Source: Acutalibacteraceae bacterium (GTDB lineage: Bacteria > Bacillota > Clostridia > Oscillospirales > Acutalibacteraceae). Taken from it: a stretch of DNA of 64,000 nucleotides. The DNA is taken from positions 26,882 to 90,881 of the forward strand of contig JAZNGB010000042.1 in the NCBI GenBank assembly GCA_045576275.1, given 5' to 3'. The position numbers and the translations under genes are program-made. Shown one piece after another: positions 1-64,000 of the stretch. How positions within the stretch are numbered: position 1 is the stretch's first letter; every line of letters begins with the position of its first letter. The notes beneath the pieces are model-generated. The model saw nothing but the letters and a program-made list of their open reading frames with translations. It did no database searches and was not told where the DNA came from.

Positions 1-746
1 ACGAAGTCATCCGACAACTGTATGAACGCAAAAGTGTGCGTGCATTTGCAAGGCAGCCGATCGATCCGACCGTTAAGGAGTCGATCTTGCTTGCTGCGTG
101 TGCAGCACCGACTGCAGGCAATCAGCAGATGTATACCATTCTTGATATCACCGATAAGAATTTGCAGAAAGAACTGTCAGTCACCTGTGATAACCAACCG
201 TTTATTGCGGATGCTGCCATGGTGTTGATATTCTGTGCCGATTTTAAAAAATGGTATGATGTGTATGCACTGACCGGATGCTCACCGCGTTTGCCTGCCG
301 TGGGTGACTTTGTTCTTGCTGTGCAGGATGCCGTGATTGCAGCACAGAATGCCGTAACCGCAGCACACAGCTTCGGTTTGGGGAGTTGTTATATCGGTGA
401 CATCATGGAGAACTGCGAGCAACATCGCAAAATGCTCAATTTGCCTGCTTATGTATTTCCTGCAACGATGGTTGTGTTCGGACATCCCACGCAGCAACAG
501 CGTGAACGTGTAAAACCTGATCGCTGTAGCTTGTCGCATATTGTGCACGAAAACACGTATCGTGAAATGAATGCAGATGAGCTTATAGCCATGTTTGATT
601 ATAAAAAAGGAAATCTTTCATTTGAAGAATGGTGCCACCGGTTTTGTGAACGCAAACACAATTCTGATTTTTCAAAAGAAATGAGCCGTTCTGTTGCACA
701 GTATATGAACGATTTTATAAAAGGGGACAACGGTTTTGATTTATAA
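1..746 (+). CDS. Nitroreductase family protein (5' end outside the window)
   Basis: The ORF is open to the window edge; the first full codon is at 3 and EVIRQLYERKSVRAF precedes the first Met. Motifs RKSVRAF, APTAGNQQ and FGLGSCYIGD are typical of FMN nitroreductases, judged from motif memory. Confidence 0.85.
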   Translation, partial: EVIRQLYERKSVRAFARQPIDPTVKESILLAACAAPTAGNQQMYTILDITDKNLQKELSVTCDNQPFIADAAMVLIFCADFKKWYDVYALTGCSPRLPAVGDFVLAVQDAVIAAQNAVTAAHSFGLGSCYIGDIMENCEQHRKMLNLPAYVFPATMVVFGHPTQQQRERVKPDRCSLSHIVHENTYREMNADELIAMFDYKKGNLSFEEWCHRFCERKHNSDFSKEMSRSVAQYMNDFIKGDNGFDL

Positions 747-1503
747 ATTACAAGATCCTTCTGTTGCTGCACAGCTGTTTGCAGGCAGCTCGGATACCTG
801 TATTACTTCTGCATTGCAAGGTGTTATGGGTGATATTTACGCAGATCATCCGACATATCCGACTGCTGCTATGGCGGTTATGAATGTTTTTGTTTTTTTT
901 GCGGGACAGGCAAATGCGGAGCTTGTAAAATACAAACCATTTGAATACGATGGTAATTTTGCCGTATTTGTACCCTCGAATGCGGCATGGGAAGAGTGTA
1001 TTGAGCAGGCTTACGGCGACCGTGTTCAGAAAAGCAGTCGTTTTGCTATATGCAAAGATCCCGTTTTTGATACCGAAAAGTTGTCTGCGTTTATGAAAGA
1101 CATTCCGAACGGTGTGGAGTTGCAAATGATTGACCGTGATTTGTATTACAGGTGTCTTGCGAATGAATGGTCGAAAGATTTTGTCTGCAATTACGCTGAT
1201 TATGATGCGTTTGCGAAGTGCGGTTTGGGTGTTGTTGCCGTAGAAAACGGACAGCTTCTTGCCGGTGCATCCTCTTTCTCATCCTATGAGGGCGGTATTG
1301 AAATTGAGATTGTGACCCACGAGGAGCATCGTCGAAAAAACCTTGCCACCGCTTGTGGTGCTGCTTTGATTTTGGAGTGTCTGCAGCGTGGATTGTATCC
1401 GAACTGGGATGCGGCAACACGCATATCTGTGGCTCTTGCAGAAAAACTCGGCTATCGTTTCAGCCATGAATATGTTGTATATAAGATTTCTTCTTATGTG
1501 TAA
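736..1503 (+). CDS. GNAT-family N-acetyltransferase (ZmaR-like architecture)
   Basis: TTG start overlaps the upstream stop by 11 nt. The C-terminal GGIEIEIVTHEEHRRKNLATACGAALILECLQRGLYPNWDA...LAEKLGY resembles the GNAT acetyl-CoA-binding motif. Confidence 0.6.
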   Translation: MIYKLQDPSVAAQLFAGSSDTCITSALQGVMGDIYADHPTYPTAAMAVMNVFVFFAGQANAELVKYKPFEYDGNFAVFVPSNAAWEECIEQAYGDRVQKSSRFAICKDPVFDTEKLSAFMKDIPNGVELQMIDRDLYYRCLANEWSKDFVCNYADYDAFAKCGLGVVAVENGQLLAGASSFSSYEGGIEIEIVTHEEHRRKNLATACGAALILECLQRGLYPNWDAATRISVALAEKLGYRFSHEYVVYKISSYV

Positions 1504-1512
1504 TTCAAACAA

Positions 1513-1560
1513 AAATGTAAATCTGCTTTTATGCAAATCGCAGATTTACATTTTTTGTTT
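1513..1560 (+). terminator. Rho-independent terminator
   Basis: 14-bp stem aaatgtaaatctgc / gcagatttacattt followed by a T-run. Confidence 0.7.
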
Positions 1561-1605
1561 TTTTCTGTATAATAATTTTATTAATATGGAAATGGAGAAA
1601 TATGT

Positions 1606-3147
1606 ATGAAACTTTTCTCAAACGGTTTTAAAAAGAGCGTAGTCTTTGTGCTTGCACTCAGCTTTGTGCTGACCTATGGTTTTTGCTTTGTTGGTGCAGC
1701 CTCTGACATTGATTATGCAATCACCAACCCGTATGCAAATGTTAACTGGGATGCTGTTGAACAGTACAAAGCAGATTTGCATTGCCACACCAATGCTTCC
1801 GACGGCAACGACACTTTGGTTGAATCGGTTGAACGTCACTATGAACTCGGTTTTGATGCACTTGCAATATCTGACCATGGTACGATTGATTATAATTGGA
1901 CCGACGGCCACGTTGATCCCGATATCAAAATTGCTCTTGGCATCAAAGATGGTGAGATTACTCCTGTTGTACCGCTGAAAGCAAACGGCACGGCTGCCAA
2001 CGGCAACAGTTATACTCTTGTGGATGCGGAAAACGGTGACACCTACTATTCTCAGACCACCGCTGATGGTGATGCTTTGCAGAATATGATGCGTGTTCCG
2101 TTCGGTATTGAACACAATGCAGCCTCTTTCAACAACTGTCATGTCAACTCCTGGTTTGTGGATTGGGGCGACGGTATGCTTGCCGGTACAAGCGACTATG
2201 TGACTGCTCTTTCCGGTGTTGCTGAAGCAGGCGGTGTCAGTGTTATCAATCATCCCGGTGAATACTCCAATGCCCGTGATGAGATCTATACGGCAGACGC
2301 TTATAACCGTGATACGGTTCATTTTAACTATATTGTTGATAAGTTTGAGAATCTGCTTCTTGACTATCCGAACTGTATCGGTATTGATATCAACTCCAAG
2401 GGTGACTCCAGAACCCGTTTTGACCGTAAACTCTGGGATTTGATGCTTACAGACCTCATTCCGCAGGGCAGAACCGTTTATGCGATTGCAACTTCCGATG
2501 CCCACAATCTTGACATTGTTGATTCCGGTTTTACGCTTCACCTGCTTGAAGATCTCAATAGCGATGCATTCAGAGCATCTCTTGAAAACGGTGAATTCTT
2601 TGCAGCAAGCAAATATGTCGGTAATGCTGATGAATTGAATCGCTATGCAACATATCTTCTTGACTCTGACGATGCTGCAAAGGTTGCATTCGGTACGCAG
2701 CTTAAAGAAATTGCAGATCAGATTTATTTTGAAAATGCAGAAGGCGGTGAAGGTACCGGCAATAAATTCCGTGCAGACAACACCGTTGCAGGTCCGCAGG
2801 TTGACAGCATCACTGTTGATGATGCAAATGATGTCATCACCATTGATTGTGACAACGCAATGCTCATTACCTGGGTTTCCGGCGGTCAGGTCGTTGCAAC
2901 CGGTAATACGGTAGATCTTGATGAACTTGAGACTGTCGGCAACTATATCCGTGCCGAAATTATCAACGAAGGCGGCGTGCTTTATACACAGGCTTTTGTG
3001 CTTGATTATGCAGGTGCTCCGACGGGCGATTTTAATAACTTCTTCTTTGATTTCGGTACCGGTATCGGCAAAATCATTCAGTTCATTCTTGAGTTTATTA
3101 CATCTCTTCCGATTTTTGATATTATCTGGGAATTTATTAAGAAGTAA
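1606..3147 (+). CDS. Secreted or membrane-associated PHP-domain phosphoesterase
   Basis: N-terminal signal/TM segment VVFVLALSFVLTYGFCFVGAAS. PHP metal-ligand motifs DLHCHTNASDG, ISDHG, INHPG and TSDAHN. Aromatic amphipathic C-terminal tail. Confidence 0.75.
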   Translation: MKLFSNGFKKSVVFVLALSFVLTYGFCFVGAASDIDYAITNPYANVNWDAVEQYKADLHCHTNASDGNDTLVESVERHYELGFDALAISDHGTIDYNWTDGHVDPDIKIALGIKDGEITPVVPLKANGTAANGNSYTLVDAENGDTYYSQTTADGDALQNMMRVPFGIEHNAASFNNCHVNSWFVDWGDGMLAGTSDYVTALSGVAEAGGVSVINHPGEYSNARDEIYTADAYNRDTVHFNYIVDKFENLLLDYPNCIGIDINSKGDSRTRFDRKLWDLMLTDLIPQGRTVYAIATSDAHNLDIVDSGFTLHLLEDLNSDAFRASLENGEFFAASKYVGNADELNRYATYLLDSDDAAKVAFGTQLKEIADQIYFENAEGGEGTGNKFRADNTVAGPQVDSITVDDANDVITIDCDNAMLITWVSGGQVVATGNTVDLDELETVGNYIRAEIINEGGVLYTQAFVLDYAGAPTGDFNNFFFDFGTGIGKIIQFILEFITSLPIFDIIWEFIKK

Positions 3148-3171
3148 TAAATAAAATATACGATTTTGCTA

Positions 3172-3200
3172 TTGACAAGTTGAAATCTTGTTGATATAAT
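3172..3200 (+). promoter_or_regulatory. Sigma-A type promoter of the rpsF-ssb-rpsR operon
   Basis: TTGACA (3172-3177), 17-bp spacer, TATAAT (3195-3200), about 75 nt upstream of rpsF. Confidence 0.6.
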
Positions 3201-3275
3201 ACTAAAGCTGTCTGAAAGGCAGCAACATCCTTGCTCTGTGGAAAACAGGGCCAAAGTCCAAAAGGAGGTGCAGAT

Positions 3276-3554
3276 ATGTCAAACTACGAAACCGTAATGG
3301 TATTCTCCCTGAAAGAGGGCGAAGAAAAGGCAAAGGGTCTTGTGGAGAAATTCCAGGCACTTATCGAAGCCAACGGTACTCTTGACAGTGTCGATGAATG
3401 GGGTCAGCGCAAACTGGCTTACGCCATCAACTACGAGACCGAAGGTTACTATGTGCTCTACACTTATGCCGCCAATATTGATTTCCCTGCAGAGATCGAT
3501 CGTGTCGCTAACATTACCGACGGCGTTCTCCGCACAATGATTATTGCTAAATAA
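3276..3554 (+). CDS. rpsF: 30S ribosomal protein S6
   Basis: RBS aaaggagg upstream of the ATG at 3276. Sequence MSNYETVMVF...DEWGQRKLAYAINYETEGYY is the S6 signature, and the rpsF-ssb-rpsR synteny is conserved. Confidence 0.95.
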   Translation: MSNYETVMVFSLKEGEEKAKGLVEKFQALIEANGTLDSVDEWGQRKLAYAINYETEGYYVLYTYAANIDFPAEIDRVANITDGVLRTMIIAK

Positions 3555-3568
3555 GGAGGGTATTTAAA

Positions 3569-3994
3569 ATGCTCAACTGTGCAATCATCATGGGTCGCTT
3601 GACTGCGGATCCCGAACTGCGTACCACATCGAACGGTCTTTCCGTAACATCTTTTTCTGTTGCGGTTGATCGCAGATTTACCAGAAGCGGGGAAGAAAAG
3701 CAGACCGACTTTATCAATGTTGTCGCTTGGCGTCAGACGGCAGATTTTGTCAGCAAGTATTTCCAGAAAGGTTCCATGATTGCCGTGCAGGGTTCTATCC
3801 AGACACGCAGTTATGAAGACAAGAACGGAAATAAGCGCACTGCTGTTGAAATTGTAGCAGACAATGTAAGCTTTTGCGGCTCCAAAGCCGAAAGCGGAAC
3901 CGGTGGTATGCGTGCCGCGGTTCCGGCAGCCTATCAGAATGCAGGCAGTGAAGACTTCAGCGAACTCGCCGGAGAAGATGACCTGCCGTTCTGA
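3569..3994 (+). CDS. ssb: Single-stranded DNA-binding protein
   Basis: OB-fold N-terminus (IIMGRLTADPELRTTSNG...FINVVAWRQTADF), Gly-rich linker and acidic DDLPF tail. Confidence 0.95.
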   Translation: MLNCAIIMGRLTADPELRTTSNGLSVTSFSVAVDRRFTRSGEEKQTDFINVVAWRQTADFVSKYFQKGSMIAVQGSIQTRSYEDKNGNKRTAVEIVADNVSFCGSKAESGTGGMRAAVPAAYQNAGSEDFSELAGEDDLPF

Positions 3995-4021
3995 GAAAAA
4001 TCTATTAAGGAGGATTAACCA

Positions 4022-4279
4022 ATGGCATTCGAAAAGAGTGATAGAGGTGACCGTCGTCCCGGTAACAGAAAGGGCCGTAAAAAGGTTTGTACTTTCTGTG
4101 TAGAAAAGGATGCAGTTATCGATTATAAAGATGCAGCTAAGCTTCGTCGCTTTATCTCCGAAAGAGCAAAGATTCTGCCTCGCAGAGTTACAGGCACTTG
4201 TGCTGCACACCAGAGAGAACTGACTGTCGCTATCAAGCGTGCTCGTCAGATTGCTCTTCTTCCTTACACTGCTGAATAA
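4022..4279 (+). CDS. rpsR: 30S ribosomal protein S18
   Basis: [62 protein letters not shown] is the S18 signature. Confidence 0.95.
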
Positions 4280-4291
4280 GTTATGTAAGAT

Positions 4292-4323
4292 ACCGCAGAC
4301 CGAAAGGTTTGCGGTTTTTTTTG
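4292..4323 (+). terminator. Rho-independent terminator of the rpsF operon
   Basis: Stem accgcagacc / ggtttgcggt with a GAAA loop, followed by a T-run of about 9 nt. Confidence 0.85.
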
Positions 4324-4384
4324 TTGTATGGTGTTATTTTTACTTGTGCTTTGGCCATACTGTTTTTTGAAAGGATTGATACAG

Positions 4385-4837
4385 ATGGACAAAAATAAAG
4401 AAAAAAAAGAGTATGCTGAAATGACAAAAGCTGTCTCACCAAACTCTCCTTGTTTTTTGAATTGCTTGAAAGCTTTTGCGATCGGGGGAATGATTTGTGT
4501 TTTGGGGCAGATCTTGCATGATTTGTATGCAATGCGAATAGAAGATGACAAAACAGTCAGTACACTTGTGTCCATAACATTGATCGCACTTGCTGCATTG
4601 GTGACGGGAATCGGTGTGTTTGATAAAATTGCAAAACATGCCGGAGCCGGTACGCTTGTTCCTATTACGGGTTTTTCGAATGCCGTTGTTTCACCTGCTT
4701 TGGAGTTCAAAACGGAAGGTCATGTACTCGGCACGGCAGTTAATATGTTTTCCATCGCGGGACCTGTTATTGTTTACGGTACGGCAGCCGCTACGTTGTA
4801 TGGTGTGATATATTGGCTGACTGTGATTATTCAATAG
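4385..4837 (+). CDS. spoVAC: Stage V sporulation protein AC
   Basis: Start taken at MDKNKEKK. Motifs FLNCLKAFAIGGMICVLGQ and GAGTLVPITGFSNAVVSPALEFKTEG are characteristic of SpoVAC. Confidence 0.85.
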   Translation: MDKNKEKKEYAEMTKAVSPNSPCFLNCLKAFAIGGMICVLGQILHDLYAMRIEDDKTVSTLVSITLIALAALVTGIGVFDKIAKHAGAGTLVPITGFSNAVVSPALEFKTEGHVLGTAVNMFSIAGPVIVYGTAAATLYGVIYWLTVIIQ

Positions 4838-4951
4838 TCGGAATATATGTGCATTTGTAAGCAAATGTGTTAAAAATTTATGCAAAACTTCTTTACTTTT
4901 CATTTCGGTAATGCTATAATGCAGGCTGCTAAAAAAGAAAAGAGGAAGTTT

Positions 4952-6232
4952 ATGTTGAATTATCTCAATCCGACGTTTTTTTTGGTTGTAAAGAAGTATG
5001 AGAAACCACAATTTATAAAAGATATTGTAGCAGGATTTATTGTAGCCATTATTGCATTACCGCTTTCGATCGCATTGGCACTTGCTTCGGGTGTTGAACC
5101 TGCCTGCGGTATTTATACTGCCATTGCAGCAGGATTTTTTGTTGCACTTCTGGGGGGCAGCCGTGTGCAGATTGCAGGACCTACGGCTGCTTTTGCAACC
5201 ATTGTTGCGAGTGTTGTTGCAAAGCAAGGGATGGACGGTTTGTTTATCGCTACGGTTATTGCCGGATTTATGCTCATTCTTATGGGTATATTGAAACTGG
5301 GCGGATTGATCCGATTTATCCCCCATTCAATTACGGTCGGTTTTACAGGCGGTATTGCGGTTGCAATTTTGCTCGGTCAGATCAAAGATTTTTTGGGGCT
5401 TACATATACAAGTGGGATACGTCCCATTGAAGCCATCGAAAAAATGGAAGCCAATATTGCATTTATTGATACTTTTTCATGGCAGTCACTGGTTATAGGC
5501 CTCATAAGTCTTGCGATCCTGATTGTCTATCCGAAACTCGAAAAACGTGTGCCGCCATCCCTGATTGCAGTTGTTGCAGGAGCTCTCCTTGTCGGATTGA
5601 TTCCGGTTTTTGCGGATGGCGTTTATACAATCGGTGACCTTTATACAATTCCCTCAGGCTTGCCGAAAGTTGATTTTGCATCTATGGATTTCAGCCGGGA
5701 AAAGGTGATTGCGGTTTTGCCGGATGCGTTTACAATCGCCATTCTGGCTGCGATTGAATCCTTGCTTTCGTGTGTTGTTGCCGACGGAATGATTCAGTCA
5801 AAACACAATTCCAATGCGGAACTTGTAGCGCAGGGTGTGGGTAATATTGCAAGTGTTCTGTTTGGCGGTATCGCTGCGACCGGAGCGATTGCGAGAACGG
5901 CTGCAAACATTAAAAACGGTGGCAGAACACCTGTTGCTGCAATGGTGCATTCGATCGTCCTTTTGTTTGTACTTTTGTTCTTTATGCCGTATGCTGAACT
6001 GATTCCGATGCCTGTTATTGCTGCCATTTTGTTTGTTGTTGCGTATAATATGAGCGAATGGCGTAAATTTGTTGAAATAATAAAATCCAAAAAATATATT
6101 GATATTTCAGTTCTCGTTTTGACCTTTGTTCTTACAGTTGTTTTTGATCTTGTGGTTGCAATCGCTGTTGGTTTGATTGTGTATTATTTGCTTATTTTTG
6201 TGACAAAAATTTACAAAATGCGTGTTGGATGA
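4952..6232 (+). CDS. SulP-family anion permease with no C-terminal STAS domain
   Basis: RBS gaggaag before the ATG at 4952. Motifs DIVAGFIVAIIALPLSIALALASGV and GGSRVQIAGPTAAFA. The protein ends right after the last TM helix. Confidence 0.85.
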   Translation: MLNYLNPTFFLVVKKYEKPQFIKDIVAGFIVAIIALPLSIALALASGVEPACGIYTAIAAGFFVALLGGSRVQIAGPTAAFATIVASVVAKQGMDGLFIATVIAGFMLILMGILKLGGLIRFIPHSITVGFTGGIAVAILLGQIKDFLGLTYTSGIRPIEAIEKMEANIAFIDTFSWQSLVIGLISLAILIVYPKLEKRVPPSLIAVVAGALLVGLIPVFADGVYTIGDLYTIPSGLPKVDFASMDFSREKVIAVLPDAFTIAILAAIESLLSCVVADGMIQSKHNSNAELVAQGVGNIASVLFGGIAATGAIARTAANIKNGGRTPVAAMVHSIVLLFVLLFFMPYAELIPMPVIAAILFVVAYNMSEWRKFVEIIKSKKYIDISVLVLTFVLTVVFDLVVAIAVGLIVYYLLIFVTKIYKMRVG

Positions 6233-6279
6233 TATAAAAAGAGGGCACATCCGTCTTTCTGTGACCGATGTGCTCTCTT

Positions 6280-7125
6280 TTATTTTTTTGTGTAATTGTG
6301 TGCAATTTTGCATGCACGTTTGTAGCATTCTGCAAAATATCGTTCCAAAGGCATTTCCATATACCCGTCGTTTTCATGTCGGTTTGGTTTAGATTGGATG
6401 TTCAATTCAAAATTCAGATACTCCAACTTTCTTGCTTTTTGCAACCGTTTGACATTGTAATCCCAGTCAGCAATTCCGTCATATGGCAGCAGATGCAAGT
6501 CATCCGTCCAGAATGTTTTTCCGTCAAAACGGCTGACGCCTAAATTGTCGTTCAGATGTGTCATTAAAAGACGGTCGCCGAGTTTTTTTAACAAATCATC
6601 ACTTCGATTATAGCACATTTCGTGTCCCGCATCCCAACAAAAACCGACGTTTGGATTGTCTTGGTATCGATCCGTAAGGGCAAACAGGTATTCTTCTCCC
6701 TCGGTGTTTTCAAAAGCGATCTGTATTCCGTTTTCGGTAACGCGTTGGACAAGAGCATCGTAATTGTCAAAGAATAAATCTTCTTTGTTGAATGTATAAT
6801 CAAATCCGATCCAGGCATGTGCAACCATTACGGGAATGTTCAATTCTTTGCAGGCATCAGCAGCAAGCAACAGTTCTGTAAGAGCCGGCTTACAAACGTA
6901 CGGATCTTTGTGCCACATATCGGCTGCTTTTCCGAACGGTGCGTGCAAGGATTGAACAGACAGACCGAGTTCTCTCGCTGTCCGTACTTGCTCTTCCAGT
7001 GTTTCTCTGTTTTTCCATGCGGGTGAAATGGCATCAAACCCCGTTTGTGCAATGATCTTAATAACGTCAAGTGTCGGTTTTGTATACTCATTCCCGACTG
7101 AAATGCCGATTTTCTGTTTCCACAT
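6280..7125 (-). CDS. Sugar phosphate isomerase/epimerase (xylose-isomerase-like TIM barrel)
   Basis: Pattern of SLHAPF, VAHAW, AFENTEGE and FCWDAGHE matches the AP-endonuclease-2 / TIM-barrel family. Confidence 0.75.
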   Translation of the reverse strand: MWKQKIGISVGNEYTKPTLDVIKIIAQTGFDAISPAWKNRETLEEQVRTARELGLSVQSLHAPFGKAADMWHKDPYVCKPALTELLLAADACKELNIPVMVAHAWIGFDYTFNKEDLFFDNYDALVQRVTENGIQIAFENTEGEEYLFALTDRYQDNPNVGFCWDAGHEMCYNRSDDLLKKLGDRLLMTHLNDNLGVSRFDGKTFWTDDLHLLPYDGIADWDYNVKRLQKARKLEYLNFELNIQSKPNRHENDGYMEMPLERYFAECYKRACKIAHNYTKK

Positions 7126-7257
7126 ACACAAATCCCTCCTGTTTTTATAGTATCATTTTGCTTTGCAAAAGTAAATATTTTACTGTTGTTTTTTATAGTA
7201 TCTGCAAAAAAATCGGAAAAACTGCAATTATAAATATTTGCATTTGAGAGGATTTGT

Positions 7258-8265
7258 ATGATACAGAATCAAGAACGAGTCATGTTTTTTTCATCTTGTC
7301 CTGTTTTGCTGACAGGTGCAGCAGTTGGCGGAAAAGCAGAAGGGGACGGACCTGTTGCGAATGTGTTTGATTATTGCTATGCTGACGATTTTATCAACAG
7401 TAAAACATGGGAACAGGCAGAAAGTGCCTTGCATAAAGAAGCGTTGCTGCGTACTTTGCAAAAAGCAAAAATGCCGCCGCAGGATGTAGGTATACTTTTT
7501 GCCGGTGACCTGTTGGATCAATGTATGGCAAGTGCATTTGCAGCGAAAGATATAGGCATTCCCACGGCAGGATTGTATGGTGCGTGCTCCACATTTGCAT
7601 TGGGGTTATGTATGGCAGGTGTTTATGTGGACAGCAATGCCGTCAAAACAGCACTCGCATCAGCCTCATCCCATTTTTGTTCTGCGGAAAAGCAGTTTCG
7701 TTTTCCGTTGGAATACGGCAGCCAGCGACAACCGACAACCCAACGGACGGCTACCGCCGCAGGTGCGGTTCTGGTCGGTCATGCAAAGACAGGTTGTTGT
7801 ATTGAAGCCGCCATGATCGGTACGATTCAGGATCTGGGCATTACCGATGCCGCCAATATGGGTGCTGCCATGGCACCTGCCGCAGCGGATTCCATTGCAA
7901 AATTTTTGAAACAAACCCAAACGACCCCCAATGATTATGATTGTATTCTGACAGGAGATCTCGGTGCAATCGGCTCGCAATTGTTGTGTCAATTGTTGTT
8001 TCACAGAGGACTTGATATCAGCTCCGTGCATGAGGATTGCGGCAACCTGTTGTTTGATACGGATCTGCAGGATGTGCATGCAGGGGCCTCGGGTTGCGGT
8101 TGTTCGGCAGCTTTGGTCAGCACTCTGTTCCGGAATAAAATTGAAAAAGGCGAGCTGCAAAAGGTGCTGTTTGTCGGCACCGGAGCATTGATGTCACCTT
8201 TGACCGTGCGACAAGGGGAGAGCATTCCCGGAATTGCACATGCGGTTCTGCTTTCCAAAAAATGA
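7258..8265 (+). CDS. spoVAD: Stage V sporulation protein AD
   Basis: Thiolase-like SpoVAD motifs: LFAGDLLDQ, YGACSTF, SSHFCSAEKQFRFPLEYG, ITDAANMGAAMAPAAADS, GASGCGCSA, ESIPGIAH. Confidence 0.9.
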   Translation: MIQNQERVMFFSSCPVLLTGAAVGGKAEGDGPVANVFDYCYADDFINSKTWEQAESALHKEALLRTLQKAKMPPQDVGILFAGDLLDQCMASAFAAKDIGIPTAGLYGACSTFALGLCMAGVYVDSNAVKTALASASSHFCSAEKQFRFPLEYGSQRQPTTQRTATAAGAVLVGHAKTGCCIEAAMIGTIQDLGITDAANMGAAMAPAAADSIAKFLKQTQTTPNDYDCILTGDLGAIGSQLLCQLLFHRGLDISSVHEDCGNLLFDTDLQDVHAGASGCGCSAALVSTLFRNKIEKGELQKVLFVGTGALMSPLTVRQGESIPGIAHAVLLSKK

Positions 8266-8330
8266 AATACGCACCGTCAGCGAATATGTTGACGGTGCGT
8301 TTGTGCTGTATTTGAATGTCAGATTAAAAA

Positions 8331-9245
8331 TTAAAACGCGTATTCGTATCTCAATTCTTCAAGCCATTCGCCTTTGATGAAATCTCTTCCTCTTACAACA
8401 AATTTGTCTTCATACACTTCAACAACAATTCCGTCACCGGCAACATATTCAACGATTTCTGTTACACGGGGGAGATTGACACACTTCACACCATAGGAGT
8501 TGTAGAAGTTATCTGTTCCGAGATCATTGTGAATATGGCCGTGAACATACAATGCGACATTGTAATTGTTCATAAGTGCTGCAAGTTCCGTTCTGTCCAC
8601 TTCGCTGTTGTTGTCAAGGAAATAAAGCGGGAAATGGTTGAATACGAATATACGAGCATTGGCAGCCTGTGCTTCTTTGAGAACATTTTCAAGCCAATCA
8701 AACTGTGTTCTTGTCATCTGGAAATCTTCTGATGTTGTGTCGTCAGAAACAAGGCAGATCATGTAAACACCGTTGATAACTCTGTAATAATAACCTGTGC
8801 CGACATCATTGCCCAGGTAAAGCTTGTTGTTGTTGATATAATTCTCACGCAGTTGCTGATAATCACCTTCACCGTTTCCGAGGTCGTGATTGCCTGCAAC
8901 AACAAGGTTGTTTTTAGCCGGCATAACGGCTCTGACTGCAGAATAGAATAAGAAATTTTCAAGAAGCTGTCCGTTCATAACGTTGTCACCTGTGTAAACA
9001 ACGGTGTCAATGTTTTCTCCGGACTTGATGCCTTCGAGCACATTTTTTAATTCTTTATAGCTGTCGGGATTGTTGGTTTCAACATGAATGTCGGAAACAA
9101 CAGCAAAGCTTGTGACCAGATCATCCGGATTTTCTGCCGTATAAGGTTGCGTGTTGGTGCCTGTTATGGGCAAAATCATTGTAAGCAAAGTGAGAATGGT
9201 AATGAATAAATCTTTCAGGTAGGTTGTTACGGTTGAAACATCCAT
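8331..9245 (-). CDS. Membrane-anchored or secreted calcineurin-like metallophosphoesterase
   Basis: N-terminal TM segment, then motifs SDIHVE, TGDNV, GNHD and HGHIHND. Confidence 0.8.
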   Translation of the reverse strand: MDVSTVTTYLKDLFITILTLLTMILPITGTNTQPYTAENPDDLVTSFAVVSDIHVETNNPDSYKELKNVLEGIKSGENIDTVVYTGDNVMNGQLLENFLFYSAVRAVMPAKNNLVVAGNHDLGNGEGDYQQLRENYINNNKLYLGNDVGTGYYYRVINGVYMICLVSDDTTSEDFQMTRTQFDWLENVLKEAQAANARIFVFNHFPLYFLDNNSEVDRTELAALMNNYNVALYVHGHIHNDLGTDNFYNSYGVKCVNLPRVTEIVEYVAGDGIVVEVYEDKFVVRGRDFIKGEWLEELRYEYAF

Positions 9246-9419
9246 GGGGATCCCTCTTTTTTTTCTTTCATTTTAACATACATTTTCTTGCTTGTAAATT
9301 GTTTGTTTCTGATTTTGTTCTTTTTTTTTCACCACAACTGTGATTATTTTTATCTTCCGCTTGATTGTGGGCATGATTTTTGTTATTATAATCGGGCTAT
9401 AAAAAGAGAAGCGGTATGA

Positions 9420-10808
9420 ATGATGAAAGAAAACTTTCTTATAAGCTTGCGGAACGGCGAAAATCTGAATACCCGACAGCAGATATATATGATTCTGCAA
9501 CTGAGCTTACCTGCAATCATGGCACAGTTGTCAAGCATTATTATGCAATATATTGATGCTTCCATGGTCGGGCAGCTCGGTGCTGCCAAATCTGCATCCA
9601 TCGGTCTTGTGTCCTCAAGCACATGGCTGTTTAACGGTATTTGCAACGCTGCCATCACGGGCTTTTCCGTGCAGGTCGCACAATGCATCGGGGCAGGGAA
9701 GAACAAGGATGCCCGTTCAGTGATGAAGCAGGGCTTTTTGATTGCATTGGGTGTTTCCGTGCTGCTGTGCACAGTCGGCTCACTCATCAGCGGTAATCTT
9801 CCCGTATGGCTTGGCGGCAATGCGGATATATGCACGGGTGCAACGCGGTATTTCTTCATTTATGCCCTTGCATTGCCGTTTTCGCAGCTTAACAATATCT
9901 CGGCTGCTATGCTGCAGGCAAGCGGTAATATGAAAACACCAAGCATTCTGTTTGTTGTGATGTGTGTGCTTGATGTTGTTTTCAATTTCTTCCTGATTTT
10001 CCCGACACGCGAGCTGTTTGGCATCACGGTGTACGGTGCTGACCTCGGCGTAGCAGGTGCTTCACTCGGCACAGCCTTGTCGCATGTTGTGAGTGCTGTT
10101 ATTATGACACTGATTCTGCTTTGTCGGTCGGATATCCTGCGCATCCGTAAAAAAGAAAAGCTGCACATGCGTGTGCGGACGATTAAAAAAGCAGCTGAAA
10201 TCGGCATTCCCGTCGGCATTGAGCAAACCATTATGTGCGGCGCTTACATCTGCGGAACTCGCATTGTGGCTCCCTTGGGCACAGTTGCCATTGCAGCCAA
10301 TTCTTTTGCCATTACTGCCGAAAGCCTTTGTTATATGCCGGGCTACGGTATCGGCAATGCAGCAACCACACTCATCGGTCAGAGCATTGGTGCCAAACGG
10401 TATGATCTGACACGTCGGCTCGGTTGGCTGACAACGGGGCTCGGTATGCTTGTCATGGGCTTCGCGGCCGTTCTTATGTTTATCTTTGCACCCTTTATGA
10501 TCGGCATTATGACACCCGATCAATCCGTTGTGGAGTTAGGTGCGCAGGTGCTTCGTATTGCGGCTTTTGTGGAGCCGTTTTATGCAGCCTCTATTGTTGC
10601 AAACGGTGTGTTCAGAGGGGCAGGGAACACCCTCGTTCCGAGCTGTCTGAACTTTGTCAGTATGTGGGCGGTGCGTTTACCGTTGGCTGCCATTCTTTCG
10701 CAACACTATGGCTTAAAGGGGTATTGGTTTGCCATGTGTATCGAACTTTTTGTTCGAGGTGTGTTGTTCCTGTTACGCTTAAAAAGTAAAAAATGGCTGA
10801 CGAAATAA
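9420..10808 (+). CDS. MATE-family efflux transporter
   Basis: 12-TM profile. The N-terminal LSLPAIMAQLSSIIMQYIDASMVGQLG motif is typical of MatE. Confidence 0.85.
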   Translation: MMKENFLISLRNGENLNTRQQIYMILQLSLPAIMAQLSSIIMQYIDASMVGQLGAAKSASIGLVSSSTWLFNGICNAAITGFSVQVAQCIGAGKNKDARSVMKQGFLIALGVSVLLCTVGSLISGNLPVWLGGNADICTGATRYFFIYALALPFSQLNNISAAMLQASGNMKTPSILFVVMCVLDVVFNFFLIFPTRELFGITVYGADLGVAGASLGTALSHVVSAVIMTLILLCRSDILRIRKKEKLHMRVRTIKKAAEIGIPVGIEQTIMCGAYICGTRIVAPLGTVAIAANSFAITAESLCYMPGYGIGNAATTLIGQSIGAKRYDLTRRLGWLTTGLGMLVMGFAAVLMFIFAPFMIGIMTPDQSVVELGAQVLRIAAFVEPFYAASIVANGVFRGAGNTLVPSCLNFVSMWAVRLPLAAILSQHYGLKGYWFAMCIELFVRGVLFLLRLKSKKWLTK

Positions 10809-10830
10809 CACGAAATAAAACAAAAACAAC

Positions 10831-10866
10831 AGAACGGAACAAGTTTTTCCGTTCTTGTATTTTTTG
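10831..10866 (+). terminator. Rho-independent terminator
   Basis: Stem agaacggaa / ttccgttct followed by tgtatttttt. Confidence 0.75.
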
Positions 10867-11158
10867 TGCGTGTTGCATAAAAAATGCTTTCAATATTTTA
10901 CAAAAAACAAGATGGTTTCAGACCGAAAAACACCTTTTTGACTTGATTATTTATTAACTTTGTGTTAATATATCTAAGAATGGATTATTATAGAGTAGTC
11001 TATGCTGAAAACCATTTGTTCAAGAAAAAGTTTACACTTTTTCACCTTATTTTGGTTAATTATTTGTCCCGACCGGCTGCAAAGAGGAGCAGTATTTTTG
11101 TGTCCGTAGCGGGATATAATGGTTAAAATAAAAAAACATAAAAAAGGAAGGGTTTTTT

Positions 11159-14100
11159 ATGGAACAGAAAGCATCTTTTACCAAGAAGCTGCTCAGCACG
11201 CTTCTGGCAATGCTGATGATCTTCTCTGCGTGTTACGCAGGGGTCGACGGCCTTGGCGGCCTTTACACCGCTTATGCCGCTGAAGGCGACTCCGAGTACT
11301 CCAAAGAAGAAGTCGCAGCATTGATCAACGCAGCAACTGCCTCCGGCTTCACACTGAGCAGCTCCGGCAACGCATGGAACTACACAGCGGACGACGGCAC
11401 GGCACTGGCTGCTGCAAGAGCCATCTTTGACTACGCGGTAAATACCTACCGTGAAGGCAAGGATGCAACATCCGCCGGTAACTCGACAAAGGCGTTGTAT
11501 GACAAGTTTGATGCAGACTTCAACGGCTTGTATACCAGTAAAGCATCTGCAAGACAGCTCGTCAAAAACGTCCTGAATCCCGACGGCACAGACGTGTATT
11601 CTTACGAGAGTCCCGGTACAAAGACTGGTATTACCGGTGCAGAAACCACAGACTCCATGTCTAAAGGTGCTGATGTTTCCGGCACATATCCGGTTGCCTC
11701 TTACCCCAATTACTATGCATCTTCCGAGACCGGTACGATCACAAAGACCGTTGAAATTCAGATTGATATGGAAAAATATCTTCTGACCTTTGCAACAATT
11801 GAGGATATTCCTTCAACTATTTACACCAATGTAAAGTACTCCTATGCACACACCTATTCCAGCACTGCAACGGTAACGGATGTTTCTTCCAGATCCACAA
11901 CGAGCACGAGTGGTTGTAACACCACAACAACCTATTATTACACACCCACCATCTCTACCAGCTACTGGAACTACATGACCGCAAAGCCCACCAAGCAGGA
12001 AACCAAGGATAAGACCGTCCGCAAGACATTGCTTACCCTTGAAAAGTACTTCGATGAAGATCTTCTTGCGATCACCAAGGACGAAATGCTTGCCATGAAT
12101 CTTGCTGACATCACCTCCCTGTACAAGACCACGGATCTGATGTACAACAACATCAAAAATGCAGACGGCACTCGCAAATTCAGCGATAATGTTCTCAATC
12201 ACTTCGGTTTGAGCTCTGCTGCCATTCATCAGTTCATGACAGATGTTTATTTTGCATACAGAGTGGCAGCAGCAAAGTACAACATCGACAATCTGAACAC
12301 CCTTATCGGTACCGAATACAATGTAAACAGCTATTCGCAGATGTCTGCTCTGTATTCAAAGACCAGCACCGCTTACAACACTGTTTTCAGTCTTGATGAT
12401 GAAATCAAAAACTACCTCATCAACGAAGGCGGCTACGGCGATCAGTACTATGCAGCCATTGCCCTCAAGGCAACCGCTGAAAGCTACAATGCTACGCTGA
12501 AGGAAATTATGACCGAGCAGAAGCTCGAAGAAACCGTGGCATCCATGGTTGCAACCTACAATCAGTATTATTCCAAGCTTAATAAAGAGGATATCGAAAC
12601 TCCCACTGATGCAGAAGTTATCGGTCTCGTGCAGAAGGTCAAGGGCTTTGATTCTGTCATTGCTTCTTACACAACCAAGTCCTACTACAGAACCTACTGG
12701 ACAACCGAATACGAGGCAGCATGGAAAGATTTCAGTGCAAAGCTTGCCGAGGTTTATGAAGTACGCGGTCTGAAGGCAACTTTCCAGACTCAATACGACT
12801 ACTTCCTGCCCATCATCTACACCACTATGATCGATGATCTTAATAATGAAGATCTGATCGCGCTGCACTCCGAGCTTGATACCAAACTCAGTGAATTGAG
12901 AACCACTTACACTGATGTTGCAAACGTATGGGGCTACACCATTGCAGACAAGATTTTCACCGTCAAATATGAAGGTTCCGATTATCTCCTGCAGACCCTC
13001 ATTGACAATGTCAAGTCAACCGGTAAGGAAGCAGCAAAGACTGTTCTCATTGCAAGAAACGATGCACAGCTGGACACCATCTGGGCATACCACGCTGTCA
13101 CCACCGTTGACTTCTCTAACTTTGCTTCCATTAAGTCCACGCTGACTTACTTCGACTATGATCTTTATGATTATGTAAGCAGCCAGGGCTGGCTTACCAC
13201 CGATGCAACAACCAAGTATGCGGATGTGCAGACCCTGCTTGACAGATACCATGCATTCTCCACTTCTGACGGTAAGACCTTCTTTAATGAAAGCTTTACC
13301 TTCAAACTTGCAGACGGCACCTACGGCACCCGTTATGCAGGCAGCCAGTATGATGCTGATGGCAATCAGATCGGCTATCCCGCTGACATTGTCAGAGACG
13401 GCGCAGAAGACAACTATGTTGTAACCGAAGCAAAGCTTCTCAATACTGTTGACCGTATTGATAACTTCATCGTTTCCCGTGACTTCGGTGCTCTCATCGG
13501 TCTTACGGATGCAGAAGATGAAGAAACCTATGTTGATCTTGCTACTTATCTTGAGCAGATGCTCAATGAAATGCTCTACACCAACGATATGATGAACACC
13601 CTCGTCGGTGCGATCTATCCGATGATTGTTGATCTTCTCAATACGGAACTGATCGGTATGCTCGCAGATATGGGTACCAATGATAACCCGGCAGCATCCG
13701 CTTGTATCGATATCGGTGAAATGACCGGTGGCGACGGTTCCGGCCATCTGTATGTTTATATGGATGACGACCTGTTCAACGGTCAGCAAAAGCAGCGCTA
13801 TCTGGATGTTGTTCTTGCTGATGCAGGTCTTTATGTCTATCCGCAGACCCTTGCTGACTCTCTTCTGATGTCTGACCCTGTATCTTTCGGTGTCGGCACA
13901 CCCATTTACACTGCCCTCAAGGCAGCCGGCAGAGACTGGACACAGCTTGTCAAGGCAGATGACCCCGAAACCGAAATGGTTGACGAAACCAAGGTTCTCG
14001 AATTCGATTGGGGCGTTTATGACGAAGATTCCTTCGTAGAAAAGCTTGCCTGCGTATTTGATTCACTGCTTCCGCTTCTCAACGCTGTGCTTACAGGTAA

Positions 14101-17100
14101 AACCTTTGAAGAGGTTCTTGCAAACGCTGCTTACGGTTATTCAACAGATACAAAATATATAGTTAATGTTGGTAAGCTTGCTATTTTCGGTGACCTCAGA
14201 CTTACGATCCCCGGACTTACCGTTTATAACGATGTTCTTGTTCCTCTCTTCAATGTGCTCGGCGTTGATAAGATCCCCACTCTCAAGCAGAATGCTTCGG
14301 GTGAAGAACTCGTAAAGGCAATCGTTGAGCCGTTGCTGGGCGTTATTGACGAAGTGCTTGAAAACCCGATTTCCACAGTGCTTGAAATTTTCCCGAATCT
14401 TGTATACTTCCTTTCCATGGATACAATTCAGGAAATGCTCAATTCTCTGAATATCAAACTTACCCTCAAGGTTGAAGCTGAAGTCGATAAGGACAATTCC
14501 GGTACACTTGTTGACTTGCTTGGTGGTACATTGCTTAGCCTTCTTGGTGACAAACTTACCTTTGATGTTGAATTAGCCATTGCTGACCTGATCGACCTGT
14601 ACGATATGCTCGGCTTTGAAATTTCCGACTTCAACGAGGTCATCAAGGGCATCGGTCCCATGCTCGGCGATCTGACCGGCGGCGAAGAGGGTGAAGGCGG
14701 TCTTGATCTTGCCTCCATTCTCGGAAATCTGCCTCCCATTCAGCAGCAGGAAATCATCTTCTGTTCCGACTGGAGCACGTTCTCGAACGGCCAACCCAAT
14801 CTTGTTGCCAACAAGGGCGACCTGATGTATTGGTTCATCAACTATGCAGTGCAGCTGCTTCAGCCCGATGAAAACGGCAACAGCCTGTTGACCGGTCTGC
14901 TCGGTGAAATGGATCCTTCCATTACAAATATTATTGATAATGTTGTATATCAGTTCAGCAGCAATCCCAGAGGCGCTCTGGCTGCCATCGTTGAACTTCT
15001 CAATCCCGTAACCTATGATCTTCAGGAAATGGATTGGGTTGAAGGCACATGGAATTATAACGGCATTGCAGGTACAAATGCTGCCGATATGGTTTATCTG
15101 AGCTACTCCAATGACTGGACTGAAGACAAGGCAAACGCTCTTGTTGAAGAAATCGATCCTCTCGTTGCATCCGTTCTCGAAATGGTCGAAATGGACCTCG
15201 GTGATGCTGCAAACCTCGGTGAATACCTGCAGAACATGCTCGGTGATCTCTTCACCAACGAAACCATCACCTCTCTTGTTGAAATGCTCGGCGGCCTCGG
15301 CGATTCTCCCAGTGCTGTCATCAACGACATCATCAAGAATCAGGTCGGTATCGACCTCGGCTCCTGGTTTGTTGCTTTTGGTTATCTCTTCCCGGCAGAA
15401 ACCTGGGCAGAGGATGCTGAAATCATTCCTTACGGCCACAGAACCTATGTCAACAACTTCGGTGTTGAAGGTGTTGCAAACGAAGACGGCACCATTACCT
15501 GGCACTTCAACAGAACACCTCTCAATGACGGTGATGCTTACACCTTCGTCAACATTCTGACCAGACTTCTCGGTCCTGCCGAAATTCTTATCAAGTTCCT
15601 GTTTGCAGGCGAAAACATCTCTGCATTTGCTGATCTTGTAAGACTCCACGGTTATGAAACCTACTCCACAACCCTCGGCCTTCTCTTTGAAGTCCTCGGT
15701 GTTGAAAACCTTCCTTCTCAGGCTGATTTCGATGCAGACACCATGGGCAGCTTCAGCAACATGCTGTTCGCTCTGCTTGACTGGTTCTATGCACTCACAG
15801 GCTCCGACGACATGATCGCTCAGCTTCTCGAAGTCATCCCCGATCTGTTCTATTATATTGAAAGCAACGGTCTGTCCGTCCTGCTTCATAACCTTCTCAT
15901 GCCTGTTCTTGTTCTTGTTGATACCGTCAGACCTCTTATCAACCTCGACATCAACGGCGTTCTCTCCCTCATCGTTTCCGAGCTTGTCAACTACGGCACA
16001 ATGGATATCAACGTCATTCTGCAGTACATCGTCAACGGTGTATGGCTCAATGATGACCTTGATTACAAGTTCATTTCCGTCGATATCAAGAACCTCAGAG
16101 TTTCTGACATTCTTGTTATTGTTGACAACATCTTCGGTACAAATCTTGCTCAGAGCAACCTTGTTACTTATGGTGTAACCGGTCTTTGCTCCGGTGTTGA
16201 AACTGTCAACACCAACGGTGCAGGCACCATCAACAAGACCACCGTTACCGCTGCTGATGCAATCACCATCATCCTCACCGGTCTGCTTGAAGCCCTCGAA
16301 CAGCCCGCACAGGATGAAACCATGACCAACGGCGAAGTCCTCTTCGCATTCCTCGGTGAAATGACCGAAAACGAAACCATTGCCGGCCTGTATCCTACCA
16401 TCAAGACTCTGCTTGCAGGCATTGAAGTGGAATACACAGCACCCAACTGGGCTTACATGGCTCCCGGTGGCGATGTTGCAAACTTTGTCAATGCAAGAGA
16501 AACCATCAGCTATCTTGCTTACACCACTGACTGGACCGCAGTCAAGGCTGAAGCTGTTTACAACAAGCTTGACGATCTTCTTGCTACTCTGATTCCCGAA
16601 GAAACCTTCGACTTCAATATTGCAACCCTTCTCAACAGCATGCTCGAAGACAATGTTTACTCTGATGCAAACCTCAACATGATTGTTGAGACCATCGTAA
16701 ACCTCTTCGCAGACATCAATTCCACTCTGTTCGATGTAATCGATGTCGTTATTGATACCGATATCGCATCCTGGTTCGCAATGTGCGAAGAACAGACTGA
16801 TGCCGAAACCGGCGAAACCAAGCTTGTTTGCACCAAGGATTGGGGCGTTGACGAAGCTTCCGACAAGAGAGCAACTTTCATTGCTGCTCTTGAAGAAGTT
16901 CTTGCTCCCGCAAACGCACTGCTCGCATGGGCATTCTTCGGTGACAACTTCGAATTCTTCACCGGTTCCGAAAAGGACGAAGACGGCAACTATATCTATA
17001 ATGATGTTATTGCCATCAACGGCGGCGAAGGTTACGAACGTGCAATCGTTCCGATCCTCAGAGCTCTTACTCTTGAACCCGCTCCCGCATCCGCTTACTA

Positions 17101-20100
17101 TGATGCAACCACCGGCAAGTACGATGCAGCAGCAGCTGTTTCCGGTATCCTCAACACTGTATTCGATCTCATCGATTCTCTGACCGATGCTCCGAGTGTT
17201 ATCGGCGCTGCTATGGAACTGATTCCGAACGTCATTTATTTCCTGAATGCTGACGGTGTCAAGTCTGCAGTCAACAATCTGTTGGCTCCCATCAACGGTC
17301 TGCTTGATATGGTCGGTCCTCTCCTTGGCGAAGAAATCTCCCTTGCAGCTCTGCTTGGCGATCTTCCCATCGACATTACCGACATCACCACAGAATCCGT
17401 TCTTGCACTGCTCACCGAACAGTTCGGTGTACAGTTTGCTACCGAAACACTTGATCTCGGTGCAATCCTCAGCACTCTGTATGTTGGTGAACTTGCACCT
17501 TACACCTATGCTGACAACCTCACAGGTTACACCCTCGATGTCAGCGCTGCTGAATACGATGTGCTTACTCTCGTTATCAGCTTTGCTCTTGAACTGTTCA
17601 CCATCAACGGCGATCTGTTTGCAGGTCTGTTTGGTGAAGACGGTGAAGCAATCGTCGATAGCATCATTGCTCTCCTTGGAGGCTATACCGTAACTTATAC
17701 CGATCCCGATTGGGCTTACATGTATGAAGGCGAGGATGCACTCGCAAAACTTGCAGCAGACGGCTTCCCGGCATTTGAGCACACGTATCTTGCATACTCC
17801 ACCGACTGGACCGAAACTACCGCACAGGGTGTTTACAACGCACTGGATGACATTCTCGTTCTTGTCATGGATTCTGTTGCCGACGGCAACACCATCGCTC
17901 AGCTCATCGAAGGCGTTCTGACTGATAATGTTTACACCGATGCAAACCTTGTTGCGATCGTTGAACTCATCGTCAACGCAATCGCAGGCTTCGATGCTTC
18001 TCTGCTTGAGCTTATCGATGTCGTGCTCGATACCAACATTGCCGCTTGGTTCGCAATGTGTGATGTTGATGCTGACGGCAAATATGTAGTGAAAGAAAAC
18101 TACTTCGCAGTTGATACTGCTGCCGACAAGAAGGCTGCTTTCGTAGCAGGTCTCAAGGAAGTTCTTGCTCCCGCAAATGAACTGCTTGCATGGCTGTTCT
18201 TCGGTGACTCTTACACCTTCTTCAACGGCTCCGACGGTGAAGCCATCATCACTCTCATCGGTGGCGAAGGCTACGCACAGGGACTTGTGCCGATCTTCGA
18301 AGCACTCGGCTGCACAATGCCTGCTGCTGACACCTTCAAGGAAGGCGAAACCTACAACGTAGGCAACGCTGTTGCTGCAATCCTCGACGCTGCACTTGCA
18401 CTTGTCGATACCATCTCTGCAAACCCGATTGAAGAAGTATTTGCACTCATTCCGAATCTGCTTTACTTCATCAATGCAAACGGTCTGAACAGCGCAGTTT
18501 CCAACCTGCTTGCTCCCGTCAACGGCGTTCTCGCTGAACTCAGCGATGTCGTTGGTGCAGATAACCTGCAGGCACTGCTTACTGATCTTATCGACTTTGA
18601 TCTCAGCAACCTCGGCACAGATGCAGTTCTTGCACTTCTTGTTGATAAAACCGGCTTTGTTATGAATGACGAAATGAAAGATGTCATCAAGAACATCTAC
18701 GGTCTCGGTGTTGCAGCTGCTTTCACTTCTGCAAACGGTGAAACCGCTTACAAGGTAGACATTACCGATAGAGAATACGATGTTCTTACCGTCCTTCTTT
18801 CCTTCGTTCTCGATGCATTCAACCTGAACGGCGAACTCTTCTCCGGTCTCCTCGGCGCAGAAACCTACAATGCAATCGTTGCACTGCTTCAGGGCTGCAC
18901 CGCAACATATACGCATATCAACTGGGCATACATGTATGACGGCAATACCGCAAAGCTTGCTTCTGACGGTTTCCCGGCTGTTGAACTTAAGTATCTTGCA
19001 TACTCCACTGATTGGACAGAAGAAGTTGCTCAGGGTGTTTACGATGCACTCGATGATATCCTTGCACTCGTTCTTCCGTCTCTCCTCGGCGACAATGAAA
19101 ATGTTGCTGCTCTCGTAAACGGCCTTCTGAATGACAGCGTTTACACCGACGAGGTTCTCAATTCTCTTGTTGAACTCATCGTCAATGCACTTGCTTCTCT
19201 TGATGAAAGTTTTTACAACGGCGTTGGTGCACTGCTTGCAGCAGACATCTCTGCATGGTTCACGATGTGTGAAGAAAATGCAGATGGCGAATATGAATGC
19301 ACCAAGGATTGGGGCGTTGATGCCGCAACCGATAAGAAGGCTGCTTTCGTAGCAGGCATCAAGGATGTCCTTGCTCCTGCAAACGAACTGCTTGCATGGC
19401 TGTTCTTCGGCGGTTCTTATGAATTCCTGAACGGCACGACCAAGGAAGTTCTCATCACCATCAACGGTGGCGAAGGCTATGCTTACGGCCTTGTTCCGAT
19501 CTTTGAAGCACTCGGCTGCACAATGCCTGCTGCTGAAACCTTCAAGGATGGTGATACCTACAACGTAGGCAACGCAGTTGCTGCAATCCTCGATGCAGCT
19601 CTTGCACTCGTTGACAAGATCTCCGGCAACCTTGCAGAAGAAGTATTCAACCTTCTTCCCAACCTGCTTTACTTCATCAATTCCGACGGTATCTCCGCAA
19701 GCGTCAACAACCTTGTTGCTCCTGTGATTGCTGTTCTCACAACCCTTAAGCCCGTTGTTGATGTTTCGCTGAATGAGCTGATCGTTGATGCCATCGGCAT
19801 TGATATCTTCAATCTGACAACAGAAGCTCTGTTCAAATACCTTGCTTCTGATGCAGTTGGTTTCATCACAAATGCAGATATGGTATCTGCTGTTGTCAAC
19901 ATCTATGCTGTCGGTGATGCTGTGGCTTACACCTCTGCAAACGGCAGAACCGCTTACAGAATTGACAGCAATAAGGCTGATGTCCTTACCGTTGTTCTTT
20001 CCTTCGCACTCGATGCATTCAACCTTAATGCAGAACTCTTCTCCGGTCTCCTTGGCGAAGAAACCTATGAGGCTGTTTACAACCTCATCCGTGGCGCTGC

Positions 20101-23050
20101 TATGGAATTCGAGTACCAGGATATCAACTGGAACTACATGGAAACCGAAGCTACACCCGATGCTGACGGTGTTGTAACAACATTGCCCGCACACGCAGAA
20201 GATTCTGTTTATGCAATTTACACCAAGTATGCAAACAACTGGAACAAAGAAACTGCTGAATATGTAAATGAAATCATTGATACTCTTGTTCAGAGCTTCT
20301 TTGAAAACAACTCCCTTGGTCAGATGCTTGACAATGCAATTGCTAAGGGTGTGTATACCGATGATCTGCTCAATGGCCTGATTGAAATGGTTGTTGAACT
20401 CATCTATGAATACGGTTCCATCATTGAATCCGCAGGCGTTCTGCTCGGTGCAGAAAAGCTTGTTGACTGGTTCGATTACTGCACAATCACCACCGATGAA
20501 AACGGCAAGGTTGTTGATGTAACCGTAACCCACGACTTCGGTATTGACGAAGCTGCTACCAACGACGAAAAGAGAGAACTCTTCCTCAACTCCTTTGCAG
20601 AAGTTCTCGAACCTGCTTACAGACTTCTCGCTTGGCTGTTCTTCGCTGAAGACTTCACCTTCTTCAACGGCTACACCAACGATCCGCTGATCACCCTCAC
20701 CGGTGGCAAGGGCTACGAAAAAGCACTCGTTCCGCTGCTTGAAGCTCTCGGTGCTGCACTTCGTGTTGACGGCGAAATCGTAATGCCCGGCACTGCCGAA
20801 TACAGCTACCTCAACGGCGAATCCGGTCTGAAAGCTGCTTCCGAATACTATGTAGACGGCGAGCTTGACATGGCTGCATTCGTCAAGGATCTCTTCGGTA
20901 TGGTTACCGATTGGCTCTTCACCATCTGCGGCGATCTCAAGAACCCGGGTGAACTCGGCGTTATCGGCGTCATGCTCGAAATGCTGCCCAACGTTGTTTA
21001 CAACATCAACGCAGGCACGCTGGATGCAGTGATCAACAACCTGCTCCTGCCCGTCAACGAGCTCATCGGTCACCTCGGTGCATTCGGTCTTGAACTTGAT
21101 ATTGAAGCTCTTCTTGCCGATCTCGGCTTCGGTTGCGATGCAGAAGGCAACGCACTGTTCAACTGGTACGGCATCTTCAATCTCGTTGAAGAACTTGTTG
21201 ATCTCTATTGGCCTGACTTCGATCAGGAATTCCTTGCAACCCTCTACTTCGGTCAGATGGTACCTTACACCTCTGCAAACGGTGAACAGGCTTACTACAT
21301 GACCTTCCTTGAAGACGGTGTTGAAAATACCGGCAAGGGTACAAGAGCAGACCTTATCACAATCCTCATCTCCTTCGTTGCTGATGCAGTTGCTGATAAG
21401 AGAAACGAACCCAGACTTGTCGGTTTGATCGGTCAGAACATCTATAATGTCATCTACACCTACATCTCCGGCAATGCAGTTTCCGTCGATATGCAGGAAT
21501 TTGATTGGCTCTTCACAGAGTATGCCGGTACCGGAAAAGTGCTTTCTCCCATGCTTGTAGGCAGTCTGCAGGGTACACCTTACGGCAAGTACTTTACACC
21601 TGAAATGGGCCGCTACATGGAAGAAAATCTTCCTGAGTTTGTTGATACCACAATTGAACTGCTCGGCATTGAAAGCGAAGGCGGCGAAGAAACATACGCA
21701 AGCATTGAAGAGGTTCTCGATTCCCTTGTTGGTGAAACCATTTATACCAAGGCAAATCTTGAAGCGATTGTCAATGCTATCCCCGGACTTCTTGTATCTG
21801 CTGAGGAAGCACTCGGCACCTACCTGTTTGAGCTTATTGTGGATGTCCTTGATAAGGCACTCGGCATTGATTTGACCCATTGGGATGACTACACCGTTGC
21901 AGACTTTGAGGACGGCGACAGAGAGACTTTTGTCAACGAGCTGATCAGAATGCTCGAACCGCTGTATCCCGTTCTGAAGTGGTTGCTGACAAGTGAGGAT
22001 CTGATTGCTCTGTTCCACAGCGCAGACGGCTCCGAAAGAGATATGATCGTTGTTGAAGGTGCTGAGGGTTATGCTTACGGTATCATCCCGATCATGGAAG
22101 CTCTTTCTTGTGAAAACATCAGCACACCTGAAGAATATAAGCTTGCAATTGAACGCGATGAAGAATTCCTTCTTAGAAAGATTCTCGATCCGATTCTTGA
22201 TAAGCTTGACTCAATTCTTGCCGATCCTGTCAATGAAATCTTTGAGGTTCTTCCGGGTGTCATCTACTTCCTGAACTCAAACGGTCTTGATACGGTTATC
22301 AAGAATACCGCAAACGCTATCTTCGCAGTTCTTGAAAACATCAAACCCGCTATCGGTGAGCTTGATGTTTATGAGCTCATCGGCTTCAATCCCAAGGAAC
22401 TGAATATCAATACGCTTATCGAAGAGCTCCTTGTTGATCTCGAGGAAAGCACAGGTCTCACATTTGCAGATACTGCAATGGATGCAATTGTTGAACTGAC
22501 TGTCGGTGAGGTTGTTGAATTTACCTCCAAGAACGGCAAGACTGCATACACCATGAAGTATGCATCGGCAGAAGATAGAGCAGATATGACATCTGTCCTG
22601 CTGCGCTTTGTCATGAACTTTGTGACTGTTGAAGAAAATGCAAGATCCATCAAGATCATGCTGAAGGATTCTTTGAGTGAAGACGGTTATAAGTTCGTAT
22701 GCGCACTGCTTGACAACTTTGTTGACATGGCAAAGACGGCAGATGGTATGGATAAGATCCTTTACACCATTTACTACATCTTTATCGGTGCTGAAGGTGC
22801 TATTGAAGGTGTTGACGGTACTCTTGATGAAGCAAACGACAACTATGGCTTCATGCAGGATCTTCTTGAACAGAGTGATGCTCCGTTCCTGAAGGATATT
22901 GCCGGAACTCTGGGCGACTTCCTTGATAACAATCTCAAGGATATCGTCGATACAGATGGCATTGCTCCGAACGGACTGATCAAGTTCTTCCAGAGCCTTA
23001 CTGCTTTCTTTGAAAAGATTGTTAACTGGTTTAAGAATCTGTTCAACTAA
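11159..23050 (+). CDS. Giant secreted acidic repeat protein (3,963 aa), function unknown
   Basis: Uninterrupted 11.9-kb ORF with RBS aaaaggaaggg. Signal peptide LLSTLLAMLMIFSACYAG...AYA/AEG. Strong 3-nt periodicity and C-ending codon bias. Terminators on both sides. No domain recognised. Confidence 0.9.
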   Translation: MEQKASFTKKLLSTLLAMLMIFSACYAGVDGLGGLYTAYAAEGDSEYSKEEVAALINAATASGFTLSSSGNAWNYTADDGTALAAARAIFDYAVNTYREGKDATSAGNSTKALYDKFDADFNGLYTSKASARQLVKNVLNPDGTDVYSYESPGTKTGITGAETTDSMSKGADVSGTYPVASYPNYYASSETGTITKTVEIQIDMEKYLLTFATIEDIPSTIYTNVKYSYAHTYSSTATVTDVSSRSTTSTSGCNTTTTYYYTPTISTSYWNYMTAKPTKQETKDKTVRKTLLTLEKYFDEDLLAITKDEMLAMNLADITSLYKTTDLMYNNIKNADGTRKFSDNVLNHFGLSSAAIHQFMTDVYFAYRVAAAKYNIDNLNTLIGTEYNVNSYSQMSALYSKTSTAYNTVFSLDDEIKNYLINEGGYGDQYYAAIALKATAESYNATLKEIMTEQKLEETVASMVATYNQYYSKLNKEDIETPTDAEVIGLVQKVKGFDSVIASYTTKSYYRTYWTTEYEAAWKDFSAKLAEVYEVRGLKATFQTQYDYFLPIIYTTMIDDLNNEDLIALHSELDTKLSELRTTYTDVANVWGYTIADKIFTVKYEGSDYLLQTLIDNVKSTGKEAAKTVLIARNDAQLDTIWAYHAVTTVDFSNFASIKSTLTYFDYDLYDYVSSQGWLTTDATTKYADVQTLLDRYHAFSTSDGKTFFNESFTFKLADGTYGTRYAGSQYDADGNQIGYPADIVRDGAEDNYVVTEAKLLNTVDRIDNFIVSRDFGALIGLTDAEDEETYVDLATYLEQMLNEMLYTNDMMNTLVGAIYPMIVDLLNTELIGMLADMGTNDNPAASACIDIGEMTGGDGSGHLYVYMDDDLFNGQQKQRYLDVVLADAGLYVYPQTLADSLLMSDPVSFGVGTPIYTALKAAGRDWTQLVKADDPETEMVDETKVLEFDWGVYDEDSFVEKLACVFDSLLPLLNAVLTGKTFEEVLANAAYGYSTDTKYIVNVGKLAIFGDLRLTIPGLTVYNDVLVPLFNVLGVDKIPTLKQNASGEELVKAIVEPLLGVIDEVLENPISTVLEIFPNLVYFLSMDTIQEMLNSLNIKLTLKVEAEVDKDNSGTLVDLLGGTLLSLLGDKLTFDVELAIADLIDLYDMLGFEISDFNEVIKGIGPMLGDLTGGEEGEGGLDLASILGNLPPIQQQEIIFCSDWSTFSNGQPNLVANKGDLMYWFINYAVQLLQPDENGNSLLTGLLGEMDPSITNIIDNVVYQFSSNPRGALAAIVELLNPVTYDLQEMDWVEGTWNYNGIAGTNAADMVYLSYSNDWTEDKANALVEEIDPLVASVLEMVEMDLGDAANLGEYLQNMLGDLFTNETITSLVEMLGGLGDSPSAVINDIIKNQVGIDLGSWFVAFGYLFPAETWAEDAEIIPYGHRTYVNNFGVEGVANEDGTITWHFNRTPLNDGDAYTFVNILTRLLGPAEILIKFLFAGENISAFADLVRLHGYETYSTTLGLLFEVLGVENLPSQADFDADTMGSFSNMLFALLDWFYALTGSDDMIAQLLEVIPDLFYYIESNGLSVLLHNLLMPVLVLVDTVRPLINLDINGVLSLIVSELVNYGTMDINVILQYIVNGVWLNDDLDYKFISVDIKNLRVSDILVIVDNIFGTNLAQSNLVTYGVTGLCSGVETVNTNGAGTINKTTVTAADAITIILTGLLEALEQPAQDETMTNGEVLFAFLGEMTENETIAGLYPTIKTLLAGIEVEYTAPNWAYMAPGGDVANFVNARETISYLAYTTDWTAVKAEAVYNKLDDLLATLIPEETFDFNIATLLNSMLEDNVYSDANLNMIVETIVNLFADINSTLFDVIDVVIDTDIASWFAMCEEQTDAETGETKLVCTKDWGVDEASDKRATFIAALEEVLAPANALLAWAFFGDNFEFFTGSEKDEDGNYIYNDVIAINGGEGYERAIVPILRALTLEPAPASAYYDATTGKYDAAAAVSGILNTVFDLIDSLTDAPSVIGAAMELIPNVIYFLNADGVKSAVNNLLAPINGLLDMVGPLLGEEISLAALLGDLPIDITDITTESVLALLTEQFGVQFATETLDLGAILSTLYVGELAPYTYADNLTGYTLDVSAAEYDVLTLVISFALELFTINGDLFAGLFGEDGEAIVDSIIALLGGYTVTYTDPDWAYMYEGEDALAKLAADGFPAFEHTYLAYSTDWTETTAQGVYNALDDILVLVMDSVADGNTIAQLIEGVLTDNVYTDANLVAIVELIVNAIAGFDASLLELIDVVLDTNIAAWFAMCDVDADGKYVVKENYFAVDTAADKKAAFVAGLKEVLAPANELLAWLFFGDSYTFFNGSDGEAIITLIGGEGYAQGLVPIFEALGCTMPAADTFKEGETYNVGNAVAAILDAALALVDTISANPIEEVFALIPNLLYFINANGLNSAVSNLLAPVNGVLAELSDVVGADNLQALLTDLIDFDLSNLGTDAVLALLVDKTGFVMNDEMKDVIKNIYGLGVAAAFTSANGETAYKVDITDREYDVLTVLLSFVLDAFNLNGELFSGLLGAETYNAIVALLQGCTATYTHINWAYMYDGNTAKLASDGFPAVELKYLAYSTDWTEEVAQGVYDALDDILALVLPSLLGDNENVAALVNGLLNDSVYTDEVLNSLVELIVNALASLDESFYNGVGALLAADISAWFTMCEENADGEYECTKDWGVDAATDKKAAFVAGIKDVLAPANELLAWLFFGGSYEFLNGTTKEVLITINGGEGYAYGLVPIFEALGCTMPAAETFKDGDTYNVGNAVAAILDAALALVDKISGNLAEEVFNLLPNLLYFINSDGISASVNNLVAPVIAVLTTLKPVVDVSLNELIVDAIGIDIFNLTTEALFKYLASDAVGFITNADMVSAVVNIYAVGDAVAYTSANGRTAYRIDSNKADVLTVVLSFALDAFNLNAELFSGLLGEETYEAVYNLIRGAAMEFEYQDINWNYMETEATPDADGVVTTLPAHAEDSVYAIYTKYANNWNKETAEYVNEIIDTLVQSFFENNSLGQMLDNAIAKGVYTDDLLNGLIEMVVELIYEYGSIIESAGVLLGAEKLVDWFDYCTITTDENGKVVDVTVTHDFGIDEAATNDEKRELFLNSFAEVLEPAYRLLAWLFFAEDFTFFNGYTNDPLITLTGGKGYEKALVPLLEALGAALRVDGEIVMPGTAEYSYLNGESGLKAASEYYVDGELDMAAFVKDLFGMVTDWLFTICGDLKNPGELGVIGVMLEMLPNVVYNINAGTLDAVINNLLLPVNELIGHLGAFGLELDIEALLADLGFGCDAEGNALFNWYGIFNLVEELVDLYWPDFDQEFLATLYFGQMVPYTSANGEQAYYMTFLEDGVENTGKGTRADLITILISFVADAVADKRNEPRLVGLIGQNIYNVIYTYISGNAVSVDMQEFDWLFTEYAGTGKVLSPMLVGSLQGTPYGKYFTPEMGRYMEENLPEFVDTTIELLGIESEGGEETYASIEEVLDSLVGETIYTKANLEAIVNAIPGLLVSAEEALGTYLFELIVDVLDKALGIDLTHWDDYTVADFEDGDRETFVNELIRMLEPLYPVLKWLLTSEDLIALFHSADGSERDMIVVEGAEGYAYGIIPIMEALSCENISTPEEYKLAIERDEEFLLRKILDPILDKLDSILADPVNEIFEVLPGVIYFLNSNGLDTVIKNTANAIFAVLENIKPAIGELDVYELIGFNPKELNINTLIEELLVDLEESTGLTFADTAMDAIVELTVGEVVEFTSKNGKTAYTMKYASAEDRADMTSVLLRFVMNFVTVEENARSIKIMLKDSLSEDGYKFVCALLDNFVDMAKTADGMDKILYTIYYIFIGAEGAIEGVDGTLDEANDNYGFMQDLLEQSDAPFLKDIAGTLGDFLDNNLKDIVDTDGIAPNGLIKFFQSLTAFFEKIVNWFKNLFN
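13470..23047 (+). repeat. About seven tandem protein-level repeats (400-510 aa each) inside the giant ORF
   Basis: The anchor motif W(A/N)YM (variants WNYN, WLF) recurs at aa 1293, 1764, 2185, 2589, 2991 and 3450, that is nt 15035, 16448, 17711, 18923, 20129 and 21506. Each unit repeats LAYSTDWTE, NVYTDANL..IVELIVN, DWGVD...AF...LAPAN.LLAW.FFG, GGEGY...VPI.EALG, IPNL.YF.N, NLL.P.N and SANG.TAY. A more degenerate first copy lies at about aa 770-1290. Units 3 and 4 are very similar at DNA level by eye (identity not computed). Confidence 0.75.
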
Positions 23051-23063
23051 AAACCCTTATAAA

Positions 23064-23095
23064 AGAGCCTGCGGTTTTTCCGCAGGCTCTTTTTA
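23064..23095 (+). terminator. Rho-independent terminator of the giant gene
   Basis: Stem agagcctgcgg / ccgcaggctct followed by a T-run. Confidence 0.85.
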
Positions 23096-23124
23096 AATGA
23101 TAAGCAACTTTTAAAAAATACTAT

Positions 23125-23160
23125 CAAAAAAACACGCACACCATCTTCGTGTGCGTGTTT
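23125..23160 (-). terminator. Rho-independent terminator for the minus-strand dnaX...hypothetical gene string
   Basis: Stem aaacacgcacac / gtgtgcgtgttt, with a T-run on the minus strand (A-run 23125-23132). Confidence 0.75.
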
Positions 23161-23192
23161 CTGAATAAATTGCTGTAATGTTTTTTACGAGG

Positions 23193-24101
23193 TTACTGTT
23201 GTATAATGCCGCCTTGCGGATTTGCAGCACCCATCAATTTGTCCATGAAGTTGAATTTTTTCTTTTTGGGCTTATAGGTGGGAGGATTGTCCAATCTTGC
23301 ACGAGCATTGCGTGAAGAAGAAATATGTTGCATAACAGTTGAAACAGGTTCAAGCATTGTATCGGTCAGATAGGGAATGATCTGTGTCATCAGATTATTA
23401 TCTTCTCTGCAGATCTCACCGATAATCGTAACAGCGATCAGACTCTGACAAGCATTTGTGCCGTCCTCATACATTTCTCCGAGAATAGAAAATAACTTCT
23501 TCATCTTCATCGGATTGTTTTCCGTAACGGTTGTTTTGATGATTGCATTTGCATGATTCAGGAAAAAGTCTTCACAAAGAAAATCACCGTATGTTTCTAC
23601 ATTTTCATGAAGTGCATTCTTAAGCTCGGGGTATGCAACTGCCAGTTTTGAAGCAAGTGTGTAGGGGTCAAAAGAGCTTGCTCCGCTGCGAACTGCAGCT
23701 TTGGATACAGTAGACGGTCCGCCTTTTTTAGATGTGATTTTGGCCTTTTTTGCGTATGTATCGTTGATCTGTTCACTCATTTCATTGATGACGGAGCGAA
23801 CATCCTTGTTATCATACTCATCAAGCATCATAAGGAATGTACCGTCGAGATTGTATTGAGAATCGTCGGTTGCATCTACATCGGGAGCACAGGAAAGAAG
23901 GTGAATGCGGTTGTTGCTGAAAACAATGCGAAGTCTTCCTTTTTCGGAAGCAAAGTCGATTACACTTGCTGCATCACGTGCATAAACAGCAGGCTGTTTT
24001 CTGTCCATATCTTCTTTGAAAACGGGCGTAAATCCGCAGGCTGCACAAGCAGGGAGAATGCCGGAATAAACCGCATCCATCATTGGTTTTTGTTCAAGCA
24101 T
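23193..24101 (-). CDS. Hypothetical protein (302 aa)
   Basis: Long ORF with RBS gaaagga, 34 nt downstream of the FGGY kinase stop. Lys-rich C-terminal tail. No motif recognised. Confidence 0.7.
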   Translation of the reverse strand: MLEQKPMMDAVYSGILPACAACGFTPVFKEDMDRKQPAVYARDAASVIDFASEKGRLRIVFSNNRIHLLSCAPDVDATDDSQYNLDGTFLMMLDEYDNKDVRSVINEMSEQINDTYAKKAKITSKKGGPSTVSKAAVRSGASSFDPYTLASKLAVAYPELKNALHENVETYGDFLCEDFFLNHANAIIKTTVTENNPMKMKKLFSILGEMYEDGTNACQSLIAVTIIGEICREDNNLMTQIIPYLTDTMLEPVSTVMQHISSSRNARARLDNPPTYKPKKKKFNFMDKLMGAANPQGGIIQQ

Positions 24102-24135
24102 GGTTATTGGGTCCTTTCATTTTTGCAATTCAGTA

Positions 24136-25728
24136 TCAGCCGTTCAGCAGTGCAAAATTTGCCTTGTTTGCTTTGTGCAACTTTTTATAGACGGCATAAT
24201 TCTTGTCATATATTTCTTTGTTTGCCGGATTCGGTTTGTAAGTATTCACAGCAGGGATCATTTTCTTGGCATCTGCAAAAGAATCTATCAGACCAAGACC
24301 GACTGCAACTGTAACAGCTGCACCGACAGCGCCGACGTTTTGAGGACTGTCAACCGTTTCAACGGTTTTGCCCGTGATATCCGCGAGAATCTGACATGTA
24401 AGTGCTGACAATGCACCGCCGCCGACAAAACGGACGGTATCGCTTGTTTTTACTTTTTTGTCGGAAGATTCAATAAACCAACGCATATGGAAACATACAC
24501 CTTCCAGTACGGCACGGATCATTTCACTCTTGCCAGTATCAAGAGAAAGGTTGAAGAACATTCCTCTTGCATTGGGATCTTCAAACGGACAGCGGTTTCC
24601 ATGCAGCCACGGTGTAAAGATAACACCGCCACAGCCGGCAGGAACGCGACTGCAAACTTCGGTCATGTAGTCATAAAGACTTGTATATTTTCCTTCGTAA
24701 GAATCGGTAACATTCTTTGTTTCAAGATAAATGCCGATTTCATCAAGAGCAAGGTGATCCTTTACCCATTCAAGGCATTTTCCTGCAGTTTCAAGTTCAG
24801 CAAAATAATTGAATTTGCCGGCATCTGCACCGGTAACGGCTGCCATCATGGTCGCAGCATCTACAATGCTCTTTTCAACAACGGTGGAAACCCAACCGGA
24901 TGTGCCGTTGTAAATATGTGTATCACCGGGGTTGACACATCCTGCACCGACACCGATCAGGGAAGCATCACCGCCGCCACCGAATACGGTTGTGCCGGCC
25001 TTTAAGCCAAGCTCTTTTGCTTGTTGCTCACGAAGTCCGCCGACTTCAGCAATAGCAGGAATAACTTCGGGAAGATGGTCGATGTTGACACCGAGCATAT
25101 TGCAAAGTGTCGGACTCCAGCATTGATGTCCTTTGCGGATATCAAACAGCTCAGCACCGAAAGCAGAGTCCGGAGTCATGATGAATCGACCTGTCATTCT
25201 GCAAATGAGATATTCTTTGACATCCAACCACTTGTAAACCTTTTTAAAATTTTCAGGTTCGTGTGCTTCTGTCCATTTGTATTTCCAGACAGGATCTTTT
25301 ACGGATGCTGCAACAGCACCTGTAATCGCAAGTGATTTCAGCAACTTGGGTACATTGGCACCTGCAATCTGAAAACCGTAAGCAAGGCCTTTTTTGAGCT
25401 CTTCACGTGCTCTCTGATCCATGTAGCTGAATGCTCTGCGGATGGCGTTGCCATCTTTGTCAACAAGGACAAGCCCCTGCATCTGAGAGCAGAAAGAAAT
25501 ACCGTCAATCTGCTCGGCAGAAATACCGGCCTGTGCCAGTGCAATCGGTGTTGTGGTGCAAAGTGCATCCCACCATTCGTCAGGGTCCTGTTCGGCACCG
25601 CCATCGGGAAAAACATAGAGTTTATAGCCTTTGGATGCACTGCCGAGCAGACGAATGGTATCAGACATTTCAAAAACACAGGTTTTGACACCGGTTGTGC
25701 CAATGTCATAAGTAATTGCGTACTTCAT
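24136..25728 (-). CDS. FGGY-family carbohydrate kinase
   Basis: N-terminal MKYAITYDIGTTGVKTCVF (actin-like ATPase phosphate-1 motif) and C-terminal RFVGGGALS..TCQILADITG. Confidence 0.85.
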   Translation of the reverse strand: MKYAITYDIGTTGVKTCVFEMSDTIRLLGSASKGYKLYVFPDGGAEQDPDEWWDALCTTTPIALAQAGISAEQIDGISFCSQMQGLVLVDKDGNAIRRAFSYMDQRAREELKKGLAYGFQIAGANVPKLLKSLAITGAVAASVKDPVWKYKWTEAHEPENFKKVYKWLDVKEYLICRMTGRFIMTPDSAFGAELFDIRKGHQCWSPTLCNMLGVNIDHLPEVIPAIAEVGGLREQQAKELGLKAGTTVFGGGGDASLIGVGAGCVNPGDTHIYNGTSGWVSTVVEKSIVDAATMMAAVTGADAGKFNYFAELETAGKCLEWVKDHLALDEIGIYLETKNVTDSYEGKYTSLYDYMTEVCSRVPAGCGGVIFTPWLHGNRCPFEDPNARGMFFNLSLDTGKSEMIRAVLEGVCFHMRWFIESSDKKVKTSDTVRFVGGGALSALTCQILADITGKTVETVDSPQNVGAVGAAVTVAVGLGLIDSFADAKKMIPAVNTYKPNPANKEIYDKNYAVYKKLHKANKANFALLNG

Positions 25729-25743
25729 ATGAAAAACCCTTTC

Positions 25744-26343
25744 TCATAAATCTTTTCTGCCTTCAATGGCTCGGGTTAGGGTAACGGAATCTGCATATTG
25801 CAAGTCACTGCCGACCGGAAGTCCGTAGGCAAGTCGTGAAACTTTCACACCCAACGGCTTGAGCAGTTTTGAAATATACATGGCCGTTGCTTCTCCTTCA
25901 ATGTTGGAGTTGGTTGCCATGATTACTTCACAAACCTCATCCGGACCGATTCTTGCAAGCAATTCTTTGACAGTTAAATTCTCGGGACCAACGCCCTCCA
26001 AGGGGGAAATTACCCCATGCAACACATGATATGTACCTTTGAACTCATTGGTCTTTTCAATGGCCATAAGGTCTTCCGCATCTTCCACTACACAAATCAG
26101 GCTGCGGTCTCTTCTTACATTGCTGCAAACGGGACAATATTTACCGTCTGTCAGGTTGCAGCAAAGTTCACATTTGTGTATTTTTTCACAGGCATCAGCA
26201 ATGGCTTGTGCCATGGCAAGTCCCTCTTCCTTTGGTAAGCCAAGTACGAAGAAAGCCATACGTTGTGCCGTTTTTCTGCCAATGCCGGGCATTTTCTCAA
26301 ACTGTTCGATCAGTTTTTCAAGCGGTGCAGCAGTAAAATCCAT
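25744..26343 (-). CDS. recR: Recombination protein RecR
   Basis: Helix-hairpin-helix motif LPGIGRKTAQRMAFFVL, a Cys4 zinc finger (C..C...C..C) and a Toprim-like region VCVVE. Confidence 0.95.
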   Translation of the reverse strand: MDFTAAPLEKLIEQFEKMPGIGRKTAQRMAFFVLGLPKEEGLAMAQAIADACEKIHKCELCCNLTDGKYCPVCSNVRRDRSLICVVEDAEDLMAIEKTNEFKGTYHVLHGVISPLEGVGPENLTVKELLARIGPDEVCEVIMATNSNIEGEATAMYISKLLKPLGVKVSRLAYGLPVGSDLQYADSVTLTRAIEGRKDL

Positions 26344-26346
26344 CGC

Positions 26347-26688
26347 TTACAGAAGTCCGCCCATACCGGGGATGTTCAGGCCGCCTGTTACGTTGCCCAT
26401 TTCACGTTCCATTGTGTCATTTGCCTTGCGAATGGCTTCGTTGAGAGATGCCATAAGAAGGTCTTCAAGCATCTCAATGTCTTCGGGGTCAACAACATCA
26501 GGCTGCATTTTAATGGAAAGAATCTCATGTTTGCCGGATACGGTTACTTCAACGGCACCGCCGCCTGCAGAAGCGGAGTATTCAGCGTTTTCGACTTCTT
26601 CCTGAACACGCTGCATATCTTCCTGCATTTTCTGAATTTTGAGCATCATGTCATTTCTGTTGGGTTGGTTGGGAATTCTTGCTTTCAT
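26347..26688 (-). CDS. ybaB: Nucleoid-associated protein YbaB/EbfC
   Basis: Start chosen at MKARIPNQ, with RBS ggagg 8 nt upstream. MLKIQKMQEDMQRVQEEV...VEVTVSG...I.PDVVDPED.EMLEDL. Conserved dnaX-ybaB-recR order. Confidence 0.9.
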   Translation of the reverse strand: MKARIPNQPNRNDMMLKIQKMQEDMQRVQEEVENAEYSASAGGGAVEVTVSGKHEILSIKMQPDVVDPEDIEMLEDLLMASLNEAIRKANDTMEREMGNVTGGLNIPGMGGLL

Positions 26689-26710
26689 TTTTATATCCTC
26701 CGAATGTGTT

Positions 26711-28561
26711 TTATTCAACTTTAGGTGTTAAGCTGCGACCGATCACTTTTTCCGTTGCCTGTGAAATTGCCTTGGCAAAGTCCGGCATACGAAGCAATGT
26801 CGCAAGCAGAGCATGCTGCGAATGAATAATGACAAAAGAACCTTGTATCTGTGCTGTTGTGCCGTTGAGATGACCGATCAACGGTTTACAGATGGCTTCT
26901 GCTTCTATGCAGCAGCGAGTCCATGTTCTGTCATCAATTGCACCGTTGTTCTGATCGGATGATGATGCAGAAGCGGTCGTTTTGGCTGGTGTGGCAAAAG
27001 CCTCCTTTTCATTGAAAGGGGGAGGTTCTTCATCATCAAACGGCAACGGTTCATCCTGATCAAAGGGAAGCACTTCTTCTTTATCAAAAGGAAGTGATTC
27101 CACTGTGTCGGGGGCAAAGAAAGAATCCGGTTGTGCAATCGGTTCGTCTGCATCGAATGGCAGTGTTTCTGATGAGATGTCATCAGCAGGCGGCACCTCA
27201 TCCCATAAAGAATCCGGGTTAAAAGCAGGAGCATCGTCATCATCAAACGGAAAACTTTCTTCTTCGATGTCAAAAGGTGCAGGCAGCTCGTCCGGTTCAA
27301 AGGGAAGATCTGCGACAACAGGCTCGACAACTGTATTCTGCGGTTTGGCGATTTGTGCCGGTGGGGTTGTATTGGTAACAGCTTGCGGTTTTGGAATGCT
27401 ACCGCTGTTCTGTATTGTATTGATGAGCTTTTCAAGTTCAGCTACACGCTGTGCCAAAGCTGCAACAGAAGTATCCGTTTCAGGGCGACAGAGGCGAATG
27501 AGAGCCATTTCTGCCTCAACGCGTCGGTTTTGCGTTTTCTTGATGGCATCAACCGCATCAGAAAGCACACTCAAAGCTCGCAAAATGGCTTCGGTTGTAA
27601 ACAGGGAAGCCAGTTCTTTATTTTCTTCTATCTCTTCATTGGTAGCAACGATGAGTTTTTCAGGATGTTTGACTGTGTGAACGATCAAAAGATTGCGAAA
27701 TTGATTGATAAGCTCTGTGCAAAGGCGTTCGGTGTCACAGGATGCCTTGTGCAGGTCGTCAAGGATTGTCAAAGCGGCTGCAGTGTCACGCTTTGCAATG
27801 GTGCGGCATAGCGAAAACAGGTAGTCGCGTCCCATCAAACCGGCAGCCTGGGTGACGGTTTTGACCGTCAGGGGAGGTTCAGCCGTACTCAAGCAGCGAT
27901 CCAACAAGGAAAGAGCATCACGCATTGCACCGTCTGCAAGTCGGGCAATGAGAATAGCAGCATCAGATTCCAGTTCAGCATTTTCTTCACGGGAAATGTT
28001 TTTCAAACGCTCCGCAATGACTTCAGGTTCTATACGACGAAAATCATAACGCTGACAACGGGAGAGAATTGTGGACGGTAATTTCTGTACTTCAGTGGTC
28101 GCTAAAATGAATTTGACGTGTTCGGGCGGCTCTTCAAGTGTTTTCAGCAGTGCATTGAATGCTTCAATTGTGAGCATGTGCACTTCGTCTACAATGTACA
28201 CGCGGTATTTTGCTTGTGAGGGAGTGAATTTTACCTCTTCACGAAGTTGACGGATGTCATCGACACCACGGTTGCTGGCTGCGTCGATTTCTACAATATC
28301 GAGAACCGTGCCGTCATCAATACCGCGACAAATCTCGCAAGTATTGCAAGGATCTCCGTTAACAGGGTGCAGACAGTTGACTGCTTTTGCGAAAATCTTT
28401 GCACAACTTGTTTTGCCCGTACCTCGCGACCCTGTGAACAGGTACGCATGGGACAGGCGGTTTTCTTTTATCTGGCAGCTGAGTGCCTTTGTAACTTGCG
28501 GCTGACCGATTACATCTGAAAATGTTTGCGGTCGCCATTTGCGGTACAGGACCCTGTACAA
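26711..28561 (-). CDS. dnaX: DNA polymerase III subunit gamma/tau
   Basis: YRKWRPQTFSDVIGQ, Walker A GSRGTGKTS, a Cys cluster and SRCQRYDF. Has an unusual acidic LPFD-repeat linker. Confidence 0.95.
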   Translation of the reverse strand: MYRVLYRKWRPQTFSDVIGQPQVTKALSCQIKENRLSHAYLFTGSRGTGKTSCAKIFAKAVNCLHPVNGDPCNTCEICRGIDDGTVLDIVEIDAASNRGVDDIRQLREEVKFTPSQAKYRVYIVDEVHMLTIEAFNALLKTLEEPPEHVKFILATTEVQKLPSTILSRCQRYDFRRIEPEVIAERLKNISREENAELESDAAILIARLADGAMRDALSLLDRCLSTAEPPLTVKTVTQAAGLMGRDYLFSLCRTIAKRDTAAALTILDDLHKASCDTERLCTELINQFRNLLIVHTVKHPEKLIVATNEEIEENKELASLFTTEAILRALSVLSDAVDAIKKTQNRRVEAEMALIRLCRPETDTSVAALAQRVAELEKLINTIQNSGSIPKPQAVTNTTPPAQIAKPQNTVVEPVVADLPFEPDELPAPFDIEEESFPFDDDDAPAFNPDSLWDEVPPADDISSETLPFDADEPIAQPDSFFAPDTVESLPFDKEEVLPFDQDEPLPFDDEEPPPFNEKEAFATPAKTTASASSSDQNNGAIDDRTWTRCCIEAEAICKPLIGHLNGTTAQIQGSFVIIHSQHALLATLLRMPDFAKAISQATEKVIGRSLTPKVE

Positions 28562-28589
28562 GGGGCATCCTCCTTTTGACGGAATAAAA

Positions 28590-28737
28590 AAATTCTGTCT
28601 CTGTCACACGGCGTACAGGCGGACTGTGGCGCTCGGGCAGACCGCTTAATGCTGCTCGGTTCCCCGCCTGACATGGTTCACGGCGCTCCGCCGCACAGGA
28701 CCCGCACGCCGCATGACAGAAACAGAATTTATGAAGT
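28590..28737 (-). ncRNA. ffs: Signal recognition particle RNA (small 4.5S-like form; ends approximate)
   Basis: The minus-strand sequence contains the domain IV motif GUCAGGCGGGGAACCGAGCAGCAUUAAGCGG. A long closing stem joins 28593-28616 with 28704-27. The 3' end has a T-run. Position upstream of dnaX matches the Firmicute scr-dnaX arrangement. Confidence 0.8.
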
Positions 28738-28743
28738 ATTAGT

Positions 28744-28772
28744 ATTATAGTACAAAACAAAACATTTCGCAA
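28744..28772 (-). promoter_or_regulatory. Sigma-A type promoter for the SRP RNA
   Basis: On the minus strand, TTGCGA (28772-28767), 17-bp spacer, TATAAT (28749-28744). Confidence 0.5.
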
Positions 28773-28918
28773 GAGGAAAATGCTTATTTTTTTATATTTA
28801 TTTTATTTTCCCAAAATAACCAAAAAGAAAGCCGTAATTGTCGTCAAATACCGCCAAACCGCCACTTGCGTTGAACATAAATATGTGTTATACTATTAGA
28901 CCCGAGAGGTATATGTGA

Positions 28919-29410
28919 ATGATACAAAATCGATTGATTACAATAACGGATATCAACCGTACTCCCGATGGGGAAGAAACCGCACAGGTCATAACAAAAG
29001 GTTGTATGATCGGCGGCCCCGAGGATTATACTTTGCATTTTACTGAAATGCTGGATGATGAACACTCCTGTGATACCCACGTAACGGTAAAAAACAGGTG
29101 TTGTGCCAGCGTACTTCGGACAGGTGCATACAATTCGGAAATGATTATTGAAGCAGGTCGCAGACATAATTGCCATTATGTGACACCGTATGGCGAATTT
29201 ATGATCGGTATTTTTGCCAAGTCGGTGGAAAGCACCGTTGAGATGGTTGGCGGCAAGCTGAAGATGCATTATACGATTGATTTTTTCGGCGGCCATGCTG
29301 CTGAAAAAATATTGATAATTGATGTCGGACAGAAACTAAGACAAACAAACGGAAAGGAGAAAAGCGGAAAGACAATCGTTGCAAAACGTGTTCCGCAAAA
29401 GGAAAGATGA
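28919..29410 (+). CDS. DUF1934 (YwiB-like) beta-barrel protein
   Basis: Its size, its position overlapping the argS start by 4 nt, and the ...YVTPYGEFMIGIF...L.M.Y.IDF pattern fit DUF1934, which commonly precedes argS in Firmicutes. Confidence 0.8.
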   Translation: MIQNRLITITDINRTPDGEETAQVITKGCMIGGPEDYTLHFTEMLDDEHSCDTHVTVKNRCCASVLRTGAYNSEMIIEAGRRHNCHYVTPYGEFMIGIFAKSVESTVEMVGGKLKMHYTIDFFGGHAAEKILIIDVGQKLRQTNGKEKSGKTIVAKRVPQKER

Positions 29411-31095
29411 GCATTCTTGTAGAAAAAGCTGAACAACAGCTTCGTAGTATTATTGAAGCCGCATTTGCAGCAGCCATGCAAAAAGGTCTGTTGCCGGAAG
29501 CAGAAATGCCTGCCTTTAAGATTGAAATTCCTGCTGATCGCAGCCATGGGGATTATTCTGCCAATGCAGCTCTTGTCGGTGCAAGAGTGTTCCGCAGTGC
29601 ACCGCCCAAAATTGCAGCCGCAGTACTCGGGAATATCTCGCTTGACGGTACATATTTTGAAAGTTGTGAAGTTGCAGGTGCAGGATTTTTGAATTTCCGT
29701 TTGGCACCGGCTTACTATGCAGACATTCTTTTGGATGTTAATGCAAAAGGGGAAGCCTACGGTAGCTCTGACTATGCTGCCGGTAAGCGTGCTTTGGTTG
29801 AATTTGTTTCTGCCAATCCCACGGGTCCCATGCACGTCGGTAATGCCAGAGGCGGTGCAATGGGAGATACCCTTGCAGAAGTTCTTTCCCGTGCCGGCTA
29901 TCAGACTGAACGTGAATTCTATATCAATGACGGCGGCAATCAGATTGAAAAATTCGGTCTGTCGTTGGATATTCGTTATCGTCAGCATTTCGGTGATCCG
30001 ATCGAAATGCCTGAAGACAGCTACCACGGTCAGGATATCATCGATCATGCAGCCGCTTTTGCGGAAATCAACGGTGACAAATATATGCACGTGGATGAAG
30101 CAGAACGCCGTAAAGCCTTGGTTGCATATGCACTTCCTTTGAATATTGAGGGATTAGAGCGCGATCTTCTGAAATATAATATTAAGTATGATACATGGTT
30201 CCACGAAAGCACCCTGCATAATTCCGGTGCAGCAAAACAGGTTGTTGAAATTCTGACTGAGAAGGGATTTACCTACGAGCAGGATGGTGCCGTGTGGCTG
30301 AAAGCTGAACAATTCGGCTGTGACAAGGACTTCGTTCTTGTCCGTTCGAATGGTCTTTATACGTATATCGTTCCCGACATTGCATATCATTATAATAAAC
30401 TCTGCATCCGTAATTTTGACCTTGCTGTTGATATTCTCGGTGCTGACCACCACGGTTATGTACCGCGTCTGAAAGCCGCTTTGCAGGCACTCGGTGTGGA
30501 TCCCGAAAGATTGCAGGTCGTCCTCATGCAGATGGTACGTCTGATTAAAGAAGGCGAAATCGTCAAGGCTTCCAAGCGTTCCGGTAAGGCAATCACACTT
30601 GTTACATTGCTTGAAGAAGTGCCTATTGATGCAGCTCGTTTCTTCTTTAATTTGCGTGAAGCCAACAGCCATTGCGACTTTGACCTTGACCTTGCGGTTG
30701 AGGAATCCTCGCAGAATCCTGTTTACTATTGTCAGTATGCACACGCAAGAATCTGTTCCATCCTTGCAAAAATGCAGGAAAAGGGCATCGATGCTGCTTT
30801 TGCAGACCGTGAAAGCCTTTGCCTGTTGACTGCACCTGAAGAAAAAGAATTGATTCGTCACATTGCCGCACTCACAGGCGATATTGTGGCTGCTGCAAAA
30901 GCACTTGACCCGTCTAAGGTTACCAAGTACGCTGTTGATCTTGCAGCATTGTTCCATAAATTCTACAATGCCTGCCGCGTGGACGTGCCCGAAGAAGCAC
31001 TTCGCGATGCAAGACTTTCGCTTTGCATTGCAACACGCAGCGTGATGAAAACCGTGTTGTCGATGCTTAAAGTCGCAGCACCCGAAAGCATGTAA
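29407..31095 (+). CDS. argS: Arginine--tRNA ligase
   Basis: SANPTGPMHVGNARG (HIGH-type motif), GADHHGY, a KSKRSG-like motif SKRSGKAITL and a DALR anticodon-binding C-terminus. Confidence 0.95.
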   Translation: MSILVEKAEQQLRSIIEAAFAAAMQKGLLPEAEMPAFKIEIPADRSHGDYSANAALVGARVFRSAPPKIAAAVLGNISLDGTYFESCEVAGAGFLNFRLAPAYYADILLDVNAKGEAYGSSDYAAGKRALVEFVSANPTGPMHVGNARGGAMGDTLAEVLSRAGYQTEREFYINDGGNQIEKFGLSLDIRYRQHFGDPIEMPEDSYHGQDIIDHAAAFAEINGDKYMHVDEAERRKALVAYALPLNIEGLERDLLKYNIKYDTWFHESTLHNSGAAKQVVEILTEKGFTYEQDGAVWLKAEQFGCDKDFVLVRSNGLYTYIVPDIAYHYNKLCIRNFDLAVDILGADHHGYVPRLKAALQALGVDPERLQVVLMQMVRLIKEGEIVKASKRSGKAITLVTLLEEVPIDAARFFFNLREANSHCDFDLDLAVEESSQNPVYYCQYAHARICSILAKMQEKGIDAAFADRESLCLLTAPEEKELIRHIAALTGDIVAAAKALDPSKVTKYAVDLAALFHKFYNACRVDVPEEALRDARLSLCIATRSVMKTVLSMLKVAAPESM

Positions 31096-31130
31096 GAAAA
31101 CCAAAACGATATCCGGAAAGGAGGGTTTTT

Positions 31131-31604
31131 ATGGCAAAGAGTGTGCATGAAAACACCGTTGCAACCAATCGTCAGGCTTATCATGAATATTTTGTCGTAG
31201 AAACCCACGAAGCCGGTATTGAGCTTTGCGGCACGGAGGTCAAATCCATCCGCCAGGGCAAACTCAATCTCAAGGATTCCTATTGCATGGTCGAAAACGG
31301 CGAGCTGCTGCTGCACGGTATGCATGTTTCCCCTTATGACAAGGGCAACATCTTCAACCGTGACCCGATGCGTACCCGTAAGCTTTTGATGCACAAAAGG
31401 GAAATTATGCGTCTGTTCGGTCTTGTCAAGCAGCAAAGCTATGCCATCATTCCGCTGTCTGCCTATTTTGTCAACGGTAGATTGAAGATTGAAATCGGAC
31501 TTTGTAAAGGTAAAAAGCTTTACGATAAACGTGAAACCGCTGCCAAAAAGAGTGCCGAGCGTGATATTGAGCGCTCCTTCCGCGGCAACAAAAGTGATTA
31601 TTGA
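31131..31604 (+). CDS. smpB: SsrA-binding protein SmpB
   Basis: NRQAYHEYFV.E..EAGIEL.GTEVKSIR and TRKLLMHKREI, immediately upstream of tmRNA. Confidence 0.95.
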   Translation: MAKSVHENTVATNRQAYHEYFVVETHEAGIELCGTEVKSIRQGKLNLKDSYCMVENGELLLHGMHVSPYDKGNIFNRDPMRTRKLLMHKREIMRLFGLVKQQSYAIIPLSAYFVNGRLKIEIGLCKGKKLYDKRETAAKKSAERDIERSFRGNKSDY

Positions 31605-31664
31605 TTATTAAGCCGTAAAATGGCATAATAATATATACGGGTTCGGAGTATCTCCACCCCACAT

Positions 31665-32019
31665 GGGGATGAAAGGATTTCGACGGGGATTCTGAGCACC
31701 GATAAGCGGGCAGAGGTGCGGTACCTCTTTAAACTTCCGCAAGTTTAGAAATAAACGACAATAACAATACTGTACTCGCAGCTGCCTAAGTGCAGTTGCC
31801 GTCTTTCCCGAGAGCACCGCGGCTCGGTGTAAAGGCGTCATGCAGCGGTGAACGTGCACAGGGAAGCGCCTCATATCCTGTCATGCACAATGGGGCTGTC
31901 CAAAGGCGGAGGGTGTCATTTCCCGCCGTCCGCGGAGAGAACTAAATAAATGACTGCGCCCGGAGAAGGTCGATGTAAAGGGTTTTCGGACAGGGGTTCG
32001 ACTCCCCTCATCTCCACCA
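31665..32019 (+). ncRNA. ssrA: Transfer-messenger RNA (tmRNA)
   Basis: 5' GGGGAUGAAAGGAUUUCGACGGGG and 3' GGGGUUCGACUCCCCUCAUCUCCACCA. The internal tag frame ends ...NDNNNTVLAAA-TAA (stop at 31787-31789). Follows smpB. Confidence 0.95.
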
Positions 32020-32022
32020 TGA

Positions 32023-32060
32023 AAAGCAGAGCGGCACCTACAGGTGCCGTTCTGCTTTTT
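32023..32060 (+). terminator. Rho-independent terminator of ssrA
   Basis: 16-bp stem aaagcagagcggcacc / ggtgccgttctgcttt followed by a T-run. Confidence 0.85.
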
Positions 32061-32161
32061 ACTTTGATATAAAGAGGGGAGTCGAAGCGGCGCGGGAGTG
32101 AATGACAGTCCGGTGGACTGTCAGAGCCGCGCCTGACCGAAGCCGCGCAGCGCGGCAAGAG

Positions 32162-32183
32162 TCGACTCCCCTCATCTCCACCA
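32162..32183 (+). repeat. Exact 22-nt direct repeat of the tmRNA 3' end (att-like)
   Basis: tcgactcccctcatctccacca occurs at 31998-32019 and again at 32162-32183. Confidence 0.9.
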
Positions 32184-32242
32184 AATAAGAGTCAGTCGAA
32201 CACTGACTCGCTCACACGGAACGTTGTTCCACCAAAAAGAGA

Positions 32243-32273
32243 AGCACCGCAATTGCGGTGCTTTTTGCTTTTT
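32243..32273 (+). terminator. Rho-independent terminator-like hairpin
   Basis: Stem agcaccgc / gcggtgct followed by tttttgcttttt. Confidence 0.7.
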
Positions 32274-32282
32274 GCCGGAATC

Positions 32283-32470
32283 CAATCCGAAGGATTGGTA
32301 TGTAATCGCCGCAGGCGTATGTAATCAGAGAAGCTGCATGGCATCACCGCAGGTGTATGCATCCTTCGGATTGATTACATACATTTTTTTGAAAATACAA
32401 AAAAATGATTACATACCGAAACTCCGTTTCGGATTCCATACATTTCCTTGGGGAAATGGTTACATGCATT
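32283..32470. repeat. Cluster of short direct and inverted repeats (GTATGTAATC / GATTACATAC)
   Basis: GTATGTAATC at 32298-32307 and 32317-32326. The inverted copy GATTACATAC at 32373-32382 and 32407-32416, with degenerate copies near 32431 and 32458. CCGCAGG(C/T)GTATG occurs twice. Three small ATCCGAAGGAT-type hairpins. Confidence 0.6.
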
Positions 32471-32803
32471 TTCTTACGAAAATGATTTATACAACACTGC
32501 GTGTCGATTGCATAGCGCCTGACGGCGGATGGCGTTTGATTCTTCACCGTGAAGATGGACATCTGACAAAAAGACAAGAACCAAGGTTAGAATCGATTTC
32601 TTCTTCGGCTGGTATAAAAAAATAGGGAACAAACTGACTTGAAATGAGTGCGATTTGTTCCCTGAAAAATTGCGCTATTTTACACAAGGCAGATTGGAGG
32701 AACGTTAATGTACCTTAACTTTAATTGCCGATATAAAAGTACGGCTTAGAGAAAAGTTTACATCATAGGACTTTGTCCTATGATGTAACAAGCAGGGGAA
32801 CTA

Positions 32804-34096
32804 TTATTCCGAATCACAATATAAGCTATCGTACCAGTGGACGTAAATATCGCCATTGACTGTCAATCGTTCGTTTTCGGGACAGAGCTCCGTCCAAAGC
32901 TTACCGTATCGGCCGAAGCCCCAATCATTACGGTTGAATCTGCGCCAAAGCACCGTTCTGCCGTCTTTATCGATATACTGTTCGGTCACGATCTTTGAAT
33001 CTGACGGATACACGCAGAAAAGGCATATCGTATCATACTTGTTTTTGCCGACAGTAACCATATATCTTCCGAGCACATCCTCAACAGGATACTGTTTTTC
33101 GGTGCAGGTGATAATGCTGCTGTCTCTGACAATTTCTCCTTTTTTCTCAAGATGTATTTTTCTTCCGCAGTTGTCCTCACCGAATCCCCAGTCGTCGCAG
33201 AAGTCATCACCGTCAAGAAACGTCCGCAGATGATATACTCCGTCGTCGGTCTGTCCCTGAGCGAGAAATCTGCATCGGGCATCGGTCAGTTGAGCGAACA
33301 GATCCATATTATTATACTCCGGCGCACTCTCGTTTCTGCAAAGCTCAGACGACTCAACACTTTTCATCAGGCAAGATATCCGAACACCACGAATACCGTG
33401 CATCTCGACTTCGTTTTCGACCTTCAGCTCGTGAAGATCCAGCATTTTACCGGAAGGCGCATCATAATTTCCGAATACGATATGCTCTCCGAGCCTCGGT
33501 ATGATAAACCAACCCGGTAACTCTTTACATACCGCTTCAAACGGTTCATTATCGGATTTGACTATTGAATAATCAGGCATTATTGGCGGTAAGTTTTTCA
33601 TAAATGCTTCTCCTTTTTGTTGCATACAGTACGGATATGATTCCTTGAATTTCAGTTTTGCGTTGTGAAGGCGGCTTTTGACCGTACCGAGAGGGATTCC
33701 GAGACGCTTTGAGATCTCCGCTTGCTGTATATCCATCAGATAGTACATATTAAGTATCTGACCGTATTTTTCGTCAAGAGCATCTATTGTTTCGGCAACG
33801 GCGCTCTGTCCGGAAATACCGTAAATACTCATAGAAACGGTTTCCACATCGATATTATCAAAAGATACTTCTGCACTTTTCGCTTTGGAACGGTAATAAT
33901 CGTTGCACTTGTGCCGGGCTATGCCGATAAGCCACGGCTTGAAATTGCTTATGTCGTTCAAAGAAGAAAAATTCTGAAAAGCCGCAAGACAAATCTCCTG
34001 AATAACATCCTGAGCATCTTCACGGTTTCCGATCCGGAATGTCACAAACCGTTCGAGCGGTCGGTAGTTATCATGAAGAAGATCGTCGAAATCCAT
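32804..34096 (-). CDS. ECF-type sigma-70 factor fused to a roughly 260-aa uncharacterised C-terminal domain (paralog A)
   Basis: Region 2 (DAQDVIQEICLAAFQNF...FKPWLIGIARHKCNDYYR) and region 4 (ISKRLGIPLGTVKSRLHNAKLKF). The long C-terminal extension has no hydrophobic TM segment. ATG at 34096 has RBS gaggtg. Confidence 0.8.
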   Translation of the reverse strand: MDFDDLLHDNYRPLERFVTFRIGNREDAQDVIQEICLAAFQNFSSLNDISNFKPWLIGIARHKCNDYYRSKAKSAEVSFDNIDVETVSMSIYGISGQSAVAETIDALDEKYGQILNMYYLMDIQQAEISKRLGIPLGTVKSRLHNAKLKFKESYPYCMQQKGEAFMKNLPPIMPDYSIVKSDNEPFEAVCKELPGWFIIPRLGEHIVFGNYDAPSGKMLDLHELKVENEVEMHGIRGVRISCLMKSVESSELCRNESAPEYNNMDLFAQLTDARCRFLAQGQTDDGVYHLRTFLDGDDFCDDWGFGEDNCGRKIHLEKKGEIVRDSSIITCTEKQYPVEDVLGRYMVTVGKNKYDTICLFCVYPSDSKIVTEQYIDKDGRTVLWRRFNRNDWGFGRYGKLWTELCPENERLTVNGDIYVHWYDSLYCDSE

Positions 34097-34161
34097 CGCC
34101 GTCACCTCGCTTTCGTATGTGTTATGAAATCGATTTCACATACATGGTCGCACCTGCGACG

Positions 34162-34172
34162 CAAAAGGTTCA
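34162..34172 (-). promoter_or_regulatory. Candidate ECF-type -35 element TGAACCTTTTG upstream of sigma-fusion paralog A
   Basis: An identical 11-mer lies upstream of paralog B (61172-61182) at almost the same distance from the ATG (65 vs 61 nt). GAAC is followed 16-17 nt later by CGAC. Confidence 0.4.
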
Positions 34173-34274
34173 TTTTTATAAAAATATTTTATCAGATGTT
34201 TTTCTGTAAAACTGCAAATTATGCACTTTTGGTGCAAGCATCGCCGTAAGTCAGGCGGATTATGCAAAAACGTT

Positions 34275-35906
34275 TTATTCAATCGTCACGTTTTCACAGC
34301 TTTCGATGTGCACGGGGTTTTCTGCGCAGGTGCGGATGGTGTTATTGCGGATGTTGACGCCGTCGGTGTTGCGGATGAAAATGCCGGGCTTGCCGTTGGC
34401 GCACTCGATTTCGTTGTCCTCAATGACGATATTGTAAATACTGCAGCCCTTTGCGTGGTCCGCATCCGCCTTGATGACGATGCCGCAGGCTTCGCCCCAG
34501 GTTTCGGCGCAGTTGTAAATTTTATTCCCACGAATGGTGATGTTTGCAGGGCAGACACCCTCATACCACCAGGCTTCGGCAGCTGCAACAATGGCAGGAC
34601 CCATGACATCCCGGAATGTGCAGTTTTCGACAAGAGCATCGCGGTTTTTCAGCAGGATGCTGCGTGCAAAGTGACGGGTTGCGGTGCAGTTCACAAGTTC
34701 AACACGAGGTAAGCGTGTGATATCGGACAGAACAAGGTCTTGTGTATCTGTCGGCAGGGGGGGATCCAGCGTGACTTTGCACTTCCATTCGTCATGTAAG
34801 GGGACACAATCGACAACCGTGTAATGTCCGACGGTCTGCAGGGTGTTTTTGTCGGTCAGTTCGAGTGTGTCGCAGATGTCGGGATAGTCAAGGGTCTGTG
34901 CGTGGGTGCCGTCGGGTGTTTTTTCCTGCATGATGCAGGTGCATTCGTCTTCACGGTTGATGATTGCCTGATAATAGCTGTGCACGTTGGTGAAGTCATC
35001 GCCCTGACCGTCAAAAATGCAGTTTTCAAACCGCAGCAGACCTTTCATGGATGTAAAATGGGTTGCATCGGTGTTGGTAGACATATGATGCCCCTCGGAC
35101 GGAATGACCCGTAAGCCGCTGATGATGACATCTTCGCTTCGGTTGCCGACAATGCCCATGCCGGGTTGGCTGTGAATCGTGATGTCGGTGAGGCGGATGT
35201 TTTTGGCGTTTTCAATCAGGATGCCCGGTCGGGAGTGGTAGGTATGGGCGGTGTAAAACAGCATACCGTCACGCATAGGCTCTGCTTCGTCGAGCGTTGC
35301 TTTTATGTGGTGTGCATCCAAAAATGCATAGCTGTGAATGCTGGCATAAACATTGTGACCGGTTTTTTCATCATAGAAAATATAGCGCAGTTTTATGGAT
35401 GTCTTTTCGCAAATCGGACAATCCGGGTCAAATTCGATCACGCATTCGCGTTTCCCCTCGGTATCGACAGGCTGCAAACCTGTGACCTTGCCCCGGCTGT
35501 ACGGCTTTCGCAAATGGTCAATGGTGAATCCGCAAAGCTGAATGTCTGTGCTGTTGACAATGGAAATCGGCTCCATGAAGCCTTCAACCAAAAACAGTGC
35601 GCCGTTTGCAATCACACGGGTACCCCGTTGACCGTCAAAGCGGATACCGCAATCATACTGATATTTGGGGTGGAACATCGTTCGCTGCGGATTTTCTCCC
35701 CATTCACCGCTTAAAACGGAGTGCATTGCACTTTTGGCAAGATTGCCGGTTATATGGTATGTGCCGGGTGGGACAATCAGCGTGGTGTCGGGATGTTCAC
35801 GGCAAAATGACATCGCAGCTGCAAATTTTTCCATATCGGTTGCAGCTGGAAAATCGGTCAGATGTATGGTATTTATATTCGTTTTCAAGTTCATTGCGTT
35901 CAACAT
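34275..35906 (-). CDS. Right-handed parallel beta-helix (pectate-lyase fold) glycosidase-like protein, no signal peptide
   Basis: N-terminus resembles the Pectate_lyase_3 type (HLTDFPA...LIVPPGTYHI). Repeated NCxF / I.I.NN.I beta-helix rungs toward the C-terminus (NIVIEDNEIE, IRNNTIR). Confidence 0.75.
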   Translation of the reverse strand: MLNAMNLKTNINTIHLTDFPAATDMEKFAAAMSFCREHPDTTLIVPPGTYHITGNLAKSAMHSVLSGEWGENPQRTMFHPKYQYDCGIRFDGQRGTRVIANGALFLVEGFMEPISIVNSTDIQLCGFTIDHLRKPYSRGKVTGLQPVDTEGKRECVIEFDPDCPICEKTSIKLRYIFYDEKTGHNVYASIHSYAFLDAHHIKATLDEAEPMRDGMLFYTAHTYHSRPGILIENAKNIRLTDITIHSQPGMGIVGNRSEDVIISGLRVIPSEGHHMSTNTDATHFTSMKGLLRFENCIFDGQGDDFTNVHSYYQAIINREDECTCIMQEKTPDGTHAQTLDYPDICDTLELTDKNTLQTVGHYTVVDCVPLHDEWKCKVTLDPPLPTDTQDLVLSDITRLPRVELVNCTATRHFARSILLKNRDALVENCTFRDVMGPAIVAAAEAWWYEGVCPANITIRGNKIYNCAETWGEACGIVIKADADHAKGCSIYNIVIEDNEIECANGKPGIFIRNTDGVNIRNNTIRTCAENPVHIESCENVTIE

Positions 35907-36062
35907 GGCAAAGAGAATAATAAGTCGGTTTTTGAAAACAATTGTAGCATAATTTTCCGAACGATTCCACCCCTGTATGATAAAAAGGCTTTCACAAACA
36001 TAATACTTTCATACAAGGCAATGCAGTGTTTTTTGTATGGATGATTGCGGTTTCGGCTTGCC

Positions 36063-36881
36063 TTATTCGTTTTTTCTGAACACATCAAGCATGTGGATTG
36101 ACATCCCGACACAGTCTTCCCGTTCACAAAGATTCGACAGAAATTTCATATACTCCTCAAATTCACGGTCGGTCAAAGTGTCGAATCGGTCGTCATAAAG
36201 GTAAGACAGCATATCGACCCCGACAAAATGAAGCCTTGTGACATCATGCTTTTGCATGAGTGCATCAATGTCTGATTTGCGGTACAATTCAAAGATTTCC
36301 GCAGGGGACGAAACGGTGTGATAATCCTCTTTGATAAGCCCTTTTTCAATAAAATGCAGGATCCTTTTTGTGTAAAAGAACTTGTAAACCGAGGTGTCGT
36401 TGTTGCAGTAGGATGCATAAATGACACCGTTTTTCTTTGCCAGTCTGATGGCTTCCGTCAGTGCCTTGTGCTTGTCTTCATCGTTAAAAAGATGATACAT
36501 CGGCCCCAACAGCAGCACAATGTCATACATTTCGCTTTCAAATGCAGAAAGATCACAGGCATTGCCCTCATGAATGCGGATATTGTGATGTGGTTTCACT
36601 TTTCTCTTCATGATTTCAATGTTATGCGGCACAAGCTCAACAGCGGTAACATCATATCCCATTTCTGCAAGTGCAAGAGAATACCTGCCCGTGCCGGCTC
36701 CGATTTCTATGATTTTTGCACCGGGAGTAAGATATTTTTCAATGTATCTCATAGTGTTGAGGTATTCAGGTTTTCGGCTTTTGCGCAGCAGTCTGCCGTC
36801 TTCATCGTAGCGATTGTAAAAATCAATCACGCTGTTGCCCGTTGTTGCAGGCTTCTTTCTGAACAGTTTTGAAAATTTCAT
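36063..36881 (-). CDS. Class I SAM-dependent methyltransferase
   Basis: Motif I IIEIGAGTGRYSLALAEMGYDVTAVELV and post-I / motif II YDIVLLLGPMYHL. Confidence 0.85.
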   Translation of the reverse strand: MKFSKLFRKKPATTGNSVIDFYNRYDEDGRLLRKSRKPEYLNTMRYIEKYLTPGAKIIEIGAGTGRYSLALAEMGYDVTAVELVPHNIEIMKRKVKPHHNIRIHEGNACDLSAFESEMYDIVLLLGPMYHLFNDEDKHKALTEAIRLAKKNGVIYASYCNNDTSVYKFFYTKRILHFIEKGLIKEDYHTVSSPAEIFELYRKSDIDALMQKHDVTRLHFVGVDMLSYLYDDRFDTLTDREFEEYMKFLSNLCEREDCVGMSIHMLDVFRKNE

Positions 36882-37466
36882 AAATATTCCTCCTAAAAGA
36901 TAAACGGTGTAAGCTCAAACAATAAGCCTACACCGTTATAATCATATCGTTATAAAACAAATTCACCTGTCACGAAATGAATATACAAGCATAGACCTGC
37001 ACCCCGTAGGTTGTGCAAGCCACTGCATATACATATCGAGTTTTCTGAAAAGACAGGTGTTCATAACAATTCCTCTGTTTTGATACTGTCAAGGATAGCA
37101 AATTGTATTTCTTTTGTCAAGAACATTCTTCGCAGTTATTGAAAACAAAATACTGTATAATCAACAGGTGAATTCAGAAGATACGATGGGAATTGCTGAC
37201 GCTTGCTGTTTAACGCAGCAATATGAACCCTCTTTGATGTTTTATCTTGTTTTTTTACTAAAAAAATAAACAAATATTTTTTGGTTGTGTCGGCAAATTG
37301 TATTCTTTTTCGGCAGAGTGTTTAATTGAAGCATTTGATATTTGTGCAATATGTATAAAAAGTTAAGTCTGTTTTGGTTGAATTTGGATAGAGCGAAAAA
37401 TAGTTTTCAACATTTGCAATTGTGCAATGTGCACAAATATGAATATTGCTGTTTGTGTAAAATGAC

Positions 37467-37494
37467 TTGACATTTTGAAAAAAATGTGTATAAT
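37467..37494 (+). promoter_or_regulatory. Near-consensus sigma-A promoter
   Basis: TTGACA (37467-37472), 16-bp spacer, TATAAT (37489-37494), 36 nt upstream of the micro-ORF. Confidence 0.7.
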
Positions 37495-37530
37495 GAAACC
37501 ATAACGAAACGAAAGGAGTTGAATAAAACA

Positions 37531-37662
37531 ATGATGACTGAAAAAGAACTGTTTGTTCTTGAAAACAAACTGTTCTCCGAGCTTGAAAGTGCCAAGGGTT
37601 TGAAGAAGCTTGCTATCATTCTGAAACTTGACGGTCTTATGAGCATGAAGAACGAACTGTAA
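37531..37662 (+). CDS. Small hypothetical protein (43 aa, predicted helical)
   Basis: MMTEKELFVLENKLFSELESAKGLKKLAIILKLDGLMSMKNEL. Has RBS aaaggag, its own consensus promoter and a downstream intrinsic terminator. It falls below the ORF-track length cut-off. Confidence 0.55.
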   Translation: MMTEKELFVLENKLFSELESAKGLKKLAIILKLDGLMSMKNEL

Positions 37663-37823
37663 AAAGGGCGGCTGTCCGAGGTGTCAACAGGCACCGGACG
37701 GAACGAACTTTTTGAAAAAATCCCCCTTTGCGGGTTTTATATATAGCCGATGCGGTTCTGCCGCCGGCAAAATCAGATTTTTCCGTCCTTTTTCATAGAA
37801 TTTCCAACTGTTCCTAAACAAGA

Positions 37824-37851
37824 AACCGATACCGAAAGGTATCGGTTTTTT
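37824..37851 (+). terminator. Rho-independent terminator, also the homing site of the IIC intron
   Basis: Stem aaaccgatacc / ggtatcggttt with a GAAA loop and a T-run ending at 37851. Confidence 0.85.
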
Positions 37852-38409
37852 GTGTATGACGGGCATATCAGTGCTCTGTGGTGAAAGTCCACCGAGGCGT
37901 AGTTACCGACGAACTCAAAAGCGACTCCCAAGGTTTGCATCGTGAGGTGTAGGCGAGAAGAAGGGATAGCGAAATCGTAGCCTGACGAACAGAAACTCGG
38001 TACAAAGGCGAAATAGGCGGATAAGTTGGCCCAAAGCAACGAAGTCCAAAAGGTAACCGTAACCCTATTGCGTAAACCGAGCAGGTAGACGAGGAAAGAG
38101 TATTGGTTTATCCCGTGAGGTCTCATAGACAGAGAAATCTGTAGTAACAACGAACTATGAGAAGTCAGCAGAGGTCATAGTACCGAGAAATCGGGAAGGA
38201 CCGAACAGTTCAATATCACATATAAAAAGATGTTCTGCTTGGAATTGATATGTAAAGTAGTTGAAACGTATATGATACCAAATACAGGAAGTCTTAGATT
38301 AGAATAAGCGGAAGCGTTGAAACAAATATGAGATTGCGAACTGAACCGCCGTATGCCGAACGGCACGTACGGTGGTGTGAGAGGAGGGAGAAAATCCCTC
38401 CTACTCGAT
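37852..38409 (+). mobile_element. ORF-less class IIC (bacterial class C) group II intron, about 558 nt
   Basis: The 5' end GUGUAUGACGGGCAU...GGUGAAAGUCCAC aligns with the Oceanobacillus iheyensis IIC intron as I recall it. The recalled match includes GAAGUCAGCAGAGGUCAUAGUACC...GGAAGGACCGAACAG. Domain V is GAACCGCCGUAUGCCGAACGGCACGUACGGUGGUGUG (38343-38379), with a compensatory GC pair relative to the remembered O.i. sequence. Domain VI is a hairpin with a bulged A, and the 3' end is ...CUCGAU. The domain IV region is only about 130 nt and has no ORF. Confidence 0.85.
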
Positions 38410-38500
38410 TTCCCGGAATAAGAAAAATGTTTTTATGTATTTGCCTTTTTGCAACATAATATGTTAAAATGGACTCATATAAGCAGGAAGGGGTGGTAGT

Positions 38501-39511
38501 ATGCAAAAGCTTTGGTTGCTGCGACCTGCACATTTTTGTGTGGACTTTGCCTGTGCATTTCTGTGTATGGGATATGCGGAGAATAACATTCAGTTTTATT
38601 TGTTGCTTTATAATTTTTGTGCGTTCGCATTGCAGATGCCTTTGGGGCTTCTTGTTGATCGTTTCGGTAAGCAGATCAAAGTTGCCGGTGTCGGCACGGC
38701 TTTAACGGGGCTTGCCTTGCTTTTTCCGAGCAATCCGCTTGTCGGTGTCATCATTGCAGGTGTTGGCAATGCCCTTTTTCATGTCGGTGGCGGTGTGTAT
38801 GTGCTGCACGGTTGCAACAACAAATGCACCCCCTTGGGACAGTTTGTGGCACCCGGTGCGATCGGTTTGTTTTTTGGCGGCTTGTGTGCTTCGGAATTGT
38901 ATTATATCCATCCTCTTGTGATGTTCGTTTTGTTCGTCTTTGCCGCTGTTTTTCTGTTTACAAAAACTGAGGATGCAGCAATGGCGACCGATGTTACCTT
39001 GCAGCCTATGCCGAAAAAGGCAGGCTTGGCACTCGTGTTGCTGTTTTTGGTGGTGGTGTTGCGATCGGCGGCAGGCTTTCAGTTCACCTTTTCATGGAAA
39101 ACAGGCTCCACTGCATTGCTGTTTGCCTTTGCTGTAATGGCAGGAAAGGAGTTGGGCGGTGCATTGTCTGATCGTTTCGGAATGACCAAAACAAGCCTTG
39201 TGTCGTTGCTTGTCGGTGCCGTACTGTTTGTTTTTTCGGGCGACAGTGCTGTTTGCGGCATACTTGCTGTGCTGTGCTTCAACTGCACCATGCCCGTGAC
39301 TTTGTTTGCTGCTTATAAAATCGTTAAGGGATTGCCCGGATTTTCTTTCGGTCTGCTTACATTTGCCTTGTTTTTGGGGTTGCTGCCGTCTTATTTCGGT
39401 TTTTCCATGCCTGATTCTGCTGCAGTGTTCGGTGTCGGTGCTTGTGTGCTTTCACTTTTGCTGCTATTGCCGGGCTTGCATTTTGCAAAAGCGGAGCGTG
39501 ACACGGCATGA
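38501..39511 (+). CDS. MFS-like multi-pass membrane protein
   Basis: About 10 hydrophobic segments. Duplicated motif-A-like loops GLLVDRFGKQ and GALSDRFGMTK. Confidence 0.6.
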   Translation: MQKLWLLRPAHFCVDFACAFLCMGYAENNIQFYLLLYNFCAFALQMPLGLLVDRFGKQIKVAGVGTALTGLALLFPSNPLVGVIIAGVGNALFHVGGGVYVLHGCNNKCTPLGQFVAPGAIGLFFGGLCASELYYIHPLVMFVLFVFAAVFLFTKTEDAAMATDVTLQPMPKKAGLALVLLFLVVVLRSAAGFQFTFSWKTGSTALLFAFAVMAGKELGGALSDRFGMTKTSLVSLLVGAVLFVFSGDSAVCGILAVLCFNCTMPVTLFAAYKIVKGLPGFSFGLLTFALFLGLLPSYFGFSMPDSAAVFGVGACVLSLLLLLPGLHFAKAERDTA

Positions 39512-39846
39512 ATGCAATTCTTGTTTCCCTCGGTATATCTCTGTTGTTGACCTGGTTGCTTGAAAGTGTTGCATATTTGTTTGTAAAAAAGAAAACACTT
39601 CGCGATTATTTTGTGCTGTTGCTTGTCAACCTTGTGACAAATCCTGTGGTTGTGCTTGTTTCTGTTTGTACTTCTTTTTCGGGAGTAAAGGATGTTGCAT
39701 TGACCGTCTTTCTGGAAGTATGTGCCGTCCTTGTTGAATGGCTGCTTTATAAAAACTGTGCCGAAAATATCCGAAAACCTTTTGTTTTTGCATTGTGTGC
39801 GAATCTTTTTTCTTATTTTACGGGATTTATTTTACAACTTTTATAA
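39508..39846 (+). CDS. Small integral membrane protein (112 aa)
   Basis: ATGA start/stop overlap with the upstream gene. Four hydrophobic segments. Confidence 0.55.
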   Translation: MNAILVSLGISLLLTWLLESVAYLFVKKKTLRDYFVLLLVNLVTNPVVVLVSVCTSFSGVKDVALTVFLEVCAVLVEWLLYKNCAENIRKPFVFALCANLFSYFTGFILQLL

Positions 39847-39857
39847 ATTTATACTTG

Positions 39858-39899
39858 ATTACGCATTGTTGTAGGTGTACAATAAATGCGTAATTTTTT
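39858..39899 (+). terminator. Rho-independent terminator
   Basis: Stem attacgcatt / aatgcgtaat enclosing the inner stem ttgta/tacaa, followed by a T-run. Confidence 0.7.
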
Positions 39900-39918
39900 A
39901 TAAGGAGTTTTTTACATT

Positions 39919-40815
39919 ATGAAAAAGCTTACCGAATACTATGATGGCGTATATGCCCTCATGCTTACCCCTTATCATGATGATCTGACCATCGACTACA
40001 ACGCATATGAAAAATATTGCGATTATCAGGCGGCATCCGGTGTTGAACATCTTTTCTGTGTCTGCGGAACTTCCGAAATGGCAGTGCTGACTCTTGAAGA
40101 AAGAATCAAACTTGCTGAGTTGACCGCAAAGCACAAGAATGATCTCACCATTGTTGCAACAGCCAATATGGAACCTTCCTGGTTTGCACAGGTTGAAGAA
40201 GTCAAACGCATGAGCCAGACCGGTGTTGATGGTCTTGTGTTTACAACAAAAGGCTTCGGCGAAGACCCCGAACGTCTTGTAAATTATGTCGGTGAACTCA
40301 AACAGTATACAGATCTTCCTGTTTTTATGTATGAATTCCCTGGTCTGCAACCGCACAAGATCACAGGTGAAGCTTATGGCAGACTTGTCCGTGAATGCGG
40401 CGTCTACGGTATTAAGGATACCACCTGTACATTGGAAGGTGTTGGTGCAAAGATTCAGGAAAAAGGTGAAAGTTGCATTATCCAGGCAAATATGCCTTAT
40501 CTGTTTGAATCTTTCAAAATCGGTGCAAGAGGTATTATGTCCACACCGACCGCTTGCGGAGCTTCTTTCTTTGCTCGTTTTTATGACGCATTCGTTGCAG
40601 GTGATATGAAGCTTGCAGAACGCCGTTATTGGGATATTATGCGTCTGGATGATGCCATTGGTGACGGATTCAATATGACTGCAAAGTATCTTGTTTCTTT
40701 GCAGGGTGTTGAAATGAACTGGATCAACCGTTACAAAGGCAACCTCCATCCGCAGAGATTGCAGGCACTTCGTGCATTCCACGATTGGGCTGTCAGCGAA
40801 GGCTTGATGAACTAA
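39919..40815 (+). CDS. Dihydrodipicolinate synthase / N-acetylneuraminate lyase family (class I aldolase)
   Basis: GVYALMLTPY, CGTSEM and the Schiff-base lysine context YGIKDTT fit the DapA/NanA family pattern. Confidence 0.85.
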   Translation: MKKLTEYYDGVYALMLTPYHDDLTIDYNAYEKYCDYQAASGVEHLFCVCGTSEMAVLTLEERIKLAELTAKHKNDLTIVATANMEPSWFAQVEEVKRMSQTGVDGLVFTTKGFGEDPERLVNYVGELKQYTDLPVFMYEFPGLQPHKITGEAYGRLVRECGVYGIKDTTCTLEGVGAKIQEKGESCIIQANMPYLFESFKIGARGIMSTPTACGASFFARFYDAFVAGDMKLAERRYWDIMRLDDAIGDGFNMTAKYLVSLQGVEMNWINRYKGNLHPQRLQALRAFHDWAVSEGLMN

Positions 40816-41432
40816 TGGATTTATACATCGTTCGTCACGGCAATACCCCGATGCAAGGGGATGTGCAATATCCGATCGATCCTCGGTTGACCGACCTCGG
40901 TGTCTGTCAGGCAGAGGCACTTGCACTTCGGTTGCAAAATGTGCATTTTGACCGCATTTTTGCAAGTCCGCTGCAACGCTGTGTGCAGACAATTGCCCCT
41001 TTGTGTGTCAAAACGGAATCCGCTGTGCAGCTGATGTATGCTTTACTCGAAAAGGGAACAAGGGCAAACTATACCGGTTTGCCTTTTTTCGTTTTACAAG
41101 GCATATGTCCGACCGTCCTTGAAAACGAATTTGCATATTGCGAAAAGGGGTTGCCGCCGTATGAAACCGATGTGCAAGCCTTTGAGCGTGCCAAAAATGT
41201 GATTGCATACATCCGCTCTGTGTGCAGGCAGAACGATACCGTTTTGTTGGTTGCACACGGTACGTTCAATAACTTTTTGATTCATGCAGCCCTCGGATTT
41301 GAACCGCGTGAGGACTTCAATTTCTCGCAGGACAACACAGGGCTGACGCTGGTGCGGTGTCTGAGCGACAACGGAAAAGAACGCACAAAGCTTGCATTTA
41401 TGAACGATACGACCCATTTAAACAATTTATAA
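40815..41432 (+). CDS. Histidine phosphatase family protein (phosphoglycerate-mutase-like)
   Basis: MDLYIVRHGNT (RHG motif), SPLQRCVQT and LLVAHGT. TAATG overlap with the upstream gene. Confidence 0.8.
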   Translation: MDLYIVRHGNTPMQGDVQYPIDPRLTDLGVCQAEALALRLQNVHFDRIFASPLQRCVQTIAPLCVKTESAVQLMYALLEKGTRANYTGLPFFVLQGICPTVLENEFAYCEKGLPPYETDVQAFERAKNVIAYIRSVCRQNDTVLLVAHGTFNNFLIHAALGFEPREDFNFSQDNTGLTLVRCLSDNGKERTKLAFMNDTTHLNNL

Positions 41433-41442
41433 GGAGTACAGT

Positions 41443-43797
41443 ATGAGTCATATTCTTCGCTATAATCACCCTGCAAAGGTGTGGGAAGCCGCATTGCCCA
41501 TCGGATCCGGCAGACTCGGTGCAATGATTTACGGTGATACAAGGAATGAGAAAATTCAACTCAACGAGATTTCTCTTTGGTCGGGGGAGCCGTTTCCGTT
41601 TGCAGATCGCCCCGAAGCGTATAAACATCTGCCGACATTGCGGAAATTGATTGAAGAAAAGCAATACAAGCAAGCGGCCGATTTGTTGGATGCCGAATTT
41701 ACAAATTACGGCGGCGGTTTTGAGGCTGCTTATTCCGGCTCCTATCAGACTGCAGGGGAGCTGCTTCTTTCGCTGAAACCTGTTTTGGGAAGCGTATCTG
41801 ATTACGAACACAGTCTCGATTTGAAAACGGCCACAGATATCGTTCGTTATCAAAAAAACGGTGTCAAGTATGTAAGACAGACCATTGCAAGCCGTCCCGA
41901 TCATTGTATTTGTATGCGTCTTACAGCAGACAGAGCAAACAGCATTTCCATGAATGTCCGTTATGTTCGTAAAGATCTTACGTTTTGTGTTGCTGACGGT
42001 AATATTTTATCTTGCGGCGGCTATTGCAACGGAGATGCCAAACATCTTCGCTATGCCGTTTGTATATATGTGAAGAATGTCGGCGGCGAATTGCGTGCTG
42101 CCAAAGACCGTCTTGAGGTATGCAATGCTGACAGTGTTGAGATTTTTGTCGGCATCCGTACCGATTATATTCTCGATCAGAGTCGTCGGTTTAAGGGGGA
42201 AGCACCTTTGCCGTTTGCAGTTGCAGATGTAAACAGTGCTTCTCAAAAAGGGTTTGATGCCATCTATGCAGATCATTTGACCGAGTATCAGTCTTTTTAT
42301 AACCGTAATACCTTATGCATTGACGGTGTACACCGTGACGATCTTACAGTACCGCAAAGACTGAAGAATCTGCAGAACGGGAATCAGGATATCGGACTTT
42401 GCGAGCTGCTTTACAATTTCGGCAGGTATCTGCTTATTTGCTCCAGCCGTCCCGACAATGTTTTGCCTGCCAACCTGCAAGGTGTGTGGTGTAAGGACTA
42501 TCAGGCTCCCTGGCATTGTGACTACCATGCCAATATCAACGTGCAGATGAACTACTGGCCGGCAGGTCCTGCAAATTTAACCGATTGTACCGAATCGCTG
42601 TGGAAGCTTATTGAAGCCTTGCCCGAAAACGGTGCAAAAACAGCAAAGGCTTATTACGATGCTCCCGGATGGACACTGTATACGATTACAAATCCGTGGT
42701 TATGGACATCTCCCGGATGGGGTGGCGGTTGGTCGCAGTACCCTCTCGGCGGTGCTTGGATGTGCCGTCATTTGTGGGAATATTATGCATATACCGGTGA
42801 CAAAGAACAGCTTAAAAAATTCTATCCCGTGATGAAAGACAACCTGCTGTTCAATCTTGCCATGTATTATACCGATGAAAACGGTAAGATCATGACCAAT
42901 CCGTCCACATCACCTGAGAACAATTTCAAGGATGATGAAGGCAATGTCGGTTGGGTCTGCAAAGGTGCAGCCATGGATATTGAAATGTTGTGGGATAACT
43001 TTACCTACATGGCAGAGATATGTCGCATCCTCGATGTGGATAATGATCTTCGTGAAGAGCTCCTTGCAAAAAGAACACAGCTCAAGCCTTTGCAGATCGG
43101 TAAAGCAGGTCAGCTTTGTGAGTGGGAAGGCGACTGGGACTGCAATGCACCTGAGCCGCACCACCGCCATGTCAGCCACCTGTATGCACTGCATCCCGGT
43201 TTTCAGATCAGCCCTCTGACTACTCCCGAGCTTGCAAAAGCCTGTGATAAGACACTTGAAATGCGTGGTGACGATGCAACCGGTTGGTCATTGGCATGGA
43301 AAATGAATTTTCATGCAAGACTACACAACGGCAATGCGGCTTACCGATTATTTTCCCGTTTGTTAAGACCGCAACCAATGGGCAAGGTTATTGGTTATTC
43401 GGGTGGAGGGGGAGTCTATCCCAATCTGTTTGATGCCCATCCGCCGTTCCAGATAGACGGTAATTTCGGAGCTGTTGCAGGTGTGACGGAAATGTTGTTG
43501 CAGAGTCATTTGTTGACAGAAGAGGGAGATTTTATTCTTCATTTTCTGCCTGCACTTCCTGATGTCTTTGCAAGCGGTCGTTGTGACGGTCTGCTGGCAC
43601 GCGGAAATGTCAGTATTGACCTTGCTTGGCAGAATCGGAAACTGACAAAGGCTGTCCTGACTCCGAAATACAGTAAAAGAATTGTGTTGTACGGAAACTA
43701 CACTGTTTCGACAGACGGTAAATCCGTTCCGACCGAAACGAAAAACGGCTGTACTGTTTTTGATGCACAGGCAGCAACTTCCTATACGGTTGTTTAA
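41443..43797 (+). CDS. Glycoside hydrolase family 95 (alpha-L-fucosidase type), cytoplasmic
   Basis: N-terminus PAKVWEAALPIGSGRLGAMIYGDTRNEKIQLNEISLWSG and later NLQGVWC...WHCDYHANINVQMNYWP are GH95 signatures. No signal peptide. Confidence 0.9.
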   Translation: MSHILRYNHPAKVWEAALPIGSGRLGAMIYGDTRNEKIQLNEISLWSGEPFPFADRPEAYKHLPTLRKLIEEKQYKQAADLLDAEFTNYGGGFEAAYSGSYQTAGELLLSLKPVLGSVSDYEHSLDLKTATDIVRYQKNGVKYVRQTIASRPDHCICMRLTADRANSISMNVRYVRKDLTFCVADGNILSCGGYCNGDAKHLRYAVCIYVKNVGGELRAAKDRLEVCNADSVEIFVGIRTDYILDQSRRFKGEAPLPFAVADVNSASQKGFDAIYADHLTEYQSFYNRNTLCIDGVHRDDLTVPQRLKNLQNGNQDIGLCELLYNFGRYLLICSSRPDNVLPANLQGVWCKDYQAPWHCDYHANINVQMNYWPAGPANLTDCTESLWKLIEALPENGAKTAKAYYDAPGWTLYTITNPWLWTSPGWGGGWSQYPLGGAWMCRHLWEYYAYTGDKEQLKKFYPVMKDNLLFNLAMYYTDENGKIMTNPSTSPENNFKDDEGNVGWVCKGAAMDIEMLWDNFTYMAEICRILDVDNDLREELLAKRTQLKPLQIGKAGQLCEWEGDWDCNAPEPHHRHVSHLYALHPGFQISPLTTPELAKACDKTLEMRGDDATGWSLAWKMNFHARLHNGNAAYRLFSRLLRPQPMGKVIGYSGGGGVYPNLFDAHPPFQIDGNFGAVAGVTEMLLQSHLLTEEGDFILHFLPALPDVFASGRCDGLLARGNVSIDLAWQNRKLTKAVLTPKYSKRIVLYGNYTVSTDGKSVPTETKNGCTVFDAQAATSYTVV

Positions 43798-43806
43798 TTG
43801 AAAAAC

Positions 43807-43841
43807 AAGGAGTGAATCCGCTTGTTGCAGATTCACTCCTT
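43807..43841. terminator. Bidirectional terminator between convergent genes
   Basis: 12-bp stem aaggagtgaatc / gattcactcctt. Confidence 0.75.
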
Positions 43842-43853
43842 CTCTTATTTGAA

Positions 43854-44279
43854 TCAGAATGTTTTATGCAAGATTTTGTTGAGTCTCTTCTCGGCAATTT
43901 TGACAGAAGCTACCACAATTCCCCAAATCGCAAAGAAACCGACTACAAAAATGCCTGTGAAAATAAACACCACCATTTTTTCAAACGGAATCCACGAATT
44001 GAGCAGATAGCAGCCGACATAGGCAGCATACAAGCTCAGAAAATGGAAGAATACCGATTTTACCGTTGACCAATGCTCAATCTGCTCAAATACGGTCGAG
44101 CCTGCCTGCATGAATGCGAGCAGGTAGGTGGATACCACACCGAGCAATATCTGCACTGCGGTGATTGAAAATGAAGCATCAGCCGCTTCAATGCAAGCCA
44201 GCACAATGCCGAGAATGATCGGTCCGAAGCCGCCGAACAGTAAGCCTCTGTGCATAAATTCTTTTACATAACGATTCAT
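43854..44279 (-). CDS. DUF3021-family membrane protein
   Basis: Four TM segments, N-terminus KEFMHRGLLFGGFGPIILGIV. It is 4-nt overlapped with the upstream LytTR gene, which is a known conserved pair. Confidence 0.7.
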   Translation of the reverse strand: MNRYVKEFMHRGLLFGGFGPIILGIVLACIEAADASFSITAVQILLGVVSTYLLAFMQAGSTVFEQIEHWSTVKSVFFHFLSLYAAYVGCYLLNSWIPFEKMVVFIFTGIFVVGFFAIWGIVVASVKIAEKRLNKILHKTF

Positions 44280-44713
44280 TTTTTCAAACCCATCCTTTCT
44301 TTGATGTTTTTTAAGTTTCGCCGTGACACATAATCGCAGAAGCCGTTTTGTAATGTGACCGACAGCGTACCCGTCAGCCCTGTGTCAAACCGCGCGATTT
44401 TGGCAATGTTAATAATGCAAGACTGATTGATTTTGACGAAATTGCGCGGCAGCCGTTCTTCAATTTTATACAGCCTGTTTTTTGTCAACAGTTTTTCTTT
44501 GTCTGTGCAGGCAAAAACGCGGTCATTTTCCACCGTGAAACAGTAAACATCTGTTATTTGCAACGGTATGGCCGTTTCGTTTCTGTACCCCATCAAAGGC
44601 TCATTTTCGCTGTTGATAAGCTGCTCGATTGCGTCTGTCAATGCACTTTTATGTTGTGCATATACGATGACTTCTTCTTCATGCTGTGTGCCGATATGCA
44701 GTGTGAGTTTCAT
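44276..44713 (-). CDS. LytTR-family DNA-binding protein with no receiver domain
   Basis: Start taken at MKLTLHIG. LytTR core DVYCFTVENDRVFACTDKEKL....RLYKIEERLP.NFVKINQSCIINI. Confidence 0.8.
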   Translation of the reverse strand: MKLTLHIGTQHEEEVIVYAQHKSALTDAIEQLINSENEPLMGYRNETAIPLQITDVYCFTVENDRVFACTDKEKLLTKNRLYKIEERLPRNFVKINQSCIINIAKIARFDTGLTGTLSVTLQNGFCDYVSRRNLKNIKERMGLKK

Positions 44714-44824
44714 GAAATTCCCCCTTGCAATACCATCATACAAAGTCGCACAGCAATTTGCAAGCATTTTGAGCCAAGCGGTCGTTTACCGGTTTTATTC
44801 GGCAAATTATGTGCAACAGTATAC

Positions 44825-44866
44825 AAAAAAAGCCCCGAACGGACTTCTTCGTTTCCGTTCGGGGCT
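44825..44866 (-). terminator. Rho-independent terminator of the giant LRR gene
   Basis: 13-bp stem agccccgaacgga / tccgttcggggct with a minus-strand T-run. Confidence 0.85.
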
Positions 44867-44892
44867 TTGCCATGTATTGTGGGTTATGCAGC

Positions 44893-47800
44893 TTAATGTT
44901 CTGCAACCTTGGCAAGCCATTGCGCAGGATCTTCCAGATTGACCGCCGCACGCAGAATCAATCGTGCATCCGCAGCATCGACTTTGCCACTTCCATCCAC
45001 ATCGGCTGCAATATTCTGAAGGATAGTAAATTCTTCCAATGAAACTGCATTTCGCAATGTGCTTCTTGCATCCGAAGAGCTAACAGAACCGTCACCCTTT
45101 ACCTCACCGTCACCGTCAACATCTCCCAATGCCACAATATAGTATTGCGTTCCATCTTCAAATGTCATTACTGCCCCCGTGCCGATATAATCATCAGCAG
45201 CTAGCGGTTTGCCGTTTTTGTCAATGAACACAACACCGTCACCTTGTGAAACAAGATCGGCAATATGCAGATACGGCAAGCAAATAACGATATTATTTCT
45301 CAGAATTGCCTTGTCACTATCTGTAAATTTTCTTTCCAGTTTTTCAAGGATTTCTGTTTTTTCTGCTTTGCAAAGCAAACAGATAAATCTTATTGTGCCT
45401 TCTGTATCATAGGTCGGTTCTTTAATCACAGTGCCGATATCCCATGTATGTGTACCGATTGCAGGAATTGTACATCCCTGTAAAACAACCGTGTTGCAGG
45501 CGAGACAATACAAATCTCCGGTATATCCGTCTTCCAAACAAGAAACAGTCTTAGTGCCGCGAAGTTCCGTATTGCCACCATGGATTGAATAATCATAATT
45601 GGTTTCAACGGTGAACATGTCTCCGCAACCTGCACACAAATATACGTTGTAACCGTTTGATATGCACGTGCCGGGAACGGTATATAACAATTCGCCCGTA
45701 ATGTGTTTATCCGGCTCTGTTCTCAAGGAAGCGGACACAGGAAGACGTTTGCCGTTGAAGCACAATTCACCGGAAATTTCCAAATCAAGATGATGATTCA
45801 GCAATCTTGCATCATCTGCAGATAATGTGAATGTTAACAACTTGAACTCATCGGAATTTACAACACATTGATAATCAGCGTTTGAATCTGCCAGGAATTC
45901 TTCTGCGGTCCACAGGGACTCCCTGAAATACCCCACATGTTGCATGTCATAATTCCACACGGAGTAAATACTATTATGTACAGACTTATCAACATTTTTC
46001 GCATCTTCTGCGATGGTGATTGTTTTAACAGTGAGAATATCATTATGATCTGTAAGTGTAAGATCCCATGAGGTTAAGCCGACACAGTCAATCAGCTCAA
46101 CAAGGATAGTTATGCTGTTATCGCTTTGGTTTGCGATTTGACTGATTCTGACCGATCCTTGCGGTTCAGCAGTTGTAAATGACGTATGTTCAACCGGCCA
46201 ATCTGCTGTATTTTCCAGACCGATTGCACCGCGTAAAATGTAGCGTGCATCTTCCGGTGTGATTTTTCCGTCGATTTCAATTTCTGCACAATATTTCTGC
46301 ACTTCAGTAAAGGGTTCCAATCCGACAATATATTGCATTGCCTGTCTGGAATCCGCTGCGGTAATTCTGCCATCGCCGTCTATATCACCGAGTAATGTGC
46401 CTGCAGGGATGACAACACCCTGTTTCAGCAGTTGGTTGCAAACGCTGCAATAAATGTCTCCCGTATATCCGTCCTCAGTATCTGTCGGAGCCTTCTTGTT
46501 GCGTAGCTCTTCGGTATGCTCCGTCTTCGGAATGACAGACTGTGCTACAAGAATCAATCCGCAATCGGTACATTTTTTACCTTCTGTCAGACCTGTTTCA
46601 CTGCAAGTTGCTGCAACTGCCGCCAATGTGGTTGTATTTTCATGACGACAATAAGCGTTGACATAAATGATAATTGTAATGTTGATCGATATATTTATGC
46701 CAATAGTGATTTTGTTCCATTCTTGTTGCGTACCGGCATATTTGATCTGTGTCAGATGATCGCAATAATCGAACGCATAATCTCCAATGTGCACAACCGA
46801 TATAGGCATAATAATGATCGTCAGATGGATACAGTAAGCAAATGCACCGATGCTGATATGCGTTACCGTATTCGGAATGGTAAAGGATGTGTTTGTTTTG
46901 CCACCGGGATAATAAATCAGATTGGTTTGATTTTTATTGTACAATACACCGTTCGCATCTGTTGAGAAGTAAAGATTCAGATGGTGAACAATAATAATCT
47001 CAAGTCTGATACAGTTGTAGAATACAAAATCACCCAATTGAGAAACATTTTGTCCGATTGTAATATTAATCAGGGCTGTACAGTTTCCAAAAGCTTTGTC
47101 ACCGATTTGTGTTACACTGTTCGGAATAACGATTACAACGATGCTGATACAATTATAGAACGCGGAACTGCCAATGATGGTAACATTGGAACCAAGTGTT
47201 ACCTCTACAAGAGAGGAACAGTTTCCGAATGCACCCGTGCCGATAACGGTAACACTGTTCGGAATGATGATAACCGTGATGTTGATACAGTTGTAGAACG
47301 CATATGCGGATATTGTATGGACCTTTTTACCCAAGGTAATATTGATAAGACCCGTACAATTTCCGAAAGCACGCTCACCGATCACAGTTACAGAATCGGG
47401 AATTACGATGACCGTTATGCTGACACAATTATAGAAAGCAAAACCGGAAATACTTGTAATTCCGCTGCCCAATGTAACATTTACCAGGGCTGTACAATTT
47501 TCAAAAGCATTGCTGCCGATGATTGTAACACTGTCTGCAATAACAATGGTTACAATGGTCTTACAGCCATAGAACATATAGTTACCGATTCTGGTGATTC
47601 CTTCACTGATGACCACTTTTGTAATATTGTACTGATTGAAGAAGGCGGTATCTTTGGTAAAGTCAGGCAACATACCGACGCCTGTAATCACCAAGGTGCC
47701 GTCGGAAAGAATTTGCCATGTTTGTCCGGTAACAAATTTTCCGCTGTTGATATACTTATAATGTCGTTCGGCATTCAATAAACAAGAATTATAGCTGCCG

Positions 47801-50800
47801 ATTTCAATCTTATTCCATTCTGCTTCGCCACCGTTGTAATATACATCTTTCAGGTTATTACAACCGTAAAACGCTTCTGTATCGATTGTTCTGAGTCCGC
47901 TGCCTATTGAAATGCTGATCAGTGAAATGCAGTTAAAGAATGCAGATGAACCGATTTCTCTGACAGCATCCGGCAGAATGATTTCTGTCAGAGCCGAGCA
48001 ACCGCTGAATGCGGAATAAGAAATAACCGTAACCGTGTCGGCAATTGTTACAGATTGCAGATGTTTGCAATTGCCGAATGCAAAATAAGAAATTGAAACA
48101 ACACCGTTCGGAACGACAAATGTTGCATCGGTCTTTCCGAGGGGATAGCAGATGAGTACAGTTTTGTTCTTATCATAAAGTACGCCGTACAAAGAACTGT
48201 ATTTTGCGTTGGTTTCTGCAACAGTGATATCGGTCAAGGATTCGCAGCCATAGAACACAGTCGAACCGATCATGATAACACTTGCCGGAATAAAGATGCT
48301 TTTCAATGCAGAACAGCAATAGAATGCAGAATTGCCGATGGTTTTCAAACCGTCGGGAAGTGTAATGCTGACGAGTGAGGAACATCCGCTGAATGCCGAA
48401 TAACCGATTGCAGTCACCGTTGATGCAATGCTGACAGATGTAACAGCCGAGCAGCCGATAAATGCCATTCTTCCAATTGTGGTAACGCCATCTTCAATGA
48501 TAATTTTTTTAATCGAAGTGCGATAATTGTACCAGGGAATAGCTGAAAATGAAACATAATCGTCCATAGCACCCATACCGGAAATAACAAGCGTACCGCT
48601 GGCTGTCAGTTTCCATGTGACATTTGTTCCACAACTGCCGGAGTCGGAAATGATATCATCATTTCCTGGAATGCCGACTTCTTCATAATATCTCTGTGCA
48701 CCCGGATGCAACGGAACAGCACCCACCGCAGTTGCATTTGCAATATCCATTTGTGCTGCACGCGGGTGAATGGAAGTGTTGCCGGCAACTTTTTCCCAAA
48801 GTCCTTTTGTGATTTCATACACCTGTTCTTCAGGCATGTCGTTGGAAACAACGAAAGTAGCCATGATGGAAACAGTGTTTACGGGTTCGGTAACGAATGC
48901 ATAATCCTTATCGGTCATTTCGTGCTTTGCATAGAAGCTGTACTGCTCCTGAAGGTTAGCAATAACGTCTTCGCCGAGTTCAACAACAACAACATCAGTG
49001 GAAGTTGCAAGTTCGGTGATGGCGGTGGTGGGAGTACCTGCAGTGATGAAAGCAGCATCGATGGAACCGTCTTTCAGCTGGGTAGCACTGTCACCGAAGG
49101 AAGCAGTAATCTTGTTGATATCTGTATCAATGTCAAGACCGGCAGCAGCAAGGATCTGGGTTGCATTGTAGTAAACACCGGAGCCGATGTCGCCGACAGC
49201 AACGTTCTTGCCTGCAAGGTCAGCAACGGAAGTGATACCGGAAGCCTTGGTAGCGATGAGCTGGCAGACTTCAGGATATACACAAGCAACAGCAGAGAAG
49301 GAAGTGATGGGAGTTTCAAAGCCGTTGGTGCCGTTGTAAGCATAGTTCATAACGTCGTTCTGAACGATAGCCATCTTGATGTCGCCGTCTTCGATCATTT
49401 CGATGTTGACCTGAGAGCCGCCGGTGGAAAGGATTTCAAACTTGTAATTGTCAGTGCCGAGGATCTGACCAACAGCAGTGGTGAATGCATAGTAGGTGCC
49501 GGTTGTGCCGCCGGTACCAGTTCTGACGGGGGATACATAATCCACATTCGTGAAAAACAGAGTTTCTTTTGTCTCGCCGCAAAGCGTACAGGTGTAGGTT
49601 TTAACTCCTGCCTTGTTGTAGGTCGGTTCAATTGTGACAACACCGTCATTCCATATGTGTGCATCATTAACTGGCAATGATACCGTTTTGGTTTTTTTGC
49701 AGATGGTGCAGGTATATACTTTGATACCTTCGGTGATGCAACTCGGCTGAACTTTGATGACACCGTCATTCCAAACATGTTCACACGCCTCAACATAAGA
49801 ACCAAAATGAATTTCAGCATTCAGTAACGAATTATTGTAATCGTTTATCAAAACAACATCCCAGTTAACTGCCGAGCCTTCATAATACACATCCGCAAGT
49901 GCACTACAGCCATAAAAAGCATAATAATCTATTGTTTTTACGCTGATGGGAATGCTGACGGATGCCAGAGATGTGCAATTAGAAAATACAGCCCGATTGA
50001 TGATTGTCATTTTATTGGGAATCGTAACGGTAGCCAACGATGTGCAACCGTAGAAAGCTGAAGATCCAATGCTCGTCACATTGCTCGGAATATCAATCGA
50101 TGCGAGTGAAGTGCAGCCGGAAAATGTTGCATCTCTGATGCTCGTCACATTGCTCGGAATATCAATCGATGCGAGTGAAGTGCAACCGTAGAATGCTGAA
50201 GACCCAATGTTTGTCACATTGCTTGGAATATCAATCGATGTGAGTGAAGTGCAACCGGAGAATGCTGAAGACCCAATGTTTGTCACATTGCTTGGAATAT
50301 CAATCGACTTGAGTGAAGTGCAACCGGAGAATGCTGAATATCCAATGCTTGTCACATCGCTCGGAATATGGACGGTGACAAGTGCAATGCATCCGGAAAA
50401 TACATTCTCGTTAATACTTGTAATGCTATTCGGCAGGTTGATTGATGTTAGTGATGAGCAACCCGAGAAAGCATTTTGCCCAATGTTTTTCACACTATTC
50501 GGAATGTCGATATGCGTTATTGCTGCATTATTGTGAAAAGCATATTGCTTGATTTGTGTTACACTATTGGGAATATTGAGCTTTGTTACAATTATGTTGT
50601 TCAAATATAAATAGTGTGCATTCGACAAAGGATTTGCAAACTCATTCAAGAATGCAATATTGCACCATGCTGCCAAATTCGTAATGTATACAGCCTTCAA
50701 CGAAGAGCAGTTTTCAAAAGCGGAATATCCGATGTTTGTCACACTGCTTGGGACAGAAACCGAAGTAATTGATGCACAGTTTTTAAATGCAAAATTATTT

Positions 50801-53766
50801 ATGGATATAACTGTATTGGGAATAATCAACTTTTTGATGAGTTCGTCATTCAGATATAAATTGAATGGATTGTTAACATGGGAATCAAATGCAATATTAC
50901 ACCATGCTGTCAAATCCTCAATATAAACAGCATCCAATGAATTACACCAGTAAAATGCACCATATCCTACACTTTGCACACTATTCGGTATGGAAACAGA
51001 TGTTAAGAAATCGCATTCATCAAATGCGTAATTCCCGATATGTGTTATACCTTCAGACATTTCAACTGTTTTAATAAGTTGACGAATTGAATACCACGGT
51101 GCGGCTTTATAAGAACTGGAATCATAATTCTTCATTGATCCGGTTCCGTAGATCGTCAACACCCGATTGCTGTCTAATTTCCATTTGAGATTGTTGCCGC
51201 AATTGCCGGAATAGTACACACGATATGGTGCTTCACCAAGAGATTCAAAAGTGTGATCATGTTTATCGGCATAGTCCTGTGCTGTCGAATTGTCATACCC
51301 TTTGATTACATTTGACGTAATAGTAAATGCACTGTTATCTATTAAACAAATGGGATTCAGAATGGTAATTGAATTCAATGCCGAACAACCCCAAAAAGCC
51401 TGATCTCCGATAGATGACACGCGAGCTGGAATAATGATAGATTCAAGAGCGCAGCAATGTTCAAAAGCATGATCTCCAACAGATTTTACACTTGCAGGAA
51501 GATAGTCTTTTATCATTATAATCGAAGAATCTTGAATTGCAGTGTCATCCGGAATGGTGGATTCATCTTTTTGAATGGTAGTTGATTCTGTTGATGTGCT
51601 TGTCTCTTTGTCATCTATAATCTCATTTGTTGAAGTTGGGTGCAAAACGGCATATTCTGCTGTAGCGGCTTGGGTTGCCAAAGGCTCTTCATAAACATGT
51701 GTTGCATCAGAATCGTTCAGGCTCGATGGATCATAAGGGTCGTGGTAAGTAAAGGATTCTTCAGCGGAATGTCCTGTATTCATAGTTGTTTCCGGCACTG
51801 AAAGTTCACCTTGTGGAGTTGTCAAATCATTGATTATAATACTCTCTAACAGGTTGCAATTGCTGAATGCATAGTTACCGATGGACGTAATTGCCGAAGA
51901 AAGGCTTAATGTTTTAATCTTATTTTTATAATTATTCCAAGGTGCACCTGTTGATGAAACATAATTCCACATATCTCCTGAGCCGGAAATTGTTAAAACA
52001 TATTCATTGTTGTATGTCCAGAACAGATTGTTTCCGCAGGTGCCGGAAGCGATGATTTTGGTGGCATAGGGGATGGGTTCACCGTCGGCGATTTTGGTGT
52101 TGCAGTCGAGGCAATAAGTGTCACCGGTGTAGCCGGGTGCGTCTTCGGTTGCTTCTCTTGCATCACGTACTTCCGTGCCGCCGACATGGTTGGTGAAGTC
52201 AAAGGGGATAACTTCGATGTAGCTGTCTTCGCATTCGCAGGTGTAAGTCTTCACACCCGTGGTGCAGCAGGTGGCAGCAAGGGTGACGGTAGAGGTGTAG
52301 GAATGCTCGTGTGTTGTTGGAGCACCCCCGAGGGAAACAAAGGTGCGGCCATACCTTTCGGCGTAAGCCTGCGCCGTGGAACAGGTGTAGCCGTAAATCG
52401 TCGCACCTTCATATATGGTAAATTCTATATAATAGATTTCACAATCCGGGTTCAGGATGGTGATCGATGTCAGCGAGGTACAGTTATAGAACGCAGAATC
52501 CCCGATGCTCGTCACGCTGTCAGGGATGGTAACCGAGGTCAGCGAATCGCAGTAGGAGAACGCAGAACCCCCGATGCTCGTCACACTGTCCGGGATGGAA
52601 TAGGTTGTTCTTTCATTGCCGATGGGATATTGAATGAGTGTTGTTTTATCTTTGTTGAACAAAACACCATATTCATCATTACTGTAATGTTTATTACCGG
52701 ATTCTACTGTAATTTCAGTCAGCGAGGTGCAGTTATTGAACGCCCAATGCCCGATGCTCGTCACGCTGTCCGGGATGGTGATCGAGGTCAGCGAGGTACA
52801 GCCGAGGAACGCATAATCCCCGATGCTCGTCAACCGGCTGTTCGCGGAAAAAGTGACCGAGGTCAGCGAGGTGCAGTGGTAGAACGCCCTATCCCCGATA
52901 CTTGTCACGCTGTCTCCGATGGTGACCGAGGTCAGCTTTGTGCAGTCCTCGAACGCAGAATCCCCGATGCTCGTCACGCTGTCCGGGATGGAATAGATTG
53001 TTCTTTCATTGCCGATGGGATATTGAATGAGTGTTGTTTTATCTTTGTTGAACAAAACACCATATTCATCATTACTGTAATGTTTATTACCGGATTCTAC
53101 TGTAATTTCAGTCAGCGAGGTACAACGACCGAACGCCTCATCCCCGATGCTCGTCACGCTGTCCGGGATGGTGACCGAGGTAAGCTTTGTGCAGTCCTGG
53201 AACGCATAACGCCCGATGCTCGTCACGCTGTCCGGGATGGTGACCGAGGTCAGCGAGGTGCAGTCGTAGAACGCGGCATACCCGATGCTTATCAACCGGC
53301 TGTTCGCGGAAAAAGTGACCGAGGGCAGCGAATCGCAGAAGGAGAACGCATAATACCCGATGCTCGCCACGCTGTCCGGGATGGTGACCGAGGTCAGCGA
53401 GGAGCCCCAGTAGAACGCATACTCCCCGATGCTCGTCACTCCGTTTTCAATGATCACTGTTTTGATTGCGCTACGGTTGGAATACCACGGAGCAGAAGAA
53501 GGTGATGAATAATTCCTCATTGCTCCTGTGCCTGCAATGGTCAGCAAGCCGTCGCTGTCGAGGGTGTAAGTCACATTGGTACCGCAGCTGCCGAATTTAA
53601 CAATAGTCGCGGCATCTGCCGAAAAATTGAAGTCAATGTCGGGTAAGTTCCATTCCGGCAGGTTGAGGTCGGGCCATTGCAGCCCCACAAAACCGCTCAG
53701 CGGTGCGGCGGTGAGGAACATTGCAACGACCAGGAAACATGCCAATGCTTTTTTGAATGTTTTCAT
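44893..53766 (-). CDS. Giant secreted BspA-type leucine-rich-repeat protein (about 2,957 aa) with an embedded TAXI solute-binding domain, Cys-rich modules, two dockerins and a cohesin-like module
   Basis: ATG at 53766 (MKTFKK) follows RBS aaggag. Signal peptide ALACFLVVAMFLTAAPLSG. Dozens of 22-23-aa repeats of the IPDSVTSIG..AF..C.SLTSV type. See the sub-features for domains. Confidence 0.9.
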   Translation of the reverse strand: MKTFKKALACFLVVAMFLTAAPLSGFVGLQWPDLNLPEWNLPDIDFNFSADAATIVKFGSCGTNVTYTLDSDGLLTIAGTGAMRNYSSPSSAPWYSNRSAIKTVIIENGVTSIGEYAFYWGSSLTSVTIPDSVASIGYYAFSFCDSLPSVTFSANSRLISIGYAAFYDCTSLTSVTIPDSVTSIGRYAFQDCTKLTSVTIPDSVTSIGDEAFGRCTSLTEITVESGNKHYSNDEYGVLFNKDKTTLIQYPIGNERTIYSIPDSVTSIGDSAFEDCTKLTSVTIGDSVTSIGDRAFYHCTSLTSVTFSANSRLTSIGDYAFLGCTSLTSITIPDSVTSIGHWAFNNCTSLTEITVESGNKHYSNDEYGVLFNKDKTTLIQYPIGNERTTYSIPDSVTSIGGSAFSYCDSLTSVTIPDSVTSIGDSAFYNCTSLTSITILNPDCEIYYIEFTIYEGATIYGYTCSTAQAYAERYGRTFVSLGGAPTTHEHSYTSTVTLAATCCTTGVKTYTCECEDSYIEVIPFDFTNHVGGTEVRDAREATEDAPGYTGDTYCLDCNTKIADGEPIPYATKIIASGTCGNNLFWTYNNEYVLTISGSGDMWNYVSSTGAPWNNYKNKIKTLSLSSAITSIGNYAFSNCNLLESIIINDLTTPQGELSVPETTMNTGHSAEESFTYHDPYDPSSLNDSDATHVYEEPLATQAATAEYAVLHPTSTNEIIDDKETSTSTESTTIQKDESTIPDDTAIQDSSIIMIKDYLPASVKSVGDHAFEHCCALESIIIPARVSSIGDQAFWGCSALNSITILNPICLIDNSAFTITSNVIKGYDNSTAQDYADKHDHTFESLGEAPYRVYYSGNCGNNLKWKLDSNRVLTIYGTGSMKNYDSSSYKAAPWYSIRQLIKTVEMSEGITHIGNYAFDECDFLTSVSIPNSVQSVGYGAFYWCNSLDAVYIEDLTAWCNIAFDSHVNNPFNLYLNDELIKKLIIPNTVISINNFAFKNCASITSVSVPSSVTNIGYSAFENCSSLKAVYITNLAAWCNIAFLNEFANPLSNAHYLYLNNIIVTKLNIPNSVTQIKQYAFHNNAAITHIDIPNSVKNIGQNAFSGCSSLTSINLPNSITSINENVFSGCIALVTVHIPSDVTSIGYSAFSGCTSLKSIDIPSNVTNIGSSAFSGCTSLTSIDIPSNVTNIGSSAFYGCTSLASIDIPSNVTSIRDATFSGCTSLASIDIPSNVTSIGSSAFYGCTSLATVTIPNKMTIINRAVFSNCTSLASVSIPISVKTIDYYAFYGCSALADVYYEGSAVNWDVVLINDYNNSLLNAEIHFGSYVEACEHVWNDGVIKVQPSCITEGIKVYTCTICKKTKTVSLPVNDAHIWNDGVVTIEPTYNKAGVKTYTCTLCGETKETLFFTNVDYVSPVRTGTGGTTGTYYAFTTAVGQILGTDNYKFEILSTGGSQVNIEMIEDGDIKMAIVQNDVMNYAYNGTNGFETPITSFSAVACVYPEVCQLIATKASGITSVADLAGKNVAVGDIGSGVYYNATQILAAAGLDIDTDINKITASFGDSATQLKDGSIDAAFITAGTPTTAITELATSTDVVVVELGEDVIANLQEQYSFYAKHEMTDKDYAFVTEPVNTVSIMATFVVSNDMPEEQVYEITKGLWEKVAGNTSIHPRAAQMDIANATAVGAVPLHPGAQRYYEEVGIPGNDDIISDSGSCGTNVTWKLTASGTLVISGMGAMDDYVSFSAIPWYNYRTSIKKIIIEDGVTTIGRMAFIGCSAVTSVSIASTVTAIGYSAFSGCSSLVSITLPDGLKTIGNSAFYCCSALKSIFIPASVIMIGSTVFYGCESLTDITVAETNAKYSSLYGVLYDKNKTVLICYPLGKTDATFVVPNGVVSISYFAFGNCKHLQSVTIADTVTVISYSAFSGCSALTEIILPDAVREIGSSAFFNCISLISISIGSGLRTIDTEAFYGCNNLKDVYYNGGEAEWNKIEIGSYNSCLLNAERHYKYINSGKFVTGQTWQILSDGTLVITGVGMLPDFTKDTAFFNQYNITKVVISEGITRIGNYMFYGCKTIVTIVIADSVTIIGSNAFENCTALVNVTLGSGITSISGFAFYNCVSITVIVIPDSVTVIGERAFGNCTGLINITLGKKVHTISAYAFYNCINITVIIIPNSVTVIGTGAFGNCSSLVEVTLGSNVTIIGSSAFYNCISIVVIVIPNSVTQIGDKAFGNCTALINITIGQNVSQLGDFVFYNCIRLEIIIVHHLNLYFSTDANGVLYNKNQTNLIYYPGGKTNTSFTIPNTVTHISIGAFAYCIHLTIIIMPISVVHIGDYAFDYCDHLTQIKYAGTQQEWNKITIGINISINITIIIYVNAYCRHENTTTLAAVAATCSETGLTEGKKCTDCGLILVAQSVIPKTEHTEELRNKKAPTDTEDGYTGDIYCSVCNQLLKQGVVIPAGTLLGDIDGDGRITAADSRQAMQYIVGLEPFTEVQKYCAEIEIDGKITPEDARYILRGAIGLENTADWPVEHTSFTTAEPQGSVRISQIANQSDNSITILVELIDCVGLTSWDLTLTDHNDILTVKTITIAEDAKNVDKSVHNSIYSVWNYDMQHVGYFRESLWTAEEFLADSNADYQCVVNSDEFKLLTFTLSADDARLLNHHLDLEISGELCFNGKRLPVSASLRTEPDKHITGELLYTVPGTCISNGYNVYLCAGCGDMFTVETNYDYSIHGGNTELRGTKTVSCLEDGYTGDLYCLACNTVVLQGCTIPAIGTHTWDIGTVIKEPTYDTEGTIRFICLLCKAEKTEILEKLERKFTDSDKAILRNNIVICLPYLHIADLVSQGDGVVFIDKNGKPLAADDYIGTGAVMTFEDGTQYYIVALGDVDGDGEVKGDGSVSSSDARSTLRNAVSLEEFTILQNIAADVDGSGKVDAADARLILRAAVNLEDPAQWLAKVAEH
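44932..45129 (-). other. C-terminal dockerin module
   Basis: Two Ca-binding loop/helix repeats: GDVDGDGEVKGDGSVSSSDARSTLRNAV and ADVDGSGKVDAADARLILRAAV. Confidence 0.75.
45721..46155 (-). other. Cohesin-like beta-sandwich module (tentative)
   Basis: About 145 aa between the two dockerins. It starts SVRISQIANQSDNSITILVELIDCVGLTSWDLTLTDHNDILTV, which resembles the cohesin pattern V.V.....G..V.V.V.L....G......L.YD...L. Confidence 0.4.
46213..46395 (-). other. Internal dockerin module
   Basis: GDIDGDGRITAADSRQAMQYIVGL ... EIEIDGKITPEDARYILRGAIGL. Confidence 0.75.
48670..49527 (-). other. Complete TAXI-family TRAP-transporter solute-binding domain embedded in the LRR protein
   Basis: VRTGTGGTTGTYYAF...GGSQVNIEMIEDGDIKMAIVQNDVMNYAY...VYPEVCQLIATKASGITSVADLAGKNVAVGDIGSGVYYNATQILAAAG...LKDGSIDAAFITAGTPTTAITELA...AVPLHPGAQRYYEE. 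This follows the TAXI (TIGR02122-type) consensus end to end, from memory. Confidence 0.85.
50040..50385 (-). repeat. Five near-identical tandem 69-bp (23-aa) LRR units
   Basis: gctcgtcacattgctcggaatatcaatcgatgcgagtgaagtgca recurs with a 69-nt period. It encodes IDIPSNVTNIGSSAF(S/Y)GCTSL(T/A)S. Confidence 0.8.
52400..53450 (-). repeat. About 2.7 tandem copies of a 393-bp (131-aa) unit, with long identical stretches
   Basis: The roughly 140-bp stretch gggatggaatag(g/a)ttgttctttcattgccgatgggatattgaatgag...tgtaatttcagtcagcgaggt occurs at about 52592-52732 and 52985-53125. Flanking LRR units are also highly similar. Confidence 0.8.
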
Positions 53767-53855
53767 TTTGCACAAACTCCTTTTTTGATCGGAAAAAGAA
53801 AACTGCTTTTCCGAATATTTTTATGCAGGTTTGTAAAATATAATAAACCAATTTA

Positions 53856-53884
53856 AATTTACAACAATAAAGCAATAATGTCAA
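53856..53884 (-). promoter_or_regulatory. Candidate sigma-A promoter of the giant LRR gene
   Basis: On the minus strand, TTGACA (53884-53879), 17-bp spacer, TAAATT (53861-53856). Confidence 0.5.
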
Positions 53885-53916
53885 CCGACTTTCTGTTTTT
53901 TTGTTAATACATAATG

Positions 53917-53957
53917 AAAAAGGATTCAACCATCTGTGCAAGATGATGAATCCTTTT
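53917..53957 (-). terminator. Terminator-like hairpin after the PHP gene
   Basis: Stem aaaaggattca / tgaatcctttt with a short T-run on the minus strand. Confidence 0.6.
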
Positions 53958-53970
53958 GTTTTTGCTTTAT

Positions 53971-55305
53971 TTACCTGTCAGCATTTCCTTGTTTTCTTGC
54001 TTTCATCAGGCGGATGCGGTAGGGGATTTCGCCCAGCAGACCGCCGACGGCAAGCACAACGCGGTTGCTCTTTCTGCGAAGTGCCTTGAGAGCTTTGATG
54101 TCTTCTTCGCTCACTTTGTGGGGTTTGGGCGGTGTACCGTCGTCAAGGGTGATTGCCTGTGTCAGGCAGATGCCGTGTTCGGACGATGCCTGCATTCTGA
54201 CATAGAGGAAATCTTCCGCACCGTCAACGGTGTCAAGGTCAAGGGTAAAGGTGCCGCTTGGCTGTATGGTGTCAAATTTTTCTTCTTTGATCACTTTGCC
54301 GTTTGCAACCCACAGAATGCGGTCAAAATCAGTGGCAGAAACGGTGATGCTGTGGTCTTTGGTTTCAATGCGGTCAAACAACGGTACGGGGCCGGGAGTG
54401 TTGCGTTTGTCCATGTCCTGTTCGGGACCGAATGTTTCGTCCGCACGGATGATGCGTGTCACACACAGGGAAGTACCGGCTTTCATGGCGGTCTTGACAT
54501 TTTCGAGTGTCAGATCGGGCATGAAGAAATAACAGAACGACGAGTCCACATCACGTTCGATGTGCATATCTCCGTTGCTGAATGCAATCACCTTTTTGCC
54601 GTGCGGAAGACAGTACTGCAGCACATGGTCCCACAGATGTCTGTCCCAGGGGGTTGAAGAGTTCTTTTCGTTGAAGACTTCCATCCCCAGACAGGTCGGG
54701 TATTTCAGCAAAATGTTGCCGAAGTAGTGAATCATGAACGGGTCGTGGATCTTATTTTTGTCGTTGTTCGTGTTCAGCCAGCTGCCGGGGTGATTCATGA
54801 ATGAAACACCGCCGTTTTCTTCGACCGCTTTTACTGCACCTTCGTAGTCGTTCTCCTTGCCGCCGAACATCTCGCATCCTTTCATGAAAAAGCCGTTGAC
54901 ATGGGGTTTTGTGGCGGTCAGATTGCACATTTCATTGCCGCCCGGCACACAGAGCATACCTTTGCCACGGGGATTGCCGTCGGGCAGCGGATAGGTGCCG
55001 TTTGCGATTGCGTTGCTGTCTTCGGTAGAAAACCAATGCAGTTTATAATGCCGCATGGCACGAAATGCTCTGTAAAGAAGCGGTTTGGACGGACATTCGT
55101 CCCAGTTTCTGCCGGTAACACCGTGGTCGGTCATGGCAAGAAAATCAAAATCACGGTTGTAGTAGGCGAGAATGGCATCGGTCAGATCCATTTCGCCGTC
55201 GCTTACGATTGAATGCGTGTGCAGATTGCCTTTGTAGCGTTTCCATGCATTGCTGCCATCCCAGATAATGTTCTCATAAGGAGAAACAAGACGGTAATTC
55301 TTCAT
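53971..55305 (-). CDS. PHP-domain phosphoesterase, paralogous to 1606-3147
   Basis: YENIIWDG..W.RYKGNLHTHSIVSDGEMDL....YY.RDFDFLAMTDHG mirrors NPYANVNWD...YKADLHCHTNASDGNDTL...FDALAISDHG. Also has MNHPG. Confidence 0.75.
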   Translation of the reverse strand: MKNYRLVSPYENIIWDGSNAWKRYKGNLHTHSIVSDGEMDLTDAILAYYNRDFDFLAMTDHGVTGRNWDECPSKPLLYRAFRAMRHYKLHWFSTEDSNAIANGTYPLPDGNPRGKGMLCVPGGNEMCNLTATKPHVNGFFMKGCEMFGGKENDYEGAVKAVEENGGVSFMNHPGSWLNTNNDKNKIHDPFMIHYFGNILLKYPTCLGMEVFNEKNSSTPWDRHLWDHVLQYCLPHGKKVIAFSNGDMHIERDVDSSFCYFFMPDLTLENVKTAMKAGTSLCVTRIIRADETFGPEQDMDKRNTPGPVPLFDRIETKDHSITVSATDFDRILWVANGKVIKEEKFDTIQPSGTFTLDLDTVDGAEDFLYVRMQASSEHGICLTQAITLDDGTPPKPHKVSEEDIKALKALRRKSNRVVLAVGGLLGEIPYRIRLMKARKQGNADR

Positions 55306-55441
55306 AACGGCCTCCGTTTTCGCTTGAAAAAAATTTACATGTATGTTAAAATTATAGCGATTTTTCAGAAAGGTATGATATTGTCATTTTAGCATATTGT
55401 TTGTCTGAATGCAATTATAAAATGACGAAAGGAAGACAAGA

Positions 55442-56365
55442 ATGAAACTGCGGCACTTGTTTTTGCCGATTTTACTTTGTATATGTTTATGTTTTGGCGG
55501 ATGTCAGATTGCAGATACCGTTTTGTCAAATCTTCGCCGTGTATTTGGTCCGCAGGAAACAACAAGACCTTATTACATAGAAGACAGCAACGGTTTGGTG
55601 ATTCCGAATTATGATATCAGCACGGCACCTTATGATACTTCTTTGTTTGTTTCGGATGAAGAGGATCGCATGACGTATGCCGATGCTGTTGTGCAAACAC
55701 AACTCGGTATTGATGTTTCCGCATGGCAAGGTGAAATTGATTGGCAGGCGGTAGCTGATGACGGAATTGATTTTGCCATTCTGCGTGCGGTTGTGCGTGG
55801 TTGGGGTGCTAACGGTTTGTTATCGGAAGATGAACGCATCAGGGAAAATCTTGAAGGTGCCACACAGGCAGGTCTTGATGTCGGTGTCTATGTGTTTTCG
55901 CAAGCCATAACCGTGCAGGAAGCTTTGGAAGAAGCGGAATTGGTTTTGCAGATTGTTGAAGGCTATGACATAACATATCCGATCGTTTTTGACTGGGAGA
56001 AATATCCCGATGAACCGACTTCGAGAACGCTGCATTTGCCTTCCGAAACCCTGAATGCCTGTGCACAGGCTTTTTGTTCGCGCATTGAACAGGCAGGATA
56101 TGATGCAATGATTTATATCAATCTTGAGTTCGGTTATTATGAATATGACCTTGAACACTTGCAAGATTATGATTTATGGCTGTCACAATATGCCGACAAG
56201 CCGACATATTATTACCGGTATACAATGTGGCAATATTCAAGAACAGGTACCGTCGCAGGCATCAACGGGAATGTTGATATGAATATTTGCCTCTATGATT
56301 ACACAGCAGAATCTGCTGCAACAGAAACTGCAATTACAGAGCAGATAACAGGAGGAGAATCATGA
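55442..56365 (+). CDS. GH25 lysozyme (muramidase), probable lipoprotein
   Basis: Signal with ...LCFGGCQ, and the GH25 motif LGIDVSAWQGEIDWQAVADDGIDFAILRAV. Confidence 0.9.
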   Translation: MKLRHLFLPILLCICLCFGGCQIADTVLSNLRRVFGPQETTRPYYIEDSNGLVIPNYDISTAPYDTSLFVSDEEDRMTYADAVVQTQLGIDVSAWQGEIDWQAVADDGIDFAILRAVVRGWGANGLLSEDERIRENLEGATQAGLDVGVYVFSQAITVQEALEEAELVLQIVEGYDITYPIVFDWEKYPDEPTSRTLHLPSETLNACAQAFCSRIEQAGYDAMIYINLEFGYYEYDLEHLQDYDLWLSQYADKPTYYYRYTMWQYSRTGTVAGINGNVDMNICLYDYTAESAATETAITEQITGGES

Positions 56366-57165
56366 TTACACTTTCGAATTTGCACACACACAGTCATTTT
56401 TCAGATGGAAAGAATACCCCACGCGAAGTAGTGGAGGCGGCTGTTGAAAAAGGTTTTTCCGTGTTGGGTTTTTCTGATCACGGGTATACCGATTTCGATT
56501 ACACTTATTGTATGCACAGCGAAAGACTTGAGAATTACAAACCTGCCATCCGTGCTTTGCAGGCGGAATATGCCGACCGTATCAAAGTGTTGTGCGGTGT
56601 TGAGCATGATTATTTCGGTCCTGCATCCGCTTATGAGGGATACGATTATTTTATAGGTTCCGTTCATTATGTCATCGGAAACGGGATTTATTATCCTATT
56701 GATGAAAGTGCAGCAAAAACACAGGCTTGCATCGATGACGGTTTCGGAGGAGATAAAAACGAGTTCAGCCGTTCTTACTATGATAGTGTTGTAAAATGTG
56801 CACAGCTGAAACCGCTGTTTTTGGGACATTTTGATCTGATCACAAAGCACGGAGTTCCGGATGAAAGTGACCCGAAATACAGAAAGATCGCATTGGAAGC
56901 AATGGATGCGGTGCTTGAGACGGGTGTTCCTATTGAGGTCAACACGGGTGCAATGGCACGTGGGGTTACAACGTTGCCGTATCCGTCCGATTTTTTGATG
57001 CGTCGCATTGCAGAAAAGAAAGGGTATGTAACCCTCGGCAGCGATTGCCACGATTGCACAAAACTTGAATATGCTTTTGATTTTGCATTGGAGTGTTTGC
57101 GCAACTGCGGCATAAAAAGTGTGCTTGTCTATGATGGTGAACGCTTCGTAGAAGAAGGAATATAA
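56362..57165 (+). CDS. HisJ-family histidinol-phosphatase-like PHP protein
   Basis: NLHTHSHFSDGKNTPREVVEAAVEKGFSVLGFSDHGY and later GSVHY, GHFD and GSDCH. 4-nt overlap with the GH25 gene. Confidence 0.75.
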   Translation: MITLSNLHTHSHFSDGKNTPREVVEAAVEKGFSVLGFSDHGYTDFDYTYCMHSERLENYKPAIRALQAEYADRIKVLCGVEHDYFGPASAYEGYDYFIGSVHYVIGNGIYYPIDESAAKTQACIDDGFGGDKNEFSRSYYDSVVKCAQLKPLFLGHFDLITKHGVPDESDPKYRKIALEAMDAVLETGVPIEVNTGAMARGVTTLPYPSDFLMRRIAEKKGYVTLGSDCHDCTKLEYAFDFALECLRNCGIKSVLVYDGERFVEEGI

Positions 57166-57334
57166 GAAATAAAAGCAGATAGAAAAACAGCTTGGACATT
57201 TTTTAATGTTCAGGCTCTTTTTTTTGCCCAAAAATGATTGTTTTTGAGGACAGGCTGTGACAGTATTTTTATCTTTCCTGTAGTACAATACCAATACTCT
57301 TTATGTGTTCGATATTGAAAAAGGGGGAATTGGA

Positions 57335-57649
57335 ATGGCTGTCAGAATGATTCCGCAAGGGACAAGCCTTTATGCATTTTTGGAAGGGGAGATTGATCAT
57401 CATTCGGCAGCTTTTTTGCGTACTGCCATTGATGAAGCACTGGTGCAATCGTGTCCATTGGAGTTAGTGCTGGATTTTTCGGGGGTGACTTTTATGGACA
57501 GTTCGGGGATCGGACTTATCATGGGCCGTTTTCGAGCTGCAAAAGCACAAAACTGCAATGTGCGAGTCATGAATGTCAAAGAACGGGATTTGCGGTTGAT
57601 GAAAATGTCCGGACTTGCAAAAATAGTAGAATTCGGAGTGTGTGTATAG
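57335..57649 (+). CDS. spoIIAA: Anti-sigma-F factor antagonist SpoIIAA (STAS)
   Basis: Start at MAVRM. LDFSGVTFMDSSGIGLIMGR holds the phosphorylatable Ser context DSSG. Position upstream of spoIIAB-sigF. Confidence 0.85.
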   Translation: MAVRMIPQGTSLYAFLEGEIDHHSAAFLRTAIDEALVQSCPLELVLDFSGVTFMDSSGIGLIMGRFRAAKAQNCNVRVMNVKERDLRLMKMSGLAKIVEFGVCV

Positions 57650-58084
57650 ATGAAAAAAGGGTATAACGAACTGAAAATGACCGTTGATGCGAAGAGCATT
57701 AACGAGGGTTTTTGCCGTGCTGCTGTCGGTGCTTTTATTGCACAGCTTGATCCGACGGTGGAAGAATTAAGTGATATCAAAACCGCTGTCAGTGAGGCGG
57801 TGACAAATTGTATCGTACACGCATACAATGAGCAACCCGGAAAAATATACATACAGGTCAGAATAACGGACGGCGTTTATGCAGAAGTGAAAATCAGAGA
57901 CACGGGATGCGGCATTGCTGATATCGAAAAAGCACGCCAACCGCTTTATACCTCTTTGGGCGGTGAACGCAGCGGTTTGGGATTTACGGTTATGGAGAGC
58001 TTTTGTGATGTGTTGCGGGTTCGCTCAAAACCGGGACAGGGAACGACGGTCGTTATCGAAAAAAGAATATTCGGGAAGCGATAA
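57650..58084 (+). CDS. spoIIAB: Anti-sigma F factor (serine kinase) SpoIIAB
   Basis: HATPase_c motifs AVSEAVTNCIVHAY (N-box), DTGCGI and ERSGLGFTVM. Confidence 0.9.
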   Translation: MKKGYNELKMTVDAKSINEGFCRAAVGAFIAQLDPTVEELSDIKTAVSEAVTNCIVHAYNEQPGKIYIQVRITDGVYAEVKIRDTGCGIADIEKARQPLYTSLGGERSGLGFTVMESFCDVLRVRSKPGQGTTVVIEKRIFGKR

Positions 58085-58087
58085 AAG

Positions 58088-58741
58088 TTGTCAAATGTAA
58101 CAGATCGGTTTATAGAGGAAAACCTCGGACTCGTACATTCGTGTGCCAATCGGTTCCGTGGTCGCGGTGTGGAATATGAAGATCTTTTTCAGGCAGGTTG
58201 TGTCGGTCTGGTTAAGGCTGCAAACGGATTTGATGCAAGTTTGGGTTTTGCTTTTTCTACCTATGCCGTCCCTGCGATATTGGGAGAAATAAAACGCATT
58301 TTTCGTGACGGCGGAGCCATCAAGGTTGGTCGTGCCGCAAAAGAAAAGGCACGTCATCTGATGAAAATTCGCGATGCTCTTGCTGTTGAACTGGATCGTG
58401 AACCGACCATTGAGGAGATTGCCGATATTGCACAGATGGATACGGCAGAAACGTCACTTTTGATTTGTGCATCATTGCCGTTGCAATCTTTGACATCAGG
58501 CGAAGACGGAGAATCACAAACGGATATTCCCGTGCCGGCTCCCGAGGAGGATATTACGGATAAACTTGCCTTGCGGGATGCTTTGCTAAAGTTAGAGGCT
58601 TGGGAACGGGAGCTGATTGAACGACGGTATTTTTCCCGGCAAACACAAAGTGTCACCGCTGAAGCGATGGGAATGTCGCAAGTGCAGGTGTCCAGAAAAG
58701 AAAAAGCAATTTTATTGAAGTTGCGAGGATTGATCAATTAA
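58088..58741 (+). CDS. sigF: Sporulation sigma factor SigF (short form, TTG start)
   Basis: An in-frame stop at 58082 forces a start at or after 58085, so TTG at 58088. Regions 2-4: LVHSCANRF, EDLFQAGCVGLVKAANGFD, FSTYAVPAILGEIKRIFRD, AEAMGMSQVQVSRKEK. Confidence 0.85.
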   Translation: MSNVTDRFIEENLGLVHSCANRFRGRGVEYEDLFQAGCVGLVKAANGFDASLGFAFSTYAVPAILGEIKRIFRDGGAIKVGRAAKEKARHLMKIRDALAVELDREPTIEEIADIAQMDTAETSLLICASLPLQSLTSGEDGESQTDIPVPAPEEDITDKLALRDALLKLEAWERELIERRYFSRQTQSVTAEAMGMSQVQVSRKEKAILLKLRGLIN

Positions 58742-58854
58742 ACTGTCGTTTTTTTGTGTCATATTTGTTTTGTTTTAGTATAAAAAGACTCTTTCTTTTT
58801 GAAACGCAATGTGCTACAATGTCCGCATTGTGCTGTAAGGAAGGTTTTTTTTTG

Positions 58855-59784
58855 ATGAAAACAAAATTGAAAATCATAGGTCCTTTGATGCTTTTGCTGA
58901 CGGCTTTGCTGTGGGGAATTGCATTTGTTGCCCAAAGTGTCGGAACAGAACAAGCAGGTCCTTTCACCTTTAACGGTGTGCGTACGATTATTGGTGCTTT
59001 CAGTGTTTTGCCCGTTGCTTTGTTTTTTCGCAGACAGAACGAAAAGAATCTGCTTGTTTCCAAAACAAAAGAAGAAAAAAAGCAGGACAATAAACTGTTG
59101 TTAAAAGCAGGTGTGCTGTGCGGTATTGTGCTGTTTGGTGCAACCAATCTGCAGAATAAGGCATTTGATTATACGGATGCCGGAAAAATTGCATTCATTA
59201 CCTCGCTGTATATTCTGTTTGTGCCTGTTTTTGGCCTTATTTTTCTGCGTAAAAAAGTGCGTGCGATTTTATGGCCATGTTTTGTTATAGGACTTATCGG
59301 TATGTTTTTGCTTTGTATGGGAGAAGCAACACAAGGCATCAATACGGGTGATTTGCTGACCTTTGGTTGCTCCGTCGTGTTTGCGATTCATATTTTGGTG
59401 GTTGATAAATATGTTGACCGTGTAGATCCCGTTATGATGTCCTGTATTCAGTTCTTTGTTGCAGGTGTTCTGACCATGATCCTTGCTTTTGTTTTTGAAG
59501 AACCGAGTGTGGAGAGTATCCGTGCCTGCATCGGAGCGATTTTATATGCCGGTATCTGCAGCAGCGCCATTGCTTATACGTTGCAGATTGTCGGACAAAA
59601 GTACACCGAAGCCACGGTTGCAACGCTGCTTCTTTCCATGGAATCCGTATTCGGTGTTATTTCTTCTGCAATCATCCTGCACGAGACCATGAGTGCAAGG
59701 GAAGTCATCGGCTGCGTGTTGATGTTCATTGCCATTATTGTTTCTCAGCTCCCCGAAAAGAAAAAGAAAGTTGAAAAAGTTTAA
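58855..59784 (+). CDS. DMT-superfamily (EamA) transporter
   Basis: Start taken at MKTKLKIIG. 10 TM segments, with LLTALLWGIAFVAQS typical of EamA repeats. Confidence 0.8.
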   Translation: MKTKLKIIGPLMLLLTALLWGIAFVAQSVGTEQAGPFTFNGVRTIIGAFSVLPVALFFRRQNEKNLLVSKTKEEKKQDNKLLLKAGVLCGIVLFGATNLQNKAFDYTDAGKIAFITSLYILFVPVFGLIFLRKKVRAILWPCFVIGLIGMFLLCMGEATQGINTGDLLTFGCSVVFAIHILVVDKYVDRVDPVMMSCIQFFVAGVLTMILAFVFEEPSVESIRACIGAILYAGICSSAIAYTLQIVGQKYTEATVATLLLSMESVFGVISSAIILHETMSAREVIGCVLMFIAIIVSQLPEKKKKVEKV

Positions 59785-59793
59785 ATACAGTAA

Positions 59794-59840
59794 TAAAAAA
59801 CACAGCAAAATCCGAATGGAAATTGCTGTGTTGTTTTTTT
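59794..59840. terminator. Bidirectional terminator between convergent genes
   Basis: Stem aacacagcaa / ttgctgtgtt, flanked by an A-run and a T-run. Confidence 0.8.
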
Positions 59841-61110
59841 ACAGTATATAATCGGTTATGCAGTCATACCAATGCACATAGGTCTTACCGTTGATTGTCA
59901 GTGTTTCGCTGTCAGGCAGAATTTCCGTCCACAGCTTTTCGTAACGGTGATATGCCCAATCGTTGCGGTTGAATCTACGCCACAAAATGGTTCTGCCGTT
60001 TTGGTCAAGATATTGTTCAATGGCAATTTTGCCTGCATAATGACCGATGTTGACTGCACAGACCGTGTCGTAAGTTTTGTTACCGATTGTTACCTTGTAT
60101 CTGCCGACAATGTCTGTCACTTCATCTGTTGCATCGGTTGATAGAAATGAATCCGTTTTTTTGATGAGACCTTTTGCAGTCATGTTGATTTCAAAGCCGC
60201 AATTATTTTCACCCAACCCCCAGTTGATATCAAAAATATCATGATCGAGGAATGTAAATAATCGTTTAACACCGTTTTCGATGTGGCTTTCCGCAAGGTA
60301 ACGGCAATGTGTGTCGGTCAATTGTGCTACATATTGACGTTGTGTTACTTTTTCTTTTCCGTCTGCCGTCGGAATGTGTTCTTCAGCTACGATTTCAACA
60401 CCCTGTATGCCATGAATTTCTGCTTTTTGCGTTACATTGGCAGATGTGTATTGGGTCAAAGCTTTGTGCGGTTGTTCGTAGCAGCCCCATGTGGTGTGTT
60501 TGCCGACTTCCAACAGAATGCAAAAGCCTCGCAGCTCCTCGCAACGTACATCAAAAGGCGGTAAGTCTGATTTTGCAATTGTATACGACGGTAAAATATC
60601 GGGTAGTTTTTTCATTTGTTTTTCTCCTTTCGGTCTGAATTGGTCGGGATATACGGATTTGAAATTCTGTTTTGCATAATGCAATCTGCTTTTGACCGTG
60701 CCGACGGGGATGTGCAGCTTTTCAGCAATTTGTTCCTGCGAAAACGCACAGAAATAGAACAAGTGCAGAATCTGCCTGTCCTTTTCGGGTAACTTTTTCA
60801 GTGTTTCAATCACCGTTTCTCTTGCTTGTCGTTCTATTGGTGTTTCTGCCCATGAAAAATATGAAAATGAATCCTCCAACTGCTGTGTCTTTGCTTTTTT
60901 GCTGTAATAATCGTTGCATTTGTTTGCAGCAATACGCAAAAGCCAGCCTTTGAATGCATCTGTGTTTTTCAGTTGCCGAAAGTTTTTGTAAGCAGCAATA
61001 CAGGTTTCCTGAAAAATATCCTGTGCATCATGTTGGTCGGAAACCCGAAAACGGATGAATCGCTCCAATGAAACCATATTTTTGCAAAGCAAATCTTCAA
61101 ATATATCCAT
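59839..61110 (-). CDS. ECF-type sigma-70 factor fused to a roughly 260-aa uncharacterised C-terminal domain (paralog B)
   Basis: ATG at 61110 with RBS aggaggtg. Region 2 DAQDIFQETCIAAYKNF...FKGWLLRIAANKCNDYY and region 4 IAEKLHIPVGTVKSRLHYAKQNF. The C-terminal domain aligns with paralog A throughout, for example GRT(V/I)LWRRFNRNDW, KLWTE and YVHWYD. Confidence 0.8.
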   Translation of the reverse strand: MDIFEDLLCKNMVSLERFIRFRVSDQHDAQDIFQETCIAAYKNFRQLKNTDAFKGWLLRIAANKCNDYYSKKAKTQQLEDSFSYFSWAETPIERQARETVIETLKKLPEKDRQILHLFYFCAFSQEQIAEKLHIPVGTVKSRLHYAKQNFKSVYPDQFRPKGEKQMKKLPDILPSYTIAKSDLPPFDVRCEELRGFCILLEVGKHTTWGCYEQPHKALTQYTSANVTQKAEIHGIQGVEIVAEEHIPTADGKEKVTQRQYVAQLTDTHCRYLAESHIENGVKRLFTFLDHDIFDINWGLGENNCGFEINMTAKGLIKKTDSFLSTDATDEVTDIVGRYKVTIGNKTYDTVCAVNIGHYAGKIAIEQYLDQNGRTILWRRFNRNDWAYHRYEKLWTEILPDSETLTINGKTYVHWYDCITDYIL

Positions 61111-61171
61111 ATATCCACCTCCTTTTTTTGCATATAAAAGCGCTTTCATAAATAAAGACCGAAAAGAGAAT

Positions 61172-61182
61172 CAAAAGGTTCA
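61172..61182 (-). promoter_or_regulatory. Candidate ECF-type -35 element TGAACCTTTTG upstream of sigma-fusion paralog B
   Basis: Same 11-mer as at 34162-34172, 61 nt upstream of the ATG. It lies immediately downstream of the terminator hairpin at 61182-61218. Confidence 0.4.
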
Positions 61183-61218
61183 AAAAAAATAATGCGGACA
61201 GAAAAATTGTCCGCATTA
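61182..61218 (-). terminator. Rho-independent terminator after GH92 and the small ORF
   Basis: 11-bp stem taatgcggaca / tgtccgcatta with an 8-nt minus-strand T-run. Confidence 0.8.
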
Positions 61219-61250
61219 AAATCGAAGTATCGCAATAAAGCGCAGCGAGC

Positions 61251-61383
61251 TTATTCTAACATATCATTTATTAACTCATCAATATCAGTATATGCTTTTC
61301 CGAGTGACGGATCATCTTTCATTTTTTTGCACTTCTTCCATTGCGGCAATTGTTTCTGCATTCGGAGTTTTATGATTATTCAT
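61251..61383 (-). pseudogene. Frameshifted small ORF resembling the C-terminal tail of RelB/DinJ-type antitoxins
   Basis: MNNHKTPNAETIAAMEEVQK then a run of 7 A's. With 6 A's the frame would continue MKDDPSLGKAYTDIDELINDMLE-stop. No N-terminal ribbon-helix-helix domain and no toxin gene. The family assignment is from memory only. Confidence 0.35.
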
Positions 61384-61386
61384 TTT

Positions 61387-63426
61387 TCAGATTACATCCT
61401 CATGTGCGATAATTGTTCCGAATTTTTCGGGGTCAAATTCCTTGCCGTTTATTTTTGCACTCTTGACGAGCTGCTTTGTTTTGACATATTCCGCTTTGCC
61501 GGGGCAGAACGGATACAATCCGAGTGTGCCGAAAACATACCACAGTGCCATCGAGCCGTTGTCCTCGTCACCGGGGAAACCGTCATCCTCATAAGAGAAC
61601 ACTTCGTTGCACATTTTTTCGACCCAATATGCCGTTTTTTCAGGCTGACCGTAAAGGGCGAAGAAGTAGGGGAAGTGGAACGACGGCTGATTGGAAATTG
61701 CACACTGACCGAAATCAACCGCTGCCATTTCCGTCATTTCATGAATTTCGCAGCCATAGGCATTGTCGATATAGTAAGGCGGTGTGCTGAACAGTTCATC
61801 CAATTTTTTGAGAACACCGTCCGTTCCGCCGAATAATTCTGCAAATCCCTCAGGGTCATGTTGTACGGCAAAGGTACTCTGCCATGCACTGCCTTCGGTG
61901 TAATCAAGTCCCCATTTGAACGGATTGAAATCGGGACGGAATGTGCCGTCAGTGTGTCTGGCACGCATGAATGTGGTTTCGCTGTCATAGAGATTCTTGT
62001 AATTCAATGCTCTCTGCCTGTATTCTTTTTCGATTTCCTTTTCACCGAGCAATTCTGCAATCTGTGCAATGCAGAAATCACCGTATGCTGCATCCAAAGT
62101 CAGATTAACGCTTTCTTTCTGTTCATTGTAAGGAACATAGCCGAGTTTGCAATAACTTTCTGCACCGTTTCTGCCGTAACGGGTTTCGGGGGCGTCTGTG
62201 GTTGCGTGCTTGATCATGGCATTCATGCAGGCACGCATTTCATCCTTGTTAAGAATGCCTTTTACGCAGGCATCTGCAAGAACGGCATCGATCAGTGTGG
62301 ACGGCATACAGCCGACCTCACCGGGGGCAATCCAACGGGGCAGCCAACCGCATTCGTCATAGTCGCGCAGGAAAGAACGGCACATTTCGGCATATTCATC
62401 AGGACAAACCAAGGAATAGAACGGATAACAAGTGCGGAACGTGTCCCAAAAGCCGTTGTCGGTATAGCGAATGCCTTCTCTGACCGAAGCGTCAGCCGGG
62501 CAGTAGTGTACGGTTTTGCCGTCAGAATTTACCTCATCGCAGCGGTGCGGATACAGAAAAGCTCTGTACAGGCAGGAATAGAAGGTCTTTTCCTGTTTGT
62601 CATCTTTTGCTTCGATATCAATGCAGGCAAGTCTTTCTTCCCAAAGGTTTTCTGCATCTGCCTTGATTTCTTCAAAGGTTTTGCCGTCAAGCTCTCTTTT
62701 GATGCTTTCCATTGCCATCTCATAACCGATCCAGGAAATGGCAAGCACCGCATTTGCACTTTTTCCGTTGAGCTTTACATGAATAGCGATATTCTCGCCG
62801 TCTACTGCATTGCAGCTTGCGTTTTTATCGTTTTCACTGATCAATGTACCTTTTTTATCAATGCAGCCGTCTTCAAATCGCACAACAAAATACTGTTTAA
62901 AGTTAACAGGCTTTCCGGAACAGCTTTGTTGTGTCCAGCCGGAAAGAATGTTGTTGTCGGCATCAAAACTGAAGAAACAACGGTCTTTTACGGACAGGAA
63001 AGAGATATAATTATCGTCCGCTTCGTCAAATCTGAAACGCAGTGCCGCACCACGCATGGTCGGAGTCAGTTCCATATCGCAACGCGAACGCAGAAAACGA
63101 TACTTCATATAATTCGGTTGCAGAATTGCATCTTCGGGTTTGTAACCTGACCAACGATCCTCGCAGTCAGCAACGGGTTTTGTTTTTTGCGGCATAATAC
63201 AGATCGCACCGTGGTCACCGATCCAGGGACTGGGCTGATGGGTGATACGAATTCCCATTAATGAACGGTGGGTCGGATGATAATACCAGCGTAAGTGTTC
63301 ATCTGTCTGCGGACAAAAGCTGATCATGCCGAACGGCAGTTGCATCAACGGTAACGTGTTGCCGTTGGAAAAACGATGTACGGATGCGGATCCCTGTTTT
63401 GTATTTACCAAAGAGATTCTTTTCAT
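61387..63426 (-). CDS. Glycoside hydrolase family 92 (alpha-mannosidase type), cytoplasmic
   Basis: N-terminus VNTKQGS....SNGNTLPLMQLPFGMISFCPQT and C-terminus GDEDNGSMALWYVFGTLGLYPFCPG are GH92 signatures. No signal peptide. Confidence 0.85.
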   Translation of the reverse strand: MKRISLVNTKQGSASVHRFSNGNTLPLMQLPFGMISFCPQTDEHLRWYYHPTHRSLMGIRITHQPSPWIGDHGAICIMPQKTKPVADCEDRWSGYKPEDAILQPNYMKYRFLRSRCDMELTPTMRGAALRFRFDEADDNYISFLSVKDRCFFSFDADNNILSGWTQQSCSGKPVNFKQYFVVRFEDGCIDKKGTLISENDKNASCNAVDGENIAIHVKLNGKSANAVLAISWIGYEMAMESIKRELDGKTFEEIKADAENLWEERLACIDIEAKDDKQEKTFYSCLYRAFLYPHRCDEVNSDGKTVHYCPADASVREGIRYTDNGFWDTFRTCYPFYSLVCPDEYAEMCRSFLRDYDECGWLPRWIAPGEVGCMPSTLIDAVLADACVKGILNKDEMRACMNAMIKHATTDAPETRYGRNGAESYCKLGYVPYNEQKESVNLTLDAAYGDFCIAQIAELLGEKEIEKEYRQRALNYKNLYDSETTFMRARHTDGTFRPDFNPFKWGLDYTEGSAWQSTFAVQHDPEGFAELFGGTDGVLKKLDELFSTPPYYIDNAYGCEIHEMTEMAAVDFGQCAISNQPSFHFPYFFALYGQPEKTAYWVEKMCNEVFSYEDDGFPGDEDNGSMALWYVFGTLGLYPFCPGKAEYVKTKQLVKSAKINGKEFDPEKFGTIIAHEDVI

Positions 63427-63440
63427 TTGTCATTCTCCTT

Positions 63441-63474
63441 AAAAAAAGAGGCAGTCGTTTGAACGGGCTGCCTC
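63441..63474 (-). terminator. Rho-independent terminator of prs
   Basis: Stem gaggcag / ctgcctc with a 7-nt minus-strand T-run. GH92 starts 15 nt further on. Confidence 0.75.
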
Positions 63475-63485
63475 TGTAATGATTA

Positions 63486-64000
63486 TTATTCGGATTTGAT
63501 TTCGATGTGATACCCTTTATTATCAAGGAAGTTGCGGATTCTGTCAGCATGATTGAGAAGCTTGCTGATGGACATATCATGATTGAGGGCATCAATGATA
63601 AGAGAAATGTACTTGGACATATCCACTTCGCAGAACCACTTGCGTTCAAGCAGTTCGGGCATACGGTAAACGAGGTTTGTCGTGAAGACACGGTCGATCA
63701 GACCTGCTTCAAATGCTGCATCAAACTTGTCAAGACCGTTGCAGAACAGGCCGAATGCAGAGCAAAGGAAAATGCGACGTGCTTTCATGGACTTGAGCTG
63801 TTTTGCAACATCGAGCATGGATTCGCCGGATGAAATCATATCATCAACAACGATAACATCGCGATTCTCAACATTATTGCCGAGGAATTCGTGTGCAATG
63901 ATGGGGTTTCTGCCATTGACAACACGAGAATAGTCACGTCTCTTGTAGAACATACCGAGATCAAGCCCGAGAACGGAGGAATAATAGATTGCTCTGTTTG
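63486..64000 (-). CDS. prs: Ribose-phosphate pyrophosphokinase (C-terminal part; 5' end outside the window)
   Basis: The ORF is open to the window edge. PRPP-binding loop RDVIVVDDMISSGESM. Confidence 0.85.
   Translation of the reverse strand, partial: NRAIYYSSVLGLDLGMFYKRRDYSRVVNGRNPIIAHEFLGNNVENRDVIVVDDMISSGESMLDVAKQLKSMKARRIFLCSAFGLFCNGLDKFDAAFEAGLIDRVFTTNLVYRMPELLERKWFCEVDMSKYISLIIDALNHDMSISKLLNHADRIRNFLDNKGYHIEIKSE

What the first reader, a model, noticed from the sequence alone, without database searches (positions are those of the whole stretch)
11159..23050. Monocistronic 3,963-aa secreted repeat protein with no recognisable domain
A single 11.9-kb ORF is bracketed by intrinsic terminators (10831-10866 upstream, 23064-23095 downstream) and encodes a signal-peptide protein.
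- After a unique N-terminal region of about 770 aa, it consists of about seven tandem units of 400-510 aa.
- The units share a fixed series of motifs: LAYSTDWTE, NVYTDANL..IVELIVN, W(F)AMC, DWGVD..DK.AAF...L.EVLAPAN.LLAW.FFG, GGEGY...VPI.EALG, IPNL.YF.N..G, NLL.P.N and SANG.TAY.
- The protein is strongly acidic and apparently helix-rich.
- It has no LPXTG motif, SLH domain, dockerin, LRR, Ig-like or Cys-rich module that I can recognise, and no partner genes nearby.
- The repeat unit is far longer than usual adhesin repeats, so it may define an undescribed domain family or surface structure.
Basis: partly seen in the sequence, partly recalled or inferred. Interest (0 to 1): 0.8.

Follow-up and report, generated by a model that had tools for sequence, protein, structure and literature searches.

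The report
Giant membrane-tethered surface repeat protein
This 3,963-residue secreted protein of a gut Clostridia bacterium is built from seven copies of a roughly 410-residue domain that matches no known family or solved fold, and its newly noticed C-terminal tail probably pins it to the cell membrane, which would make it a founding example of a large, unnamed family of giant, fast-evolving cell-surface proteins.

Summary
The ORF (11159-23050, +) is real. It is monocistronic, flanked by terminators and starts with a Sec signal peptide.

- **Layout:** a unique 715-aa head, one degenerate unit and six full units of 402-466 aa (25-61% identical).
- **No known relative:** Pfam, NCBIfam, PDB sequence profiles and Foldseek with a confident AlphaFold model (pLDDT 86) all find nothing.
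- **Not an orphan:** a profile search finds 571 protein clusters of up to 7,691 aa, all named 'hypothetical'. The genome-resolved relatives are almost all gut Acutalibacteraceae/Oscillospiraceae MAGs.
a conserved 105-aa C-terminal tail ends in a cationic, Phe-rich amphipathic helix, (FFxKIxx)x3. This is the strongest hydrophobic moment in the protein.
- **Tail looks like an anchor:** 9 of 150 relatives carry a classical TM helix instead (8 with a KKKK-type stop-transfer). The same tail closes unrelated secreted enzymes (subtilase, phosphoesterases).
- **Expression and evolution:** the gene has the strongest codon bias in the window and a promoter/RBS conserved across five species. It diverges faster than its neighbour and is mosaic, with a breakpoint at a unit boundary.

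Best reading: an abundant surface stalk tethered to the membrane by its C-terminus (adhesin or shield). The fold and the anchor are new; the kind of protein is known.

The parts
10831..10865 (+). Terminator of the upstream MatE gene. It isolates the giant gene transcriptionally.
   Evidence: 9-bp stem plus T-run. (-12.5 kcal/mol, z -2.5). Conserved in 5 species.
10938..10971 (+). Conserved sigma-A-like promoter candidate: -35 TTGATT at 10943-10948 (overlapping TTGACT at 10938-10943), 17-nt spacer, extended TG at 10963-10964, -10 TAATAT at 10966-10971. This implies a 5' UTR of about 180 nt.
   Evidence: Almost every column is invariant across 5 species whose proteins are 42-78% identical. It falls below the consensus scan's 9-of-12 threshold, so the assignment is inferred. 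No Rfam family matches the leader.
11146..11152 (+). Ribosome-binding site GGAAGGG, 6 nt before the ATG.
   Evidence: The block from about 11122 to the start codon is 100% conserved in 5 species apart from one single-base gap.
11159..23050 (+). Giant ORF: 3,963 aa, 433 kDa, net charge -414.
11159..11278 (+). Sec signal peptide (aa 1-40). The likely SPase I site is AYA|AE. A permissive lipobox IFSA|C at Cys25 cannot be excluded.
   Evidence: Family N-termini: 112 relatives have SP-like starts, 89 with A-x-A, and only 5 with a strict lipobox.
11279..13423 (+). Unique N-terminal 'head' (aa 41-755), rich in Tyr, Thr and Asn. No similarity to the unit or to any known family.
   Evidence: It is the least conserved region between species.
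13424..15046 (+). Degenerate unit U0 (aa 756-1296).
   Evidence: E 6e-16. (hhalign probability 99.5% for aa 951-1249).
15047..16444 (+). Unit U1 (aa 1297-1762).
16445..17707 (+). Unit U2 (aa 1763-2183). Its 5' edge coincides with the mosaic breakpoint against L002.
17708..18919 (+). Unit U3 (aa 2184-2587). This is the unit that was modelled.
   Evidence: pLDDT 86.2, pTM 0.84.
18920..20125 (+). Unit U4 (aa 2588-2989), 61% identical to U3.
20126..21502 (+). Unit U5 (aa 2990-3448).
21503..22732 (+). Unit U6 (aa 3449-3858).
22733..23047 (+). Conserved C-terminal tail domain (aa 3859-3963). About 105 aa follow the last unit in most relatives.
22967..23047 (+). Terminal amphipathic helix PNGLIKFFQSLTAFFEKIVNWFKNLFN, with family consensus (FFxKIxx)x3. 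Proposed in-plane membrane anchor.
   Evidence: - Its hydrophobic moment of 0.62 ranks 1 of 3,946 windows, and its net charge is +2.
- A TM helix replaces it in 9 of 150 relatives.
- The same tail ends a subtilase, two phosphoesterases and a 626-aa protein.
23061..23094 (+). Strong bidirectional intrinsic terminator.
   Evidence: sequence. (-25.2 kcal/mol, z -7.1).

Best explanation
The gene encodes an abundant giant cell-surface protein of a Gram-positive gut bacterium (Acutalibacteraceae-like, spore-forming, dockerin-using).

Proposed mechanism:
1. The protein is exported by Sec, and its N-terminal signal peptide is removed.
2. The very last 27 residues form a cationic, Phe-rich amphipathic helix that lies in the outer leaflet of the cytoplasmic membrane and tethers the C-terminus. 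This is the way the C-terminal helix tethers E. coli PBP5.
3. The chain of seven compact domains of about 410 aa (61% helix, a fold with no known relative) forms a long, strongly acidic stalk through and beyond the wall.
4. The stalk presents the unique 715-aa N-terminal head at its tip.

The overall plan is that of stalk-and-tip surface proteins such as staphylococcal Ebh, so the likely role is adhesion and/or a steric, electrostatic surface shield. Variable unit number, fast divergence and recombination at unit boundaries diversify it between lineages.

Shown here: the ORF, the signal peptide, the repeat anatomy, the family, the absence of known domains or folds, the properties and modularity of the tail, the codon bias and the mosaicism.

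Inferred: membrane tethering by the helix, rod-like extension, high expression, and the adhesin or shield role.
For: **Export.** Signal peptides are present family-wide.

**C-terminal tether.**
- A tail of about 105 aa is conserved across the family.
- The terminal helix has the largest hydrophobic moment in the protein, and it is the only net-positive segment among the regions compared, in a protein with net charge -414.
- 9 of 150 relatives end instead in a 19-23-aa hydrophobic helix, 8 of them followed by KKKK-type stop-transfer residues.
- The same tail ends a cell-envelope-type subtilase (S8 + PA + Fn3), two secreted metallophosphoesterases and a 626-aa secreted protein. It therefore behaves as a portable C-terminal module, sitting where anchors sit in such enzymes.
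- Precedent: the 18-aa C-terminal amphipathic helix of PBP5 tethers it to the outer face of the membrane (PMC2909392).

**Stalk of discrete domains.**
- The unit model has pLDDT 86.2 and pTM 0.84.
- The unit contains no internal sub-repeats.
- Relatives carry from 2 up to about 19 matched stretches.

**Abundance.**
- Nc is 39.0 for the gene (36.5 for the units), against 44-57 for all but one of the 22 other genes measured (the exception has Nc 39.6).
- Rare codons TTA/CTA/TCA occur at 2.0 per 1,000.
- The promoter-like element and the RBS block are invariant across 5 species.
- A strong terminator follows the gene.

**Surface-type evolution.**
- The protein is 42-78% identical to orthologues whose adjacent MatE is 85-88% identical.
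- Blocks are 91-100% identical in DNA between species whose flanks are about 74-85% identical, with a breakpoint at the U1/U2 boundary.
- At least three MAGs carry paralogues.

**Analogy.** Ebh has a signal sequence, helical repeats and a C-terminal TM anchor (PMC4856396).
Against: - No experiment or expression data were available, and no cultured organism carrying the gene was identified.
- The terminal helix has a heptad pattern, so it could instead drive oligomerisation.
- The helix is too amphipathic to span a membrane, and in-plane anchoring of a 430-kDa protein is unproven.
- The window protein's signal peptide matches a permissive lipobox (IFSAC). If it is lipidated, the N-terminus would also be membrane-bound and the 'distal head' picture would be wrong.
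- No multi-unit model could be made, so the rod shape is assumed.
- No ligand-binding or enzymatic domain was recognised in the head.
- Mosaicism rests partly on MAGs from one study and could in principle reflect chimeric assembly.
Confidence: 0.55

Rival explanations
1. It is an S-layer-like or coat protein. In this reading it is a very abundant secreted protein that self-assembles into a lattice or brush over the wall, and the C-terminal tail serves as the attachment or assembly element rather than as a single-molecule stalk anchor.
For: - Strong codon bias.
- A monocistronic gene with a leader of about 180 nt and a strong terminator.
- Very acidic, with few Cys (0.5%).
- Fast divergence between species.
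All of these are classic S-layer gene traits, by established knowledge.
Against: - No SLH or CWB2 domain is present.
- The size of 433 kDa and the variable number of tandem 410-aa units (from 2 to about 19 matched stretches) are unlike lattice-forming S-layer proteins.
- Some genomes carry paralogues.
Confidence: 0.2
2. It is a released extracellular protein, such as a matrix or biofilm component, or a soluble binder of dietary or host polymers. In this reading the C-terminal helix mediates oligomerisation as a coiled coil rather than membrane attachment.
For: - The heptad periodicity (FFxKIxx)x3 has hydrophobic residues at a/d-like positions.
- No wall-anchoring motif is present.
Against: - A bona fide TM helix replaces the tail in 9 of 150 relatives, 8 with KKKK-type residues after it.
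- The same tail occurs on a subtilase and phosphoesterases that do not need to oligomerise.
Confidence: 0.13
3. It is a toxin or effector of the polymorphic or large-clostridial type, or a mobile-element or phage structural protein.
For: It is large and secreted, and the gene is mosaic.
Against: - The C-terminus is the most conserved end, not a variable toxin tip.
- No immunity-like or other conserved neighbour exists.
- No toxin, Rhs, RTX or glucosyltransferase domain was found.
- The context is chromosomal housekeeping: SpoVAD, RecR, DnaX, ArgRS, tmRNA.
- Synteny with MatE holds in 5 species.
- tblastn finds no match in phage or plasmid collections.
Confidence: 0.04
4. It is an assembly artefact, a pseudogene or a non-coding open frame.
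For: The gene is repetitive, and a 2,481-codon antisense ORF lies inside it.
Against: - Repeat copies are only 63-88% identical in DNA.
- Intact orthologues of 3,500-4,000 aa occur in several genomes.
- 571 related clusters exist.
- The antisense ORF is in register with the sense frame and is explained by near-absence of TTA, CTA and TCA codons.
Confidence: 0.01

Closest known systems
Ebh / Embp giant surface proteins of staphylococci
   Same: Both have an N-terminal signal sequence, a very long array of mostly helical tandem modules that form a stalk, and a C-terminal membrane anchor rather than LPXTG (PMC4856396). Both are giant and vary in size or truncation between strains. The likely role, adhesion or surface shielding, is also shared.
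   Different: - No FIVAR, GA or DUF1542 modules are present (Pfam negative).
- The unit is about 410 aa rather than about 126 aa, and Foldseek finds no similarity to any PDB entry.
- The anchor here is an amphipathic helix. A TM helix occurs only in a minority of relatives.
- The taxonomic home is different: gut Acutalibacteraceae/Oscillospiraceae (Clostridia).
C-terminal amphipathic-helix membrane anchors of low-molecular-weight PBPs (E. coli PBP5/PBP6)
   Same: In both, a Sec-exported protein ends in an aromatic/Lys amphipathic helix of about 18-27 aa at the extreme C-terminus. In PBP5 this helix tethers the protein to the outer face of the cytoplasmic membrane (PMC2909392). The hydrophobic moment is comparable or higher here.
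   Different: - There is no sequence homology.
- The helix here is a regular three-heptad FFxKIxx motif preceded by a conserved Pro-Asn-Gly cap and an acidic linker.
- It is attached to very different cargo in Gram-positive Clostridia.
- Its function is untested.
LPXTG-anchored stalk-and-tip adhesins (MSCRAMMs, SasG, Rib/alpha-like)
   Same: They share the topology: signal peptide, unique N-terminal region, variable number of tandem repeats, C-terminal attachment. Repeat number varies and the genes are mosaic and recombine.
   Different: - No LPXTG motif or sortase signal is present (read directly from the sequence; none in the relatives either).
- The repeats are large and helical rather than Ig-like or beta-rich.
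Firmicute S-layer proteins (SLH or CWB2 anchored)
   Same: Both are acidic, secreted and probably highly expressed. Both genes are monocistronic with a long leader and a strong terminator, and both diverge fast.
   Different: - No SLH or CWB2 domain is present.
- The protein is 2-10 times larger.
- Its architecture is tandem modules with variable copy number.
Cellulosome/amylosome scaffoldins of Ruminococcus-like bacteria
   Same: Both are large modular secreted proteins of the same bacterial group. The organism uses dockerins (window 44893-53775).
   Different: No cohesin, dockerin, CBM or X module is present.

Membership tests
Ebh/Embp family | FIVAR (PF07554), GA (PF01468) or DUF1542 repeat modules | tested here: not met
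   Pfam scan of the whole protein at E <= 1 gave only one sub-threshold DUF6043 hit. The 28 diverse units gave no hit to these families.
Ebh/Embp family | C-terminal transmembrane anchor | tested here: not met
   Besides the signal peptide, the window protein has no TM-grade segment near its C-terminus. However, 9 of 150 relatives do have one at the C-terminus.
LPXTG sortase-anchored surface proteins | LPXTG motif followed by a hydrophobic segment and a basic tail at the C-terminus | tested here: not met
   The last 60 aa, read directly, contain no LPxTG. The regex found none in the 150 relatives. NCBIfam gave no hit.
S-layer proteins of Firmicutes | SLH (PF00395) or CWB2 (PF04122) wall-binding domains | tested here: not met
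   Pfam negative. Nine other family members were also Pfam-negative.
S-layer proteins of Firmicutes | Self-assembly into a 2-D lattice | not testable with these tools
   Needs electron microscopy or biochemistry.
Cellulosomal/amylosomal scaffoldins | Cohesin and/or dockerin modules | tested here: not met
   Pfam negative. In contrast, the dockerin protein at 44893-53775 is readily detected.
RTX / T1SS giant adhesins | Ca-binding nonapeptide repeats, a C-terminal T1SS signal and no Sec signal peptide | tested here: not met
   No HemolysinCabind hit. A Sec signal peptide is present. The host is Gram-positive, judging from the sporulation gene SpoVAD.
Bacterial lipoproteins | Lipobox L-[AS]-[GA]-C at the end of the signal peptide | tested here: inconclusive
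   IFSAC at aa 21-25 fits the permissive PROSITE-style pattern but not the strict one. Family-wide, 5 of 112 fit the strict pattern, 33 of 112 fit the permissive one, and 89 of 112 have A-x-A.
PBP5-type C-terminal amphipathic anchors (a mechanism, not a homology family) | Sec-exported protein ending in a strongly amphipathic helix | tested here: met
   muH is 0.60-0.62 over the last 18-24 aa, ranking 1 of 3,946 windows, and net charge is +2.
PBP5-type C-terminal amphipathic anchors (a mechanism, not a homology family) | The helix is necessary and sufficient for membrane association | not testable with these tools
   Needs fractionation or liposome assays. Indirect support comes from the TM-helix replacement in relatives.
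The unnamed giant-protein family itself (571 clusters) | Signal peptide, N-region of about 1,250-1,300 aa, tandem units of about 410 aa with the GxEGY..P.LEALG, LPN.IYF.N and TSANG..AY motifs, and a tail of about 105 aa ending in FFxKI heptads | tested here: met

The most novel reading that the evidence does not exclude
The terminal (FFxKIxx)x3 helix is a previously undescribed, general cell-surface retention signal of gut Oscillospirales-type Clostridia. It would be used by giant stalk proteins and by secreted enzymes alike, in place of LPXTG or SLH anchoring. The roughly 410-aa unit is a genuinely new protein fold that builds an abundant, recombining surface fibril layer, which would amount to a new kind of Gram-positive surface structure.
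Probability: 0.33. Interest if true: 0.8.

Novelty: new variant of a known kind. Interest (0 to 1): 0.64.

Why it matters
Acutalibacteraceae and Oscillospiraceae are abundant but poorly cultured gut bacteria, and almost nothing is known about their cell surfaces.

- **A major surface component.** This family includes hundreds of clusters and proteins of up to 7,691 aa. It is probably highly expressed and may dominate the surface these bacteria show to host, phage and food particles. Yet it is invisible to all domain databases.
- **A new domain.** The family offers a confident, apparently new fold of about 410 aa that could be curated as a Pfam or NCBIfam entry.
- **A candidate anchoring signal.** The tail would improve prediction of surface proteomes in these bacteria.
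- **A case of mosaic evolution.** Recombination at unit boundaries resembles what is seen in surface antigens.

All of these points can be tested directly with a peptide, a reporter fusion or cryo-ET.

Tried and rejected
**Searches that led nowhere**
- The search for homologous proteins with the whole protein timed out.
- With one unit, a 28-unit profile or the tail, it returned only a 512-aa fragment (P0001, a partial unit fused to LRRs) and fragments of 50-80 aa. The word-index search evidently does not return this family. The exhaustive profile search does.
- The exact protein and the neighbouring RecR are not in the contig collection.

**Negative results that bear on identity**
- Foldseek with the first, shallow model (pLDDT 68.7) was negative. 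It stayed negative with the good model against PDB and BFVD.
- PDB sequence and profile searches were negative for the unit, the head and the tail.
- NCBIfam has no model for the tail.
- Rfam has no family for the leader.
- The unit has no internal sub-repeats, so it is not a HEAT- or TPR-like solenoid.
- No partner gene is conserved.

**Literature**
- The giant-gene survey (bioRxiv 10.1101/2023.11.21.568195) describes RCC1-type Oscillospiraceae giants, not this family.
- The giant proteins of the 'Hodor' megaplasmids carry S-layer and MBG domains and sortases, so they are different.

**Ideas rejected**
- The W-specific TATAAT at 11115-11120 as the promoter, because it is not conserved beyond L002.
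- The antisense 2,481-aa ORF as a gene.

**Could not be done**
Full report
**1.

The ORF 11159..23050 (+) is open for 3,963 codons. GGAAGGG lies 6 nt upstream of its ATG.

The upstream gene is a MatE transporter on the same strand. It ends in a hairpin plus T-run at 10831-10865 (-12.5 kcal/mol, z -2.5). The giant gene ends in a very strong bidirectional terminator at 23061-23094 (-25.2 kcal/mol, z -7.1). The next gene (DUF7674) is convergent.

The surrounding genes are chromosomal housekeeping and sporulation genes: SulP, SpoVAD, a metallophosphatase, MatE, then the giant gene, then DUF7674, an FGGY kinase, RecR, DnaX, SRP RNA, ArgRS and tmRNA.

**2. Anatomy**

- An HMM built from the units finds six complete units at aa 1297-1762, 1763-2183, 2184-2587, 2588-2988, 2990-3447 and 3449-3858. 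It also finds one degenerate unit.
- Profile-profile comparison confirms the degenerate unit, with 99.5% probability for aa 951-1249.
- aa 41-755 are unrelated to the unit.
- Units are 24-61% identical. The central pair U3/U4 is the most similar and the end units are the most divergent.
- At the DNA level, copies are only 63-88% identical over short stretches, so repeat collapse or expansion during assembly is not an issue.
- The unit has no internal sub-repeats. It is one large domain, not a solenoid of small repeats.
- The protein is 433 kDa with net charge -414.

**3. No known family and no known fold**

- Pfam and NCBIfam give nothing for the whole protein.
- Pfam gives nothing consistent for 28 diverse units and nothing significant for nine other full-length relatives.
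- PDB sequence and profile searches are empty.
- AlphaFold2 with six in-protein units gave pLDDT 68.7. With 28 diverse units it gave pLDDT 86.2 and pTM 0.84. The model is 61% helix and 8% strand, with three small hairpins.
- Foldseek with the good model found nothing. The best PDB hit has E = 0.7 and TM <= 0.18. The best BFVD hit has E = 3e-3, probability 0.30 and TM 0.11.
- No AlphaFold-DB library was available, so 'new fold' means 'no solved or viral relative detectable'.

**4. It is a large family, not an orphan**

- A profile of the six units, searched exhaustively against 1.84 billion representatives, found 571 clusters at E <= 1e-3 and 358 at E <= 1e-30. Proteins reach 7,691 aa, with up to about 19 matched stretches.
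- The names found are all 'hypothetical protein' from Clostridia or Oscillospiraceae MAGs.
- In one-genome-per-species GTDB data, 36 loci were recovered. Almost all are Acutalibacteraceae, Oscillospiraceae or 'Ruminococcus' MAGs, and the titles that name a source say goat, sheep, water deer and rabbit ('Lapin') gut samples. One bin labelled Bacteroidaceae is probably mis-binned.
- Three MAGs carry two paralogues each.
- All the genomic relatives are giant, at 2,100-5,700 aa.
- The architecture is strikingly constant. It consists of a signal peptide, about 1,250-1,300 aa before the first full unit, then one to ten full-length units (up to about 19 matched stretches), then about 105 aa.
- Neighbouring genes are conserved only among close relatives. 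No partner gene exists.
- tblastn finds no match in phage or plasmid collections.

**5.

The last roughly 105 aa are conserved family-wide. They end in xPNG-FIxFFQKIxxFFKKIxxFFKNLF-COOH, which is three heptads of FFxKIxx.

In the window protein this helix has the highest hydrophobic moment of all 3,946 windows (0.62). Of the regions compared, it is the only net-positive one (+2).

Two observations argue that it is a membrane tether.

- First, 9 of 150 representatives lack it. They end instead in a classical hydrophobic helix, which in 8 of them is followed by KKKK-type residues and a short acidic tail. That is a type-I stop-transfer anchor in the same position.
- Second, the same terminal helix closes unrelated secreted proteins found in the fetched loci:
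  - a 1,365-aa subtilase with PA and Fn3 domains (L041);
  - two signal-peptide metallophosphoesterases (L027, L029);
  - a 626-aa secreted protein (L010).

The tail is therefore a portable C-terminal module. On a cell-envelope-type protease it sits where wall or membrane anchors normally sit.

There is an established precedent for a Sec-exported protein held on the outer face of the membrane by a C-terminal amphipathic helix. It is E. coli PBP5 (PMC2909392).

No NCBIfam model or PDB chain matches the tail.

**6. Expression signals**

- The gene has the strongest codon bias in the window. Nc is 39.0 for the gene and 36.5 for the units, against 44-57 for nearly all other genes.
- TTA, CTA and TCA together occur 8 times in 3,963 codons. 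This also explains the in-register 2,481-codon antisense ORF (14573..22018) as a shadow of codon usage.
- I aligned the 350-nt upstream region from five species. It shows a nearly invariant promoter-like element, TTGATT-17 nt-TG-n-TAATAT, at window 10943-10971. It also shows a block from about 11122 to the start codon that is identical in all five species apart from one single-base gap, even though the proteins are only 42-78% identical.
- The implied leader is about 180 nt and matches no Rfam family.
- Expression itself was not measured.

**7. Evolution**

- The closest orthologue (L002, an Acutalibacteraceae MAG) is 78% identical over 3,962 aa. Other syntenic orthologues (MatE upstream) are 50-59% identical and a more distant relative (L008) is 42%, while the adjacent MatE stays at 85-88%.
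- The divergence is mosaic. Against L002, the first roughly 1,780 aa are 90-98% identical and the rest is 46-82% identical. L002's last roughly 2,180 aa are 94-100% identical to L001.
- In DNA, window 11401-16400 is 91-98% identical to L002, whereas the flanking MatE is about 80% identical. Identity then drops to 64-78% exactly at the U1/U2 boundary (nt 16445).
- This is the signature of recent recombination of gene segments between lineages, as seen in surface antigens. The caveat is that L001 and L002 are MAGs from one study, so chimeric assembly cannot be fully excluded.

**8. Interpretation**

The best-supported model is a Sec-exported, abundant, giant cell-surface stalk protein.

- Its C-terminus is held at the membrane by the amphipathic tail.
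- Seven acidic domains of about 410 aa extend through and beyond the wall.
- The unique 715-aa head sits distally.

The plan is the same as that of Ebh, which has a signal sequence, helical repeats and a C-terminal TM anchor (PMC4856396). It is also the plan of stalk-and-tip adhesins in general. The protein nevertheless fails every membership test for those families. It has no FIVAR or GA modules, no LPXTG motif, and no SLH, CWB2, cohesin or dockerin domain.

The role (adhesion, or a steric and electrostatic shield) is inferred.

Four rivals were considered:
- an S-layer-like coat;
- a released protein with an oligomerising tail;
- a toxin or mobile-element protein;
- an artefact.

The first two remain open. 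The last two are poorly supported.

One uncertainty concerns N-terminal processing. The window protein's IFSAC fits a permissive lipobox. Family-wide, however, A-x-A sites are general and strict lipoboxes are rare.

**9. Verdict**

The protein is a new variant of a known kind: a giant repeat surface protein built from an undescribed domain, with an undescribed candidate anchor.

Noticed in passing
window 44893-53775 (-): A second giant ORF of 2,960 aa. It has 13 BspA-type LRR_5 stretches, an embedded TAXI/NMT1_3 solute-binding-like domain (aa 1419-1700, E 1e-69) and a C-terminal dockerin. Finding a transporter-type binding domain inside a dockerin-bearing LRR surface protein is unusual.
   Followed up: partly
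window 14573-22018 (-): A 2,481-codon antisense ORF lies inside the giant gene. It is exactly in register with the sense codons and stays open only because the sense strand almost never uses TTA, CTA or TCA (8 of 3,963 codons). It is a shadow ORF, not a gene. Orthologues show the same effect.
   Followed up: yes
L041:6014-10108; L029:16232-17908 (-); L027:15222-16916 (-); L010:579-2456: Unrelated secreted proteins end in the same FFxKI-heptad amphipathic helix as the giant family. They are a subtilase with S8, PA and Fn3 domains, two metallophosphoesterases and a 626-aa protein of unknown function. This may be a general C-terminal retention signal in these bacteria.
   Followed up: partly
P0011, P0021, P0022 (family relatives): Some relatives have Cys-rich stretches on both sides of the amphipathic tail...DCDCDCHS... 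before it and ...FFRRLFGM..F..CECGxxHW after it. The meaning is unknown; metal binding or acylation are possibilities.
   Followed up: no
window 37936-38409 (+): Group II intron RNA domains (RF02001, RF01998, RF00029) with no obvious reverse-transcriptase ORF next to them. This may be an ORF-less or degenerate intron.
   Followed up: no
window 32804-34105 (-) and 59839-61149 (-): Two proteins of about 433 aa have ECF-type sigma-70 regions 2 and 4 in their first roughly 160 aa, followed by a long region that nothing matched. They may be sigma/anti-sigma fusions. The first sits next to a right-handed beta-helix protein (34275-35906).
   Followed up: no
window 11076-11093 (+): A small hairpin plus T-run, flagged as terminator-like, lies inside the roughly 180-nt leader of the giant gene, upstream of the RBS. 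The hairpin sequence itself is not well conserved across species. A regulatory role is untested.
   Followed up: partly
window 1606-3147 (+): A 513-aa ORF with only a weak PHP-domain hit has codon bias as strong as the giant gene's (Nc 39.6).
   Followed up: no
L002 17001-18500 vs L001: Downstream of the giant gene there is another block that is 97-100% identical in DNA between two species whose flanks are about 80-90% identical. Either recombination extends beyond the giant gene or the MAGs share assembled segments.
   Followed up: no

Follow-up and report, generated by a model that had tools for sequence, protein, structure and literature searches.

An ECF sigma factor gene fused to an uncharacterised all-beta domain, with a conserved internal ribosome-binding site

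Introduction

How is an ECF sigma factor controlled when a large soluble domain is attached to its C-terminus and no anti-sigma gene adjoins it? This question is raised by one gene in a 64-kb stretch of DNA (the window, i.e., the whole stretch that was analysed). At least 26 ECF groups are known to carry N- or C-terminal extensions, and 15 of them are still unstudied (PMC8999054, 2022 review). Here we propose, with a probability of about 0.55, that the locus forms an autoregulated ECF sigma module, complete in itself, whose cognate cytoplasmic partner is fused to the sigma factor. A one-gene sigma-plus-partner switch is, in our opinion, the most likely reading of the data presented below.

Results

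Organization of the locus

The gene is a single unbroken ORF on the minus strand (32804–34105). A GTG codon at 34105, upstream of the ATG at 34096, falls within the Shine-Dalgarno sequence GAGGTGA, and homologues have GGAGGTGA at the same position. The true start is the ATG at 34096, which gives a protein of 430 aa. The following features were revealed:

34147–34172, minus strand: putative ECF-type promoter, with -35 TGAACC (34172–34167), a 16-nt spacer and -10 CGAC (34150–34147)
34125–34138, minus strand: palindrome TGAAATCGATTTCA in the leader, shortly after the -10 element and close to where transcription is expected to begin
34102–34108, minus strand: Shine-Dalgarno GAGGTGA of the main start, read in the sequence
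32804–34096, minus strand: full ORF of the 430-aa sigma-domain fusion, stop codon included (ORF reading, Pfam, conservation in homologues)
33881–34078, minus strand: sigma region 2, aa 7–72 (Pfam PF04542, E = 6.7e-13; pLDDT ~90–97)
33650–33802, minus strand: sigma region 4, aa 99–149 (Pfam PF08281, E = 8.3e-12)
33609–33616, minus strand: internal Shine-Dalgarno AAAGGAGA within codons K162-G163-E164 (sequence reading and family comparison)
33599–33601, minus strand: internal ATG (Met166), 8 nt after GGAG, predicted start of a free 265-aa domain
32807–33601, minus strand: uncharacterised C-terminal all-beta domain, aa 166–430 (AlphaFold2 model)
32758–32788, minus strand: terminator-like hairpin with a 14-pair stem and a T-rich tail, 16 nt past the stop codon

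The protein is an ECF (group 4) sigma-70 factor that consists of regions sigma2 and sigma4 only, without region 3 or 1. In Pfam, Sigma70_r2 scored 48.7 bits (cutoff 24) and Sigma70_r4_2 45 bits (cutoff 25.7), and no match to region 3 was found; the NCBIfam model of the ECF superfamily, TIGR02937, scored 80.2 bits (cutoff 42.9). All PDB matches to the sigma part, by sequence and by fold, were ECF sigma factors. The best NCBIfam matches for this part were the SigZ models NF007215 (84.9 bits vs a cutoff of 212) and TIGR02959 (81.1 vs 168.65). Since the better score lies far below its cutoff, the window sigma factor is not a SigZ orthologue; its extension, moreover, is 265 aa long.

A reading of this DNA made earlier from the sequence alone (the sequence-only reading) had described an ECF sigma factor with a large soluble extension in one ORF, and the Pfam regions 2 and 4 followed by a domain of ~265 aa bear this out. 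The eight extension motifs that it listed were all located, at aa 169–423. The hydrophobic segment that it reported as absent is indeed lacking: the maximum 19-residue Kyte-Doolittle mean in the extension is only 0.66, and hence the extension has no membrane segment.

The adjoining genes encode a GH28-like beta-helix protein (34275–35906), a methyltransferase, tmRNA and SmpB, and no anti-sigma-like gene was found beside the ORF, in agreement with the same reading. Clustering of the neighbours at 40 family loci revealed no conserved partner; only a generic ABC exporter recurred (8/40). The search for conserved neighbours that had been suggested thus came out negative apart from this exporter, and the idea of carbohydrate sensing lost its basis, as the glycosidase neighbour on which it rested is not conserved across the 40 loci.

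Promoter, leader and regulon

The promoter upstream of the gene is of the ECF type, which combines a -35 element containing AAC with a -10 element containing CGT, and it is probably autoregulatory, i.e., it would be used by the sigma factor that the gene itself encodes. Its pattern has a single match within the window, where 0.03 would be expected. Among 36 family loci, the promoter TGAACC-N16-CG(T/A)C was found upstream of 33–34 of the genes, and its longer form, TGAACCTTT-N13/14-CG(T/A)CTATAT, lies ~70 nt upstream of the start codon at the same number of loci (~0.2 expected). Across ~555 kb of family loci the promoter matches were upstream of family genes only. In a metagenome scan about 75 of 120 matches belonged to family genes, and no copy of the promoter together with the palindrome was found ahead of a non-family gene. 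Taken over the window, the family loci and the metagenome, the regulon search returned the gene's own promoter only. A relaxed match at window position 2321 was rejected as a chance occurrence, being antisense inside a 520-aa ORF. The locus scan was based on alignment A1; alignment A2 was too diverse.

At least six of the seven pairs of the leader palindrome are complementary in 69% of 78 unique family leaders, vs 2.6% for shuffled controls. Counting from the centre, the second pair occurs in all four Watson-Crick types (CG 48, TA 13, GC 7 and AT 4). The palindrome may act as an operator or as a 5' stem-loop.

The C-terminal domain has a confident all-beta model and no known family

The AlphaFold2 model of the domain (pLDDT 93.3, pTM 0.91) consists of about 18 strands and three short helices; for the full-length protein the pTM was 0.58. 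The domain belongs to no Pfam or NCBIfam family, even at permissive thresholds, and a profile search of the PDB with its sequence gave no match. Foldseek searches of the PDB with the full-length and the domain-only models gave no usable match either (best TM 0.42, E = 1.7e-3, with the domain-only model), nor did a search of the BFVD viral library. The best fold matches of the domain (3fzx, 4fvs, 9tp6, 3bk5, 3m4w and 3mh8) have TM 0.23–0.42, E ≥ 1.7e-3 and rmsd 8–15 A, which is a remote resemblance at most. A relationship to open beta-barrels of the LolA / LprG / RseB type would thus be a distant one, a shared fold being taken as a TM above ~0.5 with a significant E-value. The fold check by AlphaFold and Foldseek that the sequence-only reading had recommended thus yielded a confident all-beta model whose PDB matches have TM ≤ 0.42, and its impression that the extension resembles neither SnoaL nor TPR extensions was well founded, with no Pfam or NCBIfam family and no PDB relative.

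The domain is more conserved than the sigma part. Most of the 53 invariant columns in a 63-sequence alignment lie within the extension, and many of them are Trp, Asp, Asn, Arg and Glu. Nine residues are conserved superfamily-wide (P170, P174, E192, Y211, H233, D295, R385, H420 and D423). It should be mentioned that strongly conserved polar residues would fit an enzyme too.

Features of class I–III anti-sigma factors, whose sigma-binding domain is a bundle of 3–4 helices with or without an HxxxCxxC zinc site, were not detected: the model contains no helices of the needed kind, and there was no Pfam anti-sigma match. To our knowledge, all described anti-sigma domains are helical, and the all-beta domain is unlike every one of them. 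The missing helical domain does not exclude an anti-sigma-like function.

Fused, split and other forms of the family

The domain was matched by ~990 clusters at 90% identity and 342 clusters at 50% identity, and nearly all of them are sigma fusions of ~427 aa found in gut and rumen Clostridia. The survey of fusions proposed earlier has shown one common architecture.

Distant relatives encode the domain separately: in four of the five that were checked, its gene lies directly downstream of an ECF sigma gene. The standalone homologues P0269, P0205, P0215 and P0247 each follow a sigma gene of 180–184 aa on the same strand, with spacings between an 8-nt overlap and a 15-nt gap. At two loci (L217 and L218) the two genes overlap or meet at the sigma stop codon, an arrangement suggestive of translational coupling. 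A close lineage, found in two samples with 96.7% DNA identity (L103 and L185), is split as well, with the junction ...KFKETY* TAA T ATG MKNNSLPEY. In the distant split pairs, the sigma half is 27–31% identical to the window sigma part, vs 27–35% for generic ECF sigma factors; it is no closer than the latter, and common descent of the sigma parts is thus unsupported.

Other combinations were also revealed. The domain is fused to an XRE HTH_3 module in P0178 and P0220 (E about 1e-15) and to a CD3324/Mor-like module in P0190 (92.8 bits, cutoff 65); in P0209 the Mor match stayed below threshold (Pfam Mor, 17.4 bits against a cutoff of 24.9). Domains with a sensor or regulatory role typically show such fusions to transcription modules. 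Most short "standalone" matches are fragments, and true standalone genes were found only in distant relatives and in L103/L185. P0081 and P0181 (254–261 aa) were rejected as standalone genes: they start at the internal Met, 15–24 nt from a contig end, and are therefore truncated genes. All 58 matches on viral contigs span the sigma part only and give no phage link.

The slot directly 3' of an ECF sigma gene is the usual place of an anti-sigma factor. Because the domain occurs as a separate gene after ECF sigma genes and also in fusions with XRE and Mor-like modules, the role of a built-in regulator or sensor is plausible for it. An alternative, which we consider unlikely, is that the domain is an output of the system, an enzyme or a binding "sponge" protein driven by the sigma factor, and that the linkage means co-expression only. 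Such a product would agree with the polar and aromatic residues being very highly conserved, with the remote likeness to ligand-carrying open barrels (LolA, LprG, YmcC-like; TM ≤ 0.42) and with the one homologue that stands without a sigma neighbour (P0212, on an Armatimonadota contig); however, the domain is found fused to transcription modules of three unrelated kinds (ECF sigma, XRE and Mor-like), which is the signature of a regulator or sensor and not of an effector. No strong promoter besides that of the gene itself was found, so that the domain is the sole visible product of the system, and this too would suit an output; but a positively autoregulated sigma factor without a regulator would have no input, and the +1 translationally coupled place after ECF sigma genes is where anti-sigma factors typically lie.

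A conserved putative translation start inside the fused gene

We compared the domain boundary with other in-frame ATG codons of the family genes. A Shine-Dalgarno core was found at the boundary in 35 of 35 family loci and at 28 of 262 other in-frame ATGs (Fisher P = 1.5e-28), and the mean energy of the duplex with the anti-Shine-Dalgarno was -11.7 vs -3.7 kcal/mol. The glycine codons at the boundary are GGA in all 37 cases (background 27%; P about 1e-21), and all 25 lysine codons are AAA (background 58%). The linker residues themselves vary (KGE, KGV, KGA, RGD, NGG, MEG, GGE, EGV), while GGAG is retained throughout. The proteins in this codon comparison are 35–97% identical (median 52%), and the same signal was revealed in fusions only 26–31% identical. 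Met166 is kept in at least 90% of the sequences at a canonical distance of 7–9 nt from the Shine-Dalgarno, and in L103 and L185 the separate domain gene starts with the same Met.

To judge from these comparisons, the internal ribosome-binding site is under selection. As the signal is present at all 35 loci, with synonymous sites fixed and amino acids varying, the free domain is probably also translated from the fused gene. The "single-polypeptide sigma plus sensor" of the sequence-only reading is, given this conserved start, probably half the story; its sensor role, as argued above, is plausible.

It is quite improbable that the full-length fusion is the sole product and that the internal Shine-Dalgarno and ATG represent a two-gene relic or a translational pause site. 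A relic is conceivable because the family switches between split and fused states, and internal initiation is deduced from the sequence; yet a relic would decay at synonymous positions, and here the glycine and lysine codons are invariant, GGAG is kept while amino acids change, both among the proteins with 35–97% identity and in the subfamilies with 26–31%, and Met166 and the canonical spacing are preserved. Finally, an assembly or annotation artefact, in which a missed stop or frameshift joined two genes (the refutation foreseen by the sequence-only reading), can be dismissed despite the rare split relatives (L103, L185): the same unbroken ORF occurs in the ~990 cluster representatives, drawn from numerous independent assemblies, as well as in over 35 named genomes, every linker indel is in frame, and the exact window protein is recorded on an independent NCBI contig of 328 kb.

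Discussion

A proposed one-gene sigma-plus-partner switch

According to the proposed explanation, the sigma-domain gene would be transcribed from its own ECF-type promoter and transcription would end at its own terminator. Each ORF would give two products, the 430-aa fusion and the free 265-aa domain initiated at Met166 from the internal ribosome-binding site. The all-beta domain would represent a new family, whose members in other lineages are encoded by a separate gene that overlaps an ECF sigma gene at its 3' end or is translationally coupled to it. The domain would bind the sigma2/sigma4 part, in cis when tethered to it and in trans when made separately, and would gate the access of sigma to RNA polymerase in response to a cytoplasmic ligand. 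Together these parts would form a sigma/anti-sigma (sensor) switch encoded by a single gene, with positive autoregulation. What we observed is the architecture and how well it is conserved, the occurrence of split as well as fused forms, the internal Shine-Dalgarno and ATG under selection, the promoter, the leader and the terminator; actual initiation at the internal site, binding of the domain to sigma, the sign of the regulation, inhibitory or activating, and the involvement of a ligand are what we infer from them.

A more far-reaching version can be put forward tentatively, at somewhat less than even odds: one ORF would form a complete sigma/anti-sigma switch with a tethered and a free sensor, the threshold would be set by the ratio of tethered to free copies, and the domain would be a new all-beta class of partner that also serves XRE- and Mor-type regulators.

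The family would add a new partner domain, common in Clostridia of the gut and rumen, with neither an annotated family nor a solved relative; it is a good target for structure and ligand work. A sigma gene that may encode both tethered and free copies of its own regulator would, if this is true, be a new layout of sigma regulation. In that case the module could also serve as a compact orthogonal part for synthetic circuits, because promoter, sigma factor and regulator fit in 1.4 kb.

Comparison with known systems

ECF41 and the related ECF56, ECF205, ECF294 and ECF295 carry a SnoaL-like C-terminal extension, for which an action in cis has been described, directed at sigma2, sigma4 or the linker (PMC8999054, PMC3426412). 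The window protein likewise has a soluble C-terminal extension in place of a separate anti-sigma factor, but this extension is all-beta and ~265 aa long instead of 100–150, its domain also occurs as a separate downstream gene, and the fused form keeps a predicted internal translation start. No Pfam match of the extension to SnoaL was found at E up to 10. The ECF56 structure 7qh5 matched the full-length model weakly (E = 1.5e-3, TM about 0.2) and by sequence only in the sigma part, and neither 7qh5 nor SnoaL-like folds were among the matches of the domain-only model. Membership in the ECF41-like groups was rejected, as the extension has no SnoaL-like (alpha+beta cone) domain.

ECF42 proteins have a ~200-aa cytoplasmic TPR extension that is needed for regulation and no anti-sigma factor (PMC8999054). 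The window protein shares with them a large cytoplasmic extension and the absence of an adjoining anti-sigma gene; unlike the all-helical TPR, its domain has ~18 beta strands and three short helices. ECF42 membership was rejected on the all-beta model (pLDDT 93) and the absence of a TPR match in Pfam. ECF238 (Bacillus subtilis SigZ; Myxococcus CorE and CorE2) also lacks an anti-sigma factor and is regulated by its C-terminal extension (PMC7826278); that extension is a Cys-rich tail of ~20 aa, whereas the window protein carries a folded 265-aa domain. ECF262 (example SFB89493.1 from Ruminococcus albus) is an unstudied group from Clostridia that is listed, by name and one accession, among those with a regulatory extension of unknown mechanism (PMC8999054, Table 2); the window family may correspond to it.

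An internal translation start in ECF extensions is not mentioned in the ECF literature that we searched, and no sigma factor with an internal start that frees its extension surfaced in the literature search. In E. coli, in-frame internal starts that yield a C-terminal domain were reportedly described for ArcB-C, CheA-short and IF2-beta by Meydan and colleagues (Mol Cell, 2019). Here, too, a Shine-Dalgarno and an ATG lie inside the ORF at a domain boundary and, to judge from their conservation, would yield the C-terminal domain as a protein of its own. We are not aware of a comparable case among sigma factors with a regulatory extension.

The split relatives are similar to the SigW-RsiW, RpoE-RseA and RpoE-ChrR operons in that the partner gene is directly downstream of the sigma gene, and, as in classical sigma/anti-sigma operons, the sigma gene of the family has a putative autoregulatory ECF promoter. 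Unlike classical anti-sigma factors, the partner has no helical anti-sigma domain, zinc motif or membrane helix. In Clostridia the stop codon of the sigma gene is lost, so that sigma factor and partner form one ORF. This natural series of split and fused forms shows how a partner gene located downstream can become an extension.

An ECF sigma factor fused to a conserved C-terminal domain

One minus-strand reading frame of the window encodes a protein with two sigma-70 regions:

32804-34105, minus strand: uninterrupted ORF, single reading frame
aa 7-72 of its product: sigma-70 region 2, above the Pfam cutoff
aa 99-149 of its product: sigma-70 region 4, above the Pfam cutoff

The true start codon is ATG 34096, which makes the product 430 aa long. 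GAGGTGA precedes this ATG, and the GTG further upstream falls within this Shine-Dalgarno (SD) sequence. Pfam detected no region 3 in the protein, which passed the threshold of the ECF superfamily model TIGR02937. The nearest named models to the sigma part, those of SigZ, scored well under cutoff (84.9 bits vs 212), and every match of the N-terminal part in PDB, by sequence and by fold, was an ECF sigma factor. Thus, the sequence-only reading of the gene as an ECF sigma factor with a C-terminal extension was confirmed. All eight motifs that it had named were found in the remaining ~265 residues, which, as it had also stated, lack any hydrophobic segment (hydropathy means over 19 residues peaked at 0.66).

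No anti-sigma-like gene was found among the adjacent genes, again as had been noted; those around the ORF encode a GH28-like beta-helix protein, a methyltransferase, tmRNA, SmpB, ArgS, a DUF1934 protein and DnaX. The GH28-like right-handed beta-helix protein (543 aa, 34275-35906, minus strand) has no obvious N-terminal signal peptide. Neighbour clustering of the family loci revealed no conserved partner gene; the gene of the GH28-like protein is genome-specific and not conserved beside family genes elsewhere. The earlier suggestion of carbohydrate sensing is therefore unsupported.

Using the C-terminal 270 aa as the sole query, we retrieved about 990 clusters at 90% identity, nearly all of them of ~427 aa with sigma regions 2 and 4 at the N-terminus; an exhaustive search with the domain gave 342 clusters at 50% identity. 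Matches in named genomes were without exception gut or rumen Clostridia MAGs (Oscillospiraceae, Lachnospiraceae, Acutalibacteraceae, Monoglobus, Christensenellales), and none of the viral contigs carried the domain. Across an alignment of 63 sequences, conservation is stronger in the extension than in the sigma part, and WGFGEDNCG, GRTxLWRRFN and YVHWYD contain invariant Trp, Gly, Asp, Asn, Arg and Glu residues. Residues conserved superfamily-wide (P170, P174, E192, Y211, H233, D295, R385, H420 and D423) are candidates for a binding site.

Fold of the domain

The domain alone had no match in Pfam (E up to 10) or NCBIfam (E up to 1), nor among PDB sequences searched with a profile of 28 diverse members. 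AlphaFold2 modelled it very confidently (pLDDT 93.3, pTM 0.91) as almost wholly beta, with about 18 strands; the full-length model had a pTM of 0.58 and linkers of low confidence. Foldseek of the domain model against PDB gave nothing below E = 1e-3, and no match was found in a viral structure library. The top Foldseek matches were YmcC-like 3fzx, 4fvs, LolA-like 9tp6 and 3bk5, RseB and LprG (TM 0.23-0.42, rmsd 8-15 A). The domain may be at most a remote relative of open barrels, and we leave its fold unassigned.

Split forms and other fusions of the domain

Distant homologues of ~270-280 aa proved to be real standalone genes. Four of the five checked (P0269, P0205, P0215 and P0247) lie directly after a same-strand ECF sigma gene of 180-184 aa, the junctions being a 15-nt gap, a 12-nt gap, an 8-nt overlap and a 1-nt gap, respectively; no sigma gene neighbours the fifth, P0212, which comes from an Armatimonadota contig. 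Two short candidate standalone proteins, P0081 and P0181, were rejected as contig-edge fragments.

Naturally split members were also found in the close family, on L103 and L185, which are diverged metagenome contigs that share 96.7% nucleotide identity. Their sigma gene encodes 155 aa and ends ...KFKETY* (TAA). The domain gene starts one base past this TAA, in a different frame, at MKNNSLPEYLPEY, and its SD (AAGGAGA) sits in the final codons of the sigma gene.

In other homologues the domain is joined to XRE-type HTH_3 modules (P0178, P0220) or to a CD3324/Mor-like module over the NCBIfam cutoff (P0190); the N-terminus of P0209 is similar to that of P0190, with a sub-threshold Pfam Mor match (17.4 bits vs cutoff 24.9). 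The domain is thus a recurrent partner of transcription modules, chiefly ECF sigma factors. It could be an effector or output of the sigma factor and not its regulator, which we consider unlikely: since it is attached to three unrelated DNA-targeting modules and is otherwise encoded at +1 relative to ECF sigma genes, it behaves like a sensor or regulatory partner.

A predicted internal translation start at the sigma/domain boundary

A second putative initiation site was read from the window sequence at the boundary:

33616-33599, minus strand: internal SD and ATG, AAAGGAGAAGCATTT ATG

An SD core was present 5-15 nt 5' of the boundary ATG in 35/35 family genes from different species, vs 28 of the 262 other in-frame ATGs of the same genes (Fisher P = 1.5e-28). 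The mean anti-SD duplex energy was -11.7 kcal/mol at the boundary ATG and -3.7 kcal/mol at the others. At least 90% of sequences retain the boundary Met. GGAG is kept though the encoded residues differ (KGE, KGV, KGA, RGD, NGG, MEG, GGE, EGV), and among proteins with a median identity of 52% the internal SD uses GGA for Gly in 37/37 cases (background 27%, P about 1e-21) and AAA for Lys in 25/25 (background 58%). On this codon-level evidence, what is conserved at the boundary is nucleotides, not amino acids.

The internal SD and ATG of the fusions match the ribosome binding site and start of the split pairs. They might be a relic, or a pause site, with the fusion as sole product; we regard this as improbable, the signal being still present in fusions of only 26-31% identity (L041, L043, L045). 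Most simply, both the fusion and a free domain that would be initiated internally are maintained by selection. An artefactual fusion is hardly credible: linker indels in family genes are always in frame, stop codons are absent, and the identical window protein is also present on an independent 328-kb NCBI contig. The sigma-domain fusion is a real, conserved feature.

Promoter, leader and terminator

Upstream of the gene two further elements were located:

34172-34147, minus strand: promoter copy, the sole match in 64 kb (0.03 expected)
34138-34125, minus strand: leader palindrome TGAAAYCGRTTTCA (= TGAAATCGATTTCA), directly 3' of the -10 element

The motif TGAACCTTT-N13/14-CG(T/A)CTATAT, by its sequence a classic ECF promoter, lies about 70 nt 5' of the start codon in 33-34 of 36 family loci. 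Beyond the stop codon lies a hairpin of 14 pairs with a T-rich tail. With its own ECF promoter and this terminal hairpin, the gene forms a unit that is monocistronic and presumably autoregulated. About 555 kb of family loci contained no copy of the promoter in front of another gene. In a metagenome scan about 75 of the 120 matches listed were family genes, and none of those listed had promoter plus palindrome before a different gene.

Palindromes with at least 6/7 complementary pairs occur in 69% of 78 unique leaders vs 2.6% of shuffled controls, and their halves co-vary symmetrically across the family. The palindrome may be either an operator or a 5' stem-loop. Its symmetric central bases favour a DNA site. 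G-T is frequent at pair six, counted from the centre, and would be compatible with a G-U pair in RNA.

It should be mentioned that seven metagenome loci (L098, L126, L138, L159, L186, L187, L195) share the -35/-10 consensus, followed by an unrelated conserved leader, GATGAGGACGGAGACTTGGGACCACG, and an 81-aa ORF starting MGPRI... They appear to be a separate ECF-controlled small-protein family.

Proposed mechanism and comparison with known ECF groups

The best-supported model, to which we give a probability of roughly 0.55, is that a cognate cytoplasmic partner has been fused to the sigma factor, and that the internal start provides this partner in free form as well. Responding to a cytoplasmic cue, the partner would gate the activity of sigma both in cis and in trans, and the gene's own promoter would provide positive feedback.

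Extension-bearing ECF groups include ECF41 with SnoaL, ECF42 with TPR and ECF238 with a Cys-rich tail (PMC7826278, PMC8999054). The window locus resembles them in working as an extension-bearing ECF; however, the window protein was tested for each defining extension and has no SnoaL domain, no TPR and no Cys-rich tail, and it therefore lies outside all three groups. For ECF41 and ECF42 this agrees with the unlikeness perceived in the sequence-only reading. This family might correspond to ECF262, a catalogued but unstudied group exemplified by a protein from Ruminococcus albus. Extensions arising by fusion of a downstream gene have been proposed before (PMC7671368), and here split and fused states are both seen within one family. 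A literature search revealed no report of an ECF extension retaining its own translation start. The family thus offers an uncharacterised partner domain, a natural split/fused series and strong sequence evidence for two products per ORF.

Other features of the window

Two genes lie at lower coordinates than the ORF:

31131-31604: smpB
31665-32019: tmRNA gene, 166.9 bits

Regions flanking tmRNA genes on the 3' side often serve as integration sites. Past this tmRNA gene, about 740 nt up to 32757 hold no recognisable gene; an ORF at 32224-32625 had no Pfam match.

Group II intron pieces were detected by Rfam at 37936-38409 on the plus strand (RF02001, 121 bits; RF01998, 52 bits; RF00029, 48 bits). 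No long ORF for an intron-encoded protein was found nearby, and the element looks like a group II intron that is degenerate or lacks an ORF. An MFS-like ORF (38501-39511) lies a short way downstream of it.

Follow-up and report, generated by a model that had tools for sequence, protein, structure and literature searches.

The window analysed here, a stretch of 64,000 nt of an Acutalibacteraceae genome (GCA_045576275.1, contig JAZNGB010000042.1), contains a complete ORF-less class IIC group II intron of 556 nt (37854-38409, forward strand), placed between the intrinsic terminator of a small upstream gene and the promoter of a gene for an MFS-like protein. The features of the locus are as follows.

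37467-37662, forward strand: upstream mini-gene, with a TTGACA-16-TATAAT consensus promoter at 37467 and a small ORF ending at 37662
37823-37851, forward strand: intrinsic terminator of the mini-gene (terminator scan)
37849-37853, forward strand: last five bases of the 5′ exon, TTTGT, candidate IBS1; the junction follows 37853
37854-38409, forward strand: complete intron, starting GUAUG and ending CCUACUCGAU
37859-38116, forward strand: domain I (lineage consensus fold; contains the RF02001 match)
38025-38040, forward strand: EBS1 stem-loop GUUG GCCCAAAG CAAC, loop at 38029-38036
38117-38166, forward strand: domain II (consensus fold), shorter than in other IIC introns
38163-38172, forward strand: conserved AGUCAGCAGA motif (end of domain II and J2/3 linker), intact in the window
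38173-38202, forward strand: domain III (consensus fold, Rfam match)
38206-38343, forward strand: domain IV, 138 nt, closed by CAGUUC/GAACUG, without an RT ORF
38345-38376, forward strand: domain V (RF00029), with CGC catalytic triad, G.U wobble and 2-nt AC bulge
38378-38407, forward strand: domain VI, with a bulged branch-point A at 38403
38410-38440, forward strand: 31-nt tail (TTCCCGGAATAAGAAAAATGTTTTTATGTAT), missing from all eight empty sites described below
38441-38470, forward strand: promoter-like TTGCCT, 18 nt, TG-TAAAAT, which precedes the MFS-like gene (38501-39511) and is kept at the empty sites

Rfam cmscan of the whole window at gathering thresholds returned three intron matches, co-linear on the forward strand and each covering its full model: group-II-D1D4-3 (RF02001; 37936-38104; 121 bits versus a cut-off of 32), group-II-D1D4-1 (RF01998; 38123-38201; 52 bits versus 35), and Intron_gpII, representing domains V-VI (RF00029; 38344-38409; 48 bits versus 40). 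Approximately 140 nt separate the second match from the third. An earlier note on this DNA, made from the letters alone, had recognised IIC-like domains I-III and proposed a search with the Rfam covariance models; the two D1D4 matches bear out that assignment, and all three intron models scored above their gathering cut-offs. Given these matches, the fold of the RNA and the hairpin that precedes it, the intron is an observation in the sequence and lies far beyond chance.

The 5′ end of the intron was placed at 37854 on three grounds. Homology with other copies of the lineage begins at GTATGACGGG; other IIC introns align there with GUGCG, GUGUG or GUAUG and a short helix after it; and eight same-genus genomes, which carry the orthologous locus without the intron (empty sites), match the window as far as 37853, the homology stopping exactly at ...CGGTTTTTTGT / ...TTTTTTGT. 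Compared with the consensus GUGYG, the 5′ terminus has A at position 3, a variant also found in the RT-encoding intron of G038, a genome of a different family in the same order, and in a copy from Phocaeicola coprocola (L091). At the other end, CCTACTCGAT at 38409 is common to eight other IIC introns, and the terminus ...CGAU fits the group II consensus AY. The span of 37852-38409 proposed previously is therefore correct at its 3′ end but not at its 5′ end, and the length of 558 nt given with it falls to 556 nt. The bulged A that the earlier note had assigned to domain VI was found at 38403, 7 nt from the intron 3′ end.

The terminator hairpin (37823-37848) comprises 11 bp, AAACCGATACC GAAA GGTATCGGTTT, and its 3′ arm enters the T-run, which extends to 37851; the hairpin is kept, with compensatory changes, in the eight same-genus genomes. 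Two exon bases (GT) separate the T-run from the intron, so that the insertion at a terminator described earlier stands as regards the hairpin and T-run upstream, but the two do not directly adjoin. At the empty sites, this junction is followed immediately by the promoter region of the downstream gene, and as eight related species have the position unoccupied, the element was inserted here. All other intron copies that we recovered lie directly after a hairpin and T-run, and insertion of IIC introns after intrinsic terminators is described in PMC1702495 and by Robart et al. (2007), cited in PMC12584367. Because the intron lies between an upstream terminator and a downstream promoter, transcription would reach it only by read-through, and its splicing would not be needed by the host.

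The 31-nt tail between the intron and the promoter-like element begins with a near-palindrome (TTCCCGGAA) and is unique in the genome; no second copy was found among the other intron copies, and a metagenome scan for it gave no match. The length of the spacer from terminator to promoter differs among species, and one species has TGTATTT(T)GC in common with the tail; on this basis we lean towards the tail being a native, species-specific spacer, the alternative being a stretch of 3′ exon that was carried along with the intron.

The EBS1 loop is the most variable stretch among the intron copies, and in each copy it complements the end of that copy's own 5′ exon. All pairs form in the G038 intron (EBS1 UAAAA with exon UUUUA, 5/5), and in one copy of the uncultured Oscillospiraceae MAG G479 (L192; CAAA with UUUG, 4/4). 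A 5′ intron fragment in G015, a genome of the same genus as the window, also has an EBS1 loop that still fits its own exon (CGCAA with UUGCG, 5/5). In the window, EBS1 CCAAA and exon UUUGU form four of five pairs; position -1 is a C.U mismatch, on account of which splicing at the site may be poor. The first base of the 3′ exon is U, as in most copies.

Folded alone, the 556-nt intron adopts the six domains at -172 kcal/mol, compared with -134 ± 5.9 kcal/mol for shuffled sequences (z = -6.49; 0/100 shuffles as good). Covariation was assessed in an alignment of nine complete ORF-less IIC introns: that of the window, three copies from one Oscillospiraceae MAG, and introns from Synergistaceae, Bacteroidota, Elusimicrobia, Phocaeicola coprocola and a saline-lake MAG. 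Their consensus has 109 pairs, 61 of which have changed on both sides; 94.3% of the cells pair, versus 37-42% when partners are slid by one to three columns, and none of 500 shuffles reached any of five covariation measures. When the comparison is restricted to its own lineage (five sequences at 85-93% identity), 93 of 94 domain I-III pairs are preserved in the window copy, as many as in the RT-encoding G038 intron, despite approximately 10% divergence. The earlier note had held that failure of the domain I-VI pairings would count against its reading; instead, the six-domain fold was recovered with both thermodynamic and covariation support.

All 13 pairs of domain V form, and its sequence is identical throughout to the common domain V of IIC introns. 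The corresponding pattern, GAACCGCCGTATRCCGAACGGYACGTACGGTGGTGTG, has at least 120 exact matches distributed over many phyla; at its R/Y pair the listed matches have 66 A-T, 55 G-C and 0 mixed combinations. The compensatory base pair to which the earlier note drew attention is thus real; it is not distinctive, domain V being of the generic IIC type. All six ribozyme domains are present in the window copy, and the catalytic elements are intact.

Within the coordinates of domain IV (38206-38343), the ORF list contains no forward-strand ORF of at least 100 aa, and the estimate of a short, RT-less domain IV of about 130 nt agrees with the 138 nt delimited here. Domain IV folds as a closed domain (z = -2.6) and holds a conserved 12-13-bp stem, GAUGUUCUGCUUG with AAGCGGAAGCGUU, that exhibits little covariation in a comparison of only seven sequences. 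An exact 29-mer from domain IV had no match in the GTDB species representatives, and a gapped pattern of two conserved domain IV words retrieved five loci from them: four on four contigs of G479, and one in G188, a rabbit-gut Clostridia MAG. A further Eubacteriales MAG (L111) has a 3′ fragment that includes this domain IV. Domain IV identity to the window is 91-93% in G479, 79% in G188 and 75% in L111 (80% over domains IV and V); a metagenome scan for the domain IV pattern gave no match. By sequence comparison, we assign the window intron to a small IIC family that has one 138-nt domain IV and occupies sites behind different terminators in gut Clostridia.

This family bears on the caveat, raised in the earlier note, that the short domain IV could be the product of an assembly collapse, that is, an RT-encoding intron whose domain IV the assembler had collapsed. 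The genome is a draft of 69 contigs, and full-length introns do break related assemblies; against such an artefact, three assemblies independent of this one have the same 138-nt domain IV with the same junctions, one of them on four separate contigs; the locus lies inside a 328-kb contig; and domain IV folds as a closed domain. We consider a collapsed assembly to be extremely improbable.

Of the four G479 copies, L190 is truncated at its 3′ end and the others are complete (572-585 nt); all four lie directly behind different hairpin and T-run sites. Two of them have a quite different domain I-II backbone on the same D3-D6 module, which points to recombination between introns. The G188 copy has decayed: it is truncated at the 5′ end, J2/3 is deleted, and domain V is mutated. 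As separate observations, the four G479 loci (L188, L190, L191, L192) belong to MAG CAZTNP01 and their introns are mosaic or recombinant; one of the copies (L192:1949-2120) has on one side the terminator that follows a tRNA cluster and on the other a lysine riboswitch (RF00168, 101 bits); and the G015 fragment (L034:1798-2127) comprises domains I-III, is cut within domain III, and adjoins phage-like genes.

Three further proposals concerning domain IV were not upheld. A 25-codon frame (38232-38309) was considered as a micro-protein gene and rejected, since all four of its differences relative to the G479 copies are non-synonymous and G188 has an early stop. A local alignment of the short domain IV with the domain IV and ORF start of the G038 intron scored 19, and as 16/300 shuffles scored as well, it was not accepted as evidence of a deletion junction. 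Domain IV was also considered as being more conserved than the core, and the difference (93% versus 88-89% identity) is too small.

A more far-reaching reading takes the family for miniature IIC introns (556-585 nt) that form a lineage comparable to SINEs or MITEs, with a private, conserved 138-nt domain IV; their D3-D6 module would recombine onto different domain I-II backbones, and the lineage would persist and spread in gut Clostridia without a cognate RT. We regard this as speculative and improbable. Were it true, the lineage would move with very little protein help, or would be kept as a free-standing ribozyme of the HYER type (see below).

Full-length relatives of the window intron exist in other genomes. 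In G038, the intron (L033, 1217-3062) is 91% identical to the window in domains I-III, and its ORF specifies a 422-aa protein with RVT_1 and GIIM domains and without an endonuclease domain. A related intron protein is encoded by 7/58 genomes of the window's genus, the genes lying mostly at contig ends; that of G062 is 84-89% identical to the G038 protein, with intron RNA 91% identical to the window, and that of G006 is 77% identical to the G038 protein. In the genome from which the window comes (69 contigs, 96% complete), there is one copy of the intron, one domain V and one IIC domain I; no GIIM domain and no group II RT/maturase were found in it, so that the search for RT-encoding full-length copies in the same genome, suggested by the earlier note, came back empty for this 96%-complete assembly. 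As full-length introns lie at contig ends in related genomes, such an intron could have been lost from the assembly. No intact IIC protein was found in G479, G188 or G015 either. In G479, the only IIC intron-encoded protein (IEP) sequence is a relic, consisting of the last 41 codons followed by a mutated D5/D6 (L196:1501-1685).

When the G038 protein was searched against the window's genome (tblastn), only a distant RT was returned. This protein, the sole RT of the genome, is a full-length RT_UG26 of 402 aa (PADLOC, E = 7.5e-167) encoded on contig C32 (L003:1183-2517), directly downstream of an Rfam RT-5 RNA motif (76 bits) that is preceded by two tRNA genes. From its sequence, we class it among the defence-type or "unknown group" RTs, here accompanied by a structured RNA of its own, and not among the intron proteins. 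A common stand-alone RT as helper was considered and rejected: the UG26 RT of the window's genome (G000) and the RVT_N plus RVT_1 protein of G479 are 27% identical over 89 residues, and both are without GIIM and without a neighbouring intron RNA.

We infer that the window element is a non-autonomous IIC retroelement that was copied into the site by a helper supplied in trans and is now stranded (probability approximately 0.8); both options offered in the earlier note, a protein acting in trans and a stranded copy, fit the evidence. The intron RNA would have reverse-spliced into the DNA behind the terminator hairpin, guided by the hairpin, the short EBS1-IBS1 pairing and a single EBS3-IBS3 pair, and would then have been reverse transcribed by an RT/maturase provided in trans from a full-length relative, a step that is modelled on precedent. 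With no such protein in the assembly, the copy would now be unable to move, and at most it could excise itself, probably by hydrolysis, like other IIC introns in vitro.

The single copy and the missing IEP would also fit an inactive relic, that is, a dead copy that neither splices nor moves and is drifting towards decay, as would the EBS1-IBS1 mismatch adjoining the 5′ splice site and the existence of decayed relatives (G188, the truncated L111 and L190, and the G015 5′ fragment). We consider this unlikely, although a serious candidate, as the window copy has 93/94 domain I-III pairs intact and the widespread consensus domain V, and J2/3, the branch A and both termini are likewise intact, with no decay of the kind observed in G188.

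A second rival builds on the hydrolytic endonucleolytic ribozymes (HYER), natural ORF-less IIC introns described by Liu et al. (Science 2024, PMID 38301022), as cited in bioRxiv 10.1101/2024.08.31.610620. Under this reading, the ORF-less RNA would be kept as a hydrolytic, guide-directed nucleic-acid cutter that serves the element or its host. It would account for the retention of structure by compensatory changes in assemblies without a cognate IEP (G000, G479, G188) and for the conservation of the short domain IV across genomes, and ORF-less IIC introns are reported to hydrolyse DNA (Liu et al., cited in bioRxiv 10.1101/2024.08.31.610620). However, EBS1 fits each copy's own exon and every copy lies at a terminator, which is the footprint of reverse splicing and not of a trans-acting guide; moreover, the window's genome has a single copy, behind a terminator where expression should be low. 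We therefore judge a HYER-type role to be improbable here, and retain the stranded, trans-mobilised copy as the preferred reading. By description, the window element is like HYER in being a naturally ORF-less IIC intron RNA of approximately 0.6 kb, and it differs in bearing the insertion footprint of an ordinary mobile intron.

IIC introns that encode an RT/maturase include B.h.I1 of Bacillus halodurans, O.i.I1 of Oceanobacillus iheyensis, and GsI-IIC. The window intron resembles these in its compact domain I, CGC triad, short EBS1, post-terminator position, and the CCUACUCGAU 3′ end with the branch A; in contrast to them, it has no IEP, its domains II, IV and VI are shortened, and it starts with GUAUG rather than GUGYG.

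The ORF-less introns of T. elongatus are served in trans by a related IEP. The same arrangement is described for the Trichodesmium dnaN introns, which are served by the IEP of the RIR intron (PMC12584367), and for a cyanobacterial case (PMC4424553). As in these cases, ORF-less copies here are closely related to an ORF-containing lineage and are multi-copy in at least one genome. However, those introns are of the IIB/CL type, lie in genes, and have the helper in the same genome, whereas the window element is a IIC intron that is intergenic and has no helper in the assembly.

A 2015 review (PMC4424553) considered ORF-less bacterial introns rare and almost always co-resident with an IEP-encoding relative, and named C.te.I1 of Clostridium tetani (PMC4024640) as the only one known from a bacterial genome that has no IEP gene at all. 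Like C.te.I1, the window element is ORF-less, comes from a genome (a draft in this case) that has no group II IEP, and shows no recognisable ORF remnant in domain IV; it differs in that C.te.I1 is a class B (IIB) intron inside a gene and undergoes alternative splicing, whereas the window element is class IIC and intergenic.

The element is not unusual, as is seen from a survey of loci with the common IIC domain V: in 10 of the 37 loci that could be assessed, the distance from J2/3 to domain V is less than 600 nt, and cmscan identified complete ORF-less IIC introns from five phyla among these short loci. Wherever the 5′ flank of a survey intron was inspected, a terminator precedes the intron. 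Such ORF-less IIC introns in post-terminator positions are thus common, and already known, having been published as HYER. One Bacillus massiliglaciei scaffold (L149) was left out of the confirmed ORF-less counts; its two IIC copies are separated by approximately 1.9 kb and the junction contains a stretch of N, which is probably a scaffolding artefact.

Against this background, the window intron changes no concept, and the host locus is unaffected, with no gene interrupted; only the small size, the clean empty sites and the helper missing from the draft genome set it apart. It is a well-delimited minimal IIC ribozyme, at 556 nt among the shortest encountered here, and with its exact boundaries, empty sites and sister copies it offers a possible compact scaffold for structural work or HYER-type engineering. 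It also adds to the case that, as opposed to the 2015 view (PMC4424553), ORF-less bacterial group II introns are common in metagenome-derived genomes.

A side observation concerns the DNA upstream of the insertion. The region of the mini-gene (37342-37853) is conserved at 77-81% in the eight same-genus genomes, including an untranslated stretch of 160 nt before the terminator, and this 3′ region of the mini-gene may itself be a structured RNA.

Follow-up and report, generated by a model that had tools for sequence, protein, structure and literature searches.

A complete TAXI solute-binding domain embedded in-frame in a giant LRR_5/dockerin protein

Our analysis of a 64-kb stretch of DNA (the window) confirms that a complete TAXI domain is embedded in-frame in a giant LRR_5/dockerin protein. 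This combination of LRR and TAXI domains is real and rare, a singleton in everything that we searched. Judging from nucleotide comparisons, the TAXI domain is a recombination mosaic with ordinary transporter genes. As the best explanation, to which we give about an even chance of being right, we propose that an intact TAXI ligand-binding module, inserted in-frame and of mosaic origin, is displayed on a dockerin-tethered surface scaffold.

The ORF list and translation show an ORF (44893..53775, minus strand) of 2,960 codons without interruption, with a probable start at the ATG at 53766, which gives 2,957 aa plus the stop; AGGAG lies 8 nt 5' of this ATG and a promoter-like TTGACA...TAAATT is found upstream of the gene (Table 1). 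By inspection of the sequence only, the N-terminus shows an n-region (KK) typical of signal peptides and a hydrophobic core, both conserved in a syntenic ortholog (L006) from an Acutalibacteraceae MAG. In place of TAXI, this ortholog carries a VWA domain; the signal-peptide-like N-terminus, LRR_5, Cys modules, and dockerin are common to both proteins. In the whole protein, Pfam recognizes 14 stretches of LRR_5 (PF13306, 1034 bits) and Dockerin_1 (PF00404, 37.4 bits versus a GA of 22.9), that is, the BspA-type LRR_5 array and type I dockerin of LRR_5-dockerin surface proteins. Two elements break up the N-terminal LRR_5 blocks: a module rich in Cys at aa ~490-580 and, at aa ~650-750, a linker of low complexity. 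For the Cys-rich spacers preceding the TAXI domain, Pfam zinc-finger or ribbon matches are all sub-threshold; similar modules occur in the ortholog ahead of the LRR blocks and ahead of the VWA domain. Both the LRR_5 blocks after the TAXI domain and the C-terminal dockerin show 38% identity to their counterparts in the ortholog, and the internal dockerin-like module displays two Ca-binding-loop-like repeats. Between both dockerins lies a module that has neither a Pfam match at E≤0.01 nor a tblastn relative in any fetched locus; its interpretation as a cohesin was dropped, as neither method supports it, and Pfam detects no cohesin domains in the 64-kb window. GC3 ranges from 0.25 to 0.83 along the giant gene, with the 0.83 peak in aa 100-200, and a like heterogeneity is seen in the gene of the ortholog. 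An antisense ORF (48706..49680, plus strand) over the TAXI region was read as a by-product of strong codon bias and not as a gene.

Table 1. Features of the giant gene and its product, with positions in the window
Feature	Position	Strand	Description	Basis
Giant gene	44893..53766	-	Predicted secreted modular LRR_5 / Cys-module / TAXI / dockerin protein, 2,957 aa	ORF list, translation, Pfam
Signal-peptide-like N-terminal segment (MKTFKKALACFLVVAMFLTAAPLSGFVG)	53683..53766	-		Visible in translation; near-identical in L006 ortholog N-terminus
N-terminal LRR_5 blocks	49807..53604	-	aa ~55-1320	Pfam LRR_5 and LRR_8; translation
Two Cys-rich (CxxC, zinc-ribbon-like) spacer modules	49552..49794	-	Directly N-terminal to TAXI domain	Translation
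Embedded TAXI (NMT1_3 / TIGR02122) solute-binding domain	48667..49545	-	aa 1408-1700	Pfam, NCBIfam, alignment, AF2, Foldseek
TAXI core, putatively young	48814..49518	-	Codons 1417-1651	Sliding identity, alignment, divergence table, dS
TAXI tail, divergent and putatively old	48667..48813	-	Codons 1652-1700	Maximum chi-square breakpoint, divergence, dS
TAXI junctions	49545/49552 and 48654/48667	-		Junction-spanning peptides contain ETLFFTNVDYVSPVR and YYEEVGIPGNDDIISDSGSCGTNVTWK
Two LRR_5 blocks C-terminal to TAXI domain	46657..48654	-	aa ~1705-2370	Pfam; translation
Internal dockerin-like module	46243..46392	-	aa ~2459-2508	Dockerin_1 22.7 bits on isolated segment, slightly below GA 22.9
Module between both dockerins	45622..46164	-	~165 aa	Translation
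C-terminal type I dockerin	44956..45102	-	aa ~2889-2937	Dockerin_1 27 bits on segment

The sequence-only reading had recognized TAXI homology from an N-terminal to a C-terminal motif and placed the domain at 48670-49527 (aa 1414-1699). Profile searches agree on the homology, with scores far above the curated cutoffs over the full length of the profiles: NMT1_3 (PF16868) matches at positions 2-289 of 289 with 235.5 bits (cutoff 27; E 1.3e-69), and the NCBIfam model TIGR02122 (TRAP_TAXI) at positions 32-320 of 320 with 289.3 bits (cutoff 84.35). Chance similarity is excluded because E-values range from 1e-69 to 1e-157. The domain thus stands, but alignment with free-standing homologues led us to redraw its limits to aa 1408-1700 (48667-49545). 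Pfam and the translation likewise uphold the position assigned to it, with Cys-rich modules on its N-terminal side and an LRR block on its C-terminal side. It contains both the GTGGTTGTYY and the PLHPGAQRYY motifs and lacks a signal peptide, lipobox, and linker of its own, being otherwise full-length. The structure model that had been suggested as a check gave a confident TAXI fold (AF2 pLDDT 94.4, pTM 0.90). In Foldseek, the seven best matches are TAXI SBPs throughout (TM 0.81-0.89), in agreement with the Venus-flytrap cluster F fold, and 8u79, 1us4, 9ibo, and 8s4j, glutamate-bound TAXI crystal structures among them, match with TM 0.87-0.89. The domain departs from the usual free-standing two-lobe format of ~300-350 aa in that it is embedded in a protein of 2,957 aa.

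Inspection of the pocket, also suggested at the outset, was made against the residues described for VcGluP (PMC11574862). In the alignment, the equivalents of Y45, Y46, S75, Q93, E125, G156, and G203 are retained in the embedded domain, and relative to glutamate binders three positions are changed (Y200→I, H123→Y, and D157→V). All pocket positions are the same as in transporter-linked free-standing relatives, which makes it plausible, as far as conserved residues can tell, that the embedded domain binds a small-molecule ligand.

The 120 best relatives of the domain are all free-standing proteins of 325-376 aa, typically ~335 aa, which accords with published work on TAXI proteins (PMC12344293) and with the earlier statement that they are normally free-standing or lipid-anchored; all six that were aligned have a signal peptide and a lipobox. 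In the loci examined, a DctM-type permease of ~700 aa is encoded directly downstream. The embedded domain reaches 86% amino acid identity overall with clostridial free-standing members, and 93% in its core. As the sequence-only reading had noted, a TRAP membrane (DctQM-like) gene is missing from its neighborhood: neither Pfam on all long ORFs nor tblastn with a DctM-type permease detected one in the 64-kb window. Similarly, Pfam found no Glt_symporter domain in the giant protein or its neighbors, which sets it apart from TAXI-GltS proteins.

The DNA encoding the domain consists of a core and divergent ends. Over codons 1417-1651, the core is 95.3% nt-identical to the free-standing gene L001 (dS 0.13, dN/dS 0.19), and codons 1420-1449 are 100% nt-identical to another one, L002; sliding identity along the alignment reveals a patchwork, L002-like and then L001-like. 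By contrast, the tail, made up of the last 49 codons, is 34-45% nt-divergent from every known free-standing TAXI gene, a divergence greater than that between any free-standing pair, with a dS of at least 1. Nevertheless, it retains every family-invariant residue, and dN/dS is at most 0.3 in tail and core alike. The maximum chi-square breakpoint falls at codon ~1653, with none of 300 permutations as high, and divergence from L001 on either side of it is 6.1% and 34.5% nt. Among the 329 TAXI proteins fetched, the best match of the tail reaches 61%. Its derivation from a dockerin-TAXI or TM-anchored TAXI lineage was dropped, since at 44-57% it is no closer to these than to canonical TAXI. A-rich third positions, considered as proof of long residence, lost weight because free-standing genes are also A-richer there; the argument for the age of the tail rests on dS and pairwise divergence and not on base composition. 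Together with the 147 nt of the tail, a head of ~30 nt is TAXI-like and matches no free-standing gene.

These observations suggest that the ends of the domain are unique and old, and that sequence from a free-standing TAXI transporter gene recently replaced ~700 nt of the core, through gene conversion or else through paralog collapse in the assembly. The near-identity of the core with transporter genes at the DNA level points to recent recombination and implies too short a time for most of the domain to become adapted to any new role. The signal of purifying selection could have been produced in the donor gene rather than in the fusion.

In alignment with free-standing homologues, the insertion is cut exactly to the mature domain, and its removal leaves an ordinary Cys-module-to-LRR junction, as in the ortholog. 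Both junction regions are TAXI-like but unique in sequence and devoid of nearby repeats. Their uniqueness and their location in a normal Cys-module-to-LRR linker make a wholesale assembly chimera unlikely. Internal repeats were discarded as the cause of a mis-join, as direct repeats inside the giant gene are confined to 52460-53444, with none near the TAXI junctions. Exact look-ups of the giant protein and two flanking genes retrieved no identical copy in any other assembly, hence no second assembly of the junctions.

We did not find a second LRR-TAXI protein among the best 150 matches of the representative search, which cover approximately everything at least 33% identical. Scans of GTDB genomes and metagenomes with the C-junction segment yielded 150 loci, none of which combines TAXI and LRR in one ORF or resembles the divergent tail closely. 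Only 75 candidates, all short, came from a query across the N-junction; since none of them extended over both halves, this result carries no weight on the question. A solute-binding domain is likewise absent from the 26 giant relatives examined, whose guest domains include VWA, Big_2, fn3, Flg_new, GH85_C, SusE, Peptidase_C10, cohesin, and SLH. The VWA guest that the ortholog carries instead of TAXI indicates that the scaffold naturally hosts swapped guest domains. Other multidomain TAXI proteins do exist, in which TAXI occurs with fn3, SH3_3, Zn-ribbon-TM, Ser/Thr kinase, or GltS (P0239, a TAXI-Glt_symporter fusion), or in tandem. One of them, P0186 (386 aa, MAG GCA_045538645.1), consists of a signal peptide, a Dockerin_1 domain (35 bits), and a full TAXI domain; it is encoded in a group of three clustered dockerin genes, and a permease is absent within 10 kb of it. 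P0186 is a database sequence for which we found no paper, and no description of an LRR/dockerin-TAXI architecture was found in the literature. The initial impression that the architecture was undescribed therefore holds in this narrow sense, but the claim of novelty is softened because TAXI occurs in these other multidomain proteins, including one dockerin+TAXI protein.

In the explanation that we propose, a rumen or gut Acutalibacteraceae-like clostridium has a giant surface protein, probably secreted and subject to rapid reshuffling, and a mature two-lobed TAXI domain was inserted into the linker that leads from a Cys-rich spacer of this protein to the following LRR_5 block. The protein would be exported by Sec and kept on the cell surface by its dockerin(s) binding to a cohesin partner. 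There, the TAXI module would act as a displayed element for the capture or recognition of a ligand, and not as a receptor for a membrane permease. With a fold and pocket as in its transporter-linked relatives, it should close in Venus-flytrap style on the same amino-acid or organic-acid ligand. Its surface display, its ligand binding, and its physiological role are what we infer from the sequence; the co-option as a sensing or binding module of a surface complex, which the sequence-only reading had suggested, is likewise hypothetical.

Several other explanations deserve consideration. An assembly artefact seems very unlikely to us, whether a TAXI gene was mis-joined to an LRR gene or, in a milder form, a divergent embedded core was replaced by reads from free-standing paralogs. 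The source resembles an uncultured-genome assembly with nothing identical on record, and the patchwork of the core and the GC3 swings along the gene would fit such an artefact. However, the partners have no common sequence at either junction through which a k-mer graph could have joined them, the surroundings of the junctions are repeat-free, frame and domain boundaries are exact, the head and tail are TAXI-like yet unlike any free-standing gene, and the ortholog has equal GC3 heterogeneity. The milder form, collapse of the core, retains some probability; it would leave the embedded domain in place. A neutral accident is a more serious alternative, although we consider it rather improbable: recombination, either illegitimate or facilitated by homology, would have brought part of the TAXI transporter gene of the organism into a hypervariable, guest-tolerant surface gene, where this fragment would have no selected function and would be lost again. 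In agreement with this, the LRR-TAXI fusion is a singleton in the searches run, its positional ortholog lacks TAXI, free-standing genes match the core at 95-100% nt identity with a dS of 0.13, and giant genes of this type harbor varied guests and are mosaics in both composition and modules. Arguing against it are an old, unique tail (dS ≥1) and a head that keep all family-invariant residues, a model pLDDT above 90, boundaries that fit a folded domain exactly, and a frame intact over 8.9 kb. The existence of P0186, an independent dockerin+TAXI protein, also implies that dockerin and TAXI domains have come together, or stayed together, on more than one occasion.

The embedded domain might also serve a TAXI-TRAP or GltS-type permease encoded elsewhere, the giant protein simply replacing the lipid anchor. 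Tethered binding domains do occur in Gram-positive importers, and the pocket and most of the surface of the domain are the same as in transporter-linked SBPs. Firmicute TAXI proteins with alternative anchors (Zn-ribbon-TM, fn3 stalks, GltS fusion) are known as well (PMC12344293). Nonetheless, a permease is missing both from the 64 kb and from the region within 10 kb of the gene for P0186, and the giant protein has no membrane anchor. Because the TAXI domain would sit in the middle of a wall-distal scaffold of ~3,000 residues, docking on a membrane transporter appears geometrically implausible, and we regard this tethered-receptor role as distinctly unlikely.

If our preferred explanation of a displayed ligand-binding module is extended, some gut or rumen clostridia might display TAXI domains on cohesin-dockerin assemblies, in the form of either small dockerin-TAXI proteins or giant LRR scaffolds, as a permease-independent extracellular layer for the capture or recognition of small molecules. 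This is a speculative generalization that we deem possible but rather doubtful. If true, both TRAP-type binding proteins and cellulosome-like complexes would gain a new functional class, and the cargo range of the cohesin-dockerin system would include a small-molecule receptor. According to recent literature, TAXI proteins consist “invariably solely” of two lobes and are associated with a membrane transporter. The recently described exceptions, the three-domain lipoprotein BP0403 of B. pertussis and the TAXI-GltS fusions of Lachnospiraceae (PMC12344293), resemble the giant protein in having TAXI in a larger polypeptide uncoupled from a TRAP permease, yet they are still coupled to GltS, whereas the partners here are those of an adhesin or scaffold, with no transporter domain or neighbor. 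The dockerin-LRR-TAXI protein and P0186 would extend the co-option of binding proteins to surface assemblies of Gram-positive gut bacteria. The giant gene may also offer a clear-cut case from nature in which an inserted domain was later homogenized with its donor gene family in the manner of gene conversion. In practical terms, the value is modest pending a ligand and a phenotype.

Among known systems, the free-standing TAXI SBPs TtGluBP (1US4/8U79) and VcGluP (8S4J/9IBO) have in common with the embedded domain the two-lobe fold, the full profile, and the equivalents of Y45/S75/Q93/E125, but the latter lies ~1,400 aa from either end of its protein and has no adjacent DctQM permease. P0186 is similar in its complete TAXI domain, type I dockerin, probable secretion, pocket motifs, and absence of a nearby TRAP permease. 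It differs in the lack of LRR_5 or Cys modules and in an N-terminal dockerin that directly takes the place of the lipid anchor, and its TAXI domain is only 56-58% identical to that of the giant protein. With the LRR_5 (BspA-type)-dockerin “cellulosomal” proteins of rumen Ruminococcaceae, to which kind the ortholog belongs, the giant protein shares the LRR_5 arrays, the C-terminal Dockerin_1, and, putatively, the signal peptide; the metaproteome of a rumen-derived Ruminococcus includes such proteins among its secreted cellulosomal ones (PMC7480376). Finally, V. cholerae GluP, whose action in the biofilm matrix does not require its membrane partner (PMC12718363), is a TAXI protein with an extracellular, ligand-dependent role without a membrane component, although it is a free-standing SBP of a Gram-negative bacterium with no covalent link to a scaffold.

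Our profile searches and structural modelling show that an intact TAXI domain is covalently part of a putatively secreted LRR_5/dockerin protein, unlinked to any permease in the window. Within the giant protein, the Pfam family NMT1_3 matches in a single stretch over profile positions 2-289 of 289 (E 1.3e-69), and the NCBIfam model TIGR02122 (TAXI family TRAP solute-binding subunit), whose cutoff is 84 bits, gives 289 bits, so that the homology put forward in the sequence-only reading holds up against both models. The AlphaFold2 model of residues 1405-1705 (mean pLDDT 94.4, pTM 0.90) has as its best PDB matches only TAXI binding proteins (8u79, 1us4, 9ibo, 8s4j and 4ddd; TM 0.87-0.89). Alignment to free-standing homologues and their genes yields domain limits of residues 1408-1700 (window 48667-49545), practically the same as the 48670-49527 first proposed. 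Homology begins about nine residues ahead of the GTGGTTGTYY motif and stops two residues short of the family's natural C-terminus; unlike free-standing homologues, the embedded copy has no signal peptide, lipobox or low-complexity linker, and it matches the mature folded domain exactly. It is a TAXI family member by sequence and fold, and neither a free-standing receptor nor the partner of a linked permease. By contrast, the best 120 matches in a 5.8-billion-protein set measure 325-376 aa each (identity up to 86%), those with a named source being annotated as TAXI subunits from Clostridia/Acutalibacteraceae MAGs. Signal peptide and lipobox are present in all six aligned free-standing relatives, and in the fetched loci a gene for a ~700-aa fused permease of DctM type follows directly after the free-standing gene. 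The lack of a nearby TRAP membrane gene, already remarked on from the sequence, extends to the whole 64 kb by Pfam on all long ORFs and by tblastn with a DctM-type permease.

As a host, the giant protein belongs to the ordinary LRR_5-dockerin scaffolds. Its frame runs for 2,960 codons without a stop on the minus strand (44893-53775; ORF list and translation), and the 2,957 aa originally counted fit a start at ATG 53766, which has AGGAG 8 nt upstream and a promoter-like TTGACA…TAAATT further upstream. Across the whole protein, Pfam assigns LRR_5 to 14 stretches (1034 bits) and gives Dockerin_1 37.4 bits against a gathering score of 22.9. The ~165-aa module has neither a Pfam match nor a relative among the fetched loci; a cohesin-like fold was suspected for it, and found no support in either. 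Window 53654-57086 shows synteny (67-82% nt) to L006, an Acutalibacteraceae MAG contig whose positional ortholog has the same signal-peptide-like N-terminus, LRR_5 blocks, Cys-rich modules and C-terminal dockerin and carries a VWA domain at aa 1678-1851 and no TAXI domain. This ortholog also contains two ~230-aa repeated modules without known family (about aa 2095-2320 and 2505-2730), flanked by long runs of Cys-rich modules. The guests in 25 other giant ORFs of related loci comprise Big_2, fn3, Flg_new, GH85_C, SusE, Peptidase_C10, cohesin and SLH, and none of the 25 has a binding-protein domain. Giant LRR scaffolds thus exchange their guest domains freely, with TAXI as an unusual one.

Features of the giant gene, its surroundings and related loci
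Feature	Location	Strand	Basis or remark
LRR_5 blocks	giant protein	-	Pfam
Cys-rich CxxC spacer modules	giant protein	-	zinc-ribbon matches all sub-threshold
Low-complexity linker	giant protein	-	translation
Internal dockerin-like module	giant protein	-	22.7 bits, slightly below threshold
~165-aa module between two dockerin-like modules	window 45622-46164	-	without family assignment
C-terminal dockerin	giant protein	-	Pfam
LytTR-domain regulator and DUF3021 membrane-protein genes	window 43854-44767	-	downstream of giant gene, same strand
GH95			giant-gene neighbour
444-aa protein without assigned function, GH25, PHP, sigma factors			giant-gene neighbours
Antisense ORF	window 48706-49680	+	324 aa, within TAXI-coding region
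Long ORF	window 11159-23050	+	3,963 aa
Positional ortholog of giant gene	L006:9059-20410	+	3,783 aa
Three-gene dockerin cluster	L156:10001-14918		dockerin-TAXI (P0186); dockerin with weak DUF5067-like region; WG_beta_rep-dockerin

The exact giant protein and its neighbours have no match in other assemblies on record, and the internal sequence evidence speaks strongly against a wholesale assembly chimera. Both TAXI junctions fall where the partner genes have no sequence in common, which leaves a k-mer graph no overlap on which to merge them. About 30 nt at the head and 147 nt at the tail of the domain are TAXI-like, yet unlike any free-standing gene; real DNA must therefore carry the Cys-module-TAXI-head and TAXI-tail-LRR transitions. 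When the domain is removed in silico, what remains, CGETKETLFF-PGNDDIISDSGSCGTNVTW, is a normal Cys-module-to-LRR junction, with CGETKTETVKYEPEIIASGTCGENLTW as its counterpart in the L006 ortholog. Direct repeats in the giant gene are confined to 52460-53444, distant from the junctions, and its GC3 range (0.25 to 0.83) recurs in kind in the ortholog.

The domain itself is mosaic. Its core (codons 1417-1651) diverges by 4.7% in nucleotides from the free-standing TAXI gene of locus L001 (dS 0.13, dN/dS 0.19) and is 100% identical over codons 1420-1449 to that of locus L002. The tail (codons 1652-1700) is 34-45% divergent from every free-standing gene, against at most 29% between free-standing pairs (dS ≥1, dN/dS ≤0.3), retains every family-invariant residue and is modelled with high confidence. 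A maximum-chi-square breakpoint lies at codon ~1653 (divergence from L001 6.1% upstream and 34.5% downstream), its value being reached in none of 300 permutations. In the simplest history, an older, diverged embedded domain, or one of an unsampled lineage, would recently have had its ~700-nt middle replaced from a free-standing gene. An assembly that collapsed paralogous reads could imitate this replacement, but it could not do away with the embedded domain itself. GC3 peaks at 0.83 in the first LRR block (aa 100-200, window ~53166-53466, minus strand), compared with 0.25-0.45 over most of the gene and ~0.42 for the window's housekeeping genes, which suggests that recombination imported this block as well. 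The antisense ORF most likely stems from the strong bias of the TAXI-coding region towards C/T-ending codons.

The ligand pocket of VcGluP has been dissected experimentally (PMC11574862), and we mapped its positions by aligning the embedded domain onto it. Y45, Y46, S75, Q93, E125, G156 and G203 are retained, whereas S40 is replaced by G, V44 by T, H123 by Y, D157 by V, Y200 by I and M201 by T. Since all mapped positions are the same in free-standing clostridial relatives (invariant alignment columns), the embedded domain should bind the same ligand as these transporter receptors; an amino acid or a small organic acid is probable, which need not be glutamate. A rumen-derived consortium has yielded LRR_5-dockerin proteins among its secreted cellulosomal proteins (PMC7480376), from which we infer that the giant protein would be exported and then held by a cohesin-bearing partner, its TAXI module binding the small ligand on that scaffold. 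We regard a role in capture or recognition as more likely than delivery to a membrane transporter, which is improbable because the domain lies ~1,400 residues from both ends of a protein without membrane anchor. A precedent for a permease-independent role is V. cholerae GluP, whose action in the biofilm matrix needs glutamate binding and not the permease (PMC12718363). The main rival to such a role, itself plausible, is that the fusion arose by a selectively neutral accident of recombination in a hypervariable gene.

TAXI proteins have been described as “invariably solely composed” of two lobes and a hinge, with BP0403 and TAXI-GltS fusions presented as unprecedented (PMC12344293). Our literature search found no paper joining TAXI with dockerin or LRR, in line with the initial impression of an undescribed architecture. 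The LRR-TAXI fusion is a single, provisional instance with a predicted role, of interest to those who study TRAP transporters and cellulosomes. No second one emerged when GTDB genomes and metagenomes were scanned with the C-junction query. An exhaustive HMMER search over 1.84 billion representatives, with 150 matches listed, returned no protein >1,300 aa among these best 150, and of the 24 longer or N-extended matches inspected none was an LRR-TAXI fusion. The multidomain proteins it yielded were tandem TAXI (2-4 copies), Zn-ribbon-TM-TAXI with or without SH3_3, two fn3 domains followed by TAXI, Ser/Thr-kinase-TM-TAXI and TAXI-Glt_symporter. The most relevant is P0186, with a signal peptide, Dockerin_1 (35 bits) and a full TAXI domain (245 bits), encoded in a dockerin cluster of MAG GCA_045538645.1 with no permease within 10 kb. 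Together with the giant protein, dockerin plus TAXI without a nearby permease thus occurs at least twice, in different architectures. Close to the P0186 cluster is a reverse-transcriptase (RVT_1) gene. In four lipoprotein-like proteins (P0184, P0225, P0227 and P0326), the final ~90 residues of a TAXI domain come first and the start of a complete one follows; this resembles a tandem or circularly permuted arrangement, truncated inside the second domain, possibly by contig ends. In P0228, the TAXI domain runs on into FtsZ-like C-terminal sequence, probably through a frameshift or chimeric assembly, which shows that unusual TAXI fusions from metagenomic protein sets call for checking.

The giant gene may be co-transcribed with the LytTR and DUF3021 genes, because no terminator-like site precedes them and a strong one follows (43807-43841). 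SpoVAD and the best relatives point to a spore-forming Oscillospirales/Acutalibacteraceae-like gut or rumen bacterium as host. The 3,963-aa ORF, which matches no Pfam family at E≤1e-3, has a signal-peptide-like N-terminus, is rich in L, A, D and T (GC3 0.51) and represents a second giant, putatively secreted protein within the window.
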